Shown here: positions 1 to 64,000 of the stretch, piece by piece | Numbering within the stretch: the first letter of the stretch is position 1 | Layout: each line of letters starts with the position of its first letter | Source: Centroscyllium fabricii | Taxonomy: Eukaryota | DNA length: 64,000 nt | Assembly (NCBI GenBank): GCA_051313645.2 | Contig: JBNRSN020000003.1 | Location: 140,740,001 to 140,804,000, forward strand | Reading direction: 5' to 3' | Program-made: the position numbers and the translations under genes | The notes under the pieces: generated by a model | What the model was told of the DNA's origin: nothing | The model's input: only the letters and a program-made list of their open reading frames with translations | Databases searched by the model: none

Positions 1-71
1 GCCAGCGCGGTAGGTAAGCGTGGGTTGGAGACTTGCATTTGTGAGAAGCCGCCAACCCGAATTTCTGGGCC
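1..71. mobile_element. Terminus of a Harbinger/PIF-like MITE running off the window
   Basis: Ends aacccgaatttctgggcc|att, resembling the TIR acccgaaattctggccc|aat of the MITE at 30844-31682. Confidence 0.5.
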
Positions 72-676
72 ATTACATCTAGTCCCCTCATCTAGCTCTA
101 GATCTCTTATATACATATTGTGAATAGCTGGGGTCCTAGCACTGATCCCTGCGGTACCCCACTAGTCACTGCCTACCACTTGGAAAAAGACACGTTTATT
201 CCAACTCTTTGCTTCCTGTCCGCCAACCAGTTCTCTATCCAAGTCAGTACCTTACCCCCAATCCCATGTGCTTTAACTTTACACGCTAATCTCTTATGCG
301 GGACCTTATCAAAAGCCTTCTGAAAGTCCAAATACACATCCACTGGTTCTCCGTTATCTATTTGACCAGTTACATCCGCAAAGAATTTCAGTAGATTAGT
401 CAAGCACAATTTACCTTTAGTAAATCCATGTTGACGTTGTCCGATCCTATCGCTGTTTTCCAAGTGCTCTGCTATGACATCTTTTATAATGGACTCTAGC
501 ATTTTCCACACTACCGGGCTTACCTGTATAATTCCCTGTTTTCTCTCTACCACCTTTTTTGAATAGTGGGATAACATTAGCTACCCTCCAATCCATTGGA
601 ACTGTTCCAGTGTCTGTAGAATTTTGGAAGATGACCAGCAATGCATCTAGTATTTCTAGGGCCACTTCCTTAATAT

Positions 677-1075
677 GGGCGGCACGGTGGCACAGTGATT
701 AGCACTGCTGTCTCACAGCACTGGAGACCCGGGTTCAAATCCGGCCTCGGGTACTATCTGTGAGAAGTTTGCACATTCTCCCCGTGTCTGCGTGGGTTTC
801 CTCCGGGTGCTCCGGTTTCCTCCCACAGTCCAAAGATGTGCGGGTTAGGTTGATTGGCCAGGATAAATTGACCCTAATGTGTTAGGGGGTTGAATATGTG
901 GGGTTACGGGGATAGGGTGGGATATGTGTCAATGCAGGCTCGAAAGAGAGAGGGCAGGGGCGGGGTGCTGGGTTTGGATGATCAGCCATGATCTCATTGA
1001 ATGGCGGAACAGGCTCGAAGGGCCGAATGGCCTACTCCTGCTCCTAGTTTCTATGTCTATGTTTCTATGTTTCTA
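677..1075 (+). mobile_element. V-SINE (HE1-like), tRNA head with CR1-derived tail
   Basis: A box tggcacagtga, B box gggttcaaatcc, V-domain gtttgcacattctccccgtgtctgcgtgggtttcctccgg, CR1 3' tail ending in (tttctatg)n. Confidence 0.9.
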
Positions 1076-1130
1076 CCCTAGGATGTAGATTATCAGGCCC
1101 TGGGGATTTATCGGCCTTCAATCCCGTCAA

Positions 1131-1238
1131 TTTCCCCCATAGGGTCTAATGAGAGGGAGGAACTGAATTAAATCAGTATTTCCCAACAAATACTGATTTA
1201 ATTCAGTTCCTCCCTCTCATTAGACCCTATGGGGGAAA
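1131..1238. repeat. Perfect 51-bp inverted repeat with a 6-nt loop
   Basis: 1131-1181 is the exact reverse complement of 1188-1238; loop cccaac. Confidence 0.95.
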
Positions 1239-1900
1239 AATTCAGCATCGCCCCTTTTGGGGCGCCATTCTCGGCCGTGCACAAAGTTTAGCGCCTGGTG
1301 CTAATTATCACCTCTGACGGCAAACTTGGCTTTTATCGCCCCTGGAGGTAATTGGAGTGCTAAATCAGTCGCTTGACACCTGTCTTAAGGGGCAAAGCCC
1401 GAGGAGTGAGGCGCTACCTAAGAGCGCTGGTGAAGCAAGAAAGGGCAAATCAAAATGAACCTGCAAAGTGCTGCTCAGTACCCAAAACTCCTTCACACAG
1501 CATTGAATTTCTCCAGAAGTCTCTCTCTCAGAATGCATGATGCAAAAATGTCACCAACAAAAAAAGGCAGGAAGCGGCCACCTTTAAATAGCGCTCCCCC
1601 AGTCTCTTTCTGACTGCAAAACGCTCCCCTCAACCTATTGTTATTAGCGGCAGGTGGTAAGGCAGGGGGCGCCACTCAATATCCGGTCCGAGGTGCTACC
1701 GAGGCGTTGCACACTCGACTGACGTCACGATCTGCCGGCGCAGGAGATCATGGCGGTAGTGTTTAGCGCTGCCACAAAATGTCTAGTTAATTTTGTGAGT
1801 GGCACAAACATTGCCGTGCCTTGACGCTAGTTGCTCTGCGCCACATTAGTGCCCTCTTAAGGCACTAACGGGAGGTGCAAACAACTGAATTTTTCCCCCC
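1231..1900. mobile_element. Harbinger/PIF-like MITE inside the CR1
   Basis: TIRs gggggaaaaattcag / ctgaatttttccccc; probable 3-bp TSD tat/ttt; CR1 resumes at about 1901. Confidence 0.75.
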
Positions 1901-2403
1901 TTTGTTCCCCGACATCTCTGGGAGTTTATTTGTGTCCTCCTTTGTGAAGACAGAACAAAAGTATGTATTTAATTGGCCTGCCATTTCTTTGTTCCCCATT
2001 ATAAATTCCCCTGATTCTGACGTAACCAATCTTTTTCTCTTCACATATCTATAGAAGCTTTTACAGTCAGTTTTTATGTTCCCTGAAAGCTTACTCTCAT
2101 ACTCTATTTTCCCCCTTTTATTTTTGTCTCTGAGTCAACTACTTCAAACTCCATCTTAATGAAGAATTCTATCATATTATGATCGCTCCGACCCAAGGGG
2201 CCTCACACAACAAGATTGCTAATTAACCCTTTCTCATTACATAATACCCAGTCTGAGATGGCCTGATCTTTAGTTGGTTCCTCGACATATTGGTCCAGGA
2301 AACCATCCCGTATGCACTCCAGGAATTCCCCCTCCACAGTATTGTTAGTAATTTGGTTAGCCCAATCTATATGTAGATTAAAATCACCTATGATAACTGC
2401 TGC

Positions 2404-2705
2404 TGTAGCAGCGCTACCCAGGGAAGACACCAGGGCTCCCCCTCTCAGCCATAATCCCCATGCAACGGTCGGTCCTGCCCCCGCAGTCCGATTGGACAAC
2501 CGGTTCGCCAGCCTCAGTCCCTCAGTGGCCTGGGGAACTGCCACTCAGGTCGACTCATGCGCCCCAGTGTGCTTTGCGGATTCGCGGGCTTTTTCGAACA
2601 GCTTTGTACTGCTGAGCTATGCAATAAAGACGTGTTGAACCTGTGCTCCTGCACCCCGCGCCTTTTTACTCCGAAACGTGAGTAGGAAGTCTGCCGACTC
2701 CTACA
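2404..2705 (+). mobile_element. Solo LTR
   Basis: TGTAG...CTACA termini, 4-bp TSD ctgc/ctgt, AATAAA near 2623; interrupts CR1 APE sequence that is contiguous in the copy near 13141. Confidence 0.8.
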
Positions 2706-3043
2706 CTGTGCCCTTATTGCACGCTTCTCTAAGTTCCCATTTAATGCCATCCCCGACCTCAACATTACTGTTTGGGGATCTGTATACAACTCGCACAAAC
2801 ATTTTCTGCCCCTTGGTATTTCTCAGCTCTACCCATACAGATTCCACATCATCAGAGCTAATATCCTTCCTTACTATTGTGTTAATCCCCTCTTTAACCA
2901 GCAATGCTACTCCACCTCCTTTTCCTTTTTGCCTGTCTTTCCTGAATATTGAATACCCCTAGATGTTGAATTCCCAACCTTGGTTACCATGGAGCCATGG
3001 CTCCGTAATCCCAATTACATCATATCAGTTTACATCTATTTGT

Positions 3044-3416
3044 GCATGGTGGCGCAGTGGTTAGCACTGCTGCCTTGCAATAAGGAGCTCCTGGGTTCGA
3101 ATCCTGCTTGGCCCTTGAACTCTGCGTGGAGTTTGCATGTTCTCCCCGTGTTCGTGTGGGTTTCCTCCGGGTACTCCGGTTTCCTCCCACCACCCAAAGA
3201 CATGCAGGTTAGGTGAATTGGAGATACTAAAAATTGCCCATGAGTATGTGTGTGAGATATAGTTCTTAGAGCTGGGGACGTCAGGGGATATGGGGAAAAG
3301 GTAGGAGGGGGTGCTGGGTTTGGATGATCCACCATGATCTCATCAAAGAAATGGCAGAGCAGGCTCGAAGGGCCAAATGGCCTACTCCTGCTCCTATCTT
3401 CTGTGTGTTTCTGTGT
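3044..3416 (+). mobile_element. V-SINE with CR1 tail
   Basis: A box tggcgcagtgg, B box gggttcgaatcc, V-domain, tail ...ggcctactcctgctcctatcttctgtg. Confidence 0.9.
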
Positions 3417-3692
3417 GCAGCTAATTCATCCACCTTATTATGAATGCTCCTCTCATTAAGATACAAAGTCTTCAGGCTTGTTTTTTTAAACACTCTTAGA
3501 CCTTTTTGAATTATTATTTACTGTGCCCATGTTTGATTAAACCCTTGGTTTCTCTGACTGCCACTTTTGCTTTTCTCCCTCCTGTCTTTTGCTTCTATCC
3601 TTGCTTCCCTTTCCTCTGTCTCCCTGCACAGTTTCCCAAACCCCTGCCATTTTAGTTTAAACCCTCCCCAACAGCACTAGCAAACACTCCCC

Positions 3693-4286
3693 CTAGGACA
3701 TCAGTCCTGGTCCTGCCCAGGTGCAAATCTTCCAGTTTGTACTGGTCCCACCTCCCCCAGAACCGGTTCCAATGTCCCAGGAATTTGACTTGCACCATTC
3801 CTCCAGCCACGTATTCATCTGAAATATCCTTCTATTTCTACTCTGACTAGCACATGGCACTGGCAGCAATCCTGAGATTACTACCTTTGAGGTCTTATTT
3901 TTGAATTTACCTCCAAACTCCCTATGTTGAGCTTTTAGGACCTCATCCCGGTTTTTACCTATATCGCTGGTACCTATATTGACCAGGACAACTGGCTGTT
4001 CACCCTCCTCCTCCAATATGCTCTGCAGCCACACCATAACATCCTTGACCCTTGCACCAGGGAGGCAACATACCATCCTGGAGTCTTGTTTGCGGCTGCA
4101 GTAACGCCTATCTATTCCCCTTGCAATAGAATCCCCTTTCACTAAAGCTCTCTCGCTCTTTTTCCTCCCGTCCTGTGCAGCAGAACCACCCACAGTGCCA
4201 GGAAGTTGGCTGCTGCTGCCTTCCCCCGATAAGCCATCTCCCTCAACATCCAAATTGGTACATCTGTTTGAGAGGGAGATGGCCAC
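3693..4286 (-). pseudogene. CR1 ORF1 esterase (SGNH/GDSL-like) domain
   Basis: GDSIARG, CCLPGARVKD and VLVNIGTSD motifs typical of the CR1 ORF1 esterase. Confidence 0.85.
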
Positions 4287-4453
4287 AGGAGACTCCTGTA
4301 CTACTAGCTTGTGCCTACTACTCCGCCTGGCAGTTAGCGATTCCCTTCCTGCCTGTGCAGCCTTTACCTGCGGTGTAACTGATAGGCCATCAATAATCCA
4401 AGCGAGAGGTTTAAGGACTTAAAGGTAGGCTTTTAATAACAAAGGGGAAGCGG

Positions 4454-4528
4454 TGGCGTAGTGGTTATATCACTAGACTAGTAAGCCAGAGACTCAGTCA
4501 AATGCTCTGAGGATATGGGTTCAAATCC
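4454..4528 (+). promoter_or_regulatory. Type-2 internal Pol III promoter (A and B boxes)
   Basis: TGGCGTAGTGG starts 10 nt after the element start; GGTTCAAATCC follows. Both match the tRNA consensus. Confidence 0.8.
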
Positions 4529-4883
4529 CACCATGGCAGCTGGTGGAATTTAAATTCAATTCAATTTAATTCTGGAATTAAAATGTTAGTCTTAGTAATG
4601 GCGACCATGATACCATTGTCGATTGTTGCAAAAACCCATCTGGTTCACTAATGTCCTTTAGGGAAGGAAATCTGCCGTCCTTACCTGGTCTGGCCTACAT
4701 GTGACTCAAGACCCACAGCAATGTGGTTGACTCTTAATGCCCTCTGAAATGGCCTAGCAAGCCACTCAGTTGTAATCAACCGCTACGAAAAACAATAAGA
4801 ATAAAACCAGATGGACCACCCGGCATCGACCTCGGCACCGGAAATGACAACGTCAACGGCAAACCCGGCCCTGTCGACCCTGC

Positions 4884-7680
4884 AAAGTCCTCCTCACAAA
4901 CATCTGGGGACTTGTGCCAAAATTGGGAGAGCTGTCCCACAGACTAGTCAAGCAACAGCCTGACATAGTCATACTCACAGAATCATACCTTACAGCCAAT
5001 GTCCCAGACACCAGCATCACCATTCCTGGGTATGTCCTGTCCCACCGGCAGGACAGACCCACCAGAGGTGGTGGCACTGCGGTATACAGTCGGGAGGGAG
5101 TAGCCCTGGGAGTCCTCAACATTGACTCAGGACCCCATGAGGTCTCATGGCATCAAGTCAAACATAGGCAAGGAAACCTCCTACTAATTACCACCTACCG
5201 CCCTCCCTCAGCTGATGAATCAGTACTCCTCCATGTTGAACATCAATTGGAAGAAGCACTGAGAGTAGCAAGGGCACAAAATGTCCTCTGGGTGGGGGAC
5301 TTCAATGTCCATCACCAAGAGTGGCTCGATAGCACCACAACTGACCGAGCTGGCCGAGTCCTAAAGGACATAGCTGCCAGACTGGGTCTGCAACAGGTGG
5401 TGAGGGAACCAACAAGAGGGAAAAATCTACTTGATCTCGTCCTCACCAGTCTACCTGTTGCAGATGCATCTGTCCATGACAGCATTGGTGGAAGTGACCA
5501 CCGCACAGTCCTTGTGGAGACGAAGTCCCGTCTTCATGTTGAGGATACCCTCCACCGTGTTGTGTGGCACTACCACTGTGCTAAATGGGACAGATTTCGA
5601 ACAGATCTGGCAACTCAAAACTGGGCATCCATGTGGGCCATCAGCAGCAGCAGAATTGTATTCAACCACAATCTGTGACCTCATGGCCCGGCATATCCCT
5701 TACTCTACCATTACCATCAAGCCGGGAGATCAACCCTGGTTTAACGAAGAGTGCAGGAGAGCATGCCGGGAACAGCACCAGGCATACCGGAAAATGAGGT
5801 GTCAACCTGGCGAGGCTACAACACAGGACTACTTGCATGCCAAACAACAGAAGCAACATGCGATAGACAGAGCTAAGCGATCTCACAACCATCGGATCAA
5901 ATCAAAGCTCTGCAGTCCTGCCACATCCAGTCGTGAGTGGTGGTGGACTATTAAACAGTTAACAGGAGGAGGAGGCTCCAAAAATATCCCCATCCTGTGG
6001 AGCCCAGCACGTGAGTGCAAAAGACAAGGCTGAAGCATTTGCAACTATCTTCAGCCAGAAATGCCGAGTGGATGATCCATCTCGGCCTCCTCCTGAGGTC
6101 CCCAGCATCACAGATGCCAGTCTTCAGCCCATTCAATTCACTCCACGTGATGTCAAGAAACGGCTGAAGACACTGGATACTGCAAAGGCTATGGGCCCTG
6201 ACAACATTCCAGCAATAGTACTGAAGACTTGTGCTCCAGAACTAGCTGCGCCCCTAGCCAAGCTGTTCCAGTACAGCTACAACACTGGCATCTACCCAGC
6301 AATGTGGAAAATTGCCCAAGTATGTCCTGTCTACAAAAAGCAGGACAAATCCGACCCGGCCAATTACCGTCCCATCAGTCTACTCTCAATCATCAGCAAA
6401 GTGATGGAAGGTGTCGTCGACAGTGCTATCAAGCGGCACTTACTCAGCAATAACCTGCTAACTGACGCCCAGTTTGGGTTCCGCCAGGGCCACTCAGCTC
6501 CTGACCTCATCACAGCCTTGGTCCAAACATGGACAAAAGAGCTGAATTCCAGAGGTGAGGTGAGAGTGACTGCCCTTGACATCAAGGCAGCATTTGATCG
6601 AGTGTGGCATCAAGGAGCCCTGGCAAAGCTGAAGTCAATGGGAATCAAGGGGAAAACTCTCCATTGGTTGGAATCATACCTAGCACAAAGGAAGTTGGCT
6701 GTGGTTGTTGGAGGTCATTCATCTCAACCACAGGACATCACTGCATGAGTTCCTCAGGGCAGTGTCCTAGGCCCAACCATCTTCAGCTGTTTCATCAATG
6801 ACCTTCCCTCCATCATAAGGTCAGAAGTGGGAATGTTCGCTGATGATTGCACACTGTTCAGCACCATTCGAAACTCGTCAGATACTGACACAGTCCGTGT
6901 CCATTATGCAGCAAGACCTGGACAACATTCAGACTTGGGCTGACAAGTGGCAAGTAATATTCGCACCACACAAGTGCCAGGCAATGACCATCTCCAACAA
7001 ACGAGAGTCTAACCATCTCCCCTTGACATTCAATGCCATTATCATCGCTGAATCCCCCACTATCAACATCCTGGGGGTTACCATTGATCGGAAACTGAAC
7101 TGGACCAGCCATATAAATACTGTGGCTACAAGAGCAGGCCAGAGGCTGGGAATTCTGCGGCAAGTGTCTCACCTCCTGACTCCCCAAAGCCTTTACACCA
7201 TCTACAAGGCACAAGTCAGGAGTGTGATGAATACTCTCCACTTGCCTGGATGAGTGCAGCTCAAACAACACTCAAGAAGCTCGACACCATTCAGGATAAA
7301 GCAGGCCGCTTGATTGGCACTCCATCCACCACCTCCAACATATTCACTCCCTCCACCACCGGCGCACTGTGGCTGCAGTGTGTACCATCTACAAGATGCA
7401 CTGCAGCAACTCGCCAAAGCTCCTTCAACAGCACCTTCCAAACCCGCGACCTCTACCACTTAGAAGGACAAGGGCAGCAGACGCATGGGAACAGCACCAC
7501 CTTCAAGTTCCCCTCCAAGCCACACACCATCCTGACTTGGACCTGTATCGCCGCTCCTTCACTGTTGCTGGGCCAAAATCCTGGAACTCCCTTCCTAACA
7601 ACATTGTGGGTGTACCTACACCATACGGACTGCAGCGGTTCAAGAAGGCGGCTCACCACCATCTTCTCAAGGGCAATTAG
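4884..7680 (+). pseudogene. Endonuclease/reverse-transcriptase ORF, disrupted by frameshifts and one stop
   Basis: KVLLTNIWGL, VGDFNVHH, GSDH, YRPISLL, ALDIKAAFDRVWH, (G>stop at 6746)VPQGSVLGP, MFADDC. Confidence 0.9.
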
Positions 7681-7955
7681 GGATGGGCACTAAATGCAGG
7701 CCTAGCCAGCCAGCGACGCCCACATCCCATCAATGAACAATTAAAAAAAAACTAAGAACTGTGGTGCATGTTCCCACTGAGTTCTCCAGGTCGAATGGCT
7801 CAAGCCGCTCTGGAGTCCTCCATATAACAAAAGACAAGGGTGGAGCCCGACATATACAATAGACAAAGGTGGGCGGTACATACATTCCATACATTCCTAG
7901 CACAGGCAAGTCCAGGTGAAAAGCACAGTCTGATGAACATGCATATTTCATCACA

Positions 7956-10900
7956 TTCACCCCTTCTGACCGGGGTTGTGATAGTCCGCCCCGATCGACG
8001 CAACAGAACCTCGGGTTCAGGCCGGGTGTCTGTGGTGCCTTCCTGGGCATACCCATGTGCTGGGGGTGTGGCAGGTACTTCTGAGGGTGGTGTGGGCGGG
8101 ATGCCGTCATCTCCTGCCGGGGCGAGGTCCTTTATGGACACAGTGTCCTCACGCTCGTCGGCGTGTCTGACGTACGCGTACTGTGGGTTCGCGTGCAGTA
8201 GGTGTACTGCCTCTACCAGGGGGTCCGATTTGTGGCCTCTCACATGCTGCCGTAGTAGGACAGATCCTGGGGTGGAGAGCCACGAGGGTAGGGACACCCA
8301 TGAAGTTGATTTGCGGGGAAACGCAAACATCTTCTCGTGAGGGATGGTATTGGTCGCGGTGCACAGGAGCGACCTGATCGAGTGGAGTACATCCAGGAGT
8401 ACCTCCTGCCAGCGGGAGATAGGGAGGTCTCTGGACCTTAACGCTAAGGTGACCGCCTTCCATACTGTCGCGTTCTCCCTCTCCACTTGCCCATTACCCC
8501 GGGGGTTATAACTCGTGGTCCGACTCATGGCTATCGCTTTTGACAGCAGGTATTGGCGTAGCTCGTCGCTGATAAACGACGCCCCTCTGTCAGAGTGGAT
8601 GTAGCTTGGCATGCCGAACATGCAAAATAGGCTGCCGAGGCACTTGATGACCGTGGCACTGGTCATGTCTGGGCAGGGGTAGGCGAATGGGAAGCGGGAG
8701 TACTCGTCCACGATATTGAGGAAGTACACATTGCGATCGGTGGAGGGGAGGGGTCCCTTGAAGTCTAAGCTTAGGCGCTCAAATGGCCGTGTAGGTTTGA
8801 TCGGGTGGGCTCGGTCGGGCCTGTAAAATCGGGGCTTGCACTCCGCGCAGATGCGGCAGTTCCTGGTCATGGACCGGACCTCTTCAATGGAGTAGGGCAG
8901 GTTACGGGATTCTATCAGGTGGAATAGCCGGGTGACTCCCGGGTGGCAGAGGTCATTGTGGAGGCCCTGGAGCCTGTCTCCCTGGATGGTGGCACACATC
9001 CCTCGTGATGGGGCGTCGGGGGGATGCGTTGAGGACCCCCGGCCTATATATAATATACTCGAACGTAGAGTGTTCGATCTGCCACCTGAGGAGTTTGTCA
9101 TTTTTGATCTTCCCCCTCTGTTTATTATTAAACATGAAGGCTACCGACCGCTGGTCAGTAAGCAGGGTGAAGCGTTTCCCGACTAGGTAGTGCCTCCAGT
9201 GCCACACTGCCTCCACTGTAGCCTGGGCCTCTTTCTCTACCGAAGAATGCCTGGTCTCGGGCCCTTGGAGGGTTCTTGAGAAAAAGGCCACGGGCCGCCC
9301 ACCCTGATTGAGGGTGGCTGCTAGGGCGAAGTCAGACGTGTCACTTTCCACCTGGAAAGGGAGTCTTCATCTACTGCCCGCAGCGCGGCCCTTTCAATAT
9401 CACGCTTGATACTGTTGAAGGCGGCATGGGCCTCAGCCGTGAGCGGGAAGGATATTGATTTCAGGAGGGGGCGGGCCTTGTCTGCATAATTGGGGACCCA
9501 TTGGGCGTAGTAGGAGAAGAACCCCAGGCACCTTTTCAGGACCTTAGGGGTGCTTGGTAGGGGGAGCTCCCATAGGGGGTGCAATCGGTCGGGGTCCGGA
9601 CCAATGTTCCCGTTTTCCACCACGCAGCCCAGGATGCAGAGGCGCGTGGTATTAAAAACGCACTTATCCTCGTTATAGGTAAGGTTGAGCCTGTGGGCGG
9701 TTTTCATGAACCTTGCGAGGTTCGAGTCGTGGTCTTGTTGGTCGTGGCCGCAGATGGTGACGTTGTCAAGGTATGGGAAAGTGGCTGCTAACTGGTTCTC
9801 GTCGACCATGTGGTCCATCTCCCTCTGGAAGACCGAGACCCCATTCGTTACCCCGAAGGGGACACTGAGGAAGTGGTAGAGGCGTCCGTTCGCCTCAAAG
9901 GCGGTATATGGACGGTCCTCCGGCCTAATGGGGAGCTGGTGGTATGCCGATTTCAGGTCAATGGTGGAAAATACCCGGTATTGGGCAATTTCATTGACCA
10001 TATCTGATATGCGGGGCAGTGGGTAGGCATCCAGCTGGGTGTATAGGTTAACTGTCTGGCTATAAGCTATCACCATCCGCTTCTTTTCGCTCCCCTTGAC
10101 TACTACTACCTGTGCGTGCCATGGGCTGGTACTGCATTCAATGATACCCGCCGTAGTCTTTCAACTTCCGCCGCAATGAACCGTCTGTCCTCCTGGCTGT
10201 ACCGCCTGCTCTTGGTCGCTATGGGGGCGACAGTTTGGAGCGAGATTGGCGAACAGGGAGGGAGGCTTGACCTTCAGGGTAGCCAGACAGCACACTGTGA
10301 GGGGCGGCTGGGACCCACCGAAGGTGAGCGTGATATTTGGTGGTGGCATTACCAGTAGTTTAAAATCTTTATAATCGTTGCCCTTGACTGACAACATAAC
10401 CATGCAGAACCCCATAATGTGTGAGGTGTGTGTTTTATCCGCCATGGCGATTTTGCCCTGTGTAGGGACTACTGTTAGTGAGAGTTTCTTCACCAAACTG
10501 GGGTGGATGAAGCTTTCAGTGCTCCCGCAGTCAATCAGGCATTTAACATTGTTCCCGTTGACTCTTATGTCCATCATCGATTTCGACAGTGGGTGTGGCC
10601 TGGACTGATCCACCATAATCGTGGCCTCCTGGGGGTCCGTGGGGGTGGGACAAGATGGCGTCCAAACTGGCTGCCCCCCCCCCGGCGCGCACGCGGCGGT
10701 GGAGGAGCTGGAAGAGTTGGGGCAAGATGGCGTCCAAGATGGCTGCCCCCACGGCACGCACGCGGCAGTGGAGGAGCTGGAGGCGGGGTTCCCTCTGCAG
10801 ACCTTGCCAAAGTGCCCTTTCTTCCCGCATCTGAAACAGGTGGTGCCTTTCGCTGGGCACAGAAGCTTCGAGTGCCTGTCCTGACCGCAGAAGTAACATT

Positions 10901-11603
10901 TCGGGCCCCGATGCATCGTGGCAGTAGTGGGGCTCCTGGATGGAGGTTGGGGCTCCGATGGTGCTGCGCTGGCCTGAAAACCGGGAGGCGAAGATGGCTT
11001 CCAAGATGGCTGCCCCCACGGCGCGCACGAGTTGGGGTGGGCCGCGTGCCCTGAGGAGTAAGACTCAGCGTTCCTCTGGGCCATATCTAGCGATCGCGCT
11101 GTGTCCATTGCTTGCTTTAAATCTAGCTTCTCTTTCTCGAACATCTTCTGCCGAATGTAATTCGAGCTGAGGCCTGCGATGAAGGCGTCACGGATCAGCT
11201 CTTCTGTGTGCACGGTGGCAGACACAGCCTTGCAATTACCGTCTCTGCCCAGTACTTTTAGGTGCAACATAAAATCCTCCAGTGACTCACTAGGCCGCTG
11301 CTTGCGGGTAGTTAGAAGATGTCTGGCGTATACCTCATTCACTGGCCGCACGTAGTGGGCCTTCAGGGTGGTACAGGCATCTTCATAGCTGGGGGCATCC
11401 TTAAGGAGGATTGAGACCCGATGGCTCACCCGATTCCGTAGGATACCCAGCTTCACGTCCCCGGTAGTGGTCGCGGATGCTATCGTGGCGGCGGAGGTTT
11501 CCAGAAACAATTCAAAGTACTGGAACCAGTGTCCGAACTGTGTGGCGGCATCAGAGGTGTGTTGGTCTAAATCTAAGCGCTCTGGTATCAGGAGCCGATC
11601 CAT
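7956..11603 (-). pseudogene. gag-pol: gag-pol of element A, frameshifted
   Basis: CCHC-type knuckles (CFRCGKKGHFGKVC), LIDCGS protease, YLDN RT, RNase H, and HHCC/DDE integrase (ORFs 10161-11603, 9321-10076, 8953-9351, 7800-9101). Confidence 0.9.
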
Positions 11604-12519
11604 CTCGATGTTTTAGTTTTTAAAATTGATAGGCCATCAATAATCCAAGCGAGAGGTTTAAGGACTTAAAGTTAGGCTTTTAATAACTAAGAACTGTGGT
11701 GCATGTTCCCACACTGAGTTCTCCAGGTCGAATGGCTCAAGCCACTCTGGAGTCCTCCATATAACAAAAGACAAGGGCGGAGCCCGACATATATAATAGA
11801 CAAAGGTGGGCGGTACATACATTCCTAGCACAGGCAAGTCCAGGTGAAAAGCACAGTCTGATGAACATACTTATTTCATCACAGTAACCAGCTGATTAAA
11901 CGTGATATCCACGATGTCCTCAGCATCGCGAATGCTCCAGTATCTATCCATTCGCAGCTCCAGTGCCGCAATGCGGTCTGCCAGTAGCTGCAGCTGGATA
12001 CACTTCCTGCACACATGGTCATCACCTGTGTCCCTGATTTCCCTCATAGTGCAGGAGGAGCATGCCATGGGGCCGAGCTGTGCTGTCATGACTTAACCCT
12101 TCAATTAATTTAAATCAAATCAAATCAATACCACCAATTACACTACCATTAAATGATATACTCAAGGGCCCTTGGCTACGAGCACTCCCCGATACACAAC
12201 AGAGACCTTAGAAACTATAACCACAAAAATTAAGTCCTTCTAAACTTTATAAACTGTTAACCTTAACTGTTAAACTGTAGAGTAGTATAAATACCCACCT
12301 GACCGTACTCACCCAATCGGCTGCTTCCTCTTGCCCGTGTCACTTTTTGAATTGTGGCATGGCTCTGGAATGCCACTACTGATCGCCACCATTGTCTCCC
12401 CCCCACCCCCCCCAGCTCAGTGAGGTTATGAAGATGTGCTTCCCCTCTGCCCATCTGCTGCTGTTCATATGCCACCTTTGCCTGCAAGAGAAAGGGAAGT
12501 GTGTCAGGGAAGTGGGCAG

Positions 12520-14324
12520 GGCCGGGACCGATGTCCTAGCGGGAGTGTTTGCTAGTGCTCTGGGGGATGGTTTAAACTAAAATGGCAGGGGATTGGGAAC
12601 CTGAGCGGGGAGACAGAGGAAAGGGAAACAAGGATAAAAGCAAAAGACGGGAACGAGAAAATCAAAATTGGCAGACTGAGAAATCAAGGGTTTAAATCAA
12701 ACATGGCCACAGTAAATAATAATTCTAAATGATTTAAGAGCATTAAAAAAACAAGCCTGAAGGCTTTGTGTCTTAATGCGAGGAGCATTCATAATAAGGT
12801 GGATGAATTGGCTGTGCAAATAGAGGTAAACGAATATGATATGATTGGGATTGCGGAAACATGGCTCCAGGATGGCCAAGGCTGGGAACTCAACATCCAA
12901 GGATATTCAATATTCAGGAAAGATAGGCAAAAAGGTAAAGGAGGTGGGGCAGCATTGCTGGTTAAAGAGGGGATTAACACAATTGTAAGGAAGAATATTA
13001 GCTCTGATGATGTGGAATCTGTATGGGTAGAACTGAGAAATATCAAGGAACAGAAAATGTTAGTGGGAGTGGTATATAGATCTCCAAACAGTAATGCAGA
13101 GGTCAGAGGTGGCATTAAAAGGGAAATTAAAGAAGCGTACAATAAAGGCACAGCAGTTATCATGGGAGACATTAATCTACATCTAGATTGGGCTAACCAA
13201 ATTAGTAACAATACTGTGGAGGAGGAATTCCTGGAGTGTATACGGGATGGTTTCCTGGAACAATATGTTGGGGAACCAACTAGAGATCAGGCCATCCTAG
13301 ACTGGGTATTATGTAATGAGAAAGGATTAATTAGCAATCTTGTTGTGCGAGGCCCCTTGCTCGGAGCGATCGTAATATGATAGAATCCTTCATTAAGATG
13401 GAGAGTGAAGGAGTTGACTCAGAGACTAGGGTCCTGAATTTAAATAAAGGAAACTACAATGGTATGAGGCACGAGTTGGGTAGGATTGATTGGGGAATGT
13501 CACTCAAAGGGTTGATGGTGGATAGGCAATGGCAAACATTCAAAGATCGCATGGATGAACTACAGAATTTGTTCATCCCAGTTTGGCATAAAAATAAAAC
13601 AAAAAAGGTGACTCAACCATGGCTAACAAGGGAAATTAAGGATAGCCTAAGATCCAAGGAGAGGGTATATAAATTGGCCAGAAAAAGCAGTAAACCTGAG
13701 GATTGGGAGCAGTTTAGGATTCAACAAAGGAGGACAAAGGGATTAATTAAGATGGAGAAAATAGAGTATGAGAGTAAGCTTGCAGGCATCATAAAAACTG
13801 ACTGTAAAAGCTTTTATAGATATGTGAAGAGAAGAAGATTGGTTACATCAAGTGTAGGTCCCTTGCAGTCAGAATCAGGGGAATTTATAATGGGGAACAA
13901 AGAAATGGCAGACCAATTAAATACATACTTTGGTTCTGGCTTCACAAAGGAGGAGACAAACAGCCTTCCAGAGATGTCGGGGAACATGGGGTCTAATGAA
14001 AGGGAGGAACTGACAGAAATCAGTATTTGTTGAGAAATGGTGTTAGAGAAATTGCTGGGATTGAAGACCGATAAATCCCCAGGGCCTGATGATCTACATC
14101 TTAGGGTACTTAAGGAAGTGGCCCTAGAAATAGTGGATGCATTGCTGGTCATCTTCCAAAATTCGATAGGCTCTGGAACAGTACCCATGGATTGGAGGGT
14201 AGCTAATGTTACCCCTCTGTTCAAAAAAGGTGGTAGAGAGAAAATGGGGATTTACGGACTGGTAAGCCTGACATCGGTAGTGGGGAAAATGCTAGAGTCC
14301 ATTACAAAAGATATAATAGCAGAG
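12520..14324 (+). mobile_element. CR1 LINE: ORF1 end plus ORF2 APE and linker
   Basis: CLNARSI, ETWL, LDWVL, PWLT and KSPGPD motifs (ORFs 12766-14435). Confidence 0.9.
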
Positions 14325-14519
14325 TACAGGAAATGCTTGTTTAACCGGCACATCGATATCCGGAATTCTCTATTAACTGGCAAAATTCTCATTCGAAAAC
14401 AACACCTCAATAACCAGCTATGTTGTCGAGTCTGAGTCTCCTGTGTGGCTGAGTTAATCAGTGGGGGTAGTTCTCCAAACTGCCATAATCCACATCCATT
14501 TAACACAACATTCTGTAGG

Positions 14520-17500
14520 TGACGTATCGTCAATATCTCTTAATAAAAGACTGGACGAGTAGTTACCGTAACTATAGGCTTTTAATAACTTACTTTGGAG
14601 CTACCCTCCGAACGAACATCAGAACAGAATGAGGGAGCCTCGGTCAGTCCTCACCTATAAAGGCCTCACCTGGGGGAGGAGTTAGAGGTGTGGCTGACCT
14701 GGCTCCACGACAGTGTTACAGGCTGTGTATCACACACAGCCAATTGTTGGCAACAATAATTCAGTGGTACATATACATATTATGGGTTACCACATTCACC
14801 CCTTCTTGAAAATTTTGAGTCCGGGGGGGGGTGAATGGACCGAGTAGTTCAATATCAGTTTGTCCGGCGGTCGTGTCAGCCTGGAGGACCGCCGGAGTTC
14901 CGGTGATGGTTCTTCGTGGTCCGTGCTGCTCGAGTCCGTTGGTAGTGACAGCGGCTCTGGTGCCGTAGTTTCGGATGGTGATGGTCTCAGATGGTCCGAG
15001 CTATCGGAGTGGTGGTCTTGGGCTGGCCACGGCTGGGGCTCTGGAAACCTCGGAGGCCATCGTAGGTGTAGGGGGTGTTCTGGATACTGTGGCTGGGCGG
15101 GCTGCTGGCCGACCAGGGGCTCTGCTGCGGTGTTTCCTGCGGGCGCCAGGTCCCTAATTGAAACGGTGTCCTCACGCCCGTCCGGGAACTGTACAAACGC
15201 GTATTGCGGGTTCGCATGCAGGAGCTGCACCTTGTCCACCAGGGGCTCGGTCTTGTGGCCACCGACGTGTCTCTTAAGGAAGACCGGCCCCGGTGTCGTG
15301 AGCCATGGAGGAAGAGCTGTCCCCGAAGTCGACTTCCTGGGAAAAGCAAAAATCAAATCATGAGGGGTGGCGTTAGTGGCCGTACACAGGAGAGAGCGTA
15401 TAGAATGCAGCGCGTCTGGGAGGACTGCCTGCCAATGGGCCACTGGAAGGCCTCTGGACTTCAGAGCCAGGGTGACCGCATTCCAGATGATCGCATTCTC
15501 CCTTTCTACCTGGCCGTTCCCCCGGGGGTTATAACTGGTCGTTCTGCTCGTGGCAACCCCTTTCTGGAGCAGAAACTGACGCAGTTCATCGCTCATGAAC
15601 GATGACCCCCGGTCGCTATGGATGTAGCTGGGGAGACCGAAAATGGCGAACAGCGTGGTGAAGTGTTTCATCACCGTTGCGCTCGTCATATCTGCGCAGG
15701 GGAAGGCGAAGGGGAAGCGGGAGAACTCATCTACGACCGTGAGGAAGTATGAGTTGCGGTCGGTGGTGGGGAGGGGGCCTTTGAAGTCCACGCTGAGACG
15801 TTCAAAGGGGCGGGTGGCCTTGATGAGGTGCACCGTGTCTGGCCGGAAAAATTGGGGTTTGCACTCGGCGCAAACAGGGCACTCTCGGCTCATAGCCTTG
15901 ATCTCCGTGATGGAGTAGGGGAGGCTACGGGATCTGACGAAGTGGGCGAGTCTGGTGACACCCAGGTGGCAAAGGCGGTCGTGGAGGTCCTTCAGCCGGT
16001 CTAGCTGGGCACTGGCGCACGTTCCCCTGGACAGTGCGTCCGGGGGTTCATTGAGTTTACCTGGTCGCTAAAGAATGTCGTACTCGTAAGTCGAGAGTTC
16101 GATCCGCCACCGCAGGATCTTATCATTCTTGATTTTACCCTTCTGTTTATTATTAAACATAAACGCCACCGACCGTTGGTCGGTGAGAAGGGTCAAACGC
16201 TTACCGGCCAGGTAATGACGCCAGTAGCGCACGGCCTCCACGATGGCCTGGGCCTCCTTTTCCACTACAGAGTGGCGAGTTTCAGGTCCCTGTAGGGTGC
16301 GGGAGAAAAACGCTACGGGCCTGCCTGCCTGATTCAGGGTGGCAGCAAGGGCGAAGTCCGAAGCGTCGCTCTCCACCTGGAAGGGGATGGATTCATCAAC
16401 AGCGAGCATGGTCGCCTTGATGATGTCTTCCTTTATCCGGGCGAATGCCATTTGGGCTTCTACCGAAAGGGGGAAAACGGCAGCCTTGAGGAGTGGTCTA
16501 GCCTTGTCCGCGAACTGTGGGACCCATTGTGCGTAATAGGAGAAACATCCTAGGCATCTCCTCAAGGCTTTAGGGTTGTGAGGTAGGGGCAGTTCTTGAA
16601 GGGGTCGCATACGGTGTGGGTCGGGGCCGAGGACCCCGTTTTCCACCACGTATCCGAGGATGGCGAGCCGGTCTGTATTAAAGACACATTTGTCTTTGTT
16701 ATACGTGAGGTCCAGCTTATCCGCCATGTCGCGGAATTTGGCCAGATTGGCATCGTGGTCCTGCTGGTCGTGGCCGCAGATGGTCACGTTGTCCAGGTAA
16801 GGGAAAGTGGCCTGCAACTCGTTCTGGTCAACCATGCGGTCCATCTCCCTTTGGAACACTGACACTCCGTTGGTCACGCCGAAAGGGACCCGGAGGAAGT
16901 GGTAGAGCCGACCGTTCGCCTCGAAGGCGGTGTAGGGGCGGTCGGCTTTCCGGATCGGGAGTTGGTGATACGCCGACTTAAGGTCGATCGTGGAGAACAC
17001 CTTATATTGGGCGATCTGGTTGACCATTTCCGAGATGCAGGGGAGGGGGTAGGCGTCGAGCCCGGTGTAGCGGTTGATAGTCTGGCTGTAATCGATCACC
17101 AGCCGCTGTTTCTCGCCAGACTTCACCACTACTACCTGGGCCCGCCAGGGGCTGGTGCTGGCTTCAATTATCCCCTCCTTCAGCATACGCCCGACCTCCG
17201 ACCTGATAAACGTGCGATCCCCCACACTGTACCGCTGACTCTTGGTAGCAATAGGTTTGCACTTGGGGTCGAGGTTGGCGAACAGTGAGGGGGGGTCGAT
17301 TTTCAGGGTGGAGAGGCCGCAGGCCGGGCTCCGCTTTGGGAAGGGACAGTCCCGGCTACTGACGGTGAGGGGGGGCAAGGTCCCGCCGAACTCCATTGTC
17401 ATGCTCTTGAGGTGGCACTGGAAATCCAGACCTAGTAAGGCTGGGGCACACAACTGCTGGAGGGTGTACAATTTAAAATTACGGTACACGCACCCCTTGA

Positions 17501-19349
17501 CTGTGAGCGTGACGGAGCAGTAGCCGGTGACGTCCGCGGTGTGGGACTTTGAAGCAAGGGAGACTTGGTAGTTCGAGGGCAGGATCTGCAGTCCGTAGCG
17601 CTGCACTGTATCGGGGTGCACAAAGCTCTCCGTGCTTCCAGTGTCAAATAGGCAATCGATAATATGGCCGTTTATTTTAATAGGCATTATCGAATTCGAC
17701 AGAGTGTGTGGCCTGTCCTGGTGCACTCTGGGTATGGCTGAAGCCGACATGTACTTTTGTGTGTGGGGGCACCCTGCTGGTTGGGGCTGTATACAAAATG
17801 GCGGCGCCCCTGGCTCGCACATGGTGGGGCCTTGGAGACAAAATGGCGGCGCCCCTGGCTTGCAAATGGCGGGCCGCTGGGGACAAAATGGCGGCGCCGA
17901 GGGGTCGCACATGGTGGGCCGCTGGGGTCGAGATGGCGGCGCCCGTGGTTCGCACGCGGCTGACCGCTGTGAGCGCGCTGGCGGCGCCCGTGGTTCGCAC
18001 GCAGCGGGCCGCGGTGACTGGGTTGGCGGCGCCCGTGGTTCGCACGCAGCGGGCTGCGGTGGTCGGGTTGGCGGTGCCCGTGATTCGCACGCAGCAGGCC
18101 GCGTTGGGTCTGCTGCTGGCGTTGGGGGGTCGCGCTTTGCCGGCCTTTGCCGCATCGGGGTGGGAGCTGGGGGAGCTTCCCTTCTACCCCCGGACCGTCG
18201 CTGGATCGCGCTGCTATTGCAGCTTACCAGAGGTCTGTCGGAGCTTTCACAGGCTGCGCTGTTGTACCTGGAGTTGGGTGCTGCTGGTGCTGATCTGCAA
18301 GCCTTTGCGTAATGTCCCTTTTTGGCGCACCTCTCGCAGGTCGCGGTCCTTGCTGGGCATCTCGCTCGCGGGTGCAGTCCCTGGCCGCAGAAATAGCAGC
18401 GTTTGTCCTTTGTGGCTGTCGCAGCCATCGTGGGGGTCTCGACCCGTTGTGGTGCTGCCCAGGCCTGGGCCCGTTGTGGCGCGGCCCACATGTCGTAGGC
18501 CTGCGGGTTTGTGCCGCTGTACGCCTGCAATTTATTGCGTGCTCCTTCAACGGAGTTAGCTATGGCGATAGCCTCTTCCAGAGACAAAGAGTCTTTTTCG
18601 AGCAGCCGCTGGCGGGCTTCCATGCACCTCAGGCCGGTTACGTACGCGTCTCGGACGAGGAGGTTCGCCTCCTCTTCTGCTGTCCGGGCTTGGCAGCCAC
18701 AGACCTGTACCAGGGCCTGTAGCACTTGCTCAAACTGTTCATTGGTCTCACCCGGTAGTTGTGGTCTGGTTGCGAGCACATGTCTGGCGTAGACCGAATG
18801 GACCGGGCGCTCGTAGCATTTCCTCAGCTTTTCCACTGCCCCTGGGTAGGTTTTGGCGTCTCGGATGAGGGAGAATACTCGGCTGGAGATCCTAGACCGG
18901 AGAACCTGTAGCTTGTTCCCATCGGTTGTAGCCTTGGCGGCGTCCATATAGGCCTCCAGGAGACCGAACCAGTGTTCGAACGTGGTGGCGGCGGCTGGGT
19001 CCTGTGGACTGATATCCAGCTTTTCTGGCTTTACTGCACCGCTCTCCATTTCAAAAATGTTAAGTTATTAAAATTGACGTATCGTCAATATCTCTTAATA
19101 AAAGACTGGACGAGTAGTTACCGTAACTATAGGCTTTTAATAACTTACTTTGGAGCTACCCTCCGAACGAACATCAGAACAGGATGAGGGAGCCTCGGTC
19201 AGTCCTCACCTATAAAGGCCTCACCTGGGGGAGGAGTTAGAGGTGTGGCTGACCTGGCTCCACGACAGTGTTACAGGCTATGTATCACACACAGCCAATT
19301 GTTGGCAACAATAATTCAGTGGTACATATAAATATTATGGGTTACCACA
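14520..19349 (-). mobile_element. Ty3/Gypsy LTR retrotransposon B (young, no tRNA PBS)
   Basis: 275-bp LTRs 14520-14794 and 19075-19349 with 3 visible differences; TSD GTAGG; PPT aaggggtgaa. Confidence 0.97.
14796..19049 (-). pseudogene. gag-pol: Single gag-pol frame of element B with one nonsense codon (TAG at 16068-16070)
   Basis: The 993-aa ORF continues in frame into integrase; element D has TAC (Tyr) at the same codon. LFDTGS, YLDN and DFKGP/SDRG/VER motifs. Confidence 0.92.
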
Positions 19350-19376
19350 GTAGGTGAGTACCCAATTACTGTATAC

Positions 19377-22300
19377 TGTAGAGGCATGCAGGCCTGAAGA
19401 ACCACGCTGGACACAGAAGATTCGGAAAACAATCATTTAATATTAACTCAGCTATGGCCAGGTAGCGAAAGAGAGTGAGCCACCTGGAACCAAGGTATTT
19501 AAAGGACCCGCGGTTGGTGACGTCACTGCCGGGTGTCCACCTGGCGACGTCATCACGCCGGAAGTCGCGGTGACATCATCACGCCGCCCGGCGGGCGGGG
19601 CCGTCTCGCAGTACTCCCGAGGCGGATTCGATGGTCCTGGTGGGCGTGTCGCCACACAGCTCCCCCCCAGAATCTGTGAGGGAGAGCGAAGTTTAAGCTA
19701 AAGTAGAAAGGAGCATAAAGTAAAATAAAAAAATGGAGCATAAAAGTTGAGTCTCAGGCGAAGCGTTGAGGTGGCCTGATGATGCGGCCAGCACGTGTCG
19801 TCCGCTGCTCCTTGTTCTGCGTGGGAGTGTGGGCGGGCTTTGGTGGCTGCGCGGGGACTGTTGTCTCACCCGTCATTACATGTGCCGGTTTGAGCCGGTC
19901 GATTGAGACAGTCTCAGCTCTGTTGCCCATTTTAATCTGGAACGTTTTAGGTCCCGCCCGAAGCACTCTGTACGGTCCGTCGTACGGTGGCTGTAGTGGT
20001 GTTCGATGTGCGTCGTGGCGGACAAACACATACTTGACATTTTCAATGCCGTCTGGAACACGTGCTGCCGGCTCTCCGTGCCGGTCCACCAGAAGTGGTT
20101 TGAACGCCGCTGCCTGGTTATTGAAGTCTTTGAGGCAGCGGTCGGCTGACCAGGGGGCGTTGGTTTCTGCGACGAACTCGCCCGGTACGGTTAGGGGTTG
20201 GCCATATACGAGTTCCGCCGCTGAGGCGTGCAGGTCTTCCTTGGCCGCTGAACGCAGGCCGAGCATTACCCAGGGCAGGCGGTCGGTCCACGTCGCGTCT
20301 TTGAGGCTGGCCCGCAAGGAAGCTTTGATGGAGCGGTGGAACCGTTCGCAGAGGCCATTGGCCTGTGGGTGGTAGATGGTGGTTCGGTGCATGATTGCCC
20401 CGAGGTCGTGGGCGATGGTTGCCCATAGGGTTGAGGTAAATTGGGGGCCCCTGTCTGATGTGATGTCGGTGGGGACGCCGAAACGTGCGACCCAGGTGGC
20501 AATGAAGGCCCTGGCCAGGTCCGCGGTGGTGGTAGCGGTGAGGGGGACCGCTTCTGGCCAGCGGGTGCTGCGGTCGACCATGGTCATGACATATGTATGC
20601 CCCCGTGATGGTGGTAGTGGTCCGACCAGGTCAATATGGACGTAGCTGAAGCGTCTAGCTGGGATTGCGATCGTTTCCACTGGTGCCTTGATGTGCTTGT
20701 GCACCTTGGCACGCTGGCAGGCATTGCAGGTGTTGGTCCAGGCGCGGACATCCTTGCGCAGGCCGCGCCAAACGAATCGCGCAGACATCAGCTTTGTGGA
20801 CGCGCGGACACCGGGGTGGGACAGGTCATGGAGGGTCTGGAAGATGTGTTGCCTCCATGCGTGGGGGACGACGGGTCTGGGCTGCGGGAGGGAGACGTCG
20901 CAGCGGACCTCCGTGGCTGTGGGCCCGTGTGCTACGGTGGCCAAGAGCAGGCCGGGGAGGTTGGTAGCTGGGTCGAGCAGATCGGGGTCAGTCAGTTGGT
21001 CGGCCGCCAGTTTGGCGTAGTCGACGGCCGTTTGAACGGAGTTGATGGTGGGGCGTGAGAGGCAGTCAGCGACCACGTTGTCGCGGCCGGCGATGTGCTG
21101 TATGTCGGTGGTAAACTCCGACACAGCCGCGAGCTGGCGCTGCTGCCTGGCCGACCAGGGTTCAGAGATCTTAGCCATTGCAGACACAAGTGGCTTGTGA
21201 TCCACGAAGGCTGTAAAGTGGCGGCCCACTAGGAGGAAGCGGAAGTCGCGCACTGCGAGGTAGAGAGCGAGTAGCTCCCTATCGAAGGCGCTGTACTTGA
21301 CCTCCGGGGGCCGGAGTTGTCGGCTGAAAAAGGCCAGGGGTTGCCAGGAGTCGCCTGTCCACTGCTCAAAGACTGCTCCGACGGCGCGGTCGGAGGCGTC
21401 GGTGGTGAGGGCTACTCTGGCGTTGGGCCTAGGGTGGCTGAGGAGCGTGGCGTTGGCCAGGGCGGTTTTGGTTGCGGTAAAGGCGGTGGAGCCTTCGGCC
21501 GTCCACTCGACCGCAGCCTTGTTTGACTGCCCGCGGGTGGCCTGATAGAGGGGTGCCATGAGAGCGGCTGCTCCTGGGATGAAGCGGTTATAGAGGTTAA
21601 CCATCCCGAGGAATTCCTGCAGCCCCTTGATGGAGTGCGGGCGGGGGAATTCCTGGACCGCCTGCACCTTGGAGGGCAGGGGTATGGCCCCGGTCTGGGA
21701 GATGTGGTGGCCGAGGAAGTCGATCGTCTCGAGGCCGAATCGACATTTGGAGGGGCTTAATATAAGGCCGTGTTCGGCCAGGCGGTTGAAAAGGGCCCTG
21801 AGATGGTGGAGGTGTTCCTGGGGGGAGGTGCTGGCCACGAGGATGTCGTCTAGGTAGACGAACGTTAACTGCAAGTCCCACAGGACTGAGTCCATGAGGC
21901 GTCGGAAGGCCTGGGCTGCGTTTTTGAGTCCGAAGGGCATTCGGAGGAATTCAAATAATCCAAATGTGGTAATGACGGCTGTCTTAGGGACGTCCGCCGG
22001 GTGCACTGGTACCTGGTGGTAGCCCCGTACCAGGTCGATCTTGGAAAAGACCGTGCAGCCGGCTAGCCATGCTGAGAAATCTTGGATGTGGGGGACGGGG
22101 TACCTGTCTGGGGTGGTGGCGTTGTTGAGGCGGTGGTAGTCTCCGCAGGGACGCCAGCCGCCACCGGGTTTGGGGGCAATGTGGAGGGGGGAGGCCCAGG
22201 GGCTGCTGGAGCGGCGGATTATGCCGAGTTGTTCCATGATGTGCAACTCGGCGCGCGCGATCTCCAGCTTGGCCGGGTCCAGCCTGCGTGCGTGGGCATG

Positions 22301-23920
22301 GACTGGAGGGCCTGTGGTGGTGATGTGATGCTCCACCCCGTGCTTGGCCGTGCGGGCTGTGAAGGTGGGGTTGGTGAGGGCTGGGATCTCCGCGAGGAGC
22401 GTGGCGTACGTGTCGGAGTTCCGGGCTCAGCAGTGGGACGCTGCGTGGGTCTGGTGTGCCGGCCCTGTGGAGCATGGGATGGTCGACATGTTGTGGATGT
22501 CGACCAGGCGGCGTCGGGTAACGTCGACCAGGAGGCCGTGGGCGCACAGAAAGTCGGCCCCGAGTAGGGGTATTTTGACTTGGGCTGTGATGAAATCCCA
22601 CTTGTACGTGTGGCCTGCTAGCTTGATGGTAAGCTGGCGGGTGCCGAACGTAACTATCTCGGAGCCGTTTGCTGCTTCGAGTGGTGGGCCTTGGGTGCCT
22701 TGCTTGGTTTCTGTGGGGGAGGCTGGCACAATGCTGTGCTGCGCGCCTGTGTCGCAGAGGAAGCGGAGGCCTGAGCCGCTGTCCGTGACGAAGAGCAGTG
22801 CTCCGGAGCGGCCTACGGACATGGTGGGGCTCGGGCTGGTTTGGGGTTTGAAGGTGCAGGGCTGGACGCAGCGCTGCGCTTTAGCTTCGAACCTGGTGTG
22901 GTAGTAGCACCAGCCGGGGCCTGTGGTGCGTGGCTTTTTGTGGGTCCGCACCGGTCTGGGTTGGGACCTGGGGCCGGGCCTGGGGTGCGCGTAGTACTGC
23001 TCCGGTGGAGCGGCGGTGGGTTGGCACGTGGCGGCTCGGGTGCGCTTGGCCCTCATCAGCTTGTCGGCCTCCTGAGCCAGTTGCTCCTTGGTATAGTGCT
23101 CAAGGACCGTCAGAGCCGGTCTGACGGAGGGAGGCAGTTTAAGGAGGAACAAGGCGCGCTTAATGGTGGCCGGGTCGCAATTGAGCGCTTCCATTTGGGC
23201 CCAGAGGTCCGATGGGTCTGCGTCCCCGAGTTCGGGGAGGTTAATGAGCTGGCAGTCGCACTCAAATTGGGTGGGGGTGAATTTTTGTAGCAGCGCGGCC
23301 TTAAGCGTTTCATACCTGCCAGCAGTAGGTTCGTGCTGTATGGATGACCACATTCGGTCGATCGTGGGCTGTGAAAGGGCCGCGAAGAGCAGGCTGTATC
23401 GATCGTCCCCCTGCACGCCATGTATGCGGTAGGTGTTCTCTGTGTTGAGGAACCAGGCCGCTGGACGGAGTTCCCAGAACTCTGGTAAGTTTGGGATTTG
23501 GCCCCGTCTGTGGAGTCGTGCTGTTTGGCTCCCTGCTGGCATGGTGGTTGTGATTCAACTGAGGCAGCTTGGCCCTCAGTCCTGCAGCGACTGCTTCATT
23601 ATGTTCCCTTGGAATTCATTCCAAGTATCGAGGTCACCACTGTAGAGGCATGCAGGCCTGAAGAACCACGCTGGACACAGAAGATTCGGAAAACAATCAT
23701 TTAATATTAACTCAGCTATGGCCAGGTAGCGAAAGAGAGTGAGCCACCTGGAACCAAGGTATTTAAAGGACCCGCGGTTGGTGACGTCACTGCCGGGTGT
23801 CCACCTGGCGACGTCATCACACCGGAAGTCACGGTGACGTCATCACGCCGCCCGGCGGGCGGGGCCGTCTCGCAGTACTCCCGAGGCGGATTCGATGGTC
23901 CTGGTGGGCGTGTCGCCACA
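19377..23920 (-). mobile_element. CsRn1-clade Gypsy element E (young)
   Basis: 280-bp LTRs 19377-19656 and 23641-23920 (3 differences), 4-bp TSD ATAC, tRNA-Trp-like PBS tggtgacctcgat, CHCC gag motif CYYHTRFEAKAQRCVQPC. Confidence 0.95.
19754..23542 (-). pseudogene. gag-pol: gag-pol of element E with one in-frame TGA at 22427-22429
   Basis: ORFs 22427-23542 and 19754-22336 are in the same frame; LCDTGA, WASPLH, YLDD, TDAS and GPY motifs. Confidence 0.92.
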
Positions 23921-24059
23921 ATACTGCGCATTTCTTGAATTTTTTATTTTTCTTTGTTAAAACTAGCCTCGGCAGACAACCCTCGCCCTTATCCGGATAT
24001 GTTGATAAACTGGCAACACGCCGGTCCCATCGGTGCCGGATATCAAAGAGTTTTCTGTA

Positions 24060-24525
24060 CCTGGGATGGCAGGAATGATGTATGAGGAGAGATTGAGTCG
24101 ATTGGGCTTGTACTCGCTGGAGTTTAGAAGAATGAGAGGGGATCTCATTGAAACTTATAAAATTCTAACAGGACTGGACAGACTAGATGCAGGAAGGATG
24201 TGCCCGATGGGGGGAGTCCAGAACCAGGGGTCATAGTCTAAGATAAGGGGTAAGCCATTTAGGACAAGATGAGGAGTAATTTCTTCACCCAGAGAGTGGT
24301 GAACCTGTGGAATTCTCTACCACAGAAGGCCGTAGAGGCCAATTCATCAAATATATTCAAGAAGGAGTTGGATATATTTCTTAAGGCTAAAGGGATCTAG
24401 GGATATTGGGAGAAAGCAGGGACAGGGTACTGAATTTGGCTGATCAGCCATGATCGCATTGAATGGCAGGACAGGCTCGAGGGGCCGAATGGCCTACTCC
24501 TGCTCCTATCTTCTTTGTTCCTATA
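24060..24525 (+). mobile_element. CR1 3' end
   Basis: YEERLSRLGLYSLEFRRMRGDLIE followed by the conserved 3' UTR. Confidence 0.9.
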
Positions 24526-24529
24526 TTTC

Positions 24530-24930
24530 AGTGAGTGTGGTGCAATGTGTTTGAGTGATGTGCCTGCCACGGTTGAATAGGTGGCATTAAGCAGTGTGTG
24601 GGGCTAGTGGTGCAGTTGGTGGGATATGGCATTTGAAGATGCATTCACTGACCTTGACCACTCGTGTGACATCATTAAACTTCTTGCGGAACTGGATCCA
24701 GAACCTGGGGACAACACTGACAGCTTGGGCTATCTCATCCCACTGCCTTCTGGCATTCTGTCTGGAAGTCCTCCTGCCCCCCTGCAGGTAGAGGACCTGT
24801 CTTCTTCTCTATACCCCCTGGACCAAGGCCTCCGGTGCAGCATTTGAAGCGCCGTGCCATTTCTCTTCCCTGTTGCGAATTGGCTGCATCCACAGTGATA
24901 ATGGGGTGCTTCTGCAACAAAGCACCTCCC
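24530..24930 (-). mobile_element. Harbinger Myb/SANT-ORF remnant
   Basis: Minus strand reads WIQFRKKFNDVTRVV; similar sequence at 28240-28450. Confidence 0.6.
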
Positions 24931-24934
24931 CTTT

Positions 24935-25665
24935 AATAAGTACAGAGGGCCTAGGCAAAATTTTATTGGCCAGTAGACAGCACTTGATGAACAGGTACAG
25001 AAAATAATCGAAAAGGCTAATAGAATGCTGGCCTTTTTATCTAGAGGACCAGAATACAAGTGGGTAGAAGTTATGCTTCACCTATACAAAGGCCAGGTTA
25101 GACCACACCTATAGTGCTGTGAGGAGTTCTGGAAACGATAACCTAGGAAGGATATATTGGCCTTGGAGGAAGTACAGCGTAGATTTACCAGAATGATACC
25201 TGGACTCTAAGGATTAAATTACGAGGAAAGATGCTGCCTGGCCTGCTGAGTTTTTCCAGCGTTTTCTGTTGTTATTACACAAACTAGGCTGGTATTCCCT
25301 AAAATTTGGTAGGTTAAGAGGTGTTTGATTGAAGTATTCAAGATATTATGGGGAATAGATAGGGTAGAGAGAGATAAACTATTTCTGCTGGTGTGGGAGC
25401 CTAGGACTCGAGGGCATAGTCTAAAAATTAGAGCCAGACCTTTCAGGAGTGAAATTTGGAAACACTTCTACACACAAAGGGTGGTAGAAGTTTGGAACTC
25501 TCTTCTGCAAATGATAATTGATGCTGACTGTTCATTTTAAATCTGAGATTGATTTTTGGTAACCAAGGTATTAAGGGATATGGAATTAGGTCTAAGATCA
25601 GCCATGATCTCATTGAATGGCGGAACAGGCTCGCGGGGCTAAATGGCCTACTCATGTTCCTATGT
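24935..25665 (+). mobile_element. Old CR1 3' fragment
   Basis: LIEVFKIL...TRGHSLKI...FYTQRVVEVWNSL and a CR1 3' UTR. Confidence 0.85.
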
Positions 25666-25979
25666 TGCTCCATCCTCAAAGGAAAGATTGGACTTAATTA
25701 TTTTAACAAGATCCTGAAAGAGTGTTTCTTCCTTGATATTAAACTGACGTTCTGGTGCCAACAAATTCAGAAACAGAATTTTGAGGAGAAATATACAAAC
25801 AGATACAAAATAAAGTTACAGGGCTTCAGTCTAATTAGTGCAGATGGTAGGAAAATCATAGTGGCTGTGCAACCAAATACCCAATCTGCATTCTTGGCAC
25901 ATGAAGCTACAGACTGGGAGAGCTGAAGTTGAAAATTTACCCACTGCACTTTTATTAGAATGATTCATTTGCCTTTCAG

Positions 25980-25996
25980 CAGGCCATCATTTACCT
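25980..25996 (+). CDS. Candidate host micro-exon, (Q)AIIYL
   Basis: tttgcctttcag|cag NAGNAG acceptor and gtaagc donor; phase fits the exon at 42708. Confidence 0.3.
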
Positions 25997-26778
25997 GTAA
26001 GCTTGCATAAATTCTTCATAAGGACTCAAAAAAGCTGAAGTTAATATTCACCCTTTCTTTCACTTACTAACAAAATAACAAGAATAGAGAAACTAATCAC
26101 TTTCCTAAACAAATGTCACCAGCACCACTGTTACAGCATTCATTATTGTCGGAACCTGCTAACTGCACTCATTTGTATTACTGGGAAAGCGGATTTCCCA
26201 GTTGCTTGCACTTCGTGACTTCTTTGAAAATTGTTTTGAAATAATGTATTAAGTATTCTGCATGGCCCGTCAACAACAGATATATCTGATAATACTGAAA
26301 ACAGTCACATGCCTAAAACTGCTATGCTAATTGTCTCATTTATTTTCCTGCTTGTTGAATGATTAACTTCCTGGAAACTCTGCTGGATTTGCAAATGGTA
26401 CTGTCACATAAATGTTTTGAAGAAACCTTTAAATGGAGTTTTGTATTCTTTACATGCAGCATTTTTCTCGCTCCTTTTAGTTTGCTGTTGAATTATACGG
26501 AACAGAAAGATTCCAGGTCCCTGGTCTGCCCTGTGTTAGAGGATCTAATTTTAGTCGTGTCATCAATGGAAATAGTGCAGTTGACATCAGAGTCCACACT
26601 CCAGAAAGGAGAAAAATAAGCCAGGGTTCCCACTCCTAACCAGAGCCAGCAGCCCCCATGTGTGAAAATACATGTGTGTGGCATTTGGGTGAGGACACAA
26701 TCAGGTTCAGCTGTGAGGTCTTCCATAGTCAAATCGTCAACACTCATTCTCTGGGTTCACACAAAAAGAATGTAATTT

Positions 26779-28860
26779 GGGCCACAAGCTGGGAGCATTC
26801 TCGCCAGCGGTTAAGGACGGTTTTGCTGAGAAAATAGTAACCGCCTTGCTTCCGCCCACTTCTGGCGCAAAATGCGGCGGCCGCCATTTTAAACAGGTCG
26901 GCACAGCTGCCATTGCCTGCACTTGCCATCCACATTTAAATGATGTAGATTGTGATGTCACTCAGCGTACAACGCCTGAATTGACACACGATCTGTCCTA
27001 TTCAACGACGCCGCTCTTGATATCGCCCTCCTCAAACCACACACGAAAGAACATACATGCAGCAGTACCGCAGTGCCAGTGCTTGTTAAATCGACACACA
27101 CATCTTTCAGGTAATATTAGATTTTTGCTTTTGGGGACTTTTTTTTAACATTTTATTGGAGTAATGGCTTGTTGCAATACATTTATCAAGTTAGTAAAAT
27201 GTGCAGGGGGTGCTGCTGGATGTTTGCAAGGCTTTGGCTCTTAAAGGAAGGGCTCTGAGAACACCACTTGCTCCCAGTCCTGGAGGCTCCAGTTGCTGTC
27301 CCCCTTGGGCTACAGCATTACATGGAGATGGAGCAAAGGGATGACATGCTCCTCACAGAAGAGGAATCATAGAATGGTTACAGCACAGAAGACGGCCATT
27401 CAGCCTGTTGAGCCCATGCCGGCTCTCTGCAAGAGCACTTCAGCTGGTCCCACTCCCCCGCCCTTTCCCCGTAGTCCTGCAAATTTATTTCCTTCAGGTA
27501 ATTATCCAATTCTTTTGAAAGCCACAATTGAATCTTCCTCCACCACCCTTACAGGCAGTGCATTCCAGATCCTAACTACCCTTACAGGCAGTGCATTCCA
27601 GATCCTAACTACCCTTACAGGCAGTGCATTCCAGATCCTAACTACCCTTTCAGGCACTGCATTCCAGATCCTAACCACTCGCTGCGTAAAGAAAGGTTTT
27701 TCCTGATGTCGTGGGGGACACTGCAAATCACCTTGCAGGATGACCTCAAGGAGCTGGTGGCTGGGAGTGTGAAATCGAGTGACGGTGTTTCTTGTTCTTC
27801 TTCACTCTCCTCTCCCTCTTCTTGGTCAACCACTAGCTGGGCAGGTTGAATTTCTTGGGTGTCTGAAATGAGAAAGGCACAGGGGTAGAGTTGTAGTGAG
27901 GGGAGGGCGGGAAAGCAAGAGGTTCATGCTTTCACCATGTGCAGCTTGTACATCAGAAGAGATTGTGGGATGAAACAGAAGTGGGATGTGAGAAGGTGGA
28001 TAACATATAAGTATACCAGCATCTTGTATCCTTTCAGCCCCACGACTGGCCAAGGGTTCAGCCATGCCCCTGCCAAGAATGGCAAGCACTGTCTCCTCCA
28101 AGGGGATGAGGTGAAGCTAGGAATGTGAGGTGTGCCTCGTGTTTGGTAGAGATTGTTGGTAGGTGAGTGATGGGCGAGGCATTGTGCATTGAGCAGTGTA
28201 AGAGGCTAGTGTTGCAGTTGGTAGGAGATGACTTTTGAAAATGCATTTACTGACCTTGACCACTCGTCTGAGGTCATGAAACTTCTTTGGGCACTGTAGC
28301 CAGGTCGTGGGGATGACACTACTGGCAGTGACAGCCTCGGCGACCTGGTTCCATATCCTTCTTTCTGGAGGACCTCCTGGCCCCTGTGGTTAGAGAACCT
28401 CTCTTGCAGTGTTGACCCTTGCACAAAGCTGGAGTGCTGCATCCAAGACCCTGGGTGCCCTTTCCCTGGCCAGTTGAACCATTTGTGTTAGTGCTGAAGC
28501 ATTTTTAGTATTTTCTATGTGCCGAAGGCTTTAAGAGCTGCTGACTGCCTAGTTCTGAAGGATTTTTAATTTTTTTTAAGTGCAGCAAACAGATCAGCTT
28601 TCAGAGCTGCAGACTGCCTTGAAAAGGAGCAGGCTAGCTTTCAGTAAAGCTAGCCTCAGTCGAGCGACGTGAACTTCGGCCCCATGCTGAGCGTACAGCC
28701 TATCAGCAGTGCATTTGTCTCGAGGCTGTGTGCTCCTATCCCGGTAATTTGCAGACAGCACCAAAATGATGTGCTGCCTGCACTTTCTGAACGGTGCAGT
28801 CATACCTTGAATCGCTTTGCCTGTGCCCGTTTTCGGGCCTTATCGAATTTCATCCAAAAA
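26779..28860. mobile_element. Internally deleted Harbinger element with a CR1 3' fragment at 27365-27705
   Basis: 27260-27330 resembles the transposase start at about 55810; 27720-28450 resembles the Myb-ORF region at 58200-59300. Confidence 0.55.
27543..27675. repeat. Four copies of a 33-bp tandem repeat in a CR1 3' end
   Basis: Unit c(t/c)acccttacaggcagtgcattccagatcctaa. Confidence 0.95.
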
Positions 28861-29674
28861 ATCTTAGGGAGAGAAGAGAAGAAAATAACGGGGGAATGCT
28901 TACAATCTCTTGACTAACACTCCTGTCTCAAACATTCTCCAAATTAGGCTACAAACAATCCCCATACTCTTATGAATGTGACTCTAACTTGCTAGCAGGA
29001 GGATTTTAAAAGTGAAGGTGGGATGGTCAATGCGCTCTCTGGTTGGAAGATGGCACATTTTCACCCATTTCTCATTCCTCTGGCTCCTTCGTGCTCTATG
29101 AATCATCTAGTGCCGCATCATCACTAGCGCTATCTAATTGCCCCTTATGAAAATATCTGAGCTTGTGCATGGATGTGAAAAAGTGAGTGGTGCAGGGGGT
29201 GAGTTCGAGGGGGTTGGGCAGAGGAAGTTGGGGCAGGAACTCATGAGTAGGCTTGCATCCAAATTCATCTCCTCCATCATCCTCATCTTCCTCATCATAG
29301 TTTACAAAAATGTATTTGTGTCTCTGTTCTTCCTCCTCCTCATCATCATCTTCCTCCTCCTGTGCTCCCTCTTTCCCCTCTGTTGATGTGATGGATCTGC
29401 AGGAAAGGAGGTTAGAAGCTAAGAATGGGTGACCATTGCCCCCTTGGGATTAAAGAGTCAGATAAGCGGGTTAGAGGCTTGTCTCTCTGTGAGCTGCTTC
29501 ATGGGGATGCTATGGTGATTGTGCTAGTGGTCAGTCGCTAACTTCCACCATCAATATGCCGTCTTCTTGTAGGACTCCAGGTGTTTAATGTTGTCAGTGC
29601 CCTCTCCAGTGACATGCTCTCCCCAGATTGCTAAAGTTTGCATTCCAGCAGATATAGCATCCTTTTTAAAAATA

Positions 29675-30100
29675 TATATTTATTCATTCACGGGATGTGG
29701 GCATTGCTGACAAGGCCAGCATTTATTGCCCATCCCTAATTGCACTTAAGAATGTGGTGGTGAGCCGCCTTCTTGAACCACTGCAGTCCGTGTGGTGAAG
29801 GTACTCCCACAGTGCTGTTAGGGAGGGAGTTCCAGGATTTTGACCCAGCGACGATGAAGGATCGGCGATATACTTCTAAGTCGGGATAGTGTGTGACTTG
29901 GAGGGGAACTTGGAGGTGGTGGTGTTCCCATGCACCTGCTGCCCTTGACTTCTAGGTAGTAGAGGTCACGGGTTTGGAAGGTGCTGTCGAAGAAGCCTTG
30001 GCGAATTGCTGCAGTGCATCTTGTAGATGGTACACACTGCAGCCACGTTGGAAGGAGTGAATGTTAATGGTGGATGGTGTGTCGATCAAGCGGGCTGCAG
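29675..30100 (-). mobile_element. Older 3' fragment of the tRNA-headed LINE family
   Basis: Reverse complement aligns with about 7300-7740. Confidence 0.85.
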
Positions 30101-30843
30101 CAGCATAAGCCTTCCCTGGCAGTCACTATGGTGGCATTATAGCAGAATTTCCGAAGGTGAAAGTTCCTGGTGCATCCGAGCAATGAAACTGCCTAGTAGC
30201 TCACCAATAACGTTAGCCAGTTGGCAGAGTAGATAATCCCGTTATTCTTTTATCTTTTGAAGCTGGGTTCAGATCCAGCACAGATTAGTGTGATTAAAGT
30301 CTTCTCTCTGCAACTCATACGGATTCTGTGTGGAAAAAGTTCTGCCCTTTCCATCTAGTTTTACTGGGAGTAAGAAAACAACAGAAAACTCTTTATAATT
30401 CAATTAGCACTACATTGGGAGTTTTACTCAAAAGTTGGAAGAGTGCGAATGTGCGAAACAGTGTCCTGTGGTACAATTGGATTTGCTTTTCTAAGGTGCT
30501 TCTGTGAACACAGTGCTGCATCTTCAGGCCGTGGGGCCTTCTGGCTTTAAGAATACAGGGTATTGAAAAATATCCATTAAAATTGTAATTTAAAAAATAT
30601 TAAGTTAGTCATAGTGAATATCAATAGTGGTTAATACAATTGTATTTTAATTGTATTTCCTACCATTGAGCCAAGCTGACACTTGAAGGCAAAGTGATTG
30701 TGATTATAATTGAATTTTATATACAAGAAATAATATGGATAAGTACAAATTGAGACTTGGAAAATATTTACTTACATGTGGAATTTGTTTAGTTTAGTTT
30801 TATCAAACAGATGTGATTTCCAGGAATAGTTAGTTACATTAAT

Positions 30844-31682
30844 GGGCCAGAATTTCGGGTGCCTCAAACCAGATGCCCACGCACGAACGGGTCCAAAATG
30901 CCCCGTGCGATGAATGCACGGGAGATGCCCACAGATCCGAGATTTCCGATGCTGAGGGAGAAGGGCCCTCAGCATCAAACGCAGGAGTGAGTTGCACCCA
31001 GAATTTGGGCTCCAAAAGGGTGATTTTTGGTCAGTGATTCTGTGGGCAACGGGCCCACAAGCTGCACGGGAAAAAAACAGTTGTAACTCATGCGTGACGG
31101 AGTAAAATGCGTTTTTAAACAAGGTAAGTTATTTTTTGACCTTTAATTTTAAGTTTTAACAGTTTTGGGGAGTAATGTGGCCAGATCGGTATCAATAAAT
31201 TTGGATGTTAAAGTTTTTTTTTTAATTTTACAAATGCGATTTTGAATTGCTATACCTATTCCAAATCGCTAATTTTTAAATTTAGAGTTCTGAAATTTTT
31301 AACTAATTTAGTGAAGTTAAAAAACTAAGAGAAAAAATCGCTGACTTACCTTCGGTCAAAAGCTAGTCTGGCCGCGCTGCTCACTGCCGAGTCTGTGAGT
31401 GCAGCGCCTCACGTCCCTGCTCACTAACAAGGTCCGACTCGGGATCTGTGGGCGTTTTTTAATTTAAATTGGGGATCTGTGGGCGTTTTTAAATTTAAAT
31501 TGGGGATCTGTGGGTGGGGCATACACTGCGCTCCTAGCGTGGCTGGACAGCCACGTTGTGCAGGAAGGGGGCGGAGCCGAGCCGAAATGCTGGGAGTAAA
31601 AAAAGTGCGATGTTGGTGCGGTTCGTTAGGGATCTGCATGGTCCTAGTTCCCCACCAACCGGCAAACCCGAAATTCTGGCCC
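30844..31682. mobile_element. Harbinger/PIF-like MITE
   Basis: Perfect 17-bp TIR gggccagaatttcgggt and 3-bp TSD AAT. Confidence 0.9.
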
Positions 31683-34309
31683 AATGATGTTTGATTTTGA
31701 TACTGGTTGCTAGAGTGGAAATGTGTTCCAGGCTACCACATTGATAATTTGCACCCTGATAACACAAATTCAGTTCCTAAAATTATAAATAATTACAGAA
31801 ATAAGTGAAAATAATTTCTGTCCAAACACTTTTTAAATCTCATATCCCTACCTAATGTGTCATTGCAAATTACGCCCATTTGGTGCTCTGGTCTTGCCTT
31901 GATGAGCTGCGTGCATATTTCAATCTATGAGATGTTGACAAGTTTGAAAATAAATCCTGGTGAAAATAATAGTGTTGAGGCTGCTGACGGACACGAGTAG
32001 AGGCCGAGACCGAATGAGTTTAAACAGACTTACTTTAATGGCATCGCGGTACAGAGTGAGCGATTCGCGCTCTTTTCTCAAATATGATGTCAGCCCGTAC
32101 GCGGGTACGGCTGCGCGCTGACGTCAGCGCATATACCGGCCCTGCTTCATGATGACATCAGCGCGTCGGCAGCCGGGCTCTGTGCGAACCGAGTCTTGCA
32201 GGCGCGTTGCCTGGAGAGGCGTCCGTGGACGTCGGTGCGGATTCGCCCGTTTAGGTGGCGGCCCGCCACAGAGCTCCCCCCAGAATCCGCTTAGGAGGAG
32301 TGGACGAGGCGGTGCGGTGGTCTGATGGGCCGGCCGGAGCGACTCTTGCGTGACGTCGGTGGACAAGGAGAGGCCGGGCGAGTTGATTGGCCGGGGGGGC
32401 CGCCCGCGTAACGGTGGGCAGGCCACTGCAGTGGGTTCGCCGGGTTCAGTGTGTGCCGGCTTGAGTTGGTCGACCGACACAGTTTCAGTTCTGTTGCCCA
32501 CCCGCAGTTTGAAGCACTTGTACCCCGCCTGTAGCACCTTGTAGGGCCCGTCGTACGGGGGTTGTAGAGGTCCGCGGTGAGCGTCATGTCGGACGAAGAC
32601 GTACAGGCTAGGCAGGATGTGTGATGTTGGTTCGCCGTGCCGGGCCACGGGCACCGGGGCGAACTGTTGCGCCGAGGCGGCAAAGTCGAGGCGTTGCTGG
32701 TCGGCTGACCAGGGCGTAGTGGCAGTGGGCAAGAACTTGCCGGGTACGCGCAGCGGCTGGCCGTACACGACTTCCGCTGCCGAAGCATGGAGGTCCTCCT
32801 TGACCGCGGAGCGTAGGCCAAGCATAACCCATGGGAGACGGTCTGTCCACGTGTTGTCTGTAAGGCTGGCTCATAGGGAAGCCTTCATAGATCTGTGGAA
32901 ACGTTCACACAGTTCGTTGGCTTGTGGGTGATACGCTGTGGTGCGGTGTAAGGTCACCCCGAGGTTGTGAGCGACCGCAGTCCAGAGTGCAGAGGTGAAC
33001 TGAGGGCCTCTGTCCGATGTCATGTCGGCGGGGACGCCGAACCGGGCGACCCATGTGCTGACGGAGGCCCTGGCGAGGTCCGCCGCCGTGGTGGTGGAGG
33101 CCAGTAGTATCGCTTTGGGCCAGCGTGTGGTGCAGTCCACATTGGTGAGCAAGTGGGTCTGGCTTGTAACGGCGGCAGAGGCCCCACGATGTCCACGTGG
33201 ACGTGGTCGAATCGCTGTGTGGGGATGGCGAAACCCCCGAGGGGTGCTTTGATGTGCTGTTGCACCTTGGCCCGTTGGCAGGCAATGCAGGAGTTGACCC
33301 AAGTACGCACATCTTTGCTTAGGCCGTGCCAGATGAAACGGTTGGCCACCATTTTGATTGAAGCGCAAATGCCGGGGTGGGACAGGCTGTGGACTAGGTC
33401 GAAGATCAGCTGCCAGGATGCCGGGACGACGGGCCGGGGTTGGGGCAGGGACATGTCGCATTTGACCGCAACCACGGTGGGGCCGCAGGCGACGTCGGCC
33501 AACTGCAGGCCGGGTAGGCTGGTGGGCGCGGAGAGCAGGTCAGGGTCTGTGAGCTAGTCGACTGCGAGCTGGGCGTAGTCGACTGCCAGGTGTGTGGCAT
33601 GGATGGCTGGGCGGGAGAGGCAGTCGGCTACCACGTTGTCTCAACCGGAGACGTGCTGGATGCCTGTGGTAAATTCGGACACGGCTGCGAGCTGGCGCTG
33701 CTGTCTTGCAGACCACGGGTCGGTTGCCTTTGCCATCGCGAATGTCAGGGGTTTGTGGTCAACAAACGTGGTGAAGGGGTGGCCCTCCAGCAAGAACCAA
33801 AAATGGCGGACCGCCAGGTACAGCGCAAGGAGCTCGCGGTCGAAGGTGCTGTGTTTCACCCCCGGGGGGCGCAGTTGGCGGCTGAAAAATGCGAGGGGCT
33901 GCCAGGTGCCGTCGACCCACTGCTCGTACATGGCTCCGACCGTGTGGTTGGAGGTGTCCGTGGTGAGCGCTACTTTGGCGTTGGGCTGTGGGTGTGTGAG
34001 CAGCGCGGCGTCGGCAAGCGCCAATTTTGTGGAAGCGAAGGCGTCCGCCATCCATTCGACTGCCATCTTGCCGCTCTTACCTCGGAGGGCCTGGTAGAGG
34101 GGGCCCATGAGGGATGTCGCTTTGGGGATGAAGCGGTTGTAAAAGTTCACCATCTGCAGGAACGCTTGTAGGCCCTTGATGGTGTTGGGGCGGGGGAACT
34201 GCTGGGCGGCCTGCCCCTTGATGGGCAGGGGTATGGCCCCGGCCTGGGTGATGTGGCCCAGGAAGTCGATGCAGTCCAGGCCGAACTGGCACTTGGCCGG
34301 GCTGAGTAT

Positions 34310-37300
34310 TGTGATGAACCTTTTAGTGTGGTTCACACTGTGCGATTATTGTATATAGTTTGGGTTAATATATTGTTAATATCTGTACATTCTGTAAGGA
34401 CCTGTACCGGCTGACCCCGCCTCTGGGCACTAGTATAAAGGAGAATGCTCCGCCCACTCATCTCTCATTCCGGGCGGGCTCACCGAGGGCACGGTTCAGT
34501 TTCTTGTAAATAAAAGCCTTTAGTTAAGAACAAGCTGTCGGCTCTGATTTGAGGCTCCACAATTTTATTTACAAGAATTTTTAAAATGAACCAGCAACAG
34601 CCAGCAACTTTTGAGAGTTGGAAGACAGACCTAAAACCCCAAACTCTCGACCTCAACCCCCAGGCACCGAACGCGTCCAATGATTTTGAACACTGGCTAA
34701 GCTGTTTTGAATCGTTCCTTGTTGTGGCCGGAGTCAGCGACGCGCACAAGAGACGAGTCCTGGTCTCCTGTGTGAGTGGCAGGGTGTATTCCATCATCAA
34801 GAGCGCCACGGAATACGATGCAGCGATGGAGCTACTGAAGGCTCGATACCTCCAGCCAGTCAACGCAGTCTATGCTCGCCATCTACTCGCCACGCGGAGA
34901 TAACAGCATGGTGAGTCGAATGAGGAGTACCTGGAGGCTCTTCAAGCTCTCGTTCTGCGCTGTGGATGCGCCCCTGTTAACGCCCAGGAGCACATGGACC
35001 TCCTCTTCCGCGATGCCTACGTGGCAGGCATCAGATCGGCCCCAGCTCGCACCCGCCTGCTCGAGCAGGATAATATGTCCCTGAATGAGGCGGTGAAGCT
35101 TTCCAACGCGGTGGATGGGGCCCTCCGGAGCCTGGATTCGTACACTGGGCACAGCTCCCACGCGGTTTACCCTGGGCCTCTGGACTCGCGCTCGACAGCG
35201 ACTGTGGCGGCCACGCCGCCATCTGGACAGCCAGCGCCTCCAAAATGCTTTTTTTGCAGCCAGAAACGCCATCCACGAAGCTCCTGCCCAGCAAAGGCCT
35301 CTTCCTGCTCCAAATGTGGCAAGAAGGGCCATTTTCTGAAGGTCTGCCGATCGCCCCGGAATCAGCAAGGAAAACGGCAGCAGCCTGTGAATTCCACGCC
35401 ACAGAGAGGCCTCAGGTACCTAGCGCCCCCCAACAGCGGCCCTCAGAACAATTGCTACCTACCTTGCCTCAGATGCGGCCTCCCAACGTCATTTCCCGTG
35501 CTCCGCCATCTTTGGGGGCGCGGGCGTCTTTCTCCTCGGTCGTTCCCCGCGCTCTGCCATCTTTAGGGGCGTGGCCTTCTTCATCGGCGTTTCGGCGCGA
35601 AACGCGGGCACCGTCTGGCCTCCTGGCAGCAGCGGCACACAGGGCGCCGCCATCTTTGATGCGGGCAACTCGCATCCCAGCATCAGAAGCCCCGACCCAT
35701 CACGTGACGCCGCCATCTTTCTGTGGGGCAACTCGCAAGCCGGCAGCAGCGGCCCCGCCCCATCACATGACGCCGCCATCTTTGTATAGGACAACTCGCA
35801 TCCCGGCATCAGCGGCCCCGCCCCATCACGTGACGACGCCATCTTTGTATAGGACAAACTTACCAATACAGGCTGCAGAAGCGACAGGTAGATTAGAAGA
35901 AACTACAATGATTCTGGCAGCAGCAACAGGCAACTCCAGGGCAATTCAGCATTCTGCCGCTTGTGCGACACGAGCCCTTCGGTCCTCCCAATGGCTTTCT
36001 CGGCGACTCACCGAAACGCCACCGCGGCCCGCTGCATGCGAATCACGGGCGCCGCCATCACCCGCGGACTCTGCATTGCACAAGGGCCCCAGCGCGCACA
36101 CCACACTTGCCTCTACGGCCCTCAACCAGTCTCTCATGTTATCGATGATGCCCATCCGGGTAGAGGGGCACCTCATCCGATGTCTGTTCGAGACTGGGAG
36201 TACGGAGAGCTTCATACACCCTGATACGGTGCGCCGTTATTCCCTCAGGGTTAGGCCCACACATCGTAAAATCTCCCTCGCCTCCGAGTCCCAGACTGTG
36301 GACGTCATCGGCTGCTGTACAGTCACTATTACTGTGAAGGGGACGACATACCGCAACTTTCCACTGTACGTCCTCCCACAGCTCTGCGCCCCTGTGTTGC
36401 TTGGCCTGGACTTCCAGTGCCATCTGCAGAGCGTGACGATGGCGTACGGCGGTCCCCTGCCTCCTCTCACGGTCAGCAGCCGCAACTGCCCTGCCTCACA
36501 ACCACACTCCTCCTGCGGTCTGTCTACCTTGAAGATAGACCCCCCCTCGCTGTTCGCCAACCTTGACCGTGACTGCAACCCCATTGCAACCAAGAGTCGG
36601 CGATACAGCGCGGGGGACCACACCTTTATCAAGGCAGAGGTTGCTCGGTTGTTGCGGGAGGGCATCATCGAGGCCAGTAACAGCCCGTGGCGGGCCCAGG
36701 TGGTAGTGGTTAAGTCTGGCGACAAACAGCGCATTGTCATCGACTATAGTCAGACCATTAAGCGCTACACTGGGCTCGACGCTTAGCCGCTTCCTAGGAT
36801 AAATGACATGGTCAATCAGATTGCCCAGTATTAATCTATATTAACGATTTGGAAGAAGGGACCAAGTGCAACATATCAAAGTTTGTGGATGACACAAAAA
36901 TGGGAGGGAGGGTGATGAATGAGGAGGACATTAAAAACCTGCAAAAGGACATAGATAGGCTAAGTGAGTGGGCAGAGATTTGTCAGATGGAGTATAATAC
37001 TGGAAAATGTGAAGTTATGCACTTTGGCAGGAAAAATAATAGAGCGAGTTATTATCTAAATGGAAAGGAACTGGAAAGTACTTCAGTGCAAAGGGATCTG
37101 GGGGTCCTGGTGCAGGGGACACAGAAAGTTAATATGCAGGTGCAGCAGGTGGTAAGGAAGGCCAACGGAATGTTGGCTTTTATTGCTAAGGGGATTGAGT
37201 ATAAAAGCAGGGAGGTCTTGTTGCAGTTGTACAGGGTATTGGTGAGACCACACCTGGAATACTGCGTGCAGTTCTGGTGTCCCTATTTAAGAAAGGACAT

Positions 37301-40300
37301 ACTTGCTCTCGAGGCAGTGCAGAGAAGATTCACTAGGTTAGTTCCGGGGATGAGGGGGCTAACATATGACGAGAGGCTGAGTGGATTGGGCCTCTACTCA
37401 TTGGAGTTCAGAAGAATGAGAGGCGATCTTATTGAAATATATAAGATTGTGAGAGGGCTTGATCGGGTGGATGCGGTGAGGATGTTCCCAATGGTGAGTG
37501 AGACTAGGACTAGGGGGCATAATCTTAAAATAAAGGGCTCCCATTTTAAAACTGAGATGAGGGGGAACTTCTTTACTCAGAGGGTGGTGCGGCTGTGGAA
37601 TTTGCTGCCCCAGAGAGCTGTAGAAGCTACTACGTGGAATAAATTTAAAACTGAGATAGAGTTTCCTGGAATTAAAGGGAATTAGGGGTTATGGTGAACG
37701 GGCTGGTAAGTGGACGTGAGGCTAGGTTGAGATCGGCCATGTCTGGTTTTTCACCTCTCCCAGGTGATTACATTGGTTTGGGCGGGGTGGAGAGTAAAAA
37801 TAAAATTGAGGTTAGGATCAGATCAGCCATGATCTTATTGAATGGCGGAGCAGGCTCGAGGGGCCGATTGGCCTACTCCTGCTCCTATTTCTTATGTTCT
37901 TATGTTCTTATGTATAAGGTCTTCTCCACCATCGACCTTAAGTCGGCCTATCACCAGCTCCCCATCAGAGCTGAGGACCGTAAATACACTGCCTTTGAGG
38001 CAAATGGGCGCCTTTTTCACTTCCTCCGGGTCCCCTTTGGGGTTACCAACGGAGTTTCAGTCTTCCAACGGGTGATGGACCGAATGGTTGACCAGTATCA
38101 TTTGTAGGCCACATTCTCGTATTTGGACAATGTCACGATCTGCGGCCATGACCAACAAGATCATGATGCCAATTTGGACAGGTTTCTCCGTACGGCCCAG
38201 CGTCTGAACCTCACTTACAATGAGGATAAGTGCGTTTTCAGCACTAACCGGTTGGCTATCCTCGGCTACGTAATTGAGAACGGGGTCCTCGGCCCCGATC
38301 CCGAACGTATGCGCCCCCTTCAGGAGCTGCTCCTACCGCACTCCCCCAAATCTTTGAGGAGATGCCTGGGGTTTTTCTCTTACTATGCTCAATGGGTTCC
38401 CCATTATGCTGATAAGGCCCGGCCTCTCCTCAGGGCTACCTCCTTCCCGCTCCCGTTAGAGGCCCAAATTGCCTTTTCGCATATCAAGCAAGACATCATC
38501 AAGGCAACCATGCACGCCATTGATGAGTCTCTCCCCTTCCAGGTCGAAAGCGATGCCTCAGACTTCGCCCTGGCTGCCACCCTTAACCAGGCAGGCAGGC
38601 CCGTCGCTTTCTTCTCCCGTACCCTACAGGGCCCTGAAGTCCGCCACTCTTCAGTGGAAAAGGAGGCCCAAGCAATCGTGGAAGCAGTGCGCCACTGGCG
38701 CCACTATTTGGCCGGTAAACGATTTACCCTTCTTACTGACCAGCGGTCAGTAGCGTTTATGTTCCACCATAAACAGAGGGGTAAAATCAAGAATGACAAG
38801 ATCCTTAGGTGGCGGATCGAACTCTCCGCTTTTGAGTACGACATTTTGTCCCGGCCAGGGAAGCTTAACGATCCCCCGGATGCCCTGTCCCGAGGAACGT
38901 GTGCCAGCACCCAGTCGGGTAGTCTGAACACCCTCCACACTAATCTCTGCCACCCGGGGGTCACCAGGCTCGCTCACTTCGTCAAATTACGCAATCTCCC
39001 TTATTCCATTGCGGAGATCAAGGCGATGACGCAGGAGTGCCCTGTCTGTGCTGAGTGCAAGCCTCAGTTTTACAGGCCTGACAGGGCGCACCTCATCAAG
39101 GCCACCCGCCCATTCGAGCGCCTGAGTGTGGACTTCAAAGGTCCCCTCCCCTCTACCAACCGTAACTCGTACATTCTCACTGTGGTCGCCGAGTTCTCCC
39201 GTTTCCCTTTTGCATTCCCATGCCCAGATATGATGAGTGCAACAGTGATAAAGCATTTTATCACGCTATTCGCCATTTTCGGCCTTCCCGGCTTCATACA
39301 CAGCGACCGGGGGTCCTCATTTATGAGTGACGAACTGCGTAATTTTCTGCTCGTGAGGGGGGTTGCCTCGAGCAGAACGACCAGTTACAACCCCCGGGGG
39401 AACGGTCAGGTAGAACGTTATAATGGGACCATCTGGAAGGCCATCACCCTGGCCCTTCGATCCAAAGGCCTTCCAACCTCCCACTGGCAGGAGGTCCTCC
39501 AGGATGCGCTCCACGCTACCCATTCTCTCTTGTGTACAGCCACCGGTTGCACGCCTCACGAGAAACTCTTCTCTTTCCCCCGGAAATCGACTTCGGGGAC
39601 GTCTCTGCCGACGTGGCTTACCAACCCGGGGCCGGTTCTGCTTAGAAGGCATGTCCGTGGACACAAGATGGACCCTCTTGTTGAACGTGTGCGCCTGCTG
39701 CATGCCAACCCTCATTATGCCTACGTGGAGTACCCAGACAGGCGTGAGGATACTGTCTCGATTAGAGACCTTGCGCCCGCTGGAGACGTTCACTTAGAGT
39801 CGTTGGCGGAGCCTTTGCCCTCCCAGGTCGCATTTTCACAACCGGGGCCGGCCGTCTTTTCATTCACCTGCGCACACTACATCGGGGCCCTGGTCACTCA
39901 CAATGCATGACGGAGCTCATCATGTTGCTCAGCCTACTCTTCCAGCGGCTGCTACACCTCCACCCGATCTTCCTGTGCCTGAGGTACCTCTTCCACCGGT
40001 GGAGTCCCTGTTCACGTCGGGAGCCCCGTCAACGTCTTTTCCGATTACGACTGCTCCCGCTTCTTCGCCAGAACCGACACTGCCTCGCAGAACTACTTGG
40101 ACTGTTAAACCCCCACTAAGACTGATAACACAGTGCTGATATTCGCCCCGCGGGACTTGTTTTTAAGGAAGGGGTGAATATGATGAACCTTTTAGTGTGG
40201 TTCACACTGTGCGATTATTGTATTTAGTTTGGGTTAATATATCTGTTAATATCTGTACATTCTGTAAGGACCTGTACCGGCTGACCCCGCCTCTGGGCAC

Positions 40301-40431
40301 TAGTATAAAGGAGAATGCTCCGCCCACTCATCTCTCATTCCGGACGGGCTCACCGAGGGCACGGTTCAGTTTCTTGTAAATAAAAGCCTTTAGTTAAGAA
40401 CAAGCTATCAGCTCTGATTTGAGGCTCCACA
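34310..40431 (+). mobile_element. Ty3/Gypsy element C (no tRNA PBS) nested in F
   Basis: LTRs 34310-34561 and 40179-40431, TSD AGTAT, PPT aaggggtgaa, disrupted gag-pol 34586-40139. Confidence 0.96.
36832..37912 (+). mobile_element. 5'-truncated CR1 inserted in the RT of element C
   Basis: SKFVDDTK...RPHLEYCVQFW ORF (36849-37685) and (ttcttatg)n tail; the Gypsy RT resumes YKVFSTIDLKSAY. Confidence 0.93.
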
Positions 40432-42707
40432 AGTATGAGCCCATGTTCGCTGAGACGCTGGAACAGGGCTTTAAGGTGTTCGAGGTGCTCCTGTTTGGAG
40501 GAGCTGGCTACCAGGATGTCGTCCAGGTAAACGAACAGGAACTTCAGGTCCCGTATGACCGAATCCATTAGCCGCTGGAATGCCTGGGCTGCGTTTTTGA
40601 GGGCGAAGGGCATTCTCAGGAACTCGAACCGGCCGAAGGGGATGATTACGGCCGTCTTGGGGATGTCGTTGGCGTGGACGGGGACTTGGTGTTATCCCCG
40701 CACTAGGTCGACTTTGGAGAAGACTGAGCAGCCGGCCAGTCTAGCCGAGAAGTCCTGAATGTGCGGTACGGGGTACTGATCAGGTGAGGTGGCGTCGTTA
40801 AGGCGACGGTAATCCCCGCAGGGGCGCCAGCCCACATCGGGTTTGGGGGCCATGTGGAGTGGGGAGGCCATGGGGCTGTTGGAGCGGCGAATGATACCGA
40901 GTTGCTCCATTGTGGCGAACTCGTTCCGCGCGATCTCCAGTTTGGCTGGGGCCAGCCTGCGGGCGTGGGCATGTACAGGCTGCCCTCTGGTAGGGATGAA
41001 ATGCTCCACCCCGTGCTTGGCGACCTTAGCTGTGAAGGTCGGGTTGGTGAGGGCCGGGAATTCGGCCAGGGTGCCGAGTAGGCGCCCGTGGTCCGGACGC
41101 GGCACTGCCGCCATGTCGGCGGGCTGGGCAGGGGCCATGGCACCGGAGATGGGGGACATGGTGTTCATGTCCACGAGGCGGTGCCAGGGCATGTCGACCA
41201 GTAGTCCGTGTGCGCACAGGAAGTCCGCACCGAGGAGGGGTGAGAGTACCTTAGCTGCGATAAACTCCCATCGGTAGCGGCGACCGGCGAGGTCGATTGT
41301 GACCGTGTGGGTGCCGTACGTCCGACCCGTTTGCAGCAGCGAGTGCCAGTCCTCGTGCGCCCATTTGAATTTCGAGGGCGGTGGCGGGAACGATGCTGTG
41401 CTGCGCACCGGTGTCGCACAGGTAGCGGCGGCCTGTTTTGCCATCCGTGACGTACAGTAGAGGGCCCGCGTGCCCCACGGCCATGGTATGGGCCGGTGTG
41501 AGGACGGGTTTGAAGGTGCAGGGCTGTGTGCACCGTTGCGCCTTGATGCCGAACCGTGCGCGGTAGTAGCAATAACCCGGGTTCGGAGGGCTTGAGGGTC
41601 GCGTCGGCCTCGTGGCCGGGCCTTGTGGACGCGTGAAGGGTGCGGTGGGGCGCGCCGTGGCAGTGGCCGCCATGTCGGGAATGATGTCACGGTTGGCTTG
41701 GGCAGACAGGAGCTTGTCGGCCTCGTCGACCAGAGCCGCTAGGTCCTTGTGGTTGGCCGCCACGATGGTAGGCCGGATGCTGGGGGGTAGCTGGCGGATG
41801 AACAACGTTCGGAAGAGGGACCCTGGTGGCTTCTCATCCGTGAGCGAGTGCATGTGGGAGAGCAGGTCTGACGGTGAGGCGTCACCGAGGCCTGGGAGGT
41901 CGAGGAGCTGGCAGTTGCACGTATATTGGGAGGCCGTGAATTTTTTAAGGAGCGTAGCCTTAAGATGTGCGTACTTGCCGTGCTCAGGTGGGTTCTGCAG
42001 CGTTGTCCAGACCTTCGTAACCGTGGAGCTTCTCAGCGAGGCGATGAGGTAATCATACATCGTGCCATCTCTGTTGATGCGCTGGAGCCTGAATCGGGAC
42101 TCAGCTTGGAGGAACCAGGCTCCGGCCTGGTTTTCCCAGAACTCTGGCAGTTTGACCGAAACTGCGCTTGTATCCGCCATTGCAGGGCTCGGAATTCGTT
42201 CCGAGTGTCGGGGTCACCAGTGTTGAGGCTGCTGACGGACACGAGTAGAGGCCGAGACCGAATGAGTTTAAACAGACTTACTTTAATGGCATCATGGTAC
42301 CGAGTGAGTGATTCGCGCTCTTTTCTCAAATATATATACCGCGCGGCTTGCGTCGTGACGTCAGCCCGTATGCGGGTACGGCTGCGCGCTGACGTCAGCG
42401 CATATACCGGCCCGGCTGCGTGATGACATCAGCGTGTCAGCAGCCGGGCTCTCTGCGAGCCAAGTCTTGCAGGTGCGTTGCCTGGAGAGGCGTCTGTGGA
42501 CGGCGGGGCAGATTCGCCCGTTTAGGTGGTGGCCCGCCACAACAGTATATTATTTTCCAGACTGCCAAGTACTTTTGGAAATAAATGTACTGTAGCATTG
42601 AAGACTTGTTATTACACAATCTGCTAACAGATTTGATTATTTTGTTTTTCCTTTTTAATATTTTAAATTATTTTAACCTTCCTGCCTTTTGTTCTGTCCT
42701 CCTTCAG

Positions 42708-42714
42708 CCATAAG
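42708..42714 (+). CDS. Candidate 7-nt host micro-exon (ccataag)
   Basis: Branch-like ttttaac, long pyrimidine tract, cag acceptor, aag|gtgaga donor. Confidence 0.45.
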
Positions 42715-43368
42715 GTGAGATCAGTCTTGCTTGACCTTCTCTACAGCTAGCAACACTGCTATTCTACACCAGTCAATAGGAAGTGTAAATCGTAGAATCA
42801 TTGAATAGTTACAGCACAGACGATGGCCATTCGGCCTGTCGAGCCCATGCTAGCTCTCTGCAAGAGTGCTTTGAGAAATAAGATGGGTGTCCTACCAGTT
42901 TTCTTCCCCTGCTCCATGTGGAAGGGTTCATTTCAGTGGCCACAGATACTGTGCATGACTTGAATGGCAATTAGCGAAGTATAGCAATCGGAATAGGCAG
43001 GCCTGTATACCTGCAGTAATTGGTATGAGGACTCTGGCCCATAATATGATCATCTAGGGTTGTTGTCTAGTTATTTTCATTTATTTCTGCAATAACGAAC
43101 AATGAGAAAAATCAAGTAGTTACTCAATCCACTGCTAAGTTATAGCAACGAATTAGATGCTCCTGCACCTTTTCAAATGCTGTTATTGAGGTGATCACTA
43201 AGGCTTCCTCCAATTCCTTCCCATTTGGGGAAAAAACAGGAGAAAAACTATCACTAGGATGAACGATTTGTACCCAGATTGAATGAATGCAGTTTTTAAA
43301 TTATAAACATGTATATATTTTTAAACAAAGATAAAGCATTAATGTATTTTCTCTAACATTTCATGCAG

Positions 43369-43403
43369 ATTGCAGAGCACTTTCCTGAAAACAAAAGAGA
43401 GAG
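43369..43403 (+). CDS. Candidate host exon IAEHFPENKRE(R)
   Basis: ctctaac...tcatgcag acceptor, gag|gtacgt donor, open frame, non-repeat context. Confidence 0.55.
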
Positions 43404-44210
43404 GTACGTACTTTGTTATTAACATACTGTAATACTGCACAAGTGAGACATTGATTTCCAAGCAGAGAATGGGCACAGCATGAATACAGTTGACTCAATT
43501 AAGAGCTCTCGCAATCATTCAGCATCATCTGTGTAGGATGTGAAAGCTGTATTATTTGGCATTTGTGCTGCTTGTCTTCCCCCCCCCGAACGTATTTTAC
43601 CACAGTTAAATCATACACTGTACGAAGCAGGTGATTGTTACTGGTGTCATTGAAGATTGGGAGTAATGCAATGTGTGTGACTCAGAATAGGCCACAAAAA
43701 ACTGTTTAAAAAGATTTATATAGTGAAATCCACAGCTCCTCACATTCTTTCACAGGGAATGCATTCATCAAGGTCCTGAAAATCTGCACGTTAACCTTTT
43801 GAAATACCCACGTGGTGAATCAATCGCTGTAAAGAATCAGTCATGTCTTAATTATCTGTACTTATAACTCTGTGACTAAAGGCTGAAACACTGAAGTGTC
43901 AGCATTTTGAATGATATATGTTTTGCATGAAGGTTGGTACTATAGCCACAGGTATATTGTACTAGTCACTATCTCAGACATAATGGACTTCAGAACAGCA
44001 AAAAATGATGAGCTGGATATTCTTTTAGTCCGCACTTATTATTTGAAATGCTTCTAAACCGGAAGAGAAGTATAATCCAGCAAACATCAAAAGTTCACTT
44101 TGGAAGAGAGTTAAGCTTTAGATGGAAATTGCAATGTGCTAGTGTGCCAAAAGGCTGTGTTACTGGAAAGTTAGAATAACACTTTGCAGAGCTTCATGTG
44201 GCAGTTTCCT

Positions 44211-45973
44211 GGAGCTAGATTTTACCAACCTCGGTGGGTCCGTGGTGGGCGACATCGGTGGCAGGTCCCGGCCTCGCTTCTGGCTCCAGCCCACTGTCCA
44301 AAATGATTTTCAACTGATTGGGCTTGTTATGCTGACCCAGCACGTTTCCCAGCCAATTGAAGGAAGCGGGTCTGATGACGTCATTTGATGATGCGTCATC
44401 AGCCGGTTTCCTTAAAGGGACCATGTACAAATTTAGTTTACCAGTTGTGCTGTCCGTGTTCTACAGCATTGAGGTGCAGGAAACACTGACAAGCATTACA
44501 CAGAGGTGCACGACTGCACCCAGGCTCTCCCATGACTCCCTCCGTACGCTTATGGAGGGAGTCACAGCACGCAGGGAGGTTCTCTTCTCTTCCAATGGGT
44601 GGAAGAGACCTCCCCAGGAGATCAACACAGCCTAACATAGAAACATAGAAGATAGCCTGGTTGCACATTGTATAGTGGGGCATAAGCGGGGATGTCATCA
44701 GGAGGACCAGGCTGCAGTGGCGCAAACATTTCAATGATCTCAGTAGATCACGAAACGTTACTGCAAATCAACACTCAACCTCATCCTGCTGTGCCACTCA
44801 TCACATCCCCATCACTCTGCCTTCCCTACCCTACTCCTGTACATCCTTACTCACACCAACTTATCTTGCACCTCCACTCATCCCTCTCTCTCTATCTACA
44901 TTATCCCTTCCCCATCTCGCTAGCCACCTCTCACACTCACCCTCATCCTAGTCCAATCATATGAACTAACAACACACAAGATTAGGCACTTGTGTGTTTT
45001 ACCAATGTTCATATGAAGTTTCTTTTAATGCACTGTCAGATATTGAAACCTTTATTTTGAAAACTTTGCGTTCTTGGACAGATCTGTGTGCACCTTTGGA
45101 AGTGGCTTAGTGAGTTGCAGTGAATGGTGAGACATAACGGTTCCCCCTGCAATGGTGATGAGTGTGAAAGGAATGGCTTAGGCATTGTAGGAATGCTTTA
45201 TGGTGCTGGTGTGGGGTTGTGCCAACCTGGTGCATCATGTGGCAGCCAGGGTGTACAGCATCAAATGAAATAAATCTGGCCATGGTGAGGCCATCCCTGG
45301 CATCCCGAGTAGCAATGTGGTCAGCTGCTGATGCCCTGTGTTCTGTGCAGCATCAGTTGAAAGTTAGTTTTGTTGCTGGTGCTGCTGATGTGCCTTGCGC
45401 TGCTGGTGTTGAGGCTGATTGTGGTGGTATTCTGAGGACCAAGGTGAGATAGTTTGAAGGACACCGATGCTGATGTAATAGATGGCAGGTGAACTTGAGA
45501 TGGCAGAAGCGATCTGTCAATAGTGAGAGAGGTTGTTCCAATGAGGTGACACTGGAGAGAGAGTTTGCTCCAAACACTTGAAACCTGCATAAAGCTCAAT
45601 CTGTTTTCCAAATGCAGTAAGCAACAGCTTCTGAGCTTGGAAAGTGAACAGTGAAGAGATGGGAGCTTTTATAGCACATTTGCAGCTGACAAGTAATGAG
45701 ATGATTCCATAGCCGTTTAACTCCCGACCTGCTTACCTGACATGATCCCTGAGCAGCATAAATTCTGAAGGTGAGCTCAAAATAATGGTCTGTTAACAAG
45801 GTCATAACGACCTGAATTGCATGTCAGATCTGCTCAGCGTTGATAGACCTAACATTTGGGAAAGGCGCCTGGCAGTGGGTTGTCAGCGGGGTCCCGACCC
45901 ATTGTCAAAAAAACCATTTTCCTACCCGACCCACCACCGATCGCGCCCACTTACCACCCAAAAAATTCCCTCC
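44211..45973. mobile_element. Decayed non-autonomous Harbinger-like element
   Basis: Imperfect GC-rich termini (ggagctagatttt / aaaattccctcc) and a Myb-ORF-like remnant at 44500-44750 (TAPRLSHDSLRTLMEGVTARREVLF). Confidence 0.5.
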
Positions 45974-46093
45974 CTGATTTCAGTTGAGATGATACACTTT
46001 CCTGAAGGAAAGCAAAATTGCAGAGTGTCACTGGATTACACATATATAAAATAAAGCATATCTTCTATTGATCAGCTCAAGAGAAGCTGCCTC

Positions 46094-46188
46094 TGAGCGA
46101 TCATAATATGATAGAATTCTTCATTAAGATGGAGAGTGAAGTAGTTGACTCAGAGACTAGGATCCTGAATTTAAATAAAGGAAACTAC
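46094..46188 (+). mobile_element. Short CR1 APE fragment
   Basis: Closely matches 13364-13456. Confidence 0.85.
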
Positions 46189-46660
46189 TGTAGGAATCTA
46201 AGTATTCCTAGCTGAAGAAACGGAGTCCACTCGAAGGAACAGTAACAAACAAGTCTTTACTCTATCAAGTCGATGATCACACTGGTGAAACAAGCCCACG
46301 CCCAACGTGATGATGTCACTGCGCATCATCACGTGGGTCCGCGTTTCCCGTGCTCTTATAGGGGCCACGCCCCTTGCCTAAGTAAGTTACAAATACAGTT
46401 ACAGAGAATTATATACATGGAAGTTATGTTCAGCTATACACAGTTGGATGTGGACCTGCCACATGCGCCCCCCAGAATTCTCTTTAACAGAGAGGCAAAC
46501 GCATGGGTGGCTTGACGAGACGGCCAAAACGACTAGTATCCAGACGGCGGAGGCTGCGGTGTGGCTGGTGGGCTGGCAGATGGGCAGCCACACCGCAGCC
46601 TCCACCGTCTGGATACTACAGTCGTTTTGGCCGTCTCGTCAAGCCATCCATGCGTTTGTC
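46189..46660 (-). mobile_element. 3' LTR (46189-46463), PPT and integrase tail of a CsRn1-like element ending in a fold-back
   Basis: TGTAG...CCACA ends, then ccccccagaat as in E and F; SRFGRLVKP tail. Confidence 0.65.
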
Positions 46661-46699
46661 CCACATCTACCTCCCCCCCCCCCCCCCCCCCCCAAGCTG

Positions 46700-46998
46700 T
46701 CTGAGCTCCTCTAATTCTGCCCTCTTGAGCATCCCTTATTACAATTGCTCAACCATTGGTGGCCGTGCCTTCTGTTGCCTAGGGCCTAAGCTCTGGAATT
46801 CCCTACCTAAACCTCTCTACCTCTCTTTCCTCCTTTAAGACATTCCTTAAAACCTACCTCTTTGACCAAGCTTTTGGTCACCTAATTTATCCTTATGTGG
46901 CTTGGTGTCCAATTTCTTGTCTTATAATACTCCTGTGCAGCACCTTGGGACGTTTCCCTACGTTAAAGGTGCTATATAAATACAAGTTGTTGTTGTTG
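46700..46998 (+). mobile_element. L2-like LINE 3' end
   Basis: GGRAF...PKLWNSLP...FKTFLKTYLF and a (gtt)n tail. Confidence 0.75.
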
Positions 46999-47375
46999 CA
47001 ACCGGGAATCAAAACTAAGAATTAAAGTACTCTCAGTTTGACCAGTCCCAAAACCGATGATCTGCAATTCTTTTTAAATCAATAACTCAGCAAATTGATA
47101 ATGTCATAAGACACAGAAAGAGAAATACCAGCAATATGACACCTCTATGCTCTGGAGGTGCAGTATAGGATGAGCTAAATTTTAGTTCTGTGTTTCCATG
47201 GCTACAATTTTCCCGATGGCAGAGGTAAAATATTTCACCTTCATCATAACATCTGAATTTTCTTCTTGTCAGCGGCCATACAGAGACTGAAAATACATAG
47301 GTCCACGATCCCTGTGTAATTACTGGGATGCGTACACTGGGAACCTCCAGAGTATGAGAGATTAGGGGAACGTTC

Positions 47376-47740
47376 CACAGAAACACAGAAGATAGGAGCA
47401 GGAGTAGGCCATTCGGCCCTTCGAGCCTGCTCAGCCATTTTTTGATGAGATCATGGCTGATCATCCAAACCCAGCACCCCCCCATCTACCCTCTCCCCAT
47501 ATCCCCCAACACCCCCAACTCTAACTCACACACATACTCAGGGGCAATTTTTTTAGTATCTCCAATTCACTTAACCTGCATATCTTTGGGTGGTGGGAGG
47601 AAACCGGAGTACCCGGAGGAAACCCACATGAACACGGGGAGAACATGCAAACTCCACGCAGAGGTGTCCCGGGCCAAGCAGGATTCGAACCCAGGAGCTC
47701 CTTATTGCGAGGCAGCAGTGCTAACCACTGCGCCACCATG
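47376..47740 (-). mobile_element. V-SINE, same subfamily as 3044-3416
   Basis: Reverse complement closely matches 3044-3416. Confidence 0.9.
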
Positions 47741-48487
47741 TCATTCCACAATTTAAATATTGCTGGTGGCCACCTGTGCTACAATAGTGCAACAAAGGCA
47801 TCTGCCATACCAAGAGGGTTACAAATTCTAGCAAAAGCCCCCCGCTCTTCTGTGCCCCAGGAGCCCCAGGCCCAGCAGTTTTTCACTCAAGACTTATCAT
47901 CCACTTTAAAGAGGGCCAATTCTTCACTGCATCATTATTTTTTCTTCAGGGTCCAGGCTTGGACCCCAGGTGGTCCTTACTTCTGCCGGTTGTCAGGCAG
48001 GTCTGCCTCTTCTCACCTGGTGTATCGGCTGCCTCGGAGATCTCAGGCCAGGGCTGGGGAAACTCCTAGCCTGCGAGACCCCCTACCCCCCCCCCCCCCA
48101 CCCCCCCCCCCCCCACCCCCCCCCCTGCTTCCCAAGCCATTCCCCCTCTCATGCGGGTGACATGTTTGAGGCAGATGGAGGTTCCTTCCCAAAGAGGGTT
48201 ATGTGGATATTAGGAGTGCAGGCCGGGACCCAGTGGATCCAAGTCCTCACCTAATTTGCAGATATTCTGCCACACCCTAGTCAGTGCATTATCCCATACC
48301 ACTCCCCCATGCCATCCGTCACCGTAGGATACCTATAAATCAAAATTATACTTAAGTAATGTATGTGTACCTATGCACACAGGTCTGAGATTCACATGTG
48401 CAATATGTTGGGAGCAGTAGCCCACCTGCGAGTATTATGGCACTTTGGGCAGTTTTCTACCAGGAAATATATTTATTTGTCATTTAG

Positions 48488-48555
48488 GTGGAACACTGCT
48501 AATTCTGATATGCACAATTTCAACTTGGCACCAGTGCTTTATCTAATATATGCAG
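48488..48555 (+). CDS. Candidate host exon (R)WNTANSDMHNFNLAPVLYLIYA
   Basis: tttatttgtcatttag acceptor, cag|gtgaca donor; phase 2 start matches the preceding exon; open frame. Confidence 0.5.
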
Positions 48556-49123
48556 GTGACAGTAAATGACGTAAAATGGAGGTGAAGTTTAACTCAAAAG
48601 TGACCATGCTCGACAGCATGATTTATTTACCATAGCAGAACTGCTTAGTTTAATGATCAGATCCTGAAAAAGAAGAGGGGGATTTTGGCAGAAATAAACA
48701 CTACTAACCCTGGAAAGGTGAACCTGTTCATGGCCAATGGCGTTCAATAAAATGAACAAATTCCTAAAGCACCATGAATGTCACATGATTGTAATGAATG
48801 ACCTCAAATGGCTGGCAAAGAAAAACATTGAAAACGGTAAAAAAAACTTTCTAAACCATACCACAGGGGCACAACAAAAAAAAACAATTGTGATTTGACC
48901 ACAAAATTGCAAAGCATTTCCATATACTGAACTCCACAAGATAAAAAATACGTCCTTAGAGGCTCAAATGTCTGGTAAGTGGAAGAACCATTTAAAAAAA
49001 GACATTTTTCCCATACAAAACAGGTTTGAATATACAGTTACCTTAATCAGCTTGCTACACCATTGTGTAAACTTATAGGGGGGTGATTTTAACCTTGAAC
49101 AAACACCAGGCAAGCGGTACAAT

Positions 49124-50985
49124 TGTGTTAAGTCCGCGTTATTTAATTTCTCAATAAATACACGAGTCCAAACTTAAATAAATATGGTCTTTAGTGATCT
49201 AAGGCAGAACGTGGAACTGGGCATATCGTTCCACTCCAGAACATATATACACTAGTGGTGCACCGCGGTACTACCGTATTACGGCGCTACACAAAGTAGT
49301 GCCCAGTAAAATAACTTAAAGGTACATACAAAACATTCCTCCTGTCTTAATTCAATCGTACAAGTACGATATAAGCATGCACGGTTGCATCAACAGTTAA
49401 CTATTAATTACATACATTGTTCTGCATAAGTTAGTTCTTACTGTTACAATGATTTTCTACACAAGGGAGTATAACCGTAACTACTGTTTACAAACAGCAA
49501 TTGTGTACACGTGTTTAGTTCAGTTAAATGTTTAGTCTCTGGGGGGGTTTCCGGACTCTTAACGGATACCGTCTCTCAGTGGCCAGTGTTGCCCTGGTCA
49601 GAGGTGTCTCACGTGCCTCTTCGACATCCGATAGACAGTCCTCCATTACCTCGTCTTCTGTTGTGTTGTCCTGGGAGATCGTCCGTTCCATGGCCACCGT
49701 GGTCTGAGGTAACTCTTCAGAGGCTACCTGCCCCCACGATTTGATCTGCATGCCGCCTGATTGTCCCCTCCTGGGTGTCCACCATGTAGGATAATGGCCC
49801 TTGTCGGTCTCTGATAGTGCCGGTCTGCCATTTATCATTTCGATAGTCTCGGGCCATTACAGCTTGACCCACTTCGAAGTTCCTGGTTTCCTTGTCAGGA
49901 GCTCTGCGAAACACCCGGTTTTCCACGTCTCTTCTGAGATTGGGTTTTAACAGGTCCAGCCGGTTGTGTAGTCTCCTGTTAAAAAACAAAACTGCAGGCG
50001 CTTGGTTAGTTACTGCATGTGTTGCGTTGCGATACGCAAATAGGAAATTGTCAACTTTATGTTGTAGAGGCAACTTCCCTCCCACCATGGCCTTGATGGC
50101 CTTTTTGAACGTTTGAACAAACCTTTCGGCCAACCCATTAGTGGCAGGATGGTACGGCGCTGATGTATAATGCCGTATTCCGTTCCTTTTTAGGAACGAC
50201 TGAAACTCTTCAGACACAAATTGAGGTCCGTTGTCTGAGCAGACTTGTTCAGGGATGCCGTTCCTGGTGAACATGGTCCGGAGCACCGCCACCGTCTTTT
50301 CCGATGTGGTAGAAGCCATTTTTATCACCTCCGGCCATTTGGAATGAGCATCCACCGCTATCAAGAACATAGCGTCCATAAAGGGCCCGGCAAAATCAGT
50401 GTGAATCCTTTGCCACGGGGATGATGGCCACTCCCAAGGGTGTAGGGGTGCTTGGGGCGGTACATTTTGTACCATCTGACAACTTTGGCATTCTTTGGCT
50501 AGTTGTTCGATGTCTTTGTCGATACCTGGCCACCACACGTATGCTCTGGCTAATGACTTCATCTTGACTCCCCCCAAGTGCACTTCGTGTAAATTGGGTA
50601 ACACTTTGTGTTGCAATTTGTGTGGAATCACCACTCTGGCCCCGCACATTAGCGTACCCCGGCAGACCGACAACTGGTGTTTTCTGGTCGCATAAGCTGA
50701 CCATAGTGTTTGGTCCTCCATGGACCACTCCTTCACCGTGATGCTGTAAACTTTTGATATGGTGGTGTAATTTCCAGTCTCAAGTTCAATTTGTTGGCTG
50801 GTGACGGGCAGGTGTTCCAGCACTGCAGCATGAAAGATGTCTAAGGGGACTTGTTGTCCACTCTCTTCTGTTTGTGGCAAGGGTAAGCGAGACAGACCAT
50901 CCGCATTGCCATGTTCAATGGTGTACTGGTGTGCACCCAGGAACAATGCCCATCTCTGCAGTCTCTGAGCCGTCATTAATCTGCT
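49124..50985 (-). mobile_element. Mag-type Gypsy remnant: 3' LTR (49124-49335) plus RNase H end and integrase
   Basis: LQRWALFL, PLHPWEWP, HTDFAGP, SDNGPQF, YHPATNGLAERFVQTFK; PPT acaggaggaa. Confidence 0.9.
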
Positions 50986-51074
50986 CACCACACTGCTGCA
51001 AAACCAGCAGCCATCCTCCATTTGCCCTGGGATTTTGCTATTCAGAGCTTCCTTAAGTTCTATGAAGGTGTTTC

Positions 51075-51328
51075 TGTGATGAAATATATATACTTTCATC
51101 AGCCTGTGTTTCTACCTTAGACTTAGCTTGTGCGTGTATGTACCGCCTACTTTTCTATTGTATGTATTGGGCTCCGCCCCCTGTCTTTTGCCATATAAAG
51201 GACTCCTGAACTGTATGAGTCATTTGACCTGGAGAACTCACTGTGGAATCATGTACCACAGTTCTTAGCTATTAAAAGCCTACCTTTGAGTCCTTAAACC
51301 TCTCGTTCGTGTTATTGATGGCCCATCG
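51075..51328 (+). mobile_element. Solo LTR related to element A
   Basis: tgtgatgaaat start, ttagctattaaaagcc motif, TSD gtttc/ctttc. Confidence 0.85.
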
Positions 51329-51682
51329 CTTTCCACAAGAGTTTCTTGAACTAGCATCCAGTTCTTCTGTGGCTAAAGTGGCCTCCAATCCAGGCTTAGC
51401 ACCTTGTGGAGGATTGTTCCAAGGCTAATCCTGCCCTGTATGGTTTTAGACACTAAAAACATCACCGAACACATGAAGACTTTGTTAGAGTCTTTACTAC
51501 TGGGCCATATTTCACTTTTTGCCTGCTTTTATACGGAACAGCTGTGGCTATTCAAAGACGAACCAGTCTATACTGTTTCTGTCGACCAGTTGATAGATGC
51601 TGAGACCTTGTGAACTCCAGAAACAGCTTATCGGTACTATTCTTAAAAATTGATGACTGGCAACTGAAATTGATTCTTCTTA

Positions 51683-52530
51683 GAAACATAGAAGATAGGA
51701 GCAGGAGTAGGCCATTCGGCCCCTCGAGCCTGCTCCGCCATTCAATGAGATCATGGCTGATCATCCAAACTCAGTACAGGTTGAACTTCGTTGATCCGGC
51801 AGGGTCGGGACCAGGCCCATGCCGGAATACTGAAAAACCTGAACGAATTAAGCTGTCCCGAGCGCATGCACGGACCATTCAAAATGGCCGCACGCATGCG
51901 CAGAACATTCGAAATGGCTGCAGCACGCGCAGACCAGTGCAGATGGCCGCAGCGTGCGGGTGGAGGCAGAGCACAGGGCGATTTCCGGGTGGAGCAGTAC
52001 AACTCCCCGCGGCTTGCAGGTGGAACAGAGCAGAGTACAGGGGGGGCACTCTGCAAGATGGAGCTCTGTAGCTCGCCGGTGAGGCCACAGCGGATTGGAG
52101 CACTCGATGGGGACACGCCCCAGAAGGTCAGGCATGGTTCTGGACACGCCCCAGAAGGTCGGGTGCTGCTGAAGCCACGCTGTCGGGACACGCCCCAGAA
52201 GTTCGGGTGCAGCTGAAGCCACGCCGTCGGGACCAGTGCGCATTCGGGAAAGGCCCCGGGAGGGAGCCCGGTCCAACACTTCACGGGGCCGAGCTTCATG
52301 TCAGGTACGGGGGTTTTTTGTAAAGCAAAGGAAGCGTCGAAGAGCGCCACTGCGCATGCGCAGGCCAGTCGGGGATTGCAGACGGTGAGGAGCACCACTG
52401 CGCATGCGCCGACCACTCGGGGATATCTGTGCCGGACGTCTGAAGCTGCCGTTTTTTTGGGTGCCGGGTCAATGAAGTTCAACCTATACCCTGTCCCTGC
52501 CTTCTCCCCATATCCCTTGATCTTCTTTCG
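51683..52530 (-). mobile_element. CR1/SINE 3' tail interrupted by a MITE
   Basis: CR1 3' UTR halves at 51683-51776 and 52487-52530. Confidence 0.8.
51777..52486. mobile_element. Tigger/pogo-like MITE
   Basis: 25-bp TIR caggttgaacttcgttgatccggca (3 mismatches) with TA TSD. Confidence 0.9.
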
Positions 52531-52950
52531 TATGGTAACTGAAATTGATTAAAGTTATGCAACATCTAAGGTAATGTACTTTAAACTTTAAAGTTACAAT
52601 CCGATAAAAATAATAGGAGGTCATTTTATGACCAAGTTCCTGCGGAGGACCCCTACCCACTGGCAGTGCAAATGCATTCTGGCTGGCAAATTGTGCACGG
52701 TGTGCACTCAAAATTCCAATTTATGTTGCTGGTGTGAGAGGCTCCCTGCTGTTAGGAGTCTTAAAATTACCCCCATAATGTACAAACTACAAAAATGTGC
52801 CTTCCCAAAGTTCAGCAGCCAGTGTTGACAAAAACTAAGCGATGTAAACGAATTGACATATCTTCAGCACATAAAGCATTTCTGATTTTTCTGTAGTTTT
52901 TTTTACTGTGGCAAATATTGTTCCCAATACTGAACAGAATTACTGTGGTA

Positions 52951-53411
52951 TTTTTTTATTCATTGATGGGATGTGGGCGTCGCTGGCTGGCTAGGCCTGC
53001 ATTTAGTGCCCAACGCTAATTGCCCTTGAGAAGATGGTGGTGAGCCGCCTTCTTGAACCGCTGCAGTCTTACTGTTTATCGTAGCGGTTGTTTAAAACTG
53101 AGTGGCTTGCTAGGCCATTTCAGAGGGCATTAAGAGTCAACCACATTGCTGTGGGTCTGGAGTCACATGTAGGCCAGACAAGGACGGCAGATTTCCTTCC
53201 GTAAAGGACACTAGTGAACCACATGGGTTTTTGCAACAATGGTATCATGGTCGCCATTACTAAGACGAACATTTAATTCCAGAATTAAATTGAATTGAAT
53301 TTAAATTCCACCAGCTGCCGTGGTGGGATTTGAACCCATATCCTCAGAGTATTTGACTGAGCCTCTGGCTTACTAGTCTAGTGACATAACCACTGCGCCA
53401 CCACCTCCCCC
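52951..53411 (-). mobile_element. SINE made of the 5' ~350 nt and 3' ~120 nt of the LINE at 4444-7750
   Basis: Reverse complement matches 4444-4800 joined directly to 7628-7745. Confidence 0.93.
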
Positions 53412-54351
53412 TTGTATTGCAGACATTGAACAGACATACTTACTACTTTTTCAAGCATTCTTTTACACTTACGACCTCAGGTTGCAGTGAAAATAACCAC
53501 ATGATGTAGGTGGATTTTACAATACAAGTTGAGATATTTCAGTTGCTTGTAGTATTTTTCCTGGATGATGTTATTAAAAGATGTTTATATTTCTCACATA
53601 TCTCCAATGTCTTCTTTTCCACCCCATACCAGTTTTTCCAAACACAATTCAGATAGTGGCCTATAAATTCGGCCATTCAGCACCCATTGTTTTGGATGCT
53701 AACTGACCTCCTAAGCTCCCCATATTGAAAAAGGGGAAAAAAAGCATATGCAAATAAGTGCCAGCTGCACTCAGGGAAACAAGACCATGGGATTGCGTGT
53801 GACCTACAAGGTACATTTTTCACATTTACTTACCTAAATGTGGAGCCCAGGGGGGCAGGAGTGTGCCTCCCGACTCCACATTTAAAGAAAGCTACCTACC
53901 GCTCCCAATCTACCCCCTCCGATTGCCCCACGCCTGATGCCCGGCCTCCTTTCCCCAGACCCGGCGATACCTGGCCCCGATCCTGCAATGATTCTTGCAT
54001 TGTTAATTTTACGTGTTTATATCATATAGGTCCCCAAAATCATTAATATATCCACCTAGAGGGCATCAATTTGTTGAAAACAAATGTAACTTCCTCCAAA
54101 TAAATGCTGCACTTGCATCCATATCCAATTAGTGATTTCAGAATAATGTACTAATGTGATGCTAAGCTTTGTTGCACATAATCCAGTGTGCATCACTGTT
54201 TGTCATTTGTGTATTTGCTTGAGACTTCCACATACAACAGAATCATACATGCATTCATTTTACAAACATACGAATTAGGGGCAGGAGTAGCCCACTCGGC
54301 CCCTCGAACCTGCTCTGCCATTCAGTAAGATAATGGCTGATCTGATTATTT

Positions 54352-54975
54352 AATTCAATTCAATTCAAGTTTTATTGTCATTGCAGAGTACAAGTACAAT
54401 ACAACGAAACGAAGACTCGCCGCTCCCGAGAGTAGTGCAAATAAGTTACATACAATTGCAAAGTGTAAAGTACATTTCAGGTGTACATAGAATCATAGAA
54501 TCCATACAGTGCAGATAGAGGCCATTTCGGCCCATCGAGCCTGCACCGACACATATCCCACCCTATACCCGTAACCCCACCTATTTAATCCTCCGAACAC
54601 TAAGGGTCAATTTATCCCGGCCAATCAACCTAACCCGCACATCTTTGGACTGTGGGAGGAAACCGGACCACCCGGTGGAAACCCACGCAGACACGGGGAG
54701 AATGTGCAAACTCCACACAGATAGTCACCCAAGGCCGGATTTGAACCCGGGCCCCTAGCGCTGTGAGACAACAGTGCTAACCACTATGCCACCGTGCCAG
54801 CCCGCAGATACTGGAATTTTTTGTTAGAGTTCAGGAGACTGACAGCCCTGGGGAAGAAGCTGTTCTTGAATCTGGTCGTGCGGGTGCAGATTGATCTGTA
54901 GCGTCTCCCGGAGGGCAGGGGGGCGAACAGACTGTGGCTGGGGTGTGTGGGGTCTCCGTAGGCAATGTTTGAGGT
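54352..54975 (-). mobile_element. Rex1/Babar-like LINE 3' end interrupted by a SINE
   Basis: RTTRFKNSFFPRAV and (attga)n tail; sister copy at 58495-58810. Confidence 0.75.
54486..54803 (-). mobile_element. V-SINE (HE1-like)
   Basis: tRNA head, V-domain and (gattctat)n tail. Confidence 0.9.
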
Positions 54976-55829
54976 AGGTGCATTCGATTGAATTGAATTG
55001 AATTGAATGTTTCAGAGTGTGTGCCACCTAACTATTTAGAATTTCCAGCATGCTTAAACTTAATTAGCTCACCCCACCCGCCCCTCCGATAACTGGCTAA
55101 ATTTATGATCCTAATCCATCAATGTAAATGAATTGCTGCTGTATTGAATGTTTGTTAGAATTTGTGAACTGACATTGATGCAACTCAAATATGGTTTGAC
55201 AACTAGATCATTATTTACCTCAAGGCAGTAAAGAAATAATCCAAAAACCTGTGGAATTGTTAACCAGTTTAAAAAGGACAGTATGACAAAGCAGTGTTTA
55301 TGCATATGCTTTATATTATCAACCACTTACATTTGTATAGCACTCTGGGCGCAAAATAAGGATCCATCGCACCCGTTTTTTGGGCGCTACGAGTGCCCTT
55401 AGAGGTCCAAAATGGCATCCGCAGCACGTGTGCACACTTTTGGTGCAAGTCGCACGGACGCAATATTGGTGAGGGCGTTCGCGCATGTTCAGTGCAAAGT
55501 ATGCAGAGTAAGCAGATCGTGACGTCACATTGATTTGACGAAAGCGCTGCCATTTTGGAGCTCTAGCTAATGCCCTCTCTTAAACTCGCACAGCTGAACA
55601 CGTGTTCAGCAGCAGGAAGGACCCATCACCAGCGCTATTTAGAGGAATCATCAACTTCTTTCAGGCTGGTTGCTAATTGATTTCTACTGGCTTTTGCTGC
55701 AATTATACAAGTTTTCGGTGCTTTCTAGAGTTCTTTAAAGTTGCTAAAGTCTACAGGGAGTGACGTGGCAGATGCTGAAGGACTCTGTCCTGACTTCAAG
55801 GACTCTGCACAGACCACTTGCTCCAAGAC

Positions 55830-57205
55830 ATGGGTGCAGTAGTCAGCATTCCACTTGACCTACAGCATGATAGGGAGAATGAGTAGAGGTGACACAGAGC
55901 AGGGCAAGCTCCTGGCAGAGGGAGGATGAGGAGGGGGAGAAGGGCTCTCAGCAGGGTGTTCAGGGAGCACGTCTCCTACCTGACCCTCAGCGACATCTAC
56001 GCTTCACTAAGGACGTCCTCACTGAAATCTACCACCTGTTGCAGTCATAACTGCAACCTCAGAGTAGGGCGAGGACCACATTGCCAGTGGCTGTGAAGGT
56101 GACCGTGGCCATGAATTTTTATGCGTCTGCCTCCTTCCAGGTTGTTGCTGGAGGTATTTGCAACATCTCGCAGCTTGCAGTTCACTGTTGCGTAAGAGAG
56201 GTAACTGAGGCTCTCTATTCCAAGAGAGCTGAATACATTTCATTCTCTGTAGTCAGAGAGCAGCAGGCGGACCGAGCACACGGCTTTGTGAGAATTGCAG
56301 GCTTCCCCATGGTGCAGAGTGCCATTGACTCCACACACTTAGTTTTGCGGGCGGCGCCTGTCAACTCTGAGATATACCGCTACCGAAAGGGAGTCCACTC
56401 CCTCAACATCCAGCTGATGTGCGACCATACGCAGTGCATCATGTAGGTTAATGCCCGGTACCTTGGCAGCAGTCATGATGCCTTCATTACGCAGCTGTCT
56501 GCTGTGCCATCTGCATTTGAGCCACCATGACAAACTAAAGGGTGGTGTAATGAAATCTGTTGTCTGTATGTATTCGTTGGCACTCATGTATATTACCCTC
56601 CCCCACTGTGTATAGTTTCACTTCCTGTTTCCTGACTAAACCTGGGAGATTCCAGGAATTGGCTTTGGCTCCGCCCCTGGCTCACATTACATAAAGATTC
56701 AGGATCTGTATAACTCATTCCTGTGAGACAGCCATCGAGATGTGAGCTCTAATTCTTAGGCATTTAATCACTTTCTGTTTAAGTCTATAACTTCTTGTTT
56801 TGTAGTTATTGAAGGCACATCAGGTGGCTACTGGGCGACAAGAGCAATCCACTGACGACATGGCTCATGACTCCAGTTCACAATCCACAAACACGTGCAT
56901 ACAGCGAAACCCATGCTACCACACGAAACGTGATAGCGCATACCATTGGCGTGCTGAAGCAATGCTTCCGCTGCCTGGACTGCTCTGGCTGAGCCCTGCA
57001 GTACTCGGCAGGGTGGGTTTTAAGAATTGTGATGATCTGCTGCATGCTGCACAACCTTGCTATCATGAAGGCACAGCCCTTGCCACCAGCTATACAGTAA
57101 GTAGCTGAGGAGAAGGAGCAGCAGGAGGAGGAAGAGGACGGGAGGAGGCAACCTAAACAGCCCCTTTCTGCCCATGAGCAACTCATCCAAGTGCAATACC
57201 AGTAA
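55830..57205 (+). pseudogene. Harbinger/PIF (DDE_Tnp_4) transposase, split by a solo LTR
   Basis: AGFPMVQSAIDSTH, YRKGVHSLNIQLMCD, GSSHDAFI, WLLGD, IGVLKQCFRCL and CCMLHNL motifs. Confidence 0.88.
56546..56822 (+). mobile_element. Solo LTR, distant relative of element A
   Basis: TG...CA ends, 5-bp TSD GGTGG; 3' end gttattgaaggcacatca resembles the A-family U5. Confidence 0.85.
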
Positions 57206-58494
57206 ACAAAACCCAATTCACAATTCACCAACAGTCCCACTCCTTACCTTCCCTCTGTTACTGACCATCACAATGCTAAAATAAAAGCCGACACAAAATG
57301 AACATACAAAACCAAATTTATAAATCAAAGCATGCCATATTGCATATACGCATCAACGAACCATCCTTGTGCATTCCCTTGGTGCCTACCTTCCGTGTGC
57401 CTTTGCCTGTGCTACTGCTCCTACGCAGTGCTACCCCAGTGGCTGCAGCACGGCTGGTGGAAGGCTGCTGACTTTCAGTGAAGGAGAAAGGAGATAGCCT
57501 TGGAGGACGACTTCAAGAAGCTCTGGGTCTAAAAGGCCTGGCTTCTGACTGAACCATCTTGGCATGGGCGGCAGCAGTCTGGGCTGGCTGGCTGACAGGC
57601 AGCAACAAGGGCACTGGCAGAGTGGCAGTGGTGGGAGGACAAATGCTGTCATCCTGAGACAGGACAGCAGATTTGTGCTCCATGGAGCTACTGCCACTCC
57701 CCTGGGGCGACACCTCAGCAATCCTAGTAAACTGTTGGAGGACAGATTACTGAACTGTTGTGACACCCTGCAAGCCCCTTTGAACACTGGTAGCTGCAGC
57801 CATGATGGCAACAATCTGAGCTTGCAGGACAGAAGTCTAAGCTTCCACTGCAACACCCAAACGTTGGGTGGCTTCTGCTTGTGCTGCAATGGAAGCTGAG
57901 ACGTCAGCCATCAGACGCTGCATCATGCTTGATTCCACAAGTGTGCTAATGGAGTTGGCCACCACTTCCATGCTGGAAAAGATAGGCTCCAAGCTCTTTG
58001 CCAAGTTGGTGCCGGACTCCTCCATGCTCCTTGACATTGCATGCAGGCTTTCTGGCAGACCTGCCAGTGCACCAAGCAATTTATTCTGTAATCTGCCCCA
58101 TCGAAGTGCCCTCTTGCGAGCTGGCACCTGCGCTACCCTTCCCCACTGCCCTGGCTACAGGCCACTCATGTCCGGTGTCTCACCACGTGCAGCTTCCACC
58201 TCTAAACTAGCCTCTAAATGACACACAGTCAGTATCTGAGCTGGTGGCTGCGAGTGTGTAATCGACTGACAGTGTTTCTTCCTCATCATTGTCTTCTTGC
58301 TCTTCCACCTGTTGCTCTTCTGCCACTGCCTGGTCAGGTTGCAGTGTTTGGGTATCTGAAATGAGAAAGGCACAAGGGTAGGGTTGTGATGCGGGGGGAG
58401 GGATAAGTAAGAGGTGCATGCTTACACCATCTGCAGCTTGTAAATCAGAAGAAATTGTGGGATGAGGAGGAAGTGCGATGTGAGCAGAAGTATT

Positions 58495-58810
58495 CCCTAC
58501 GGAGGTCTCTAAACATTATTGAAGACCCCACACACAACAGCCACAGTCTGTTCGCCCCCCCTGCCGTCCGGGAGACGCTACAGATCAATTCGCACCCGCA
58601 CGACTAGATTCAAGAACAGCTTCTTCCCCAGGGCTGTCAGCCTCCTGAACTCTAACAAAAAACTCCAGTATCTGCACACCTGAAATGTACTTTACTGTAT
58701 GCAATTGTATGTAACTTATTTGCACTACTCTCGGGAGCAGCGAATCTTCGTTTCGTTGTATTGTACCTGTACTCTGCAATGACAATAAAACTTCAATTGA
58801 ATTGAATTGA
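58495..58810 (+). mobile_element. Rex1/Babar-like LINE 3' end
   Basis: LPSGRRYRSIRTRTTRFKNSFFPRAVSLLN and (aattg)n tail. Confidence 0.75.
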
Positions 58811-59321
58811 TTAGGTATGAGGATATCGTCATCTTCTTTGGTTTCAGCCCCGCCGCTGGCCACGGCCTCAGCAAAGGCCGCTTCAATGATGGCGAGCACC
58901 GTCGTCTTCATGAGGGTAAGAACATGCAGCTGCACCTCTCCCCCGCCGGTTAGCTCCTGCTGTTTCTGGTTGTTCGCCACCTCTCCCTGATCAGTGAGTG
59001 TAGTGCAATCTGTTTGGGTGATGTGCAACGTTCCCCGTAAGCTGCACTGCCCTCTGCGCAACCTGCCTCCCCCAATGCGTAGCCCATTCAAATCTTAGCT
59101 CGTGCGCTCTATTTAGAATGAAAAAGTCGGTTAGCGGCCTGCACCGGACCTTGCAGAGGACTCCGCGGCTGTGTAGCTTAGTAGGAACATTGGTGATGTC
59201 CCTGTCATGTGATGGCAGTGTGTGCAAGCTGTGAGAAGTGGGTGTGAGGCTTGCAGCAATGCTAAGTGTGTGAAGGTGAGGTGAAGCTATGAATGTTAGA
59301 TACGAGTCGCGATTGATAGAG

Positions 59322-62300
59322 TGACGTATCGTCAATTCTCTCAATAAAAGACTTAGACGAGTAGTTACCTTAACTACGGGCTTTTATTAACTAACTTTGG
59401 AGCTATACTCCGAACGAACATCCAGAACAGAATGAGGGAGCCCGGCCAGTCCTCACCTATAAAGGGCCTCACCTGGGGGGAGGAGTTAGAGGTATGGCTG
59501 ACCTGGCTCCACGACAGTGTTGCAAACATGATAACAGAACAGCCAATATTGGCGACAATATTGCAGTGGTAAAACTATGTATAATACGGTTACCACATTC
59601 ACCCCTTCTTGAAAATTTAAGTCCGGCGGGGTGAATGTAGAAAGCAGTTCACTATAAGTTTGTCCGGCGGTCGCGTCTGTCTGGAGGACTGCCGGGGCTC
59701 TGGCAGAAGTTCATTATGTTCCGTCCCGCTCGGGTCCGGTGGTGGTGACGGTGGCTCTGGTGCCGAAACTTCGGATGCTGGTGGCCTCGGTTGATCTGAG
59801 CCATCGGAATGGTGGTCGTGGGCCGGCCACGGCTGGGGCTCTGGATACCTCGGAGGCCACTGTAGATGCAGGGGGTGTTCAAAATACCGTGGCTGGGCGG
59901 GCTGCTGCCCGACCAGTGGCTCTGCTGTGGTGCTCCCGGCGGGCGCTAGGTCCCTGATGGAGACGGTGTCCTCGCGCCCGTCCGGGAACTGTACGTAGGC
60001 GTATTGGGGATTCGCATGCAGGAGCTGCACCTTGTCCACCAGGGGGTCGGTCTTGTGGCCACGGACGTGCTTTCTAAGGAAGACCAGCCCCGGTGTCGTG
60101 AGCCATGGAGGAAGAGCTGTCCCCGAAGTCGACTTCCTGGGAAAGGAAAACATCAAGTCATGAGGGGTGGCGTTAGTGGCCGTACATAAAAGAGAGCGTA
60201 TTGAATGCAGCGCGTCTGGGAGGACTGCCTGCCAATGGGCCACTGGAAGGCCTCTGGACTTCAGAGCCAGGGTGACCGCCTTCCAGATGATCCCATTCTC
60301 CCTTTCTACCTGGCCGTTCCCCCGGGGGTTATAACTGGTCGTCCTGCTCGAGGCAACCCCTTTCTGGAGCAGAAACTGACGCAGTTCGTCGCTCATGAAC
60401 GACGACCCCCGGTCGCTATGGATGTAGCTGGGGAGACCGAAAATGGCGAACAGCGTGGTGAAGTGTTTTATCACCGTTGCGCTCGTCATATCTGGGCAGG
60501 GGAAGGCGAAGGGGAAGCGGGAGAACTCATCTACGACCGTGAGGAAGTATGAGTTGCGCTCGGTGGTGGGGAGGGGGCCTTTGAAGTCCACGCTTAGACG
60601 TTCAAATGGGCGGGTGGCCTTTATGAGGTGCACCGTGTCTGGCCGGAAAAATTGGAGTTTGCACTCGGCACAAACAGGGCACTCTCGGGTCATAGCCTTG
60701 ATCTCCGTGATGGAGTAGGGGAGGCTACGGGATCTAACAAAGTGGGCGAGTCTGGTGACACCCGGGTGACAGAGGCGATCGTGGAGATCCTTCAGCCGGT
60801 CTAGCTGGGCACTGGCGCACGTTCCCCTGGACAGTGCGTCCGGGGGTTCATTGAGTTTACCTGGTCGGTAAAGAATGTCATACTCGTAAGTCGAGAGCTC
60901 GATCCGCCACCGCAGGATCTTATCATTCTTGATCTTACCCTTCTGTTTATTATTAAACATAAACGCCACCGACCGTTGGTCGGTGAGAAGGGTAAAACGC
61001 TTACCGGCCAGGTAATGACGCCAGTAGCGCACGGCCTCCACGATGGCCTGGGCCTCCTTTACCACTGCAGAGTGGCGAATTTCGGGTCCCTGTAAGGTGA
61101 GGGAGAAAAACGCTACGGGCCTGCCTGCCTGATTCAGGGTGGCGGCAAGGGCAAAGTCCGAAGCGTCACTCTCCACCTGGAAAGGGATGGATTCATCAAC
61201 GGCGTGCATGGTCGCCTTGATAATATCTTCCTTTATCCGGGCGAATGCGGTTTGGGCTTCTACCAAGAGGGGGAAGACGGCAGCCTTAAGGAGTGGTCTA
61301 GCCTTGTCCGCAAACTGTGGGACCCATTGTGCGTAATAGGAGAAAAATCCTAGGCATCTCCTCAAGGCTTTGGGGTTGTGAGGTAGGGGCAGTTCTTGTT
61401 GGGGGCGCATACGCTGTGGGTCGGGGCCGAGGACCCCATTCTCCACCACGTATCCGAGGATGGCGAGCCGGTCTGTCTTAAAGACACATTTGTCCTTGTT
61501 ATACGTAAGGTCCAGCTTTTCCGCCGTGTCAAGGAATTTGGCCAGATTGGCATTGTGGTCCTGCTGGTCATGGCCGCAGTTGGTCACGTTGTCCAGGTAA
61601 GGGAAGGTGGCCCGCAACCCGTTCTGGTCAACCATGCGGTCCATCTCCCGCTGGAATACCGACACTCCGTTGGTCACGCCGAAGGGGACCCGGAGGAAGT
61701 GGTAGAGCCGACCGTTCGCCTCGAAGGCGGTGTCGGGAGGTCGGCTTTCCGGATCAGGAGTTGGTGATACGCCGACTTAAGGTCGATCGTGGAGAACACC
61801 TTATATTGGGCGATCTGGTTGACCATGTCCGAGATGCGGGGGATGGGGTAGGCGTCGAGCCCGGTGTAGCGGTTAATAGTCTGGCTGTAGTCAATAACCA
61901 GCCGCTGTTACTCGCCAGTCTTCACCACCACTACCTGGGCCCGCCAGGGGCTGGTGCTGGCTTCAATTATCCCCTCCTTCAGCATACGCCCGACCTCCGA
62001 CCTGATAAACGTGCGATCCCCCACACTGTACCGCCGACTCTTAGTAGCAATAGGCTTGCAGTTGGGGTCGAGGTTGGCGAACAGTGAGGGGGGGTTGATT
62101 TTCAGGGTGGAGAGGCCGCAGGCCGGGCTCCGCTTTGGGAAGGGACTGTCCCGGCAACTGACGGTGAGTGGGGGCAAGGTCCCGCCGAACTCCATTGTCA
62201 CGCTCTTGAGGTGGCACTGGAAATCCAGACCTAGTAATGCTGGGGCACACAACTGCTTGAGGGTGTACAACTTAAAGTTACGGTACACACAACCCTTGAC

Positions 62301-63953
62301 TGTGAGCGTGACGGAGCAGTAGCCGGTGACGTCCGCGGTGTGGGACTGTGAAGCAAGGGAGACTTGGTAGCGCATGGGCAGGATCTGCAGTCCGCAGCGC
62401 TGCACTGTATCAGGGTGGATAAAGCTCTCTGTGCTTCCAGTGTCGAACAGGCAATTAGTAACATGGCCGTTAATTTTGATCGGCATGATCGAGTTCGATA
62501 GGTTGTGTGGCCTAGCCTGGTCAACTTTAGGTATGGCTGAGGCCAAAGTGTGCCTTTGTGTGTGGGGGCCCCTTGCTGGTTGGGGCTGTACACAAGATGG
62601 CGGCACCCGTGGCTCGCACATGGCGGGGCGCTGGAGACAAGATGGCGGCGCCGAGGGGTCGCACATGGCGGGCCGCTGGAGACAAGATGGCGGCACCGAG
62701 GGGTCGCACATGGTGGGCCGCTGGAGACAAGATGGTGGCGCCCGTGGTTCGCACGCAGCGGGCCGCGGTGACTGGGTTGGCGGTGCCCGTGGTTCGCACG
62801 CAGCGAGCCGCGGTGGTTGGGTTGGCGGTGCCCGTGATTCGCACGCAGCGGGCCGTGCTGGGTGTGCTGCTGGCGTTGGGGGGTCGCGCATGGCTGGCCG
62901 TGGCTGAGCTTGGCGTGCTGTGGGTGCAGCCGGCCTTTGCCGCATCAGGGTGGGAGATGGGGGCGCTTTTCTTCTACCCCCGGACCGTCGCTGGATCGCG
63001 CTGCTATTGCAGCTCACCTGAGGCCTGGCGGAGCTTTCACAGGCTGCGCTGTTGTACCTGGAGTTGGGCGCTGTTGGTGCTGACCTGCAGGCCTTCACGT
63101 AGTGTCCCTTTTTGGAGCACCTCTCACAGGTCGCGGTCCTCGCTGGTCATCTTGCTCGTGGATGCAGTCCCTGACCGCAGAAGTAACACCGTTTGTCTGC
63201 CTTTGCGGCTGTCGCAGCCATCGTGGGGGTCTCGACCCGTTGTGGTGCTGCCCAGGCCTGGGCCCGTTGTGGCGTGGCCCATGCGTCGTAGACCTGCGGG
63301 TTTGTGCCGCTGTACGCCTGCAGCTTGTTACGTGCCCCTTCTACAAAGTTTGATATGGAGATCGCCTCCTCTAAGGTCAAAGAGTCTTTCTCAAGCAGCC
63401 GCTGGCGGGCTTCAACGCACCTCAGGCCTGTTACGTAGGCATCACGGACGAGGAGATTCGCCTCTTCCACTGCTGTCCGTGCTTGGCAGCCACAGACCCA
63501 TACCAGGGCTTGGAGTGCTTGTTCAAATTGTTCATTTGTCTCACCCGGCAGTTGCGGTCTGGTCGCGAGCACATGTCTGGCGTAGACCGAGTGGACCGGG
63601 CGCTCGTAGCATTTCCGCAGTTTCTCCACTGCCGCTGGGTATGTTTTGGCGTCTCGGATGAGGGAGAATACTCGGCTGGAGATCCTAGACCGGAGAACTT
63701 GCAGTTTGTTCCCGTCGGTTGTAGCCTTGGCGGCGTCCATATAGGCCTCCAGGAGACCGAACCAGTGTTCGAAAGTAGTGGCGGCGGCTGGGTCCTGTGG
63801 ACTGGTGTCCAGCTTCTCTGGCTTTACCGCACCGCTCTCCATTTCAAATTTTTCTTAGTTAATAAAATTGACGTATCGTCAATTCTCTCAATAAAAGACT
63901 TAGACGAGTAGTTACCTTAACTACGGGCTTTTATTAACTAACTTTGGAGCTAT
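59322..63953 (-). mobile_element. Ty3/Gypsy element D, sister of B (no tRNA PBS); 5' LTR interrupted
   Basis: 3' LTR 59322-59597, 5' LTR from 63869, disrupted gag-pol 59617-63842. Confidence 0.95.
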
Positions 63954-64000
63954 TGTAGCGCCGGCAGGCCTAGGAACCACACTTGAGCCAGAGCAAGAGA
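63954..64000 (-). mobile_element. End of an E-related LTR inserted into the 5' LTR of D
   Basis: tgtagcgccggcaggcctaggaaccac resembles tgtagaggcatgcaggcctgaagaaccac at 19377. Confidence 0.65.

Follow-up and report, generated by a model that had tools for sequence, protein, structure and literature searches.

The element at 4444-7751 of the window analysed here (a 64,000-nucleotide stretch of a Centroscyllium fabricii contig) belongs to a real, old and abundant variant of the Zenon LINEs that carries a SINE-type head. Judging from sequence signatures only, we consider it probable that this variant is an autonomous LINE that RNA polymerase III (Pol III) transcribes and that is translated without a cap. 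A head with A and B boxes, a sense strand free of T-tracts and a reading frame lacking an AUG together make Pol III transcription and cap-free translation likely. A coding Pol III element had been proposed in the original prediction, which gains partial support: the recurrence of the head-ORF junction, the search of the consensus for runs of four T (T4) and the search for an ORF1 all failed to refute it. The layout of the element and of two related copies in the window is given in Table 1.

Table 1. Features of the tRNA-headed Zenon element and its relatives in the window
Feature	Position	Strand	Remarks
Full-length decayed copy, young subfamily of tRNA-headed Zenon (CR1-group) LINE	4444-7751	+	39 copies match at ~95-98% identity across as much as 3.3 kb
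tRNA-derived head	4444-4535	+	A box, anticodon-like arm, extra hairpin, T-arm with B box
A box TGGCGTAGTGG	4454-4464	+	
Anticodon-like arm of head	4473-4489	+	
Extra hairpin of head	4493-4511	+	
B box GGTTCAAATCC	4518-4528	+	within T-arm
Non-coding leader block, strongly conserved; candidate element for cap-independent translation	4620-4774	+	155 nt
Anticodon-like stem-loop	4744-4769	+	predicted fold; 7-nt loop CUAGCAA at 4754-4760
GCUA, candidate frame-setting pseudoknot	4782-4785	+	complementary to loop UAGC
Single ORF, broken in focal copy	4776-7680	+	basic N-terminal stretch, APE endonuclease, RT
APE endonuclease	~4899-5500	+	within single ORF
RT	~6344-7085	+	within single ORF
3' UTR	7681-7751	+	AATGAA end, short T stretch, oligo(A) tail
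SINE-like internal-deletion derivative	52951-53410	-	element nt 1-357 joined to 3185-3306
3' fragment, older subfamily of same LINE	29677-30098	-	83% identical to focal copy

The focal copy is broken by frame changes near 5633, 5997, 6905, 7230 and 7340 and by a stop codon at 6746-6748. A non-coding leader had been predicted at about 440 nt; the leader is present, but the frame is open from 4776, which leaves a leader of about 330 nt, and the figure of 440 nt extends as far as the endonuclease homology. Searching the genome with the leader-ORF junction returned 2401 candidates; 40 were scored, and the 39 that are not the focal copy itself matched at 98-99%. The flanks of these 39 junction-selected copies all differ, and 27 of them begin at the same base (nt 1-4), while three begin at nt 9-16 and nine are truncated in the leader. 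The junction of head and ORF, whose recurrence had been set as a check, is thus a family trait. Young copies deviate from the column majority by 1.1% on average. An older subfamily of the same layout is about 85% identical to the young one, and its fragment at 29677-30098 is 88-91% identical to other genomic copies. Among 30 copies, few had clear target-site duplications (L023, L026, L037). One contig from another organism spans 4703-5073. A locus considered as a distant Zenon family (L185) was rejected, as it represents decayed copies of the old subfamily.

Zenon elements without ORF1 and with poly(A) tails were reported from five elasmobranchs, and their authors state that they are not yet formally deposited (PMC13343379, available in part). 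We compared by eye the first 400 nt of each consensus in the accessible supplement of that paper. All seven elasmobranch consensuses, from four sharks and one ray, open with the same head and leader. The elements concerned (CarCar, HypSab, RhiTyp, ScyCan and SquAca_Zenon) also share the single APE-RT ORF, the poly(A) tail and the length of about 3.3 kb, and over these 400 nt SquAca_Zenon-1 is nearly identical to the old subfamily of C. fabricii. The hagfish and coelacanth Zenon consensuses, in contrast, start without the shark head and contain T4 or longer runs within their first 400 nt, again as judged by eye. Because the ray consensus carries the head, we infer that head and ORF were probably joined before sharks and rays split. 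The available text of PMC13343379 has no match to 'tRNA' or 'polymerase III', its supplement text has none to 'tRNA', and the accessible part of a whale-shark preprint names CR1-Zenon only. Within the literature searched, no tRNA-headed coding LINE is described. The identity with published elasmobranch Zenon elements, the AUG-less ORF and the SINE-like deletion families had been overlooked in the first reading of the window.

The coding part agrees with a Zenon element, i.e., one ORF with APE and RT domains, no ORF1 and a poly(A) tail. Pfam analysis of the intact copy L044 placed Exo_endo_phos at residues 42-241 and RVT_1 at 528-774, which bears out the predicted single APE-RT frame. In an RT tree the element groups with relatives at 47-51% in the RT and with amphioxus and brittle-star proteins (92/95), away from Vingi; the tree holds no named Zenon reference and does not resolve the relevant node. 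Its nearest relatives are proteins at 40-43%, the PDB matches are only L1 ORF2p and R2, and neither its protein nor its stem-loop was found in the viral contigs searched. Three natural copies (L044, L261, L262) retain intact ORFs of 971-972 codons. Their first in-frame Met lies at residue 285, 208 and 286, respectively, late in or past the endonuclease, and no in-frame AUG exists upstream of the endonuclease in the ORF. Comparison of 970 majority codons between the young and old subfamilies revealed 124 synonymous and 95 non-synonymous differences, and the old majority sequence contains one stop. As judged from the resulting dN/dS of 0.21, the ORF is under purifying selection. Intact frames in some copies together with such selection are features of an autonomous LINE, whereas a SINE is short and non-coding, and this element has 3.3 kb and a selected ORF of 971 codons.

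A different reading would make the element a non-autonomous giant SINE or a recurrent chimera, in which a SINE head sits on a LINE body that a headless master mobilises in trans. Most copies are indeed broken, and none of 20 copies picked by their RT region extends to the head, in line with such a master; all 20 are 5'-truncated, which is also expected under target-primed reverse transcription. The dN/dS of 0.21, however, was obtained between two headed subfamilies, every elasmobranch consensus compared in the accessible supplement is headed, and the SINE-like family described below came from the LINE. We therefore regard this alternative as very improbable.

The predicted A and B boxes were found at the start of the insertion. 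We take them to match the type-2 Pol III promoter consensus, and the head presumably resembles tRNA-Thr(AGU). The head differs by 26.6% substitutions between the young and old subfamilies, and both boxes are nevertheless kept. The arrangement is that of a type-2 promoter, with conserved internal A and B boxes and a start just upstream, the B box being degenerate in the ray consensus. In the extra hairpin, three neighbouring pairs have undergone double-compensatory change from one subfamily to the other, a comparison of two lineages only. ARAGORN did not call the head as a tRNA, and Rfam (E<=10) returned no family match, neither tRNA for the head nor an IRES; when head and leader were folded, the z-scores did not reach significance. 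ARAGORN was also blank on 45 relative loci, which is uninformative because the tool misses the focal head. A B-box pattern scan of 80 relative loci gave two isolated matches only.

The sense strand was predicted to lack TTTT and to hold about 10 TTT, and this is exactly what we counted in the 3307 nt from 4444 to 7750: no run of four or more T and 10 TTT. The putative transcribed body thus contains no T>=4 terminator, as a type-2 Pol III unit requires. Runs of four or more A are in excess as stated, but they number 17 rather than about 15. The older fragment at 29677-30098 is likewise devoid of T4, as had been noted. The CR1 sense strand, put forward as a contrast, does have a TTTT at 13812, but this is the sole one in 12760-14378. 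The caution that few TTTT would be expected by chance was well placed: zero T4 compares with 5.0 expected under a mononucleotide shuffle (P=0.0035), 3.0 when the ORF codons were shuffled synonymously (P=0.019) and 2.65 under a dinucleotide shuffle (P=0.055). With P values of 0.004-0.06 across null models, the plain absence of T4 is on its own only moderately significant.

The deficit of T-clusters is much stronger and specific to T. When protein and codon usage were held fixed in a synonymous shuffle, words with four T in five positions occurred twice against 12.2 expected (P<=0.0005), so that the deficit persists against codon-shuffled controls. In the same shuffle, TTT occurred 9 times in the ORF against 16.7 expected (P=0.0015) and TT 91 times against 111, while runs of A, C and G were as expected. 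The majority sequences of both subfamilies, built from the commonest letter per column, hold no T4, and the old one has a single 4-of-5-T word against 13.0 expected. The Phe plus Leu content is below that of all 120 protein matches listed.

Other elements do not share this deficit. As a control we used a young single-ORF LINE of the same genome, which we take to be Vingi from its motifs. It is equally T-poor (T=0.19), and each of its four copies has 4-6 T4 per ORF and no significant deficit. Two CR1-type families of this genome have five and four T4, with 4-of-5-T counts at expectation, and at all 30 other RT loci T4 is at or above expectation. Among 80 metagenome loci of distant relatives, 68 had an ORF of at least 450 codons and 66 of these were without N; T4 is present in 67 of the 68, and the minimum observed/expected ratio of 4-of-5-T words in the 66 is 0.69, compared with 0.17 here. 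A single distant relative (L080), which has no visible 5' end, has zero T4 against 5.8 expected.

The same data bear on whether the element is a Pol II LINE that captured a tRNA head, where the head would provide an RNA structure, work as an enhancer or insulator that depends on TFIIIC, or signal 5' processing, and the T deficit would stem from mutational bias of the RT or from selection against U-rich RNA. LINEs are generally taken to be Pol II products (PMC5786205, PMC2666806, both in part). The covariation in the head hairpin fits selection acting on the shape of the RNA, something not strictly required of a promoter. T precedes T[ACG]N codons in 8 of 98 cases, against 200 of 839 before non-T codons. 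TT is thus depleted even where T4 cannot form, and a strand-specific mutational bias could therefore contribute. T4 arises readily in single young copies (8 in 109 kb); from these private gains we estimate only about 0.7-1.6 fixed gains between the subfamilies, so that the zero observed is not significant. On the other hand, Vingi, CR1 and the other RT elements of this genome contain as many T-tracts as expected or nearly so, copies begin sharply at the tRNA-like first base, and deletion derivatives amplify with the same head. Taken together, we judge Pol II transcription unlikely and Pol III transcription the better reading.

Under Pol III transcription the start of translation has to be explained, and the leader block is highly conserved. 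It differs by 3.2% substitutions between young and old subfamilies, compared with 19.5% at synonymous and 4.6% at non-synonymous sites of the ORF, and by eye it is nearly unchanged in the published heads of five species. The leader contains 11 AUGs, each opening a short frame, which fits scanning poorly. The stem-loop at 4744-4769 is the minimum free energy fold in all three fragments that contain it, with z-scores that are not significant; across seven natural copies, 100% of cells are paired and changes are only of the G-C to G-U type. It is followed by a variable linker of 12 nt and then by the GCUA. The GCU at 4782 stands in the frame of the main ORF, three codons past an in-frame TAA; 35 of 38 young copies (the other three are not scorable) and 10 of 14 old ones keep it in this frame. 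Its distance to the endonuclease anchor is 117 nt in young and mostly 120 nt in old copies. By eye, four of the seven published heads, those of white shark, ray, whale shark and catshark, have the GCU in frame; in the other three, from Squalus, the printed sequence does not keep this frame.

We propose loop and GCUA as a candidate anticodon-mimicking, frame-setting pseudoknot, a match made post hoc. The predicted arrangement is reminiscent of type 6 (dicistrovirus IGR) IRESs, which are of similar size (about 150-190 nt), start at non-AUG codons, commonly GCU, ACA and ACU, and in domain 3 likewise combine a stem-loop, a variable linker and a codon mimic that sets the frame (PMC10275262, PMC12221177, both in part). 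These IRESs belong to RNA viruses, whereas the shark candidate sits in a retrotransposon and would pair over 4 bp only. A helix search of the leader found no counterpart of PKII/PKIII, L1.1 or SLIV/SLV. The loop:GCUA pairing has no compensatory change and no Rfam support. Pol III RNA could thus be translated from a more ordinary start, either the near-cognate ACG at 4785, whose Kozak context is fair, or, with read-through of UAG-CAA, the AUG at 4749. This reading overlaps with our preferred one, and we see it as a serious if somewhat doubtful possibility. The codon after GCU is ACG in the young and old subfamilies, but it varies, and four published heads have ACA or AAA there. AUG-GCC-UAG-CAA lies in the main frame, and UAG-CAA is a leaky stop context. 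Read-through would, however, have to pass a second stop (TAA) in the C. fabricii genome, and the printed whale-shark head does not preserve the AUG frame.

Two further ideas on this region were dropped. The published heads and the old subfamily conserve an AUG where the ORF begins, in the +1 frame; a start there followed by a frameshift was set aside because all 38 scored young copies have ATA or another non-ATG triplet. Identity of the leader with the Deu domain of SacSINE1 was rejected, since the published Deu core is unlike the leader; one 15-nt motif of the Deu core occurs at chance level in the window and is absent from the element.

Tails after AATGAA mostly consist of one to five T and then an A run. 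In a survey of the element's own tails, 8 of the 48 young ones had at least four T followed by at least three A, as did 5 of the 17 classed as old. Such tail T-runs may have arisen after insertion. A rudimentary T-run before the A tail is also known from the T+ SINEs B2, Dip and Ves (PMC8466645, in part).

The element has given rise to short derivatives. A SINE-like family of about 470 nt yielded 4099 candidates, and 39 scored non-self matches were 93-96% identical over about their full length. As printed, 13 of the 14 loci fetched share its junction between nt 357 and 3185, and the fourteenth displays the 5' part alone. The head of this family differs from the young LINE at one position in about 350 columns, and the junction falls inside coding sequence; both indicate that the SINE-like family is derived from the LINE. 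Contigs from other organisms contain further leader-to-tail joins, with left ends at 4737-4774 and right ends at 7665-7669. This suggests that SINE-like derivatives may have arisen repeatedly, retaining most of the conserved leader block.

Several known SINEs resemble these derivatives in part. Lepidopteran Persaeus is likewise short and non-autonomous and joins a Zenon 5' end to a 3' end; in its available description it is without tRNA homology or Pol III promoter, whereas the shark LINE and its derivative have a tRNA-type head (PMC6740152, in part). Bov-tA and CoeSINE4 share the tRNA head with A and B boxes and the LINE-derived 5' and 3' parts but are non-coding, whereas the shark head sits on a full coding element (PMC5786205, in part). 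SacSINE1 and other DeuSINEs are alike in tRNA head, shark host and length (PMC5499810, in part). They differ in the Deu core, which is absent from the shark leader (alignment in the supplement of PMC7245038), and the SacSINE1 tail, compared by description, is assigned to L2-2_CM (PMC5499810, in part).

In the mechanism we favour, TFIIIC would bind the A and B boxes and Pol III would start at the first G. It would then read through 3.3 kb, as no terminator is in the way, and would stop at a T-run in or past the tail, the RNA carrying or gaining an A tail. Recruitment of ribosomes would fall to the conserved leader. For the start itself, and given Pol III transcription, we tentatively prefer, at somewhat less than even confidence, that a tRNA-anticodon mimic pairs with the GCU at 4782 and that decoding begins with the codon after it. 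The protein would act in cis through target-primed reverse transcription, and SINEs mobilised in trans would arise wherever an internal deletion spares head, leader and tail. A LINE made by a polymerase other than Pol II has a precedent in R2, whose RNA is uncapped, structured in its 5' region and devoid of a conserved AUG. Pol I co-transcribes R2, and a ribozyme releases it, whereas the shark element carries its own putative internal promoter.

The full picture would be that of a LINE living under SINE rules since before the shark-ray split, with a coding Pol III transcript, its own factor-independent tRNA-mimic IRES as a counterpart, outside viruses, of the dicistrovirus IGR IRES, and repeated birth of SINEs by internal deletion; we offer it as a speculative extension that is rather unlikely to hold in every part. 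LINEs are set apart from SINEs as coding products of Pol II, the SINEs being non-coding products of Pol III (PMC5786205, PMC2666806, both in part). A coding Pol III element that is natural, long-lived and present in many copies would, if true, break this rule. It would also provide a test bed for the translation of uncapped RNA. SINE birth would take one step, with the head first and the deletion second, the reverse of the published proposal in which deletion comes first and the head is added second (PMC5786205, in part). Compact at 3.3 kb, with its own putative promoter and intact natural copies, the element makes these ideas directly testable.

In the old subfamily of the tRNA-headed Zenon LINE, the head's extra hairpin (CTGGA...TCCAG, with a 7-nt loop; region matching window positions 4473-4511) has the appearance of an anticodon arm duplicated in tandem. 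The segment directly 3′ of the head (4533-4540) reads ACGGCAG in most copies and is complementary to the loop CTGCCGT of a leader hairpin at about 4672-4680. As judged by eye, several published heads have a comparable pairing. The two segments are a candidate for a possible long-range pseudoknot.

The Ty3/gypsy-type element begins a few bases past the A tail of the focal LINE. The 4.6-kb LTR-type copies are akin to the LTR element at 8.1-10.3 kb and have additional relatives at 36.2-39.8 kb. The short repeats resemble HE1-type V-SINEs.

Repeated and LTR-type elements in the window
Element	Position	Strand	Details
Short repeats	3045-3415; 682-1070; 47376-47740		~370 nt each
Ty3/gypsy-type LTR element	7752-11889	-	integrase frame 7800-9140; repeats 7747-7961 and 11682-11889
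Further LTR-type element, two copies	14519-19158; 59321-63952		4.6 kb; 90% identical to each other

A distant CR1-group element on a metagenome contig of 3018 nt (L080) contains no sense-strand run of four or more T across 912 codons, compared with 5.8 expected. Its 5′ end is absent from the contig, and a head there, which would make it a second headed LINE, is conceivable. Such runs exceed expectation in a further non-LTR family (L200, L202, and L205) that carries the motif LLYADDLVLL and shares ~25% identity with the focal Zenon ORF. Loci L267-L270 (G000) harbor a very young single-ORF LINE (for example, L267:1088-4147), which we take to be Vingi-like from its motifs. Its ORF starts with AUG, its tail is (GAA)n and intact frames of 1019 codons are numerous; this LINE was probably active in the recent past.

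Follow-up and report, generated by a model that had tools for sequence, protein, structure and literature searches.

Covarying complementarity between the 5′ LTR and the primer-binding site in Ty3/gypsy elements without a chromodomain

We have found that two related Ty3/gypsy elements of Centroscyllium fabricii, B and D, carry beside the 5′ LTR a primer-binding site exactly complementary to a 13-nt segment of their own LTR (the arm), and that the substitutions separating the two arms are mirrored in the two primer sites. Both elements lie in a 64,000-nt stretch of contig JBNRSN020000003.1 (assembly GCA_051313645.2, positions 140,740,001 to 140,804,000), hereafter the window. The mirrored helix is real and well above chance. 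A 13-bp core (12–18 bp without interruption) stays exact while its letters change across a whole Ty3/gypsy clade without a chromodomain. Judged from sequence, the helix is most likely the footprint of self-priming with recopying of the primer site.

Elements of the window and the B/D helix

The window is transposon-rich animal DNA whose best named protein relatives come from sharks and rays. It contains four related Ty3/gypsy elements (minus strand: A, B and D; plus strand: E), each with gag-PR-RT-RNaseH-IN in a single frame and no env. Their Ty3/gypsy membership is seen in the TG...CA LTRs, the polypurine tract, the target duplication (5 bp at B and E) and the PR-RT-RNaseH-IN order. Feature coordinates are collected in Table 1. 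No tRNA gene was found within the window, and a comparison with Rfam matched nothing in 63700-64000.

Table 1. Positions, in the window, of the elements, helix strands and neighbouring features
Feature	Position	Strand	Remarks
Element B	14520..19349	(-)	LTRs 98.9% identical; 5-bp target duplication
B 5′ LTR arm	19135..19147	(-)	
B primer-binding site	19061..19073	(-)	
D 5′ LTR remnant	63869..63953	(-)	85 nt; 100% identical to D 3′ LTR; ends CA
D 5′ LTR arm, putative self-primer end	63929..63941	(-)	13 nt; identical in 3′ LTR, 59394-59382
Putative poly(A) hexamer in D arm	63930..63935	(-)	AATAAA (ATTAAA in B)
Four bases past the inferred cut site	63925..63928	(-)	GCCC in D; RCCT in most families
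U5 hairpin gtagtta/taactac	63908..63924	(-)	B/D family only; no compensatory B/D change
U5 stem tcgtc/gacga with inner stem	63876..63907	(-)	B/D family only
Spacer, LTR end to D primer site	63868..63868	(-)	One base (A)
D primer-binding site	63855..63867	(-)	Complement of arm; begins TTT, not TGG
D gag-PR-RT-RNaseH-IN frame	59617..63842	(-)	Start codon 63842-63840; no env
D polypurine tract and spacer ahead of 3′ LTR	59598..59610	(-)	
D 3′ LTR	59322..59597	(-)	276 nt; arm 59394-59382
E arm and primer site	34501..34577	(+)	Arm 34501-34515, site 34563-34577; perfect 15-bp helix of different sequence
A arm and primer site	11613..11690	(-)	Arm 11690-11678, site 11625-11613; 12/13 paired

On the minus strand, D reads arm TTAGTTAATAAAA, the CA that ends the LTR (63869), a spacer A and site TTTTATTAACTAA; the corresponding sequences of B are arm TAAGTTATTAAAA and site TTTTAATAACTTA. 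Both helices are perfect 13-bp complements with a mismatch closing each end. Counted from the primer 3′ end, B and D differ at positions 6 and 12; both differences recur in the site. The initial annotation had described them as compensatory: all the letters that it quoted are present, both differences are compensated, and one of them does turn ATTAAA (B) into AATAAA (D), as it had said.

A 13-nt complement is expected by chance with a probability of 3–4e-5 per LTR, and exact mirroring with a probability of 2.6–3.8e-4, given the B/D LTR divergence of 0.114 (31 substitutions in 271 aligned sites). The folding z-score of the LTR stretch together with the downstream site is −4.2 in D and −2.6 in B; for the 3′-end copy of this stretch it is −0.7 and −0.6, respectively.

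The U5 stems proposed along with the helix (gtagtta/taactac and tcgtc/gacga) exist and fold, yet they show no B/D compensation: the B/D differences in U5 are in loops, in linkers or on one side only. The centroid structure of B favours a competing hairpin at the LTR end. Copy variants from sequencing runs, among those listed, sit in linkers and loops of the tcgtc/gacga stem. Other families do not have these stems; we rejected them as a covarying structure, and they add little to the pairing argument.

D is truncated, its 5′ LTR surviving only as the remnant in Table 1, followed by foreign sequence, which the initial annotation did not record. This sequence (63954-64000) starts with TG on the plus strand, stands in place of the remaining 5′ LTR 12 nt from the arm, has no match elsewhere in the window and is probably a nested LTR element. 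The D frame is interrupted by a stop (63149-63147) and by a frame change between 61908 and 61776. In B and D, 45-nt tandem repeats (17743-18177 and 62542-62976) encode a Pro/Cys-rich linker between Gag and protease.

The RT region of E is split by an insertion of ∼1.1 kb (36832-37912). The A 3′ LTR ends within the arm, at a T run (7747-7752) opening a LINE/SINE-like insertion; the A 3′ arm therefore cannot be compared with respect to A's one mismatch. A solo A-type LTR (51064-51330, plus strand), 79% identical to that of A, has a clear TATA/Inr pair and an arm that differs from the A arm at one position. Two further elements, C (19375-23920) and F (31971-42541), belong to another Gypsy lineage; their primer sites start with TGG and form no helix of at least 6 bp. 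C adjoins B (25 nt from the B 5′ LTR) and E is nested within F.

Pairing and covariation across the clade

An alignment of 38 proteins was used to search for relatives and yielded 80 metagenome loci and 10 loci in metagenome-assembled genomes (MAGs); the same search of viral contigs gave no relative. The gag start was present in 34 of the 90 loci, of which 29 were counted; with the four window elements they make up 33 elements of 19 LTR families. The LTR end was set by the second LTR in 16 of the 33 (three of them shifted 1 nt by hand) and in the remaining elements by a CA-n-TTT motif or by hand.

All 13 pairs were formed in 24 of the 33 elements and at least 12 in 30, as compared with 2 and 14, respectively, of 1004 cross-family control pairings. 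Five loci had been set aside and were re-read by eye: the helix was present in L069 (at least 14 pairs), L013 (14) and L018 (12 of 12 visible bases), L078 had no arm and L035 could not be scored. With these loci included, 33 of 37 elements reach 12/13, while L011, L055, L083 and L078 fall short.

For the covariation check that had been suggested we used 21 rows covering the 19 families. This alignment is biased upward, as its rows are mostly the best member per family and are cut at the helix ends. In it, 270 of 273 cells are paired; two-sided change is found at 10 of the 13 pairs, one-sided change at none, and no pair changed via G-U. None of 500 shuffles matched this result, and slid registers pair 23–52%. 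Arm and primer site thus pair exactly while their letters change together. In the 33 elements, G-U pairs account for 2 of 396 pairs, with 10 mismatches in addition.

The primer site starts 1 nt past the LTR end, 23–67 nt from the arm. Its first letters are TTT (TCT once) in 33/33, partly via the junction rule, which favoured T's at the site start; the invariance of the first three pairs is therefore partly built in. Pairing is complete over positions 1 to 12 and frays raggedly over 14–18, and the base after the arm makes no Watson–Crick pair with the spacer base in any of the 33. This combination gives the helix the geometry of a primer. Positions 1–3 and 10 are nearly invariant, and selection on the sequence must therefore act as well.

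In RT trees built without named references (no Tf1, sushi or Mag/SURL), the self-complementary elements group together in a single clade (SH-aLRT 100), separate from the TGG-type elements. Its stem is long (1.43), and its nearest rows are TGGCGACG-type elements (SH-aLRT 94), which, unlike the clade, have tRNA-type sites. Among 20 outgroup regions, five have a clear LTR pair and all five start with TGG; their self-match, like that of C and F, is at most 9/13. The other 15 either have no LTR pair (nine) or unresolved repeats (six). One of the latter, L123, has a non-TGG site of uncertain ownership with a 9/13 self-match. The name of the clade was not found in full-text literature or in the protein atlas.

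Changes within families follow the same rule. L009 is 98.8% identical to L007, and both of its arms and its primer site have changed; in L006 both arms have changed and the primer site is old. In B, D, E and L009 the arms of the two LTRs agree.

Four contig sets were mapped on the B 5′ end, with depths that are not copy numbers; one set, X1, may share the source of the window. Among the variants listed for X1, primer-site changes at positions 6, 8, 9 and 12 take 55, 30, 23 and 9% of depth, and complementary arm changes at positions 6, 9 and 12 take 56, 12 and 12%. The arm partner of position 8 is absent among the variants listed; one loose end in the X12 set matches the letters at 8 and 9. Depth arithmetic suggests that one spanning X15 contig carries both position-12 changes. 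As unphased data, the run variants support linkage of arm and site. Independent assortment of LTR and primer-site variants, the outcome named beforehand as contrary to the claim, was not seen across families, within the L009 family or, unphased, in the runs.

Two side observations concern the collected loci. G001-G003 (L081-L140), filed as bacterial MAGs, have up to ∼155 matches to animal-type Gypsy elements, likely from host DNA contamination. In a survey of the RT motif (P0001-P0122; 3/122 unmatched), YxDN rather than YxDD was found in A, B, D and E and in 93 of 119 motif-matched proteins, the other 26 being of YxDD type. Ty3 with the same YxDN change has a polymerase active in vitro, and the change is lethal for transposition (PMC5371799); B, despite YxDN, has LTRs that are 98.9% identical.

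Proposed self-priming, the origin of the mirrored changes and the poly(A) signal

We propose that the helix is a tRNA-free start site of reverse transcription, Tf1-like, whose primer site is rewritten from the primer. The combined proposal we consider moderately probable; self-priming itself appears very likely, and re-templating, once self-priming is granted, quite likely. The RNA would fold back, placing the arm on the site just past the 5′ LTR, and RNase H of the RT would cut after the last paired A, leaving a primer that ends in ...AAA. The freed 3′-OH would prime minus-strand DNA over U5 up to the cut, with the strong-stop DNA ending at the conserved RCCT; the 15–30 nt from hexamer to poly(A) site would provide the overlap that the first strand transfer needs. 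The arms of the progeny would both derive from the parent's 3′ LTR, and plus-strand synthesis would copy ∼13 nt of the primer and so rewrite the primer site. A new arm letter would appear first in both LTRs next to an old primer site, the site being matched one cycle later.

Under this proposal the mirrored B/D changes would arise from primer-site rewriting filtered by the need to pair, and L006, with new arms and an old site, is in the lagging state expected under re-templating. In Tf1, about half of the cDNA is described as ending 3′ in a PBS that has been reverse-transcribed (PMC11042837). The polymerase–RNase H spacing given for Ty3 RT, ∼13 bp, is the same as the length of the 13-bp core (PMC5371799).

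Alternatively, the elements may prime themselves and still inherit the site from genomic RNA, the mirrored changes being second-site mutations under strong Watson–Crick selection. For Ty1 and Ty3 it is documented that the primer sequence is not inherited (PMC5371799, section 2.2), which counts against re-templating; moreover, four arm positions are nearly invariant, and the phased within-family mirrored changes are only three (B/D twice and L009). Such selection would, however, tolerate G-U steps, which are almost lacking here. Each of the three phased changes is a transversion, arm divergence keeps pace with the LTR average (2/13 against 0.114 between B and D), and L009 finished its change within ∼1% divergence. 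For these reasons we regard the inherited site as unlikely, while three phased events are few. The initial annotation had left the choice between selection on the pairing and re-templating from the self-primer; its inference is supported, and probably both apply, the transversion flips, the near absence of G-U and the arm divergence making us lean to re-templating on a required helix.

A perfect inverted repeat might also come from template switching during host replication, at the DNA level and with no role in RNA. Template switching perfects quasi-palindromes and would also yield exact complements and transversions. The 3′ LTR arm, however, has no partner, and in B, D, E and L009 it nevertheless agrees with the 5′ arm; the 3′ arm of L009 has the same new letter as its 5′ arm and site. 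Nor would template switching explain why the helix keeps its place at the priming site throughout the clade, and this explanation seems to us extremely improbable.

Two other sources of a primer were rejected. Priming by a tRNA 3′ end or a half-tRNA does not fit a site that lacks TGG and changes with the LTR (tRNA-primed sites start with TGG; PMC5006619). A primer made by splicing is not needed, the arm being contiguous in DNA.

Under the self-priming proposal the primer is probably internal to the RNA. A TATA-like motif 22–38 nt before the arm was found in 0/19 families, and 7/19 have no motif at all. TATA/Inr pairs ∼26–31 nt apart were seen in B/D (a weak TATA with two mismatches; in the D 3′ LTR, TATA-like at 59463-59457 and Inr-like at 59435-59429), in E and, counted by eye, in the solo A-type LTR; their spacing would probably place the RNA start 34–43 nt before the arm. 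An unpaired leader from such an upstream start would call for a signal that halts plus-strand synthesis. For the bases past the arm, a 4-bp partner exists in 15/19 families against 120/190 control heads, a weak excess; AGGY was counted in 12/19 against 2/19, and of the two comparisons only this count stands. An RCCT/AGGY stem is seen at the putative cut in 12/19.

Upstream of the arm, L025, L028, L039, L078 and L087 have by eye a pyrimidine tract followed by CAG, resembling a splice acceptor. With such tracts within LTRs, the RNA start would be further upstream.

At the end of the arm stands AATAAA or ATTAAA in 13/19 families, and GTTAAA, GATAAA or TTTAAA in the other six; in two of these six, U5 contains a canonical hexamer. 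An arm that ends in a poly(A) hexamer would lie near the RNA 3′ end, and a primer might accordingly come from the other end of an RNA: from the 3′ R of the genome, or from a short capped RNA that receives its poly(A) tail in the 5′ LTR, with trimming or cutting down to the duplex. The inferred start upstream of the arm is in keeping with this, and DNA alone cannot say which copy primes. The 5′ arm is, however, just 23–67 nt from the site and fold-back is favoured, and poly(A) cleavage lies well downstream of the hexamer, so that extra processing would be needed. A primer from the other RNA end is thus improbable.

The predicted unpaired probability of the hexamer in B, D and E is 0.01–0.05 in the 5′ context and 0.70–0.99 in the 3′ context; by this folding model, the helix probably also hides the poly(A) hexamer, at the 5′ LTR only. 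Such occlusion fits a second role of the helix, and the helix does not require it. Should this be its only role, with priming by something else, the helix would be a mere switch for the 5′ LTR poly(A) signal. The predicted 5′-only pairing agrees with that, as does the toggling second letter of the hexamer, A or T in 19/19 families as the signal requires. A switch, however, needs no fixed 1-nt offset, no sharp 3′ boundary and no absence of G-U; six of 19 families keep the helix without a canonical hexamer in the arm, and no other primer site was seen. We therefore take the switch-only explanation to be quite improbable and retain self-priming.

In the D 3′ LTR (59335-59390), weak pairing is possible between the hexamer and a U-rich U5 stretch; ATTAAA of B breaks one of its pairs, and the pairing was not seen as a feature of the clade.

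Relation to known elements and significance

With a site by the 5′ LTR complementary over at least 10 nt to their own LTR, these elements answer to the description of self-primed retrotransposons. Tf1/Tf2 of Schizosaccharomyces pombe, Tj1 and Tf1/sushi elements share with them the Ty3/gypsy domain order, the lack of a tRNA site, a site beside the 5′ LTR complementary to an 11–13-nt LTR stretch and, usually, a single gag-pol frame. In Tf1 the RNA's first 11 bases anneal to the PBS, and the RNase H cut falls between bases 11 and 12 (PMC7175516); Tf1/sushi elements are described as having a chromodomain, a three-duplex pretzel and a primer at the 5′ terminus (bioRxiv 10.1101/2022.12.06.519325).

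Here, none of the 38 proteins scanned (36 with an integrase core; E ≤ 0.01) gave a chromodomain hit, nor did the integrase frames of the window, and in a crude test of the pretzel side helices the energies of site-adjacent duplexes were no better than the cross-family null. Unlike in Tf1/sushi, the primer appears to be internal rather than the first bases of the RNA, the arm ends in a poly(A) hexamer and the RT motif is mostly YxDN. These elements would thus work like Tf1, and we do not file them as Tf1/sushi.

Layout and size of the clade resemble those of Mag-type elements, and Gag has two CCHC knuckles, a Mag trait. Pufferfish Mag1 is ∼4.7 kb long with 200–300-nt LTRs and a single gag-pol frame (PMC11117352); by this listed description, animal Mag-lineage Gypsy elements are like the clade in size, LTR length and single frame. 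In plants, self-priming was predicted from the same LTR/PBS complementarity for Tcn1 (gypsy) and TAR/Houba/Osr-1 (copia); these are other lineages in other hosts, and the portion of that report available to us mentions no link to a poly(A) hexamer (PMC6317226).

Two parallels concern retroviruses. The HIV-1 poly(A) hairpin hides the hexamer in a helix, while the occluding strand here is present at the 5′ end only. Retroviral primer sites are copied from the primer (PMC5371799), whereas the template here would be the element's own mutable LTR, and the arm/site pair can therefore drift.

The self-priming mechanism is already known; what appears to be new is the lineage, the probably internal primer and the overlap with the poly(A) signal. 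In the full-text literature, with subscription journals and Repbase Reports outside its scope, we came across no account of an animal Gypsy clade that lacks a chromodomain and primes itself. Self-priming is reportedly noted for some Gypsy entries of Repbase, and an earlier description is possible. In the literature examined, self-priming has been shown experimentally for fission-yeast chromoviruses only.

A more far-reaching reading can be offered tentatively, as possible rather than probable: a widespread animal Gypsy clade (named relatives are from sharks and rays, corals, mussels, insects and nematodes) may have invented self-priming independently of Tf1/sushi, through an internal piece of R ending in the hexamer. 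One helix would then make the primer, set a minimal transfer overlap and silence the 5′ poly(A) signal; rewriting of the site in each cycle would let the pair drift freely, and the RT would naturally carry YxDN, the change that is lethal in Ty3.

If our interpretation is true, a second, chromodomain-less clade would make tRNA-free priming a repeated invention and would account for elements to which annotation pipelines assign no PBS; by linking primer and poly(A) signal, a single helix would take care of two LTR problems. Series of copies in which the arms change first and the primer site later make primer inheritance testable from genomes alone.
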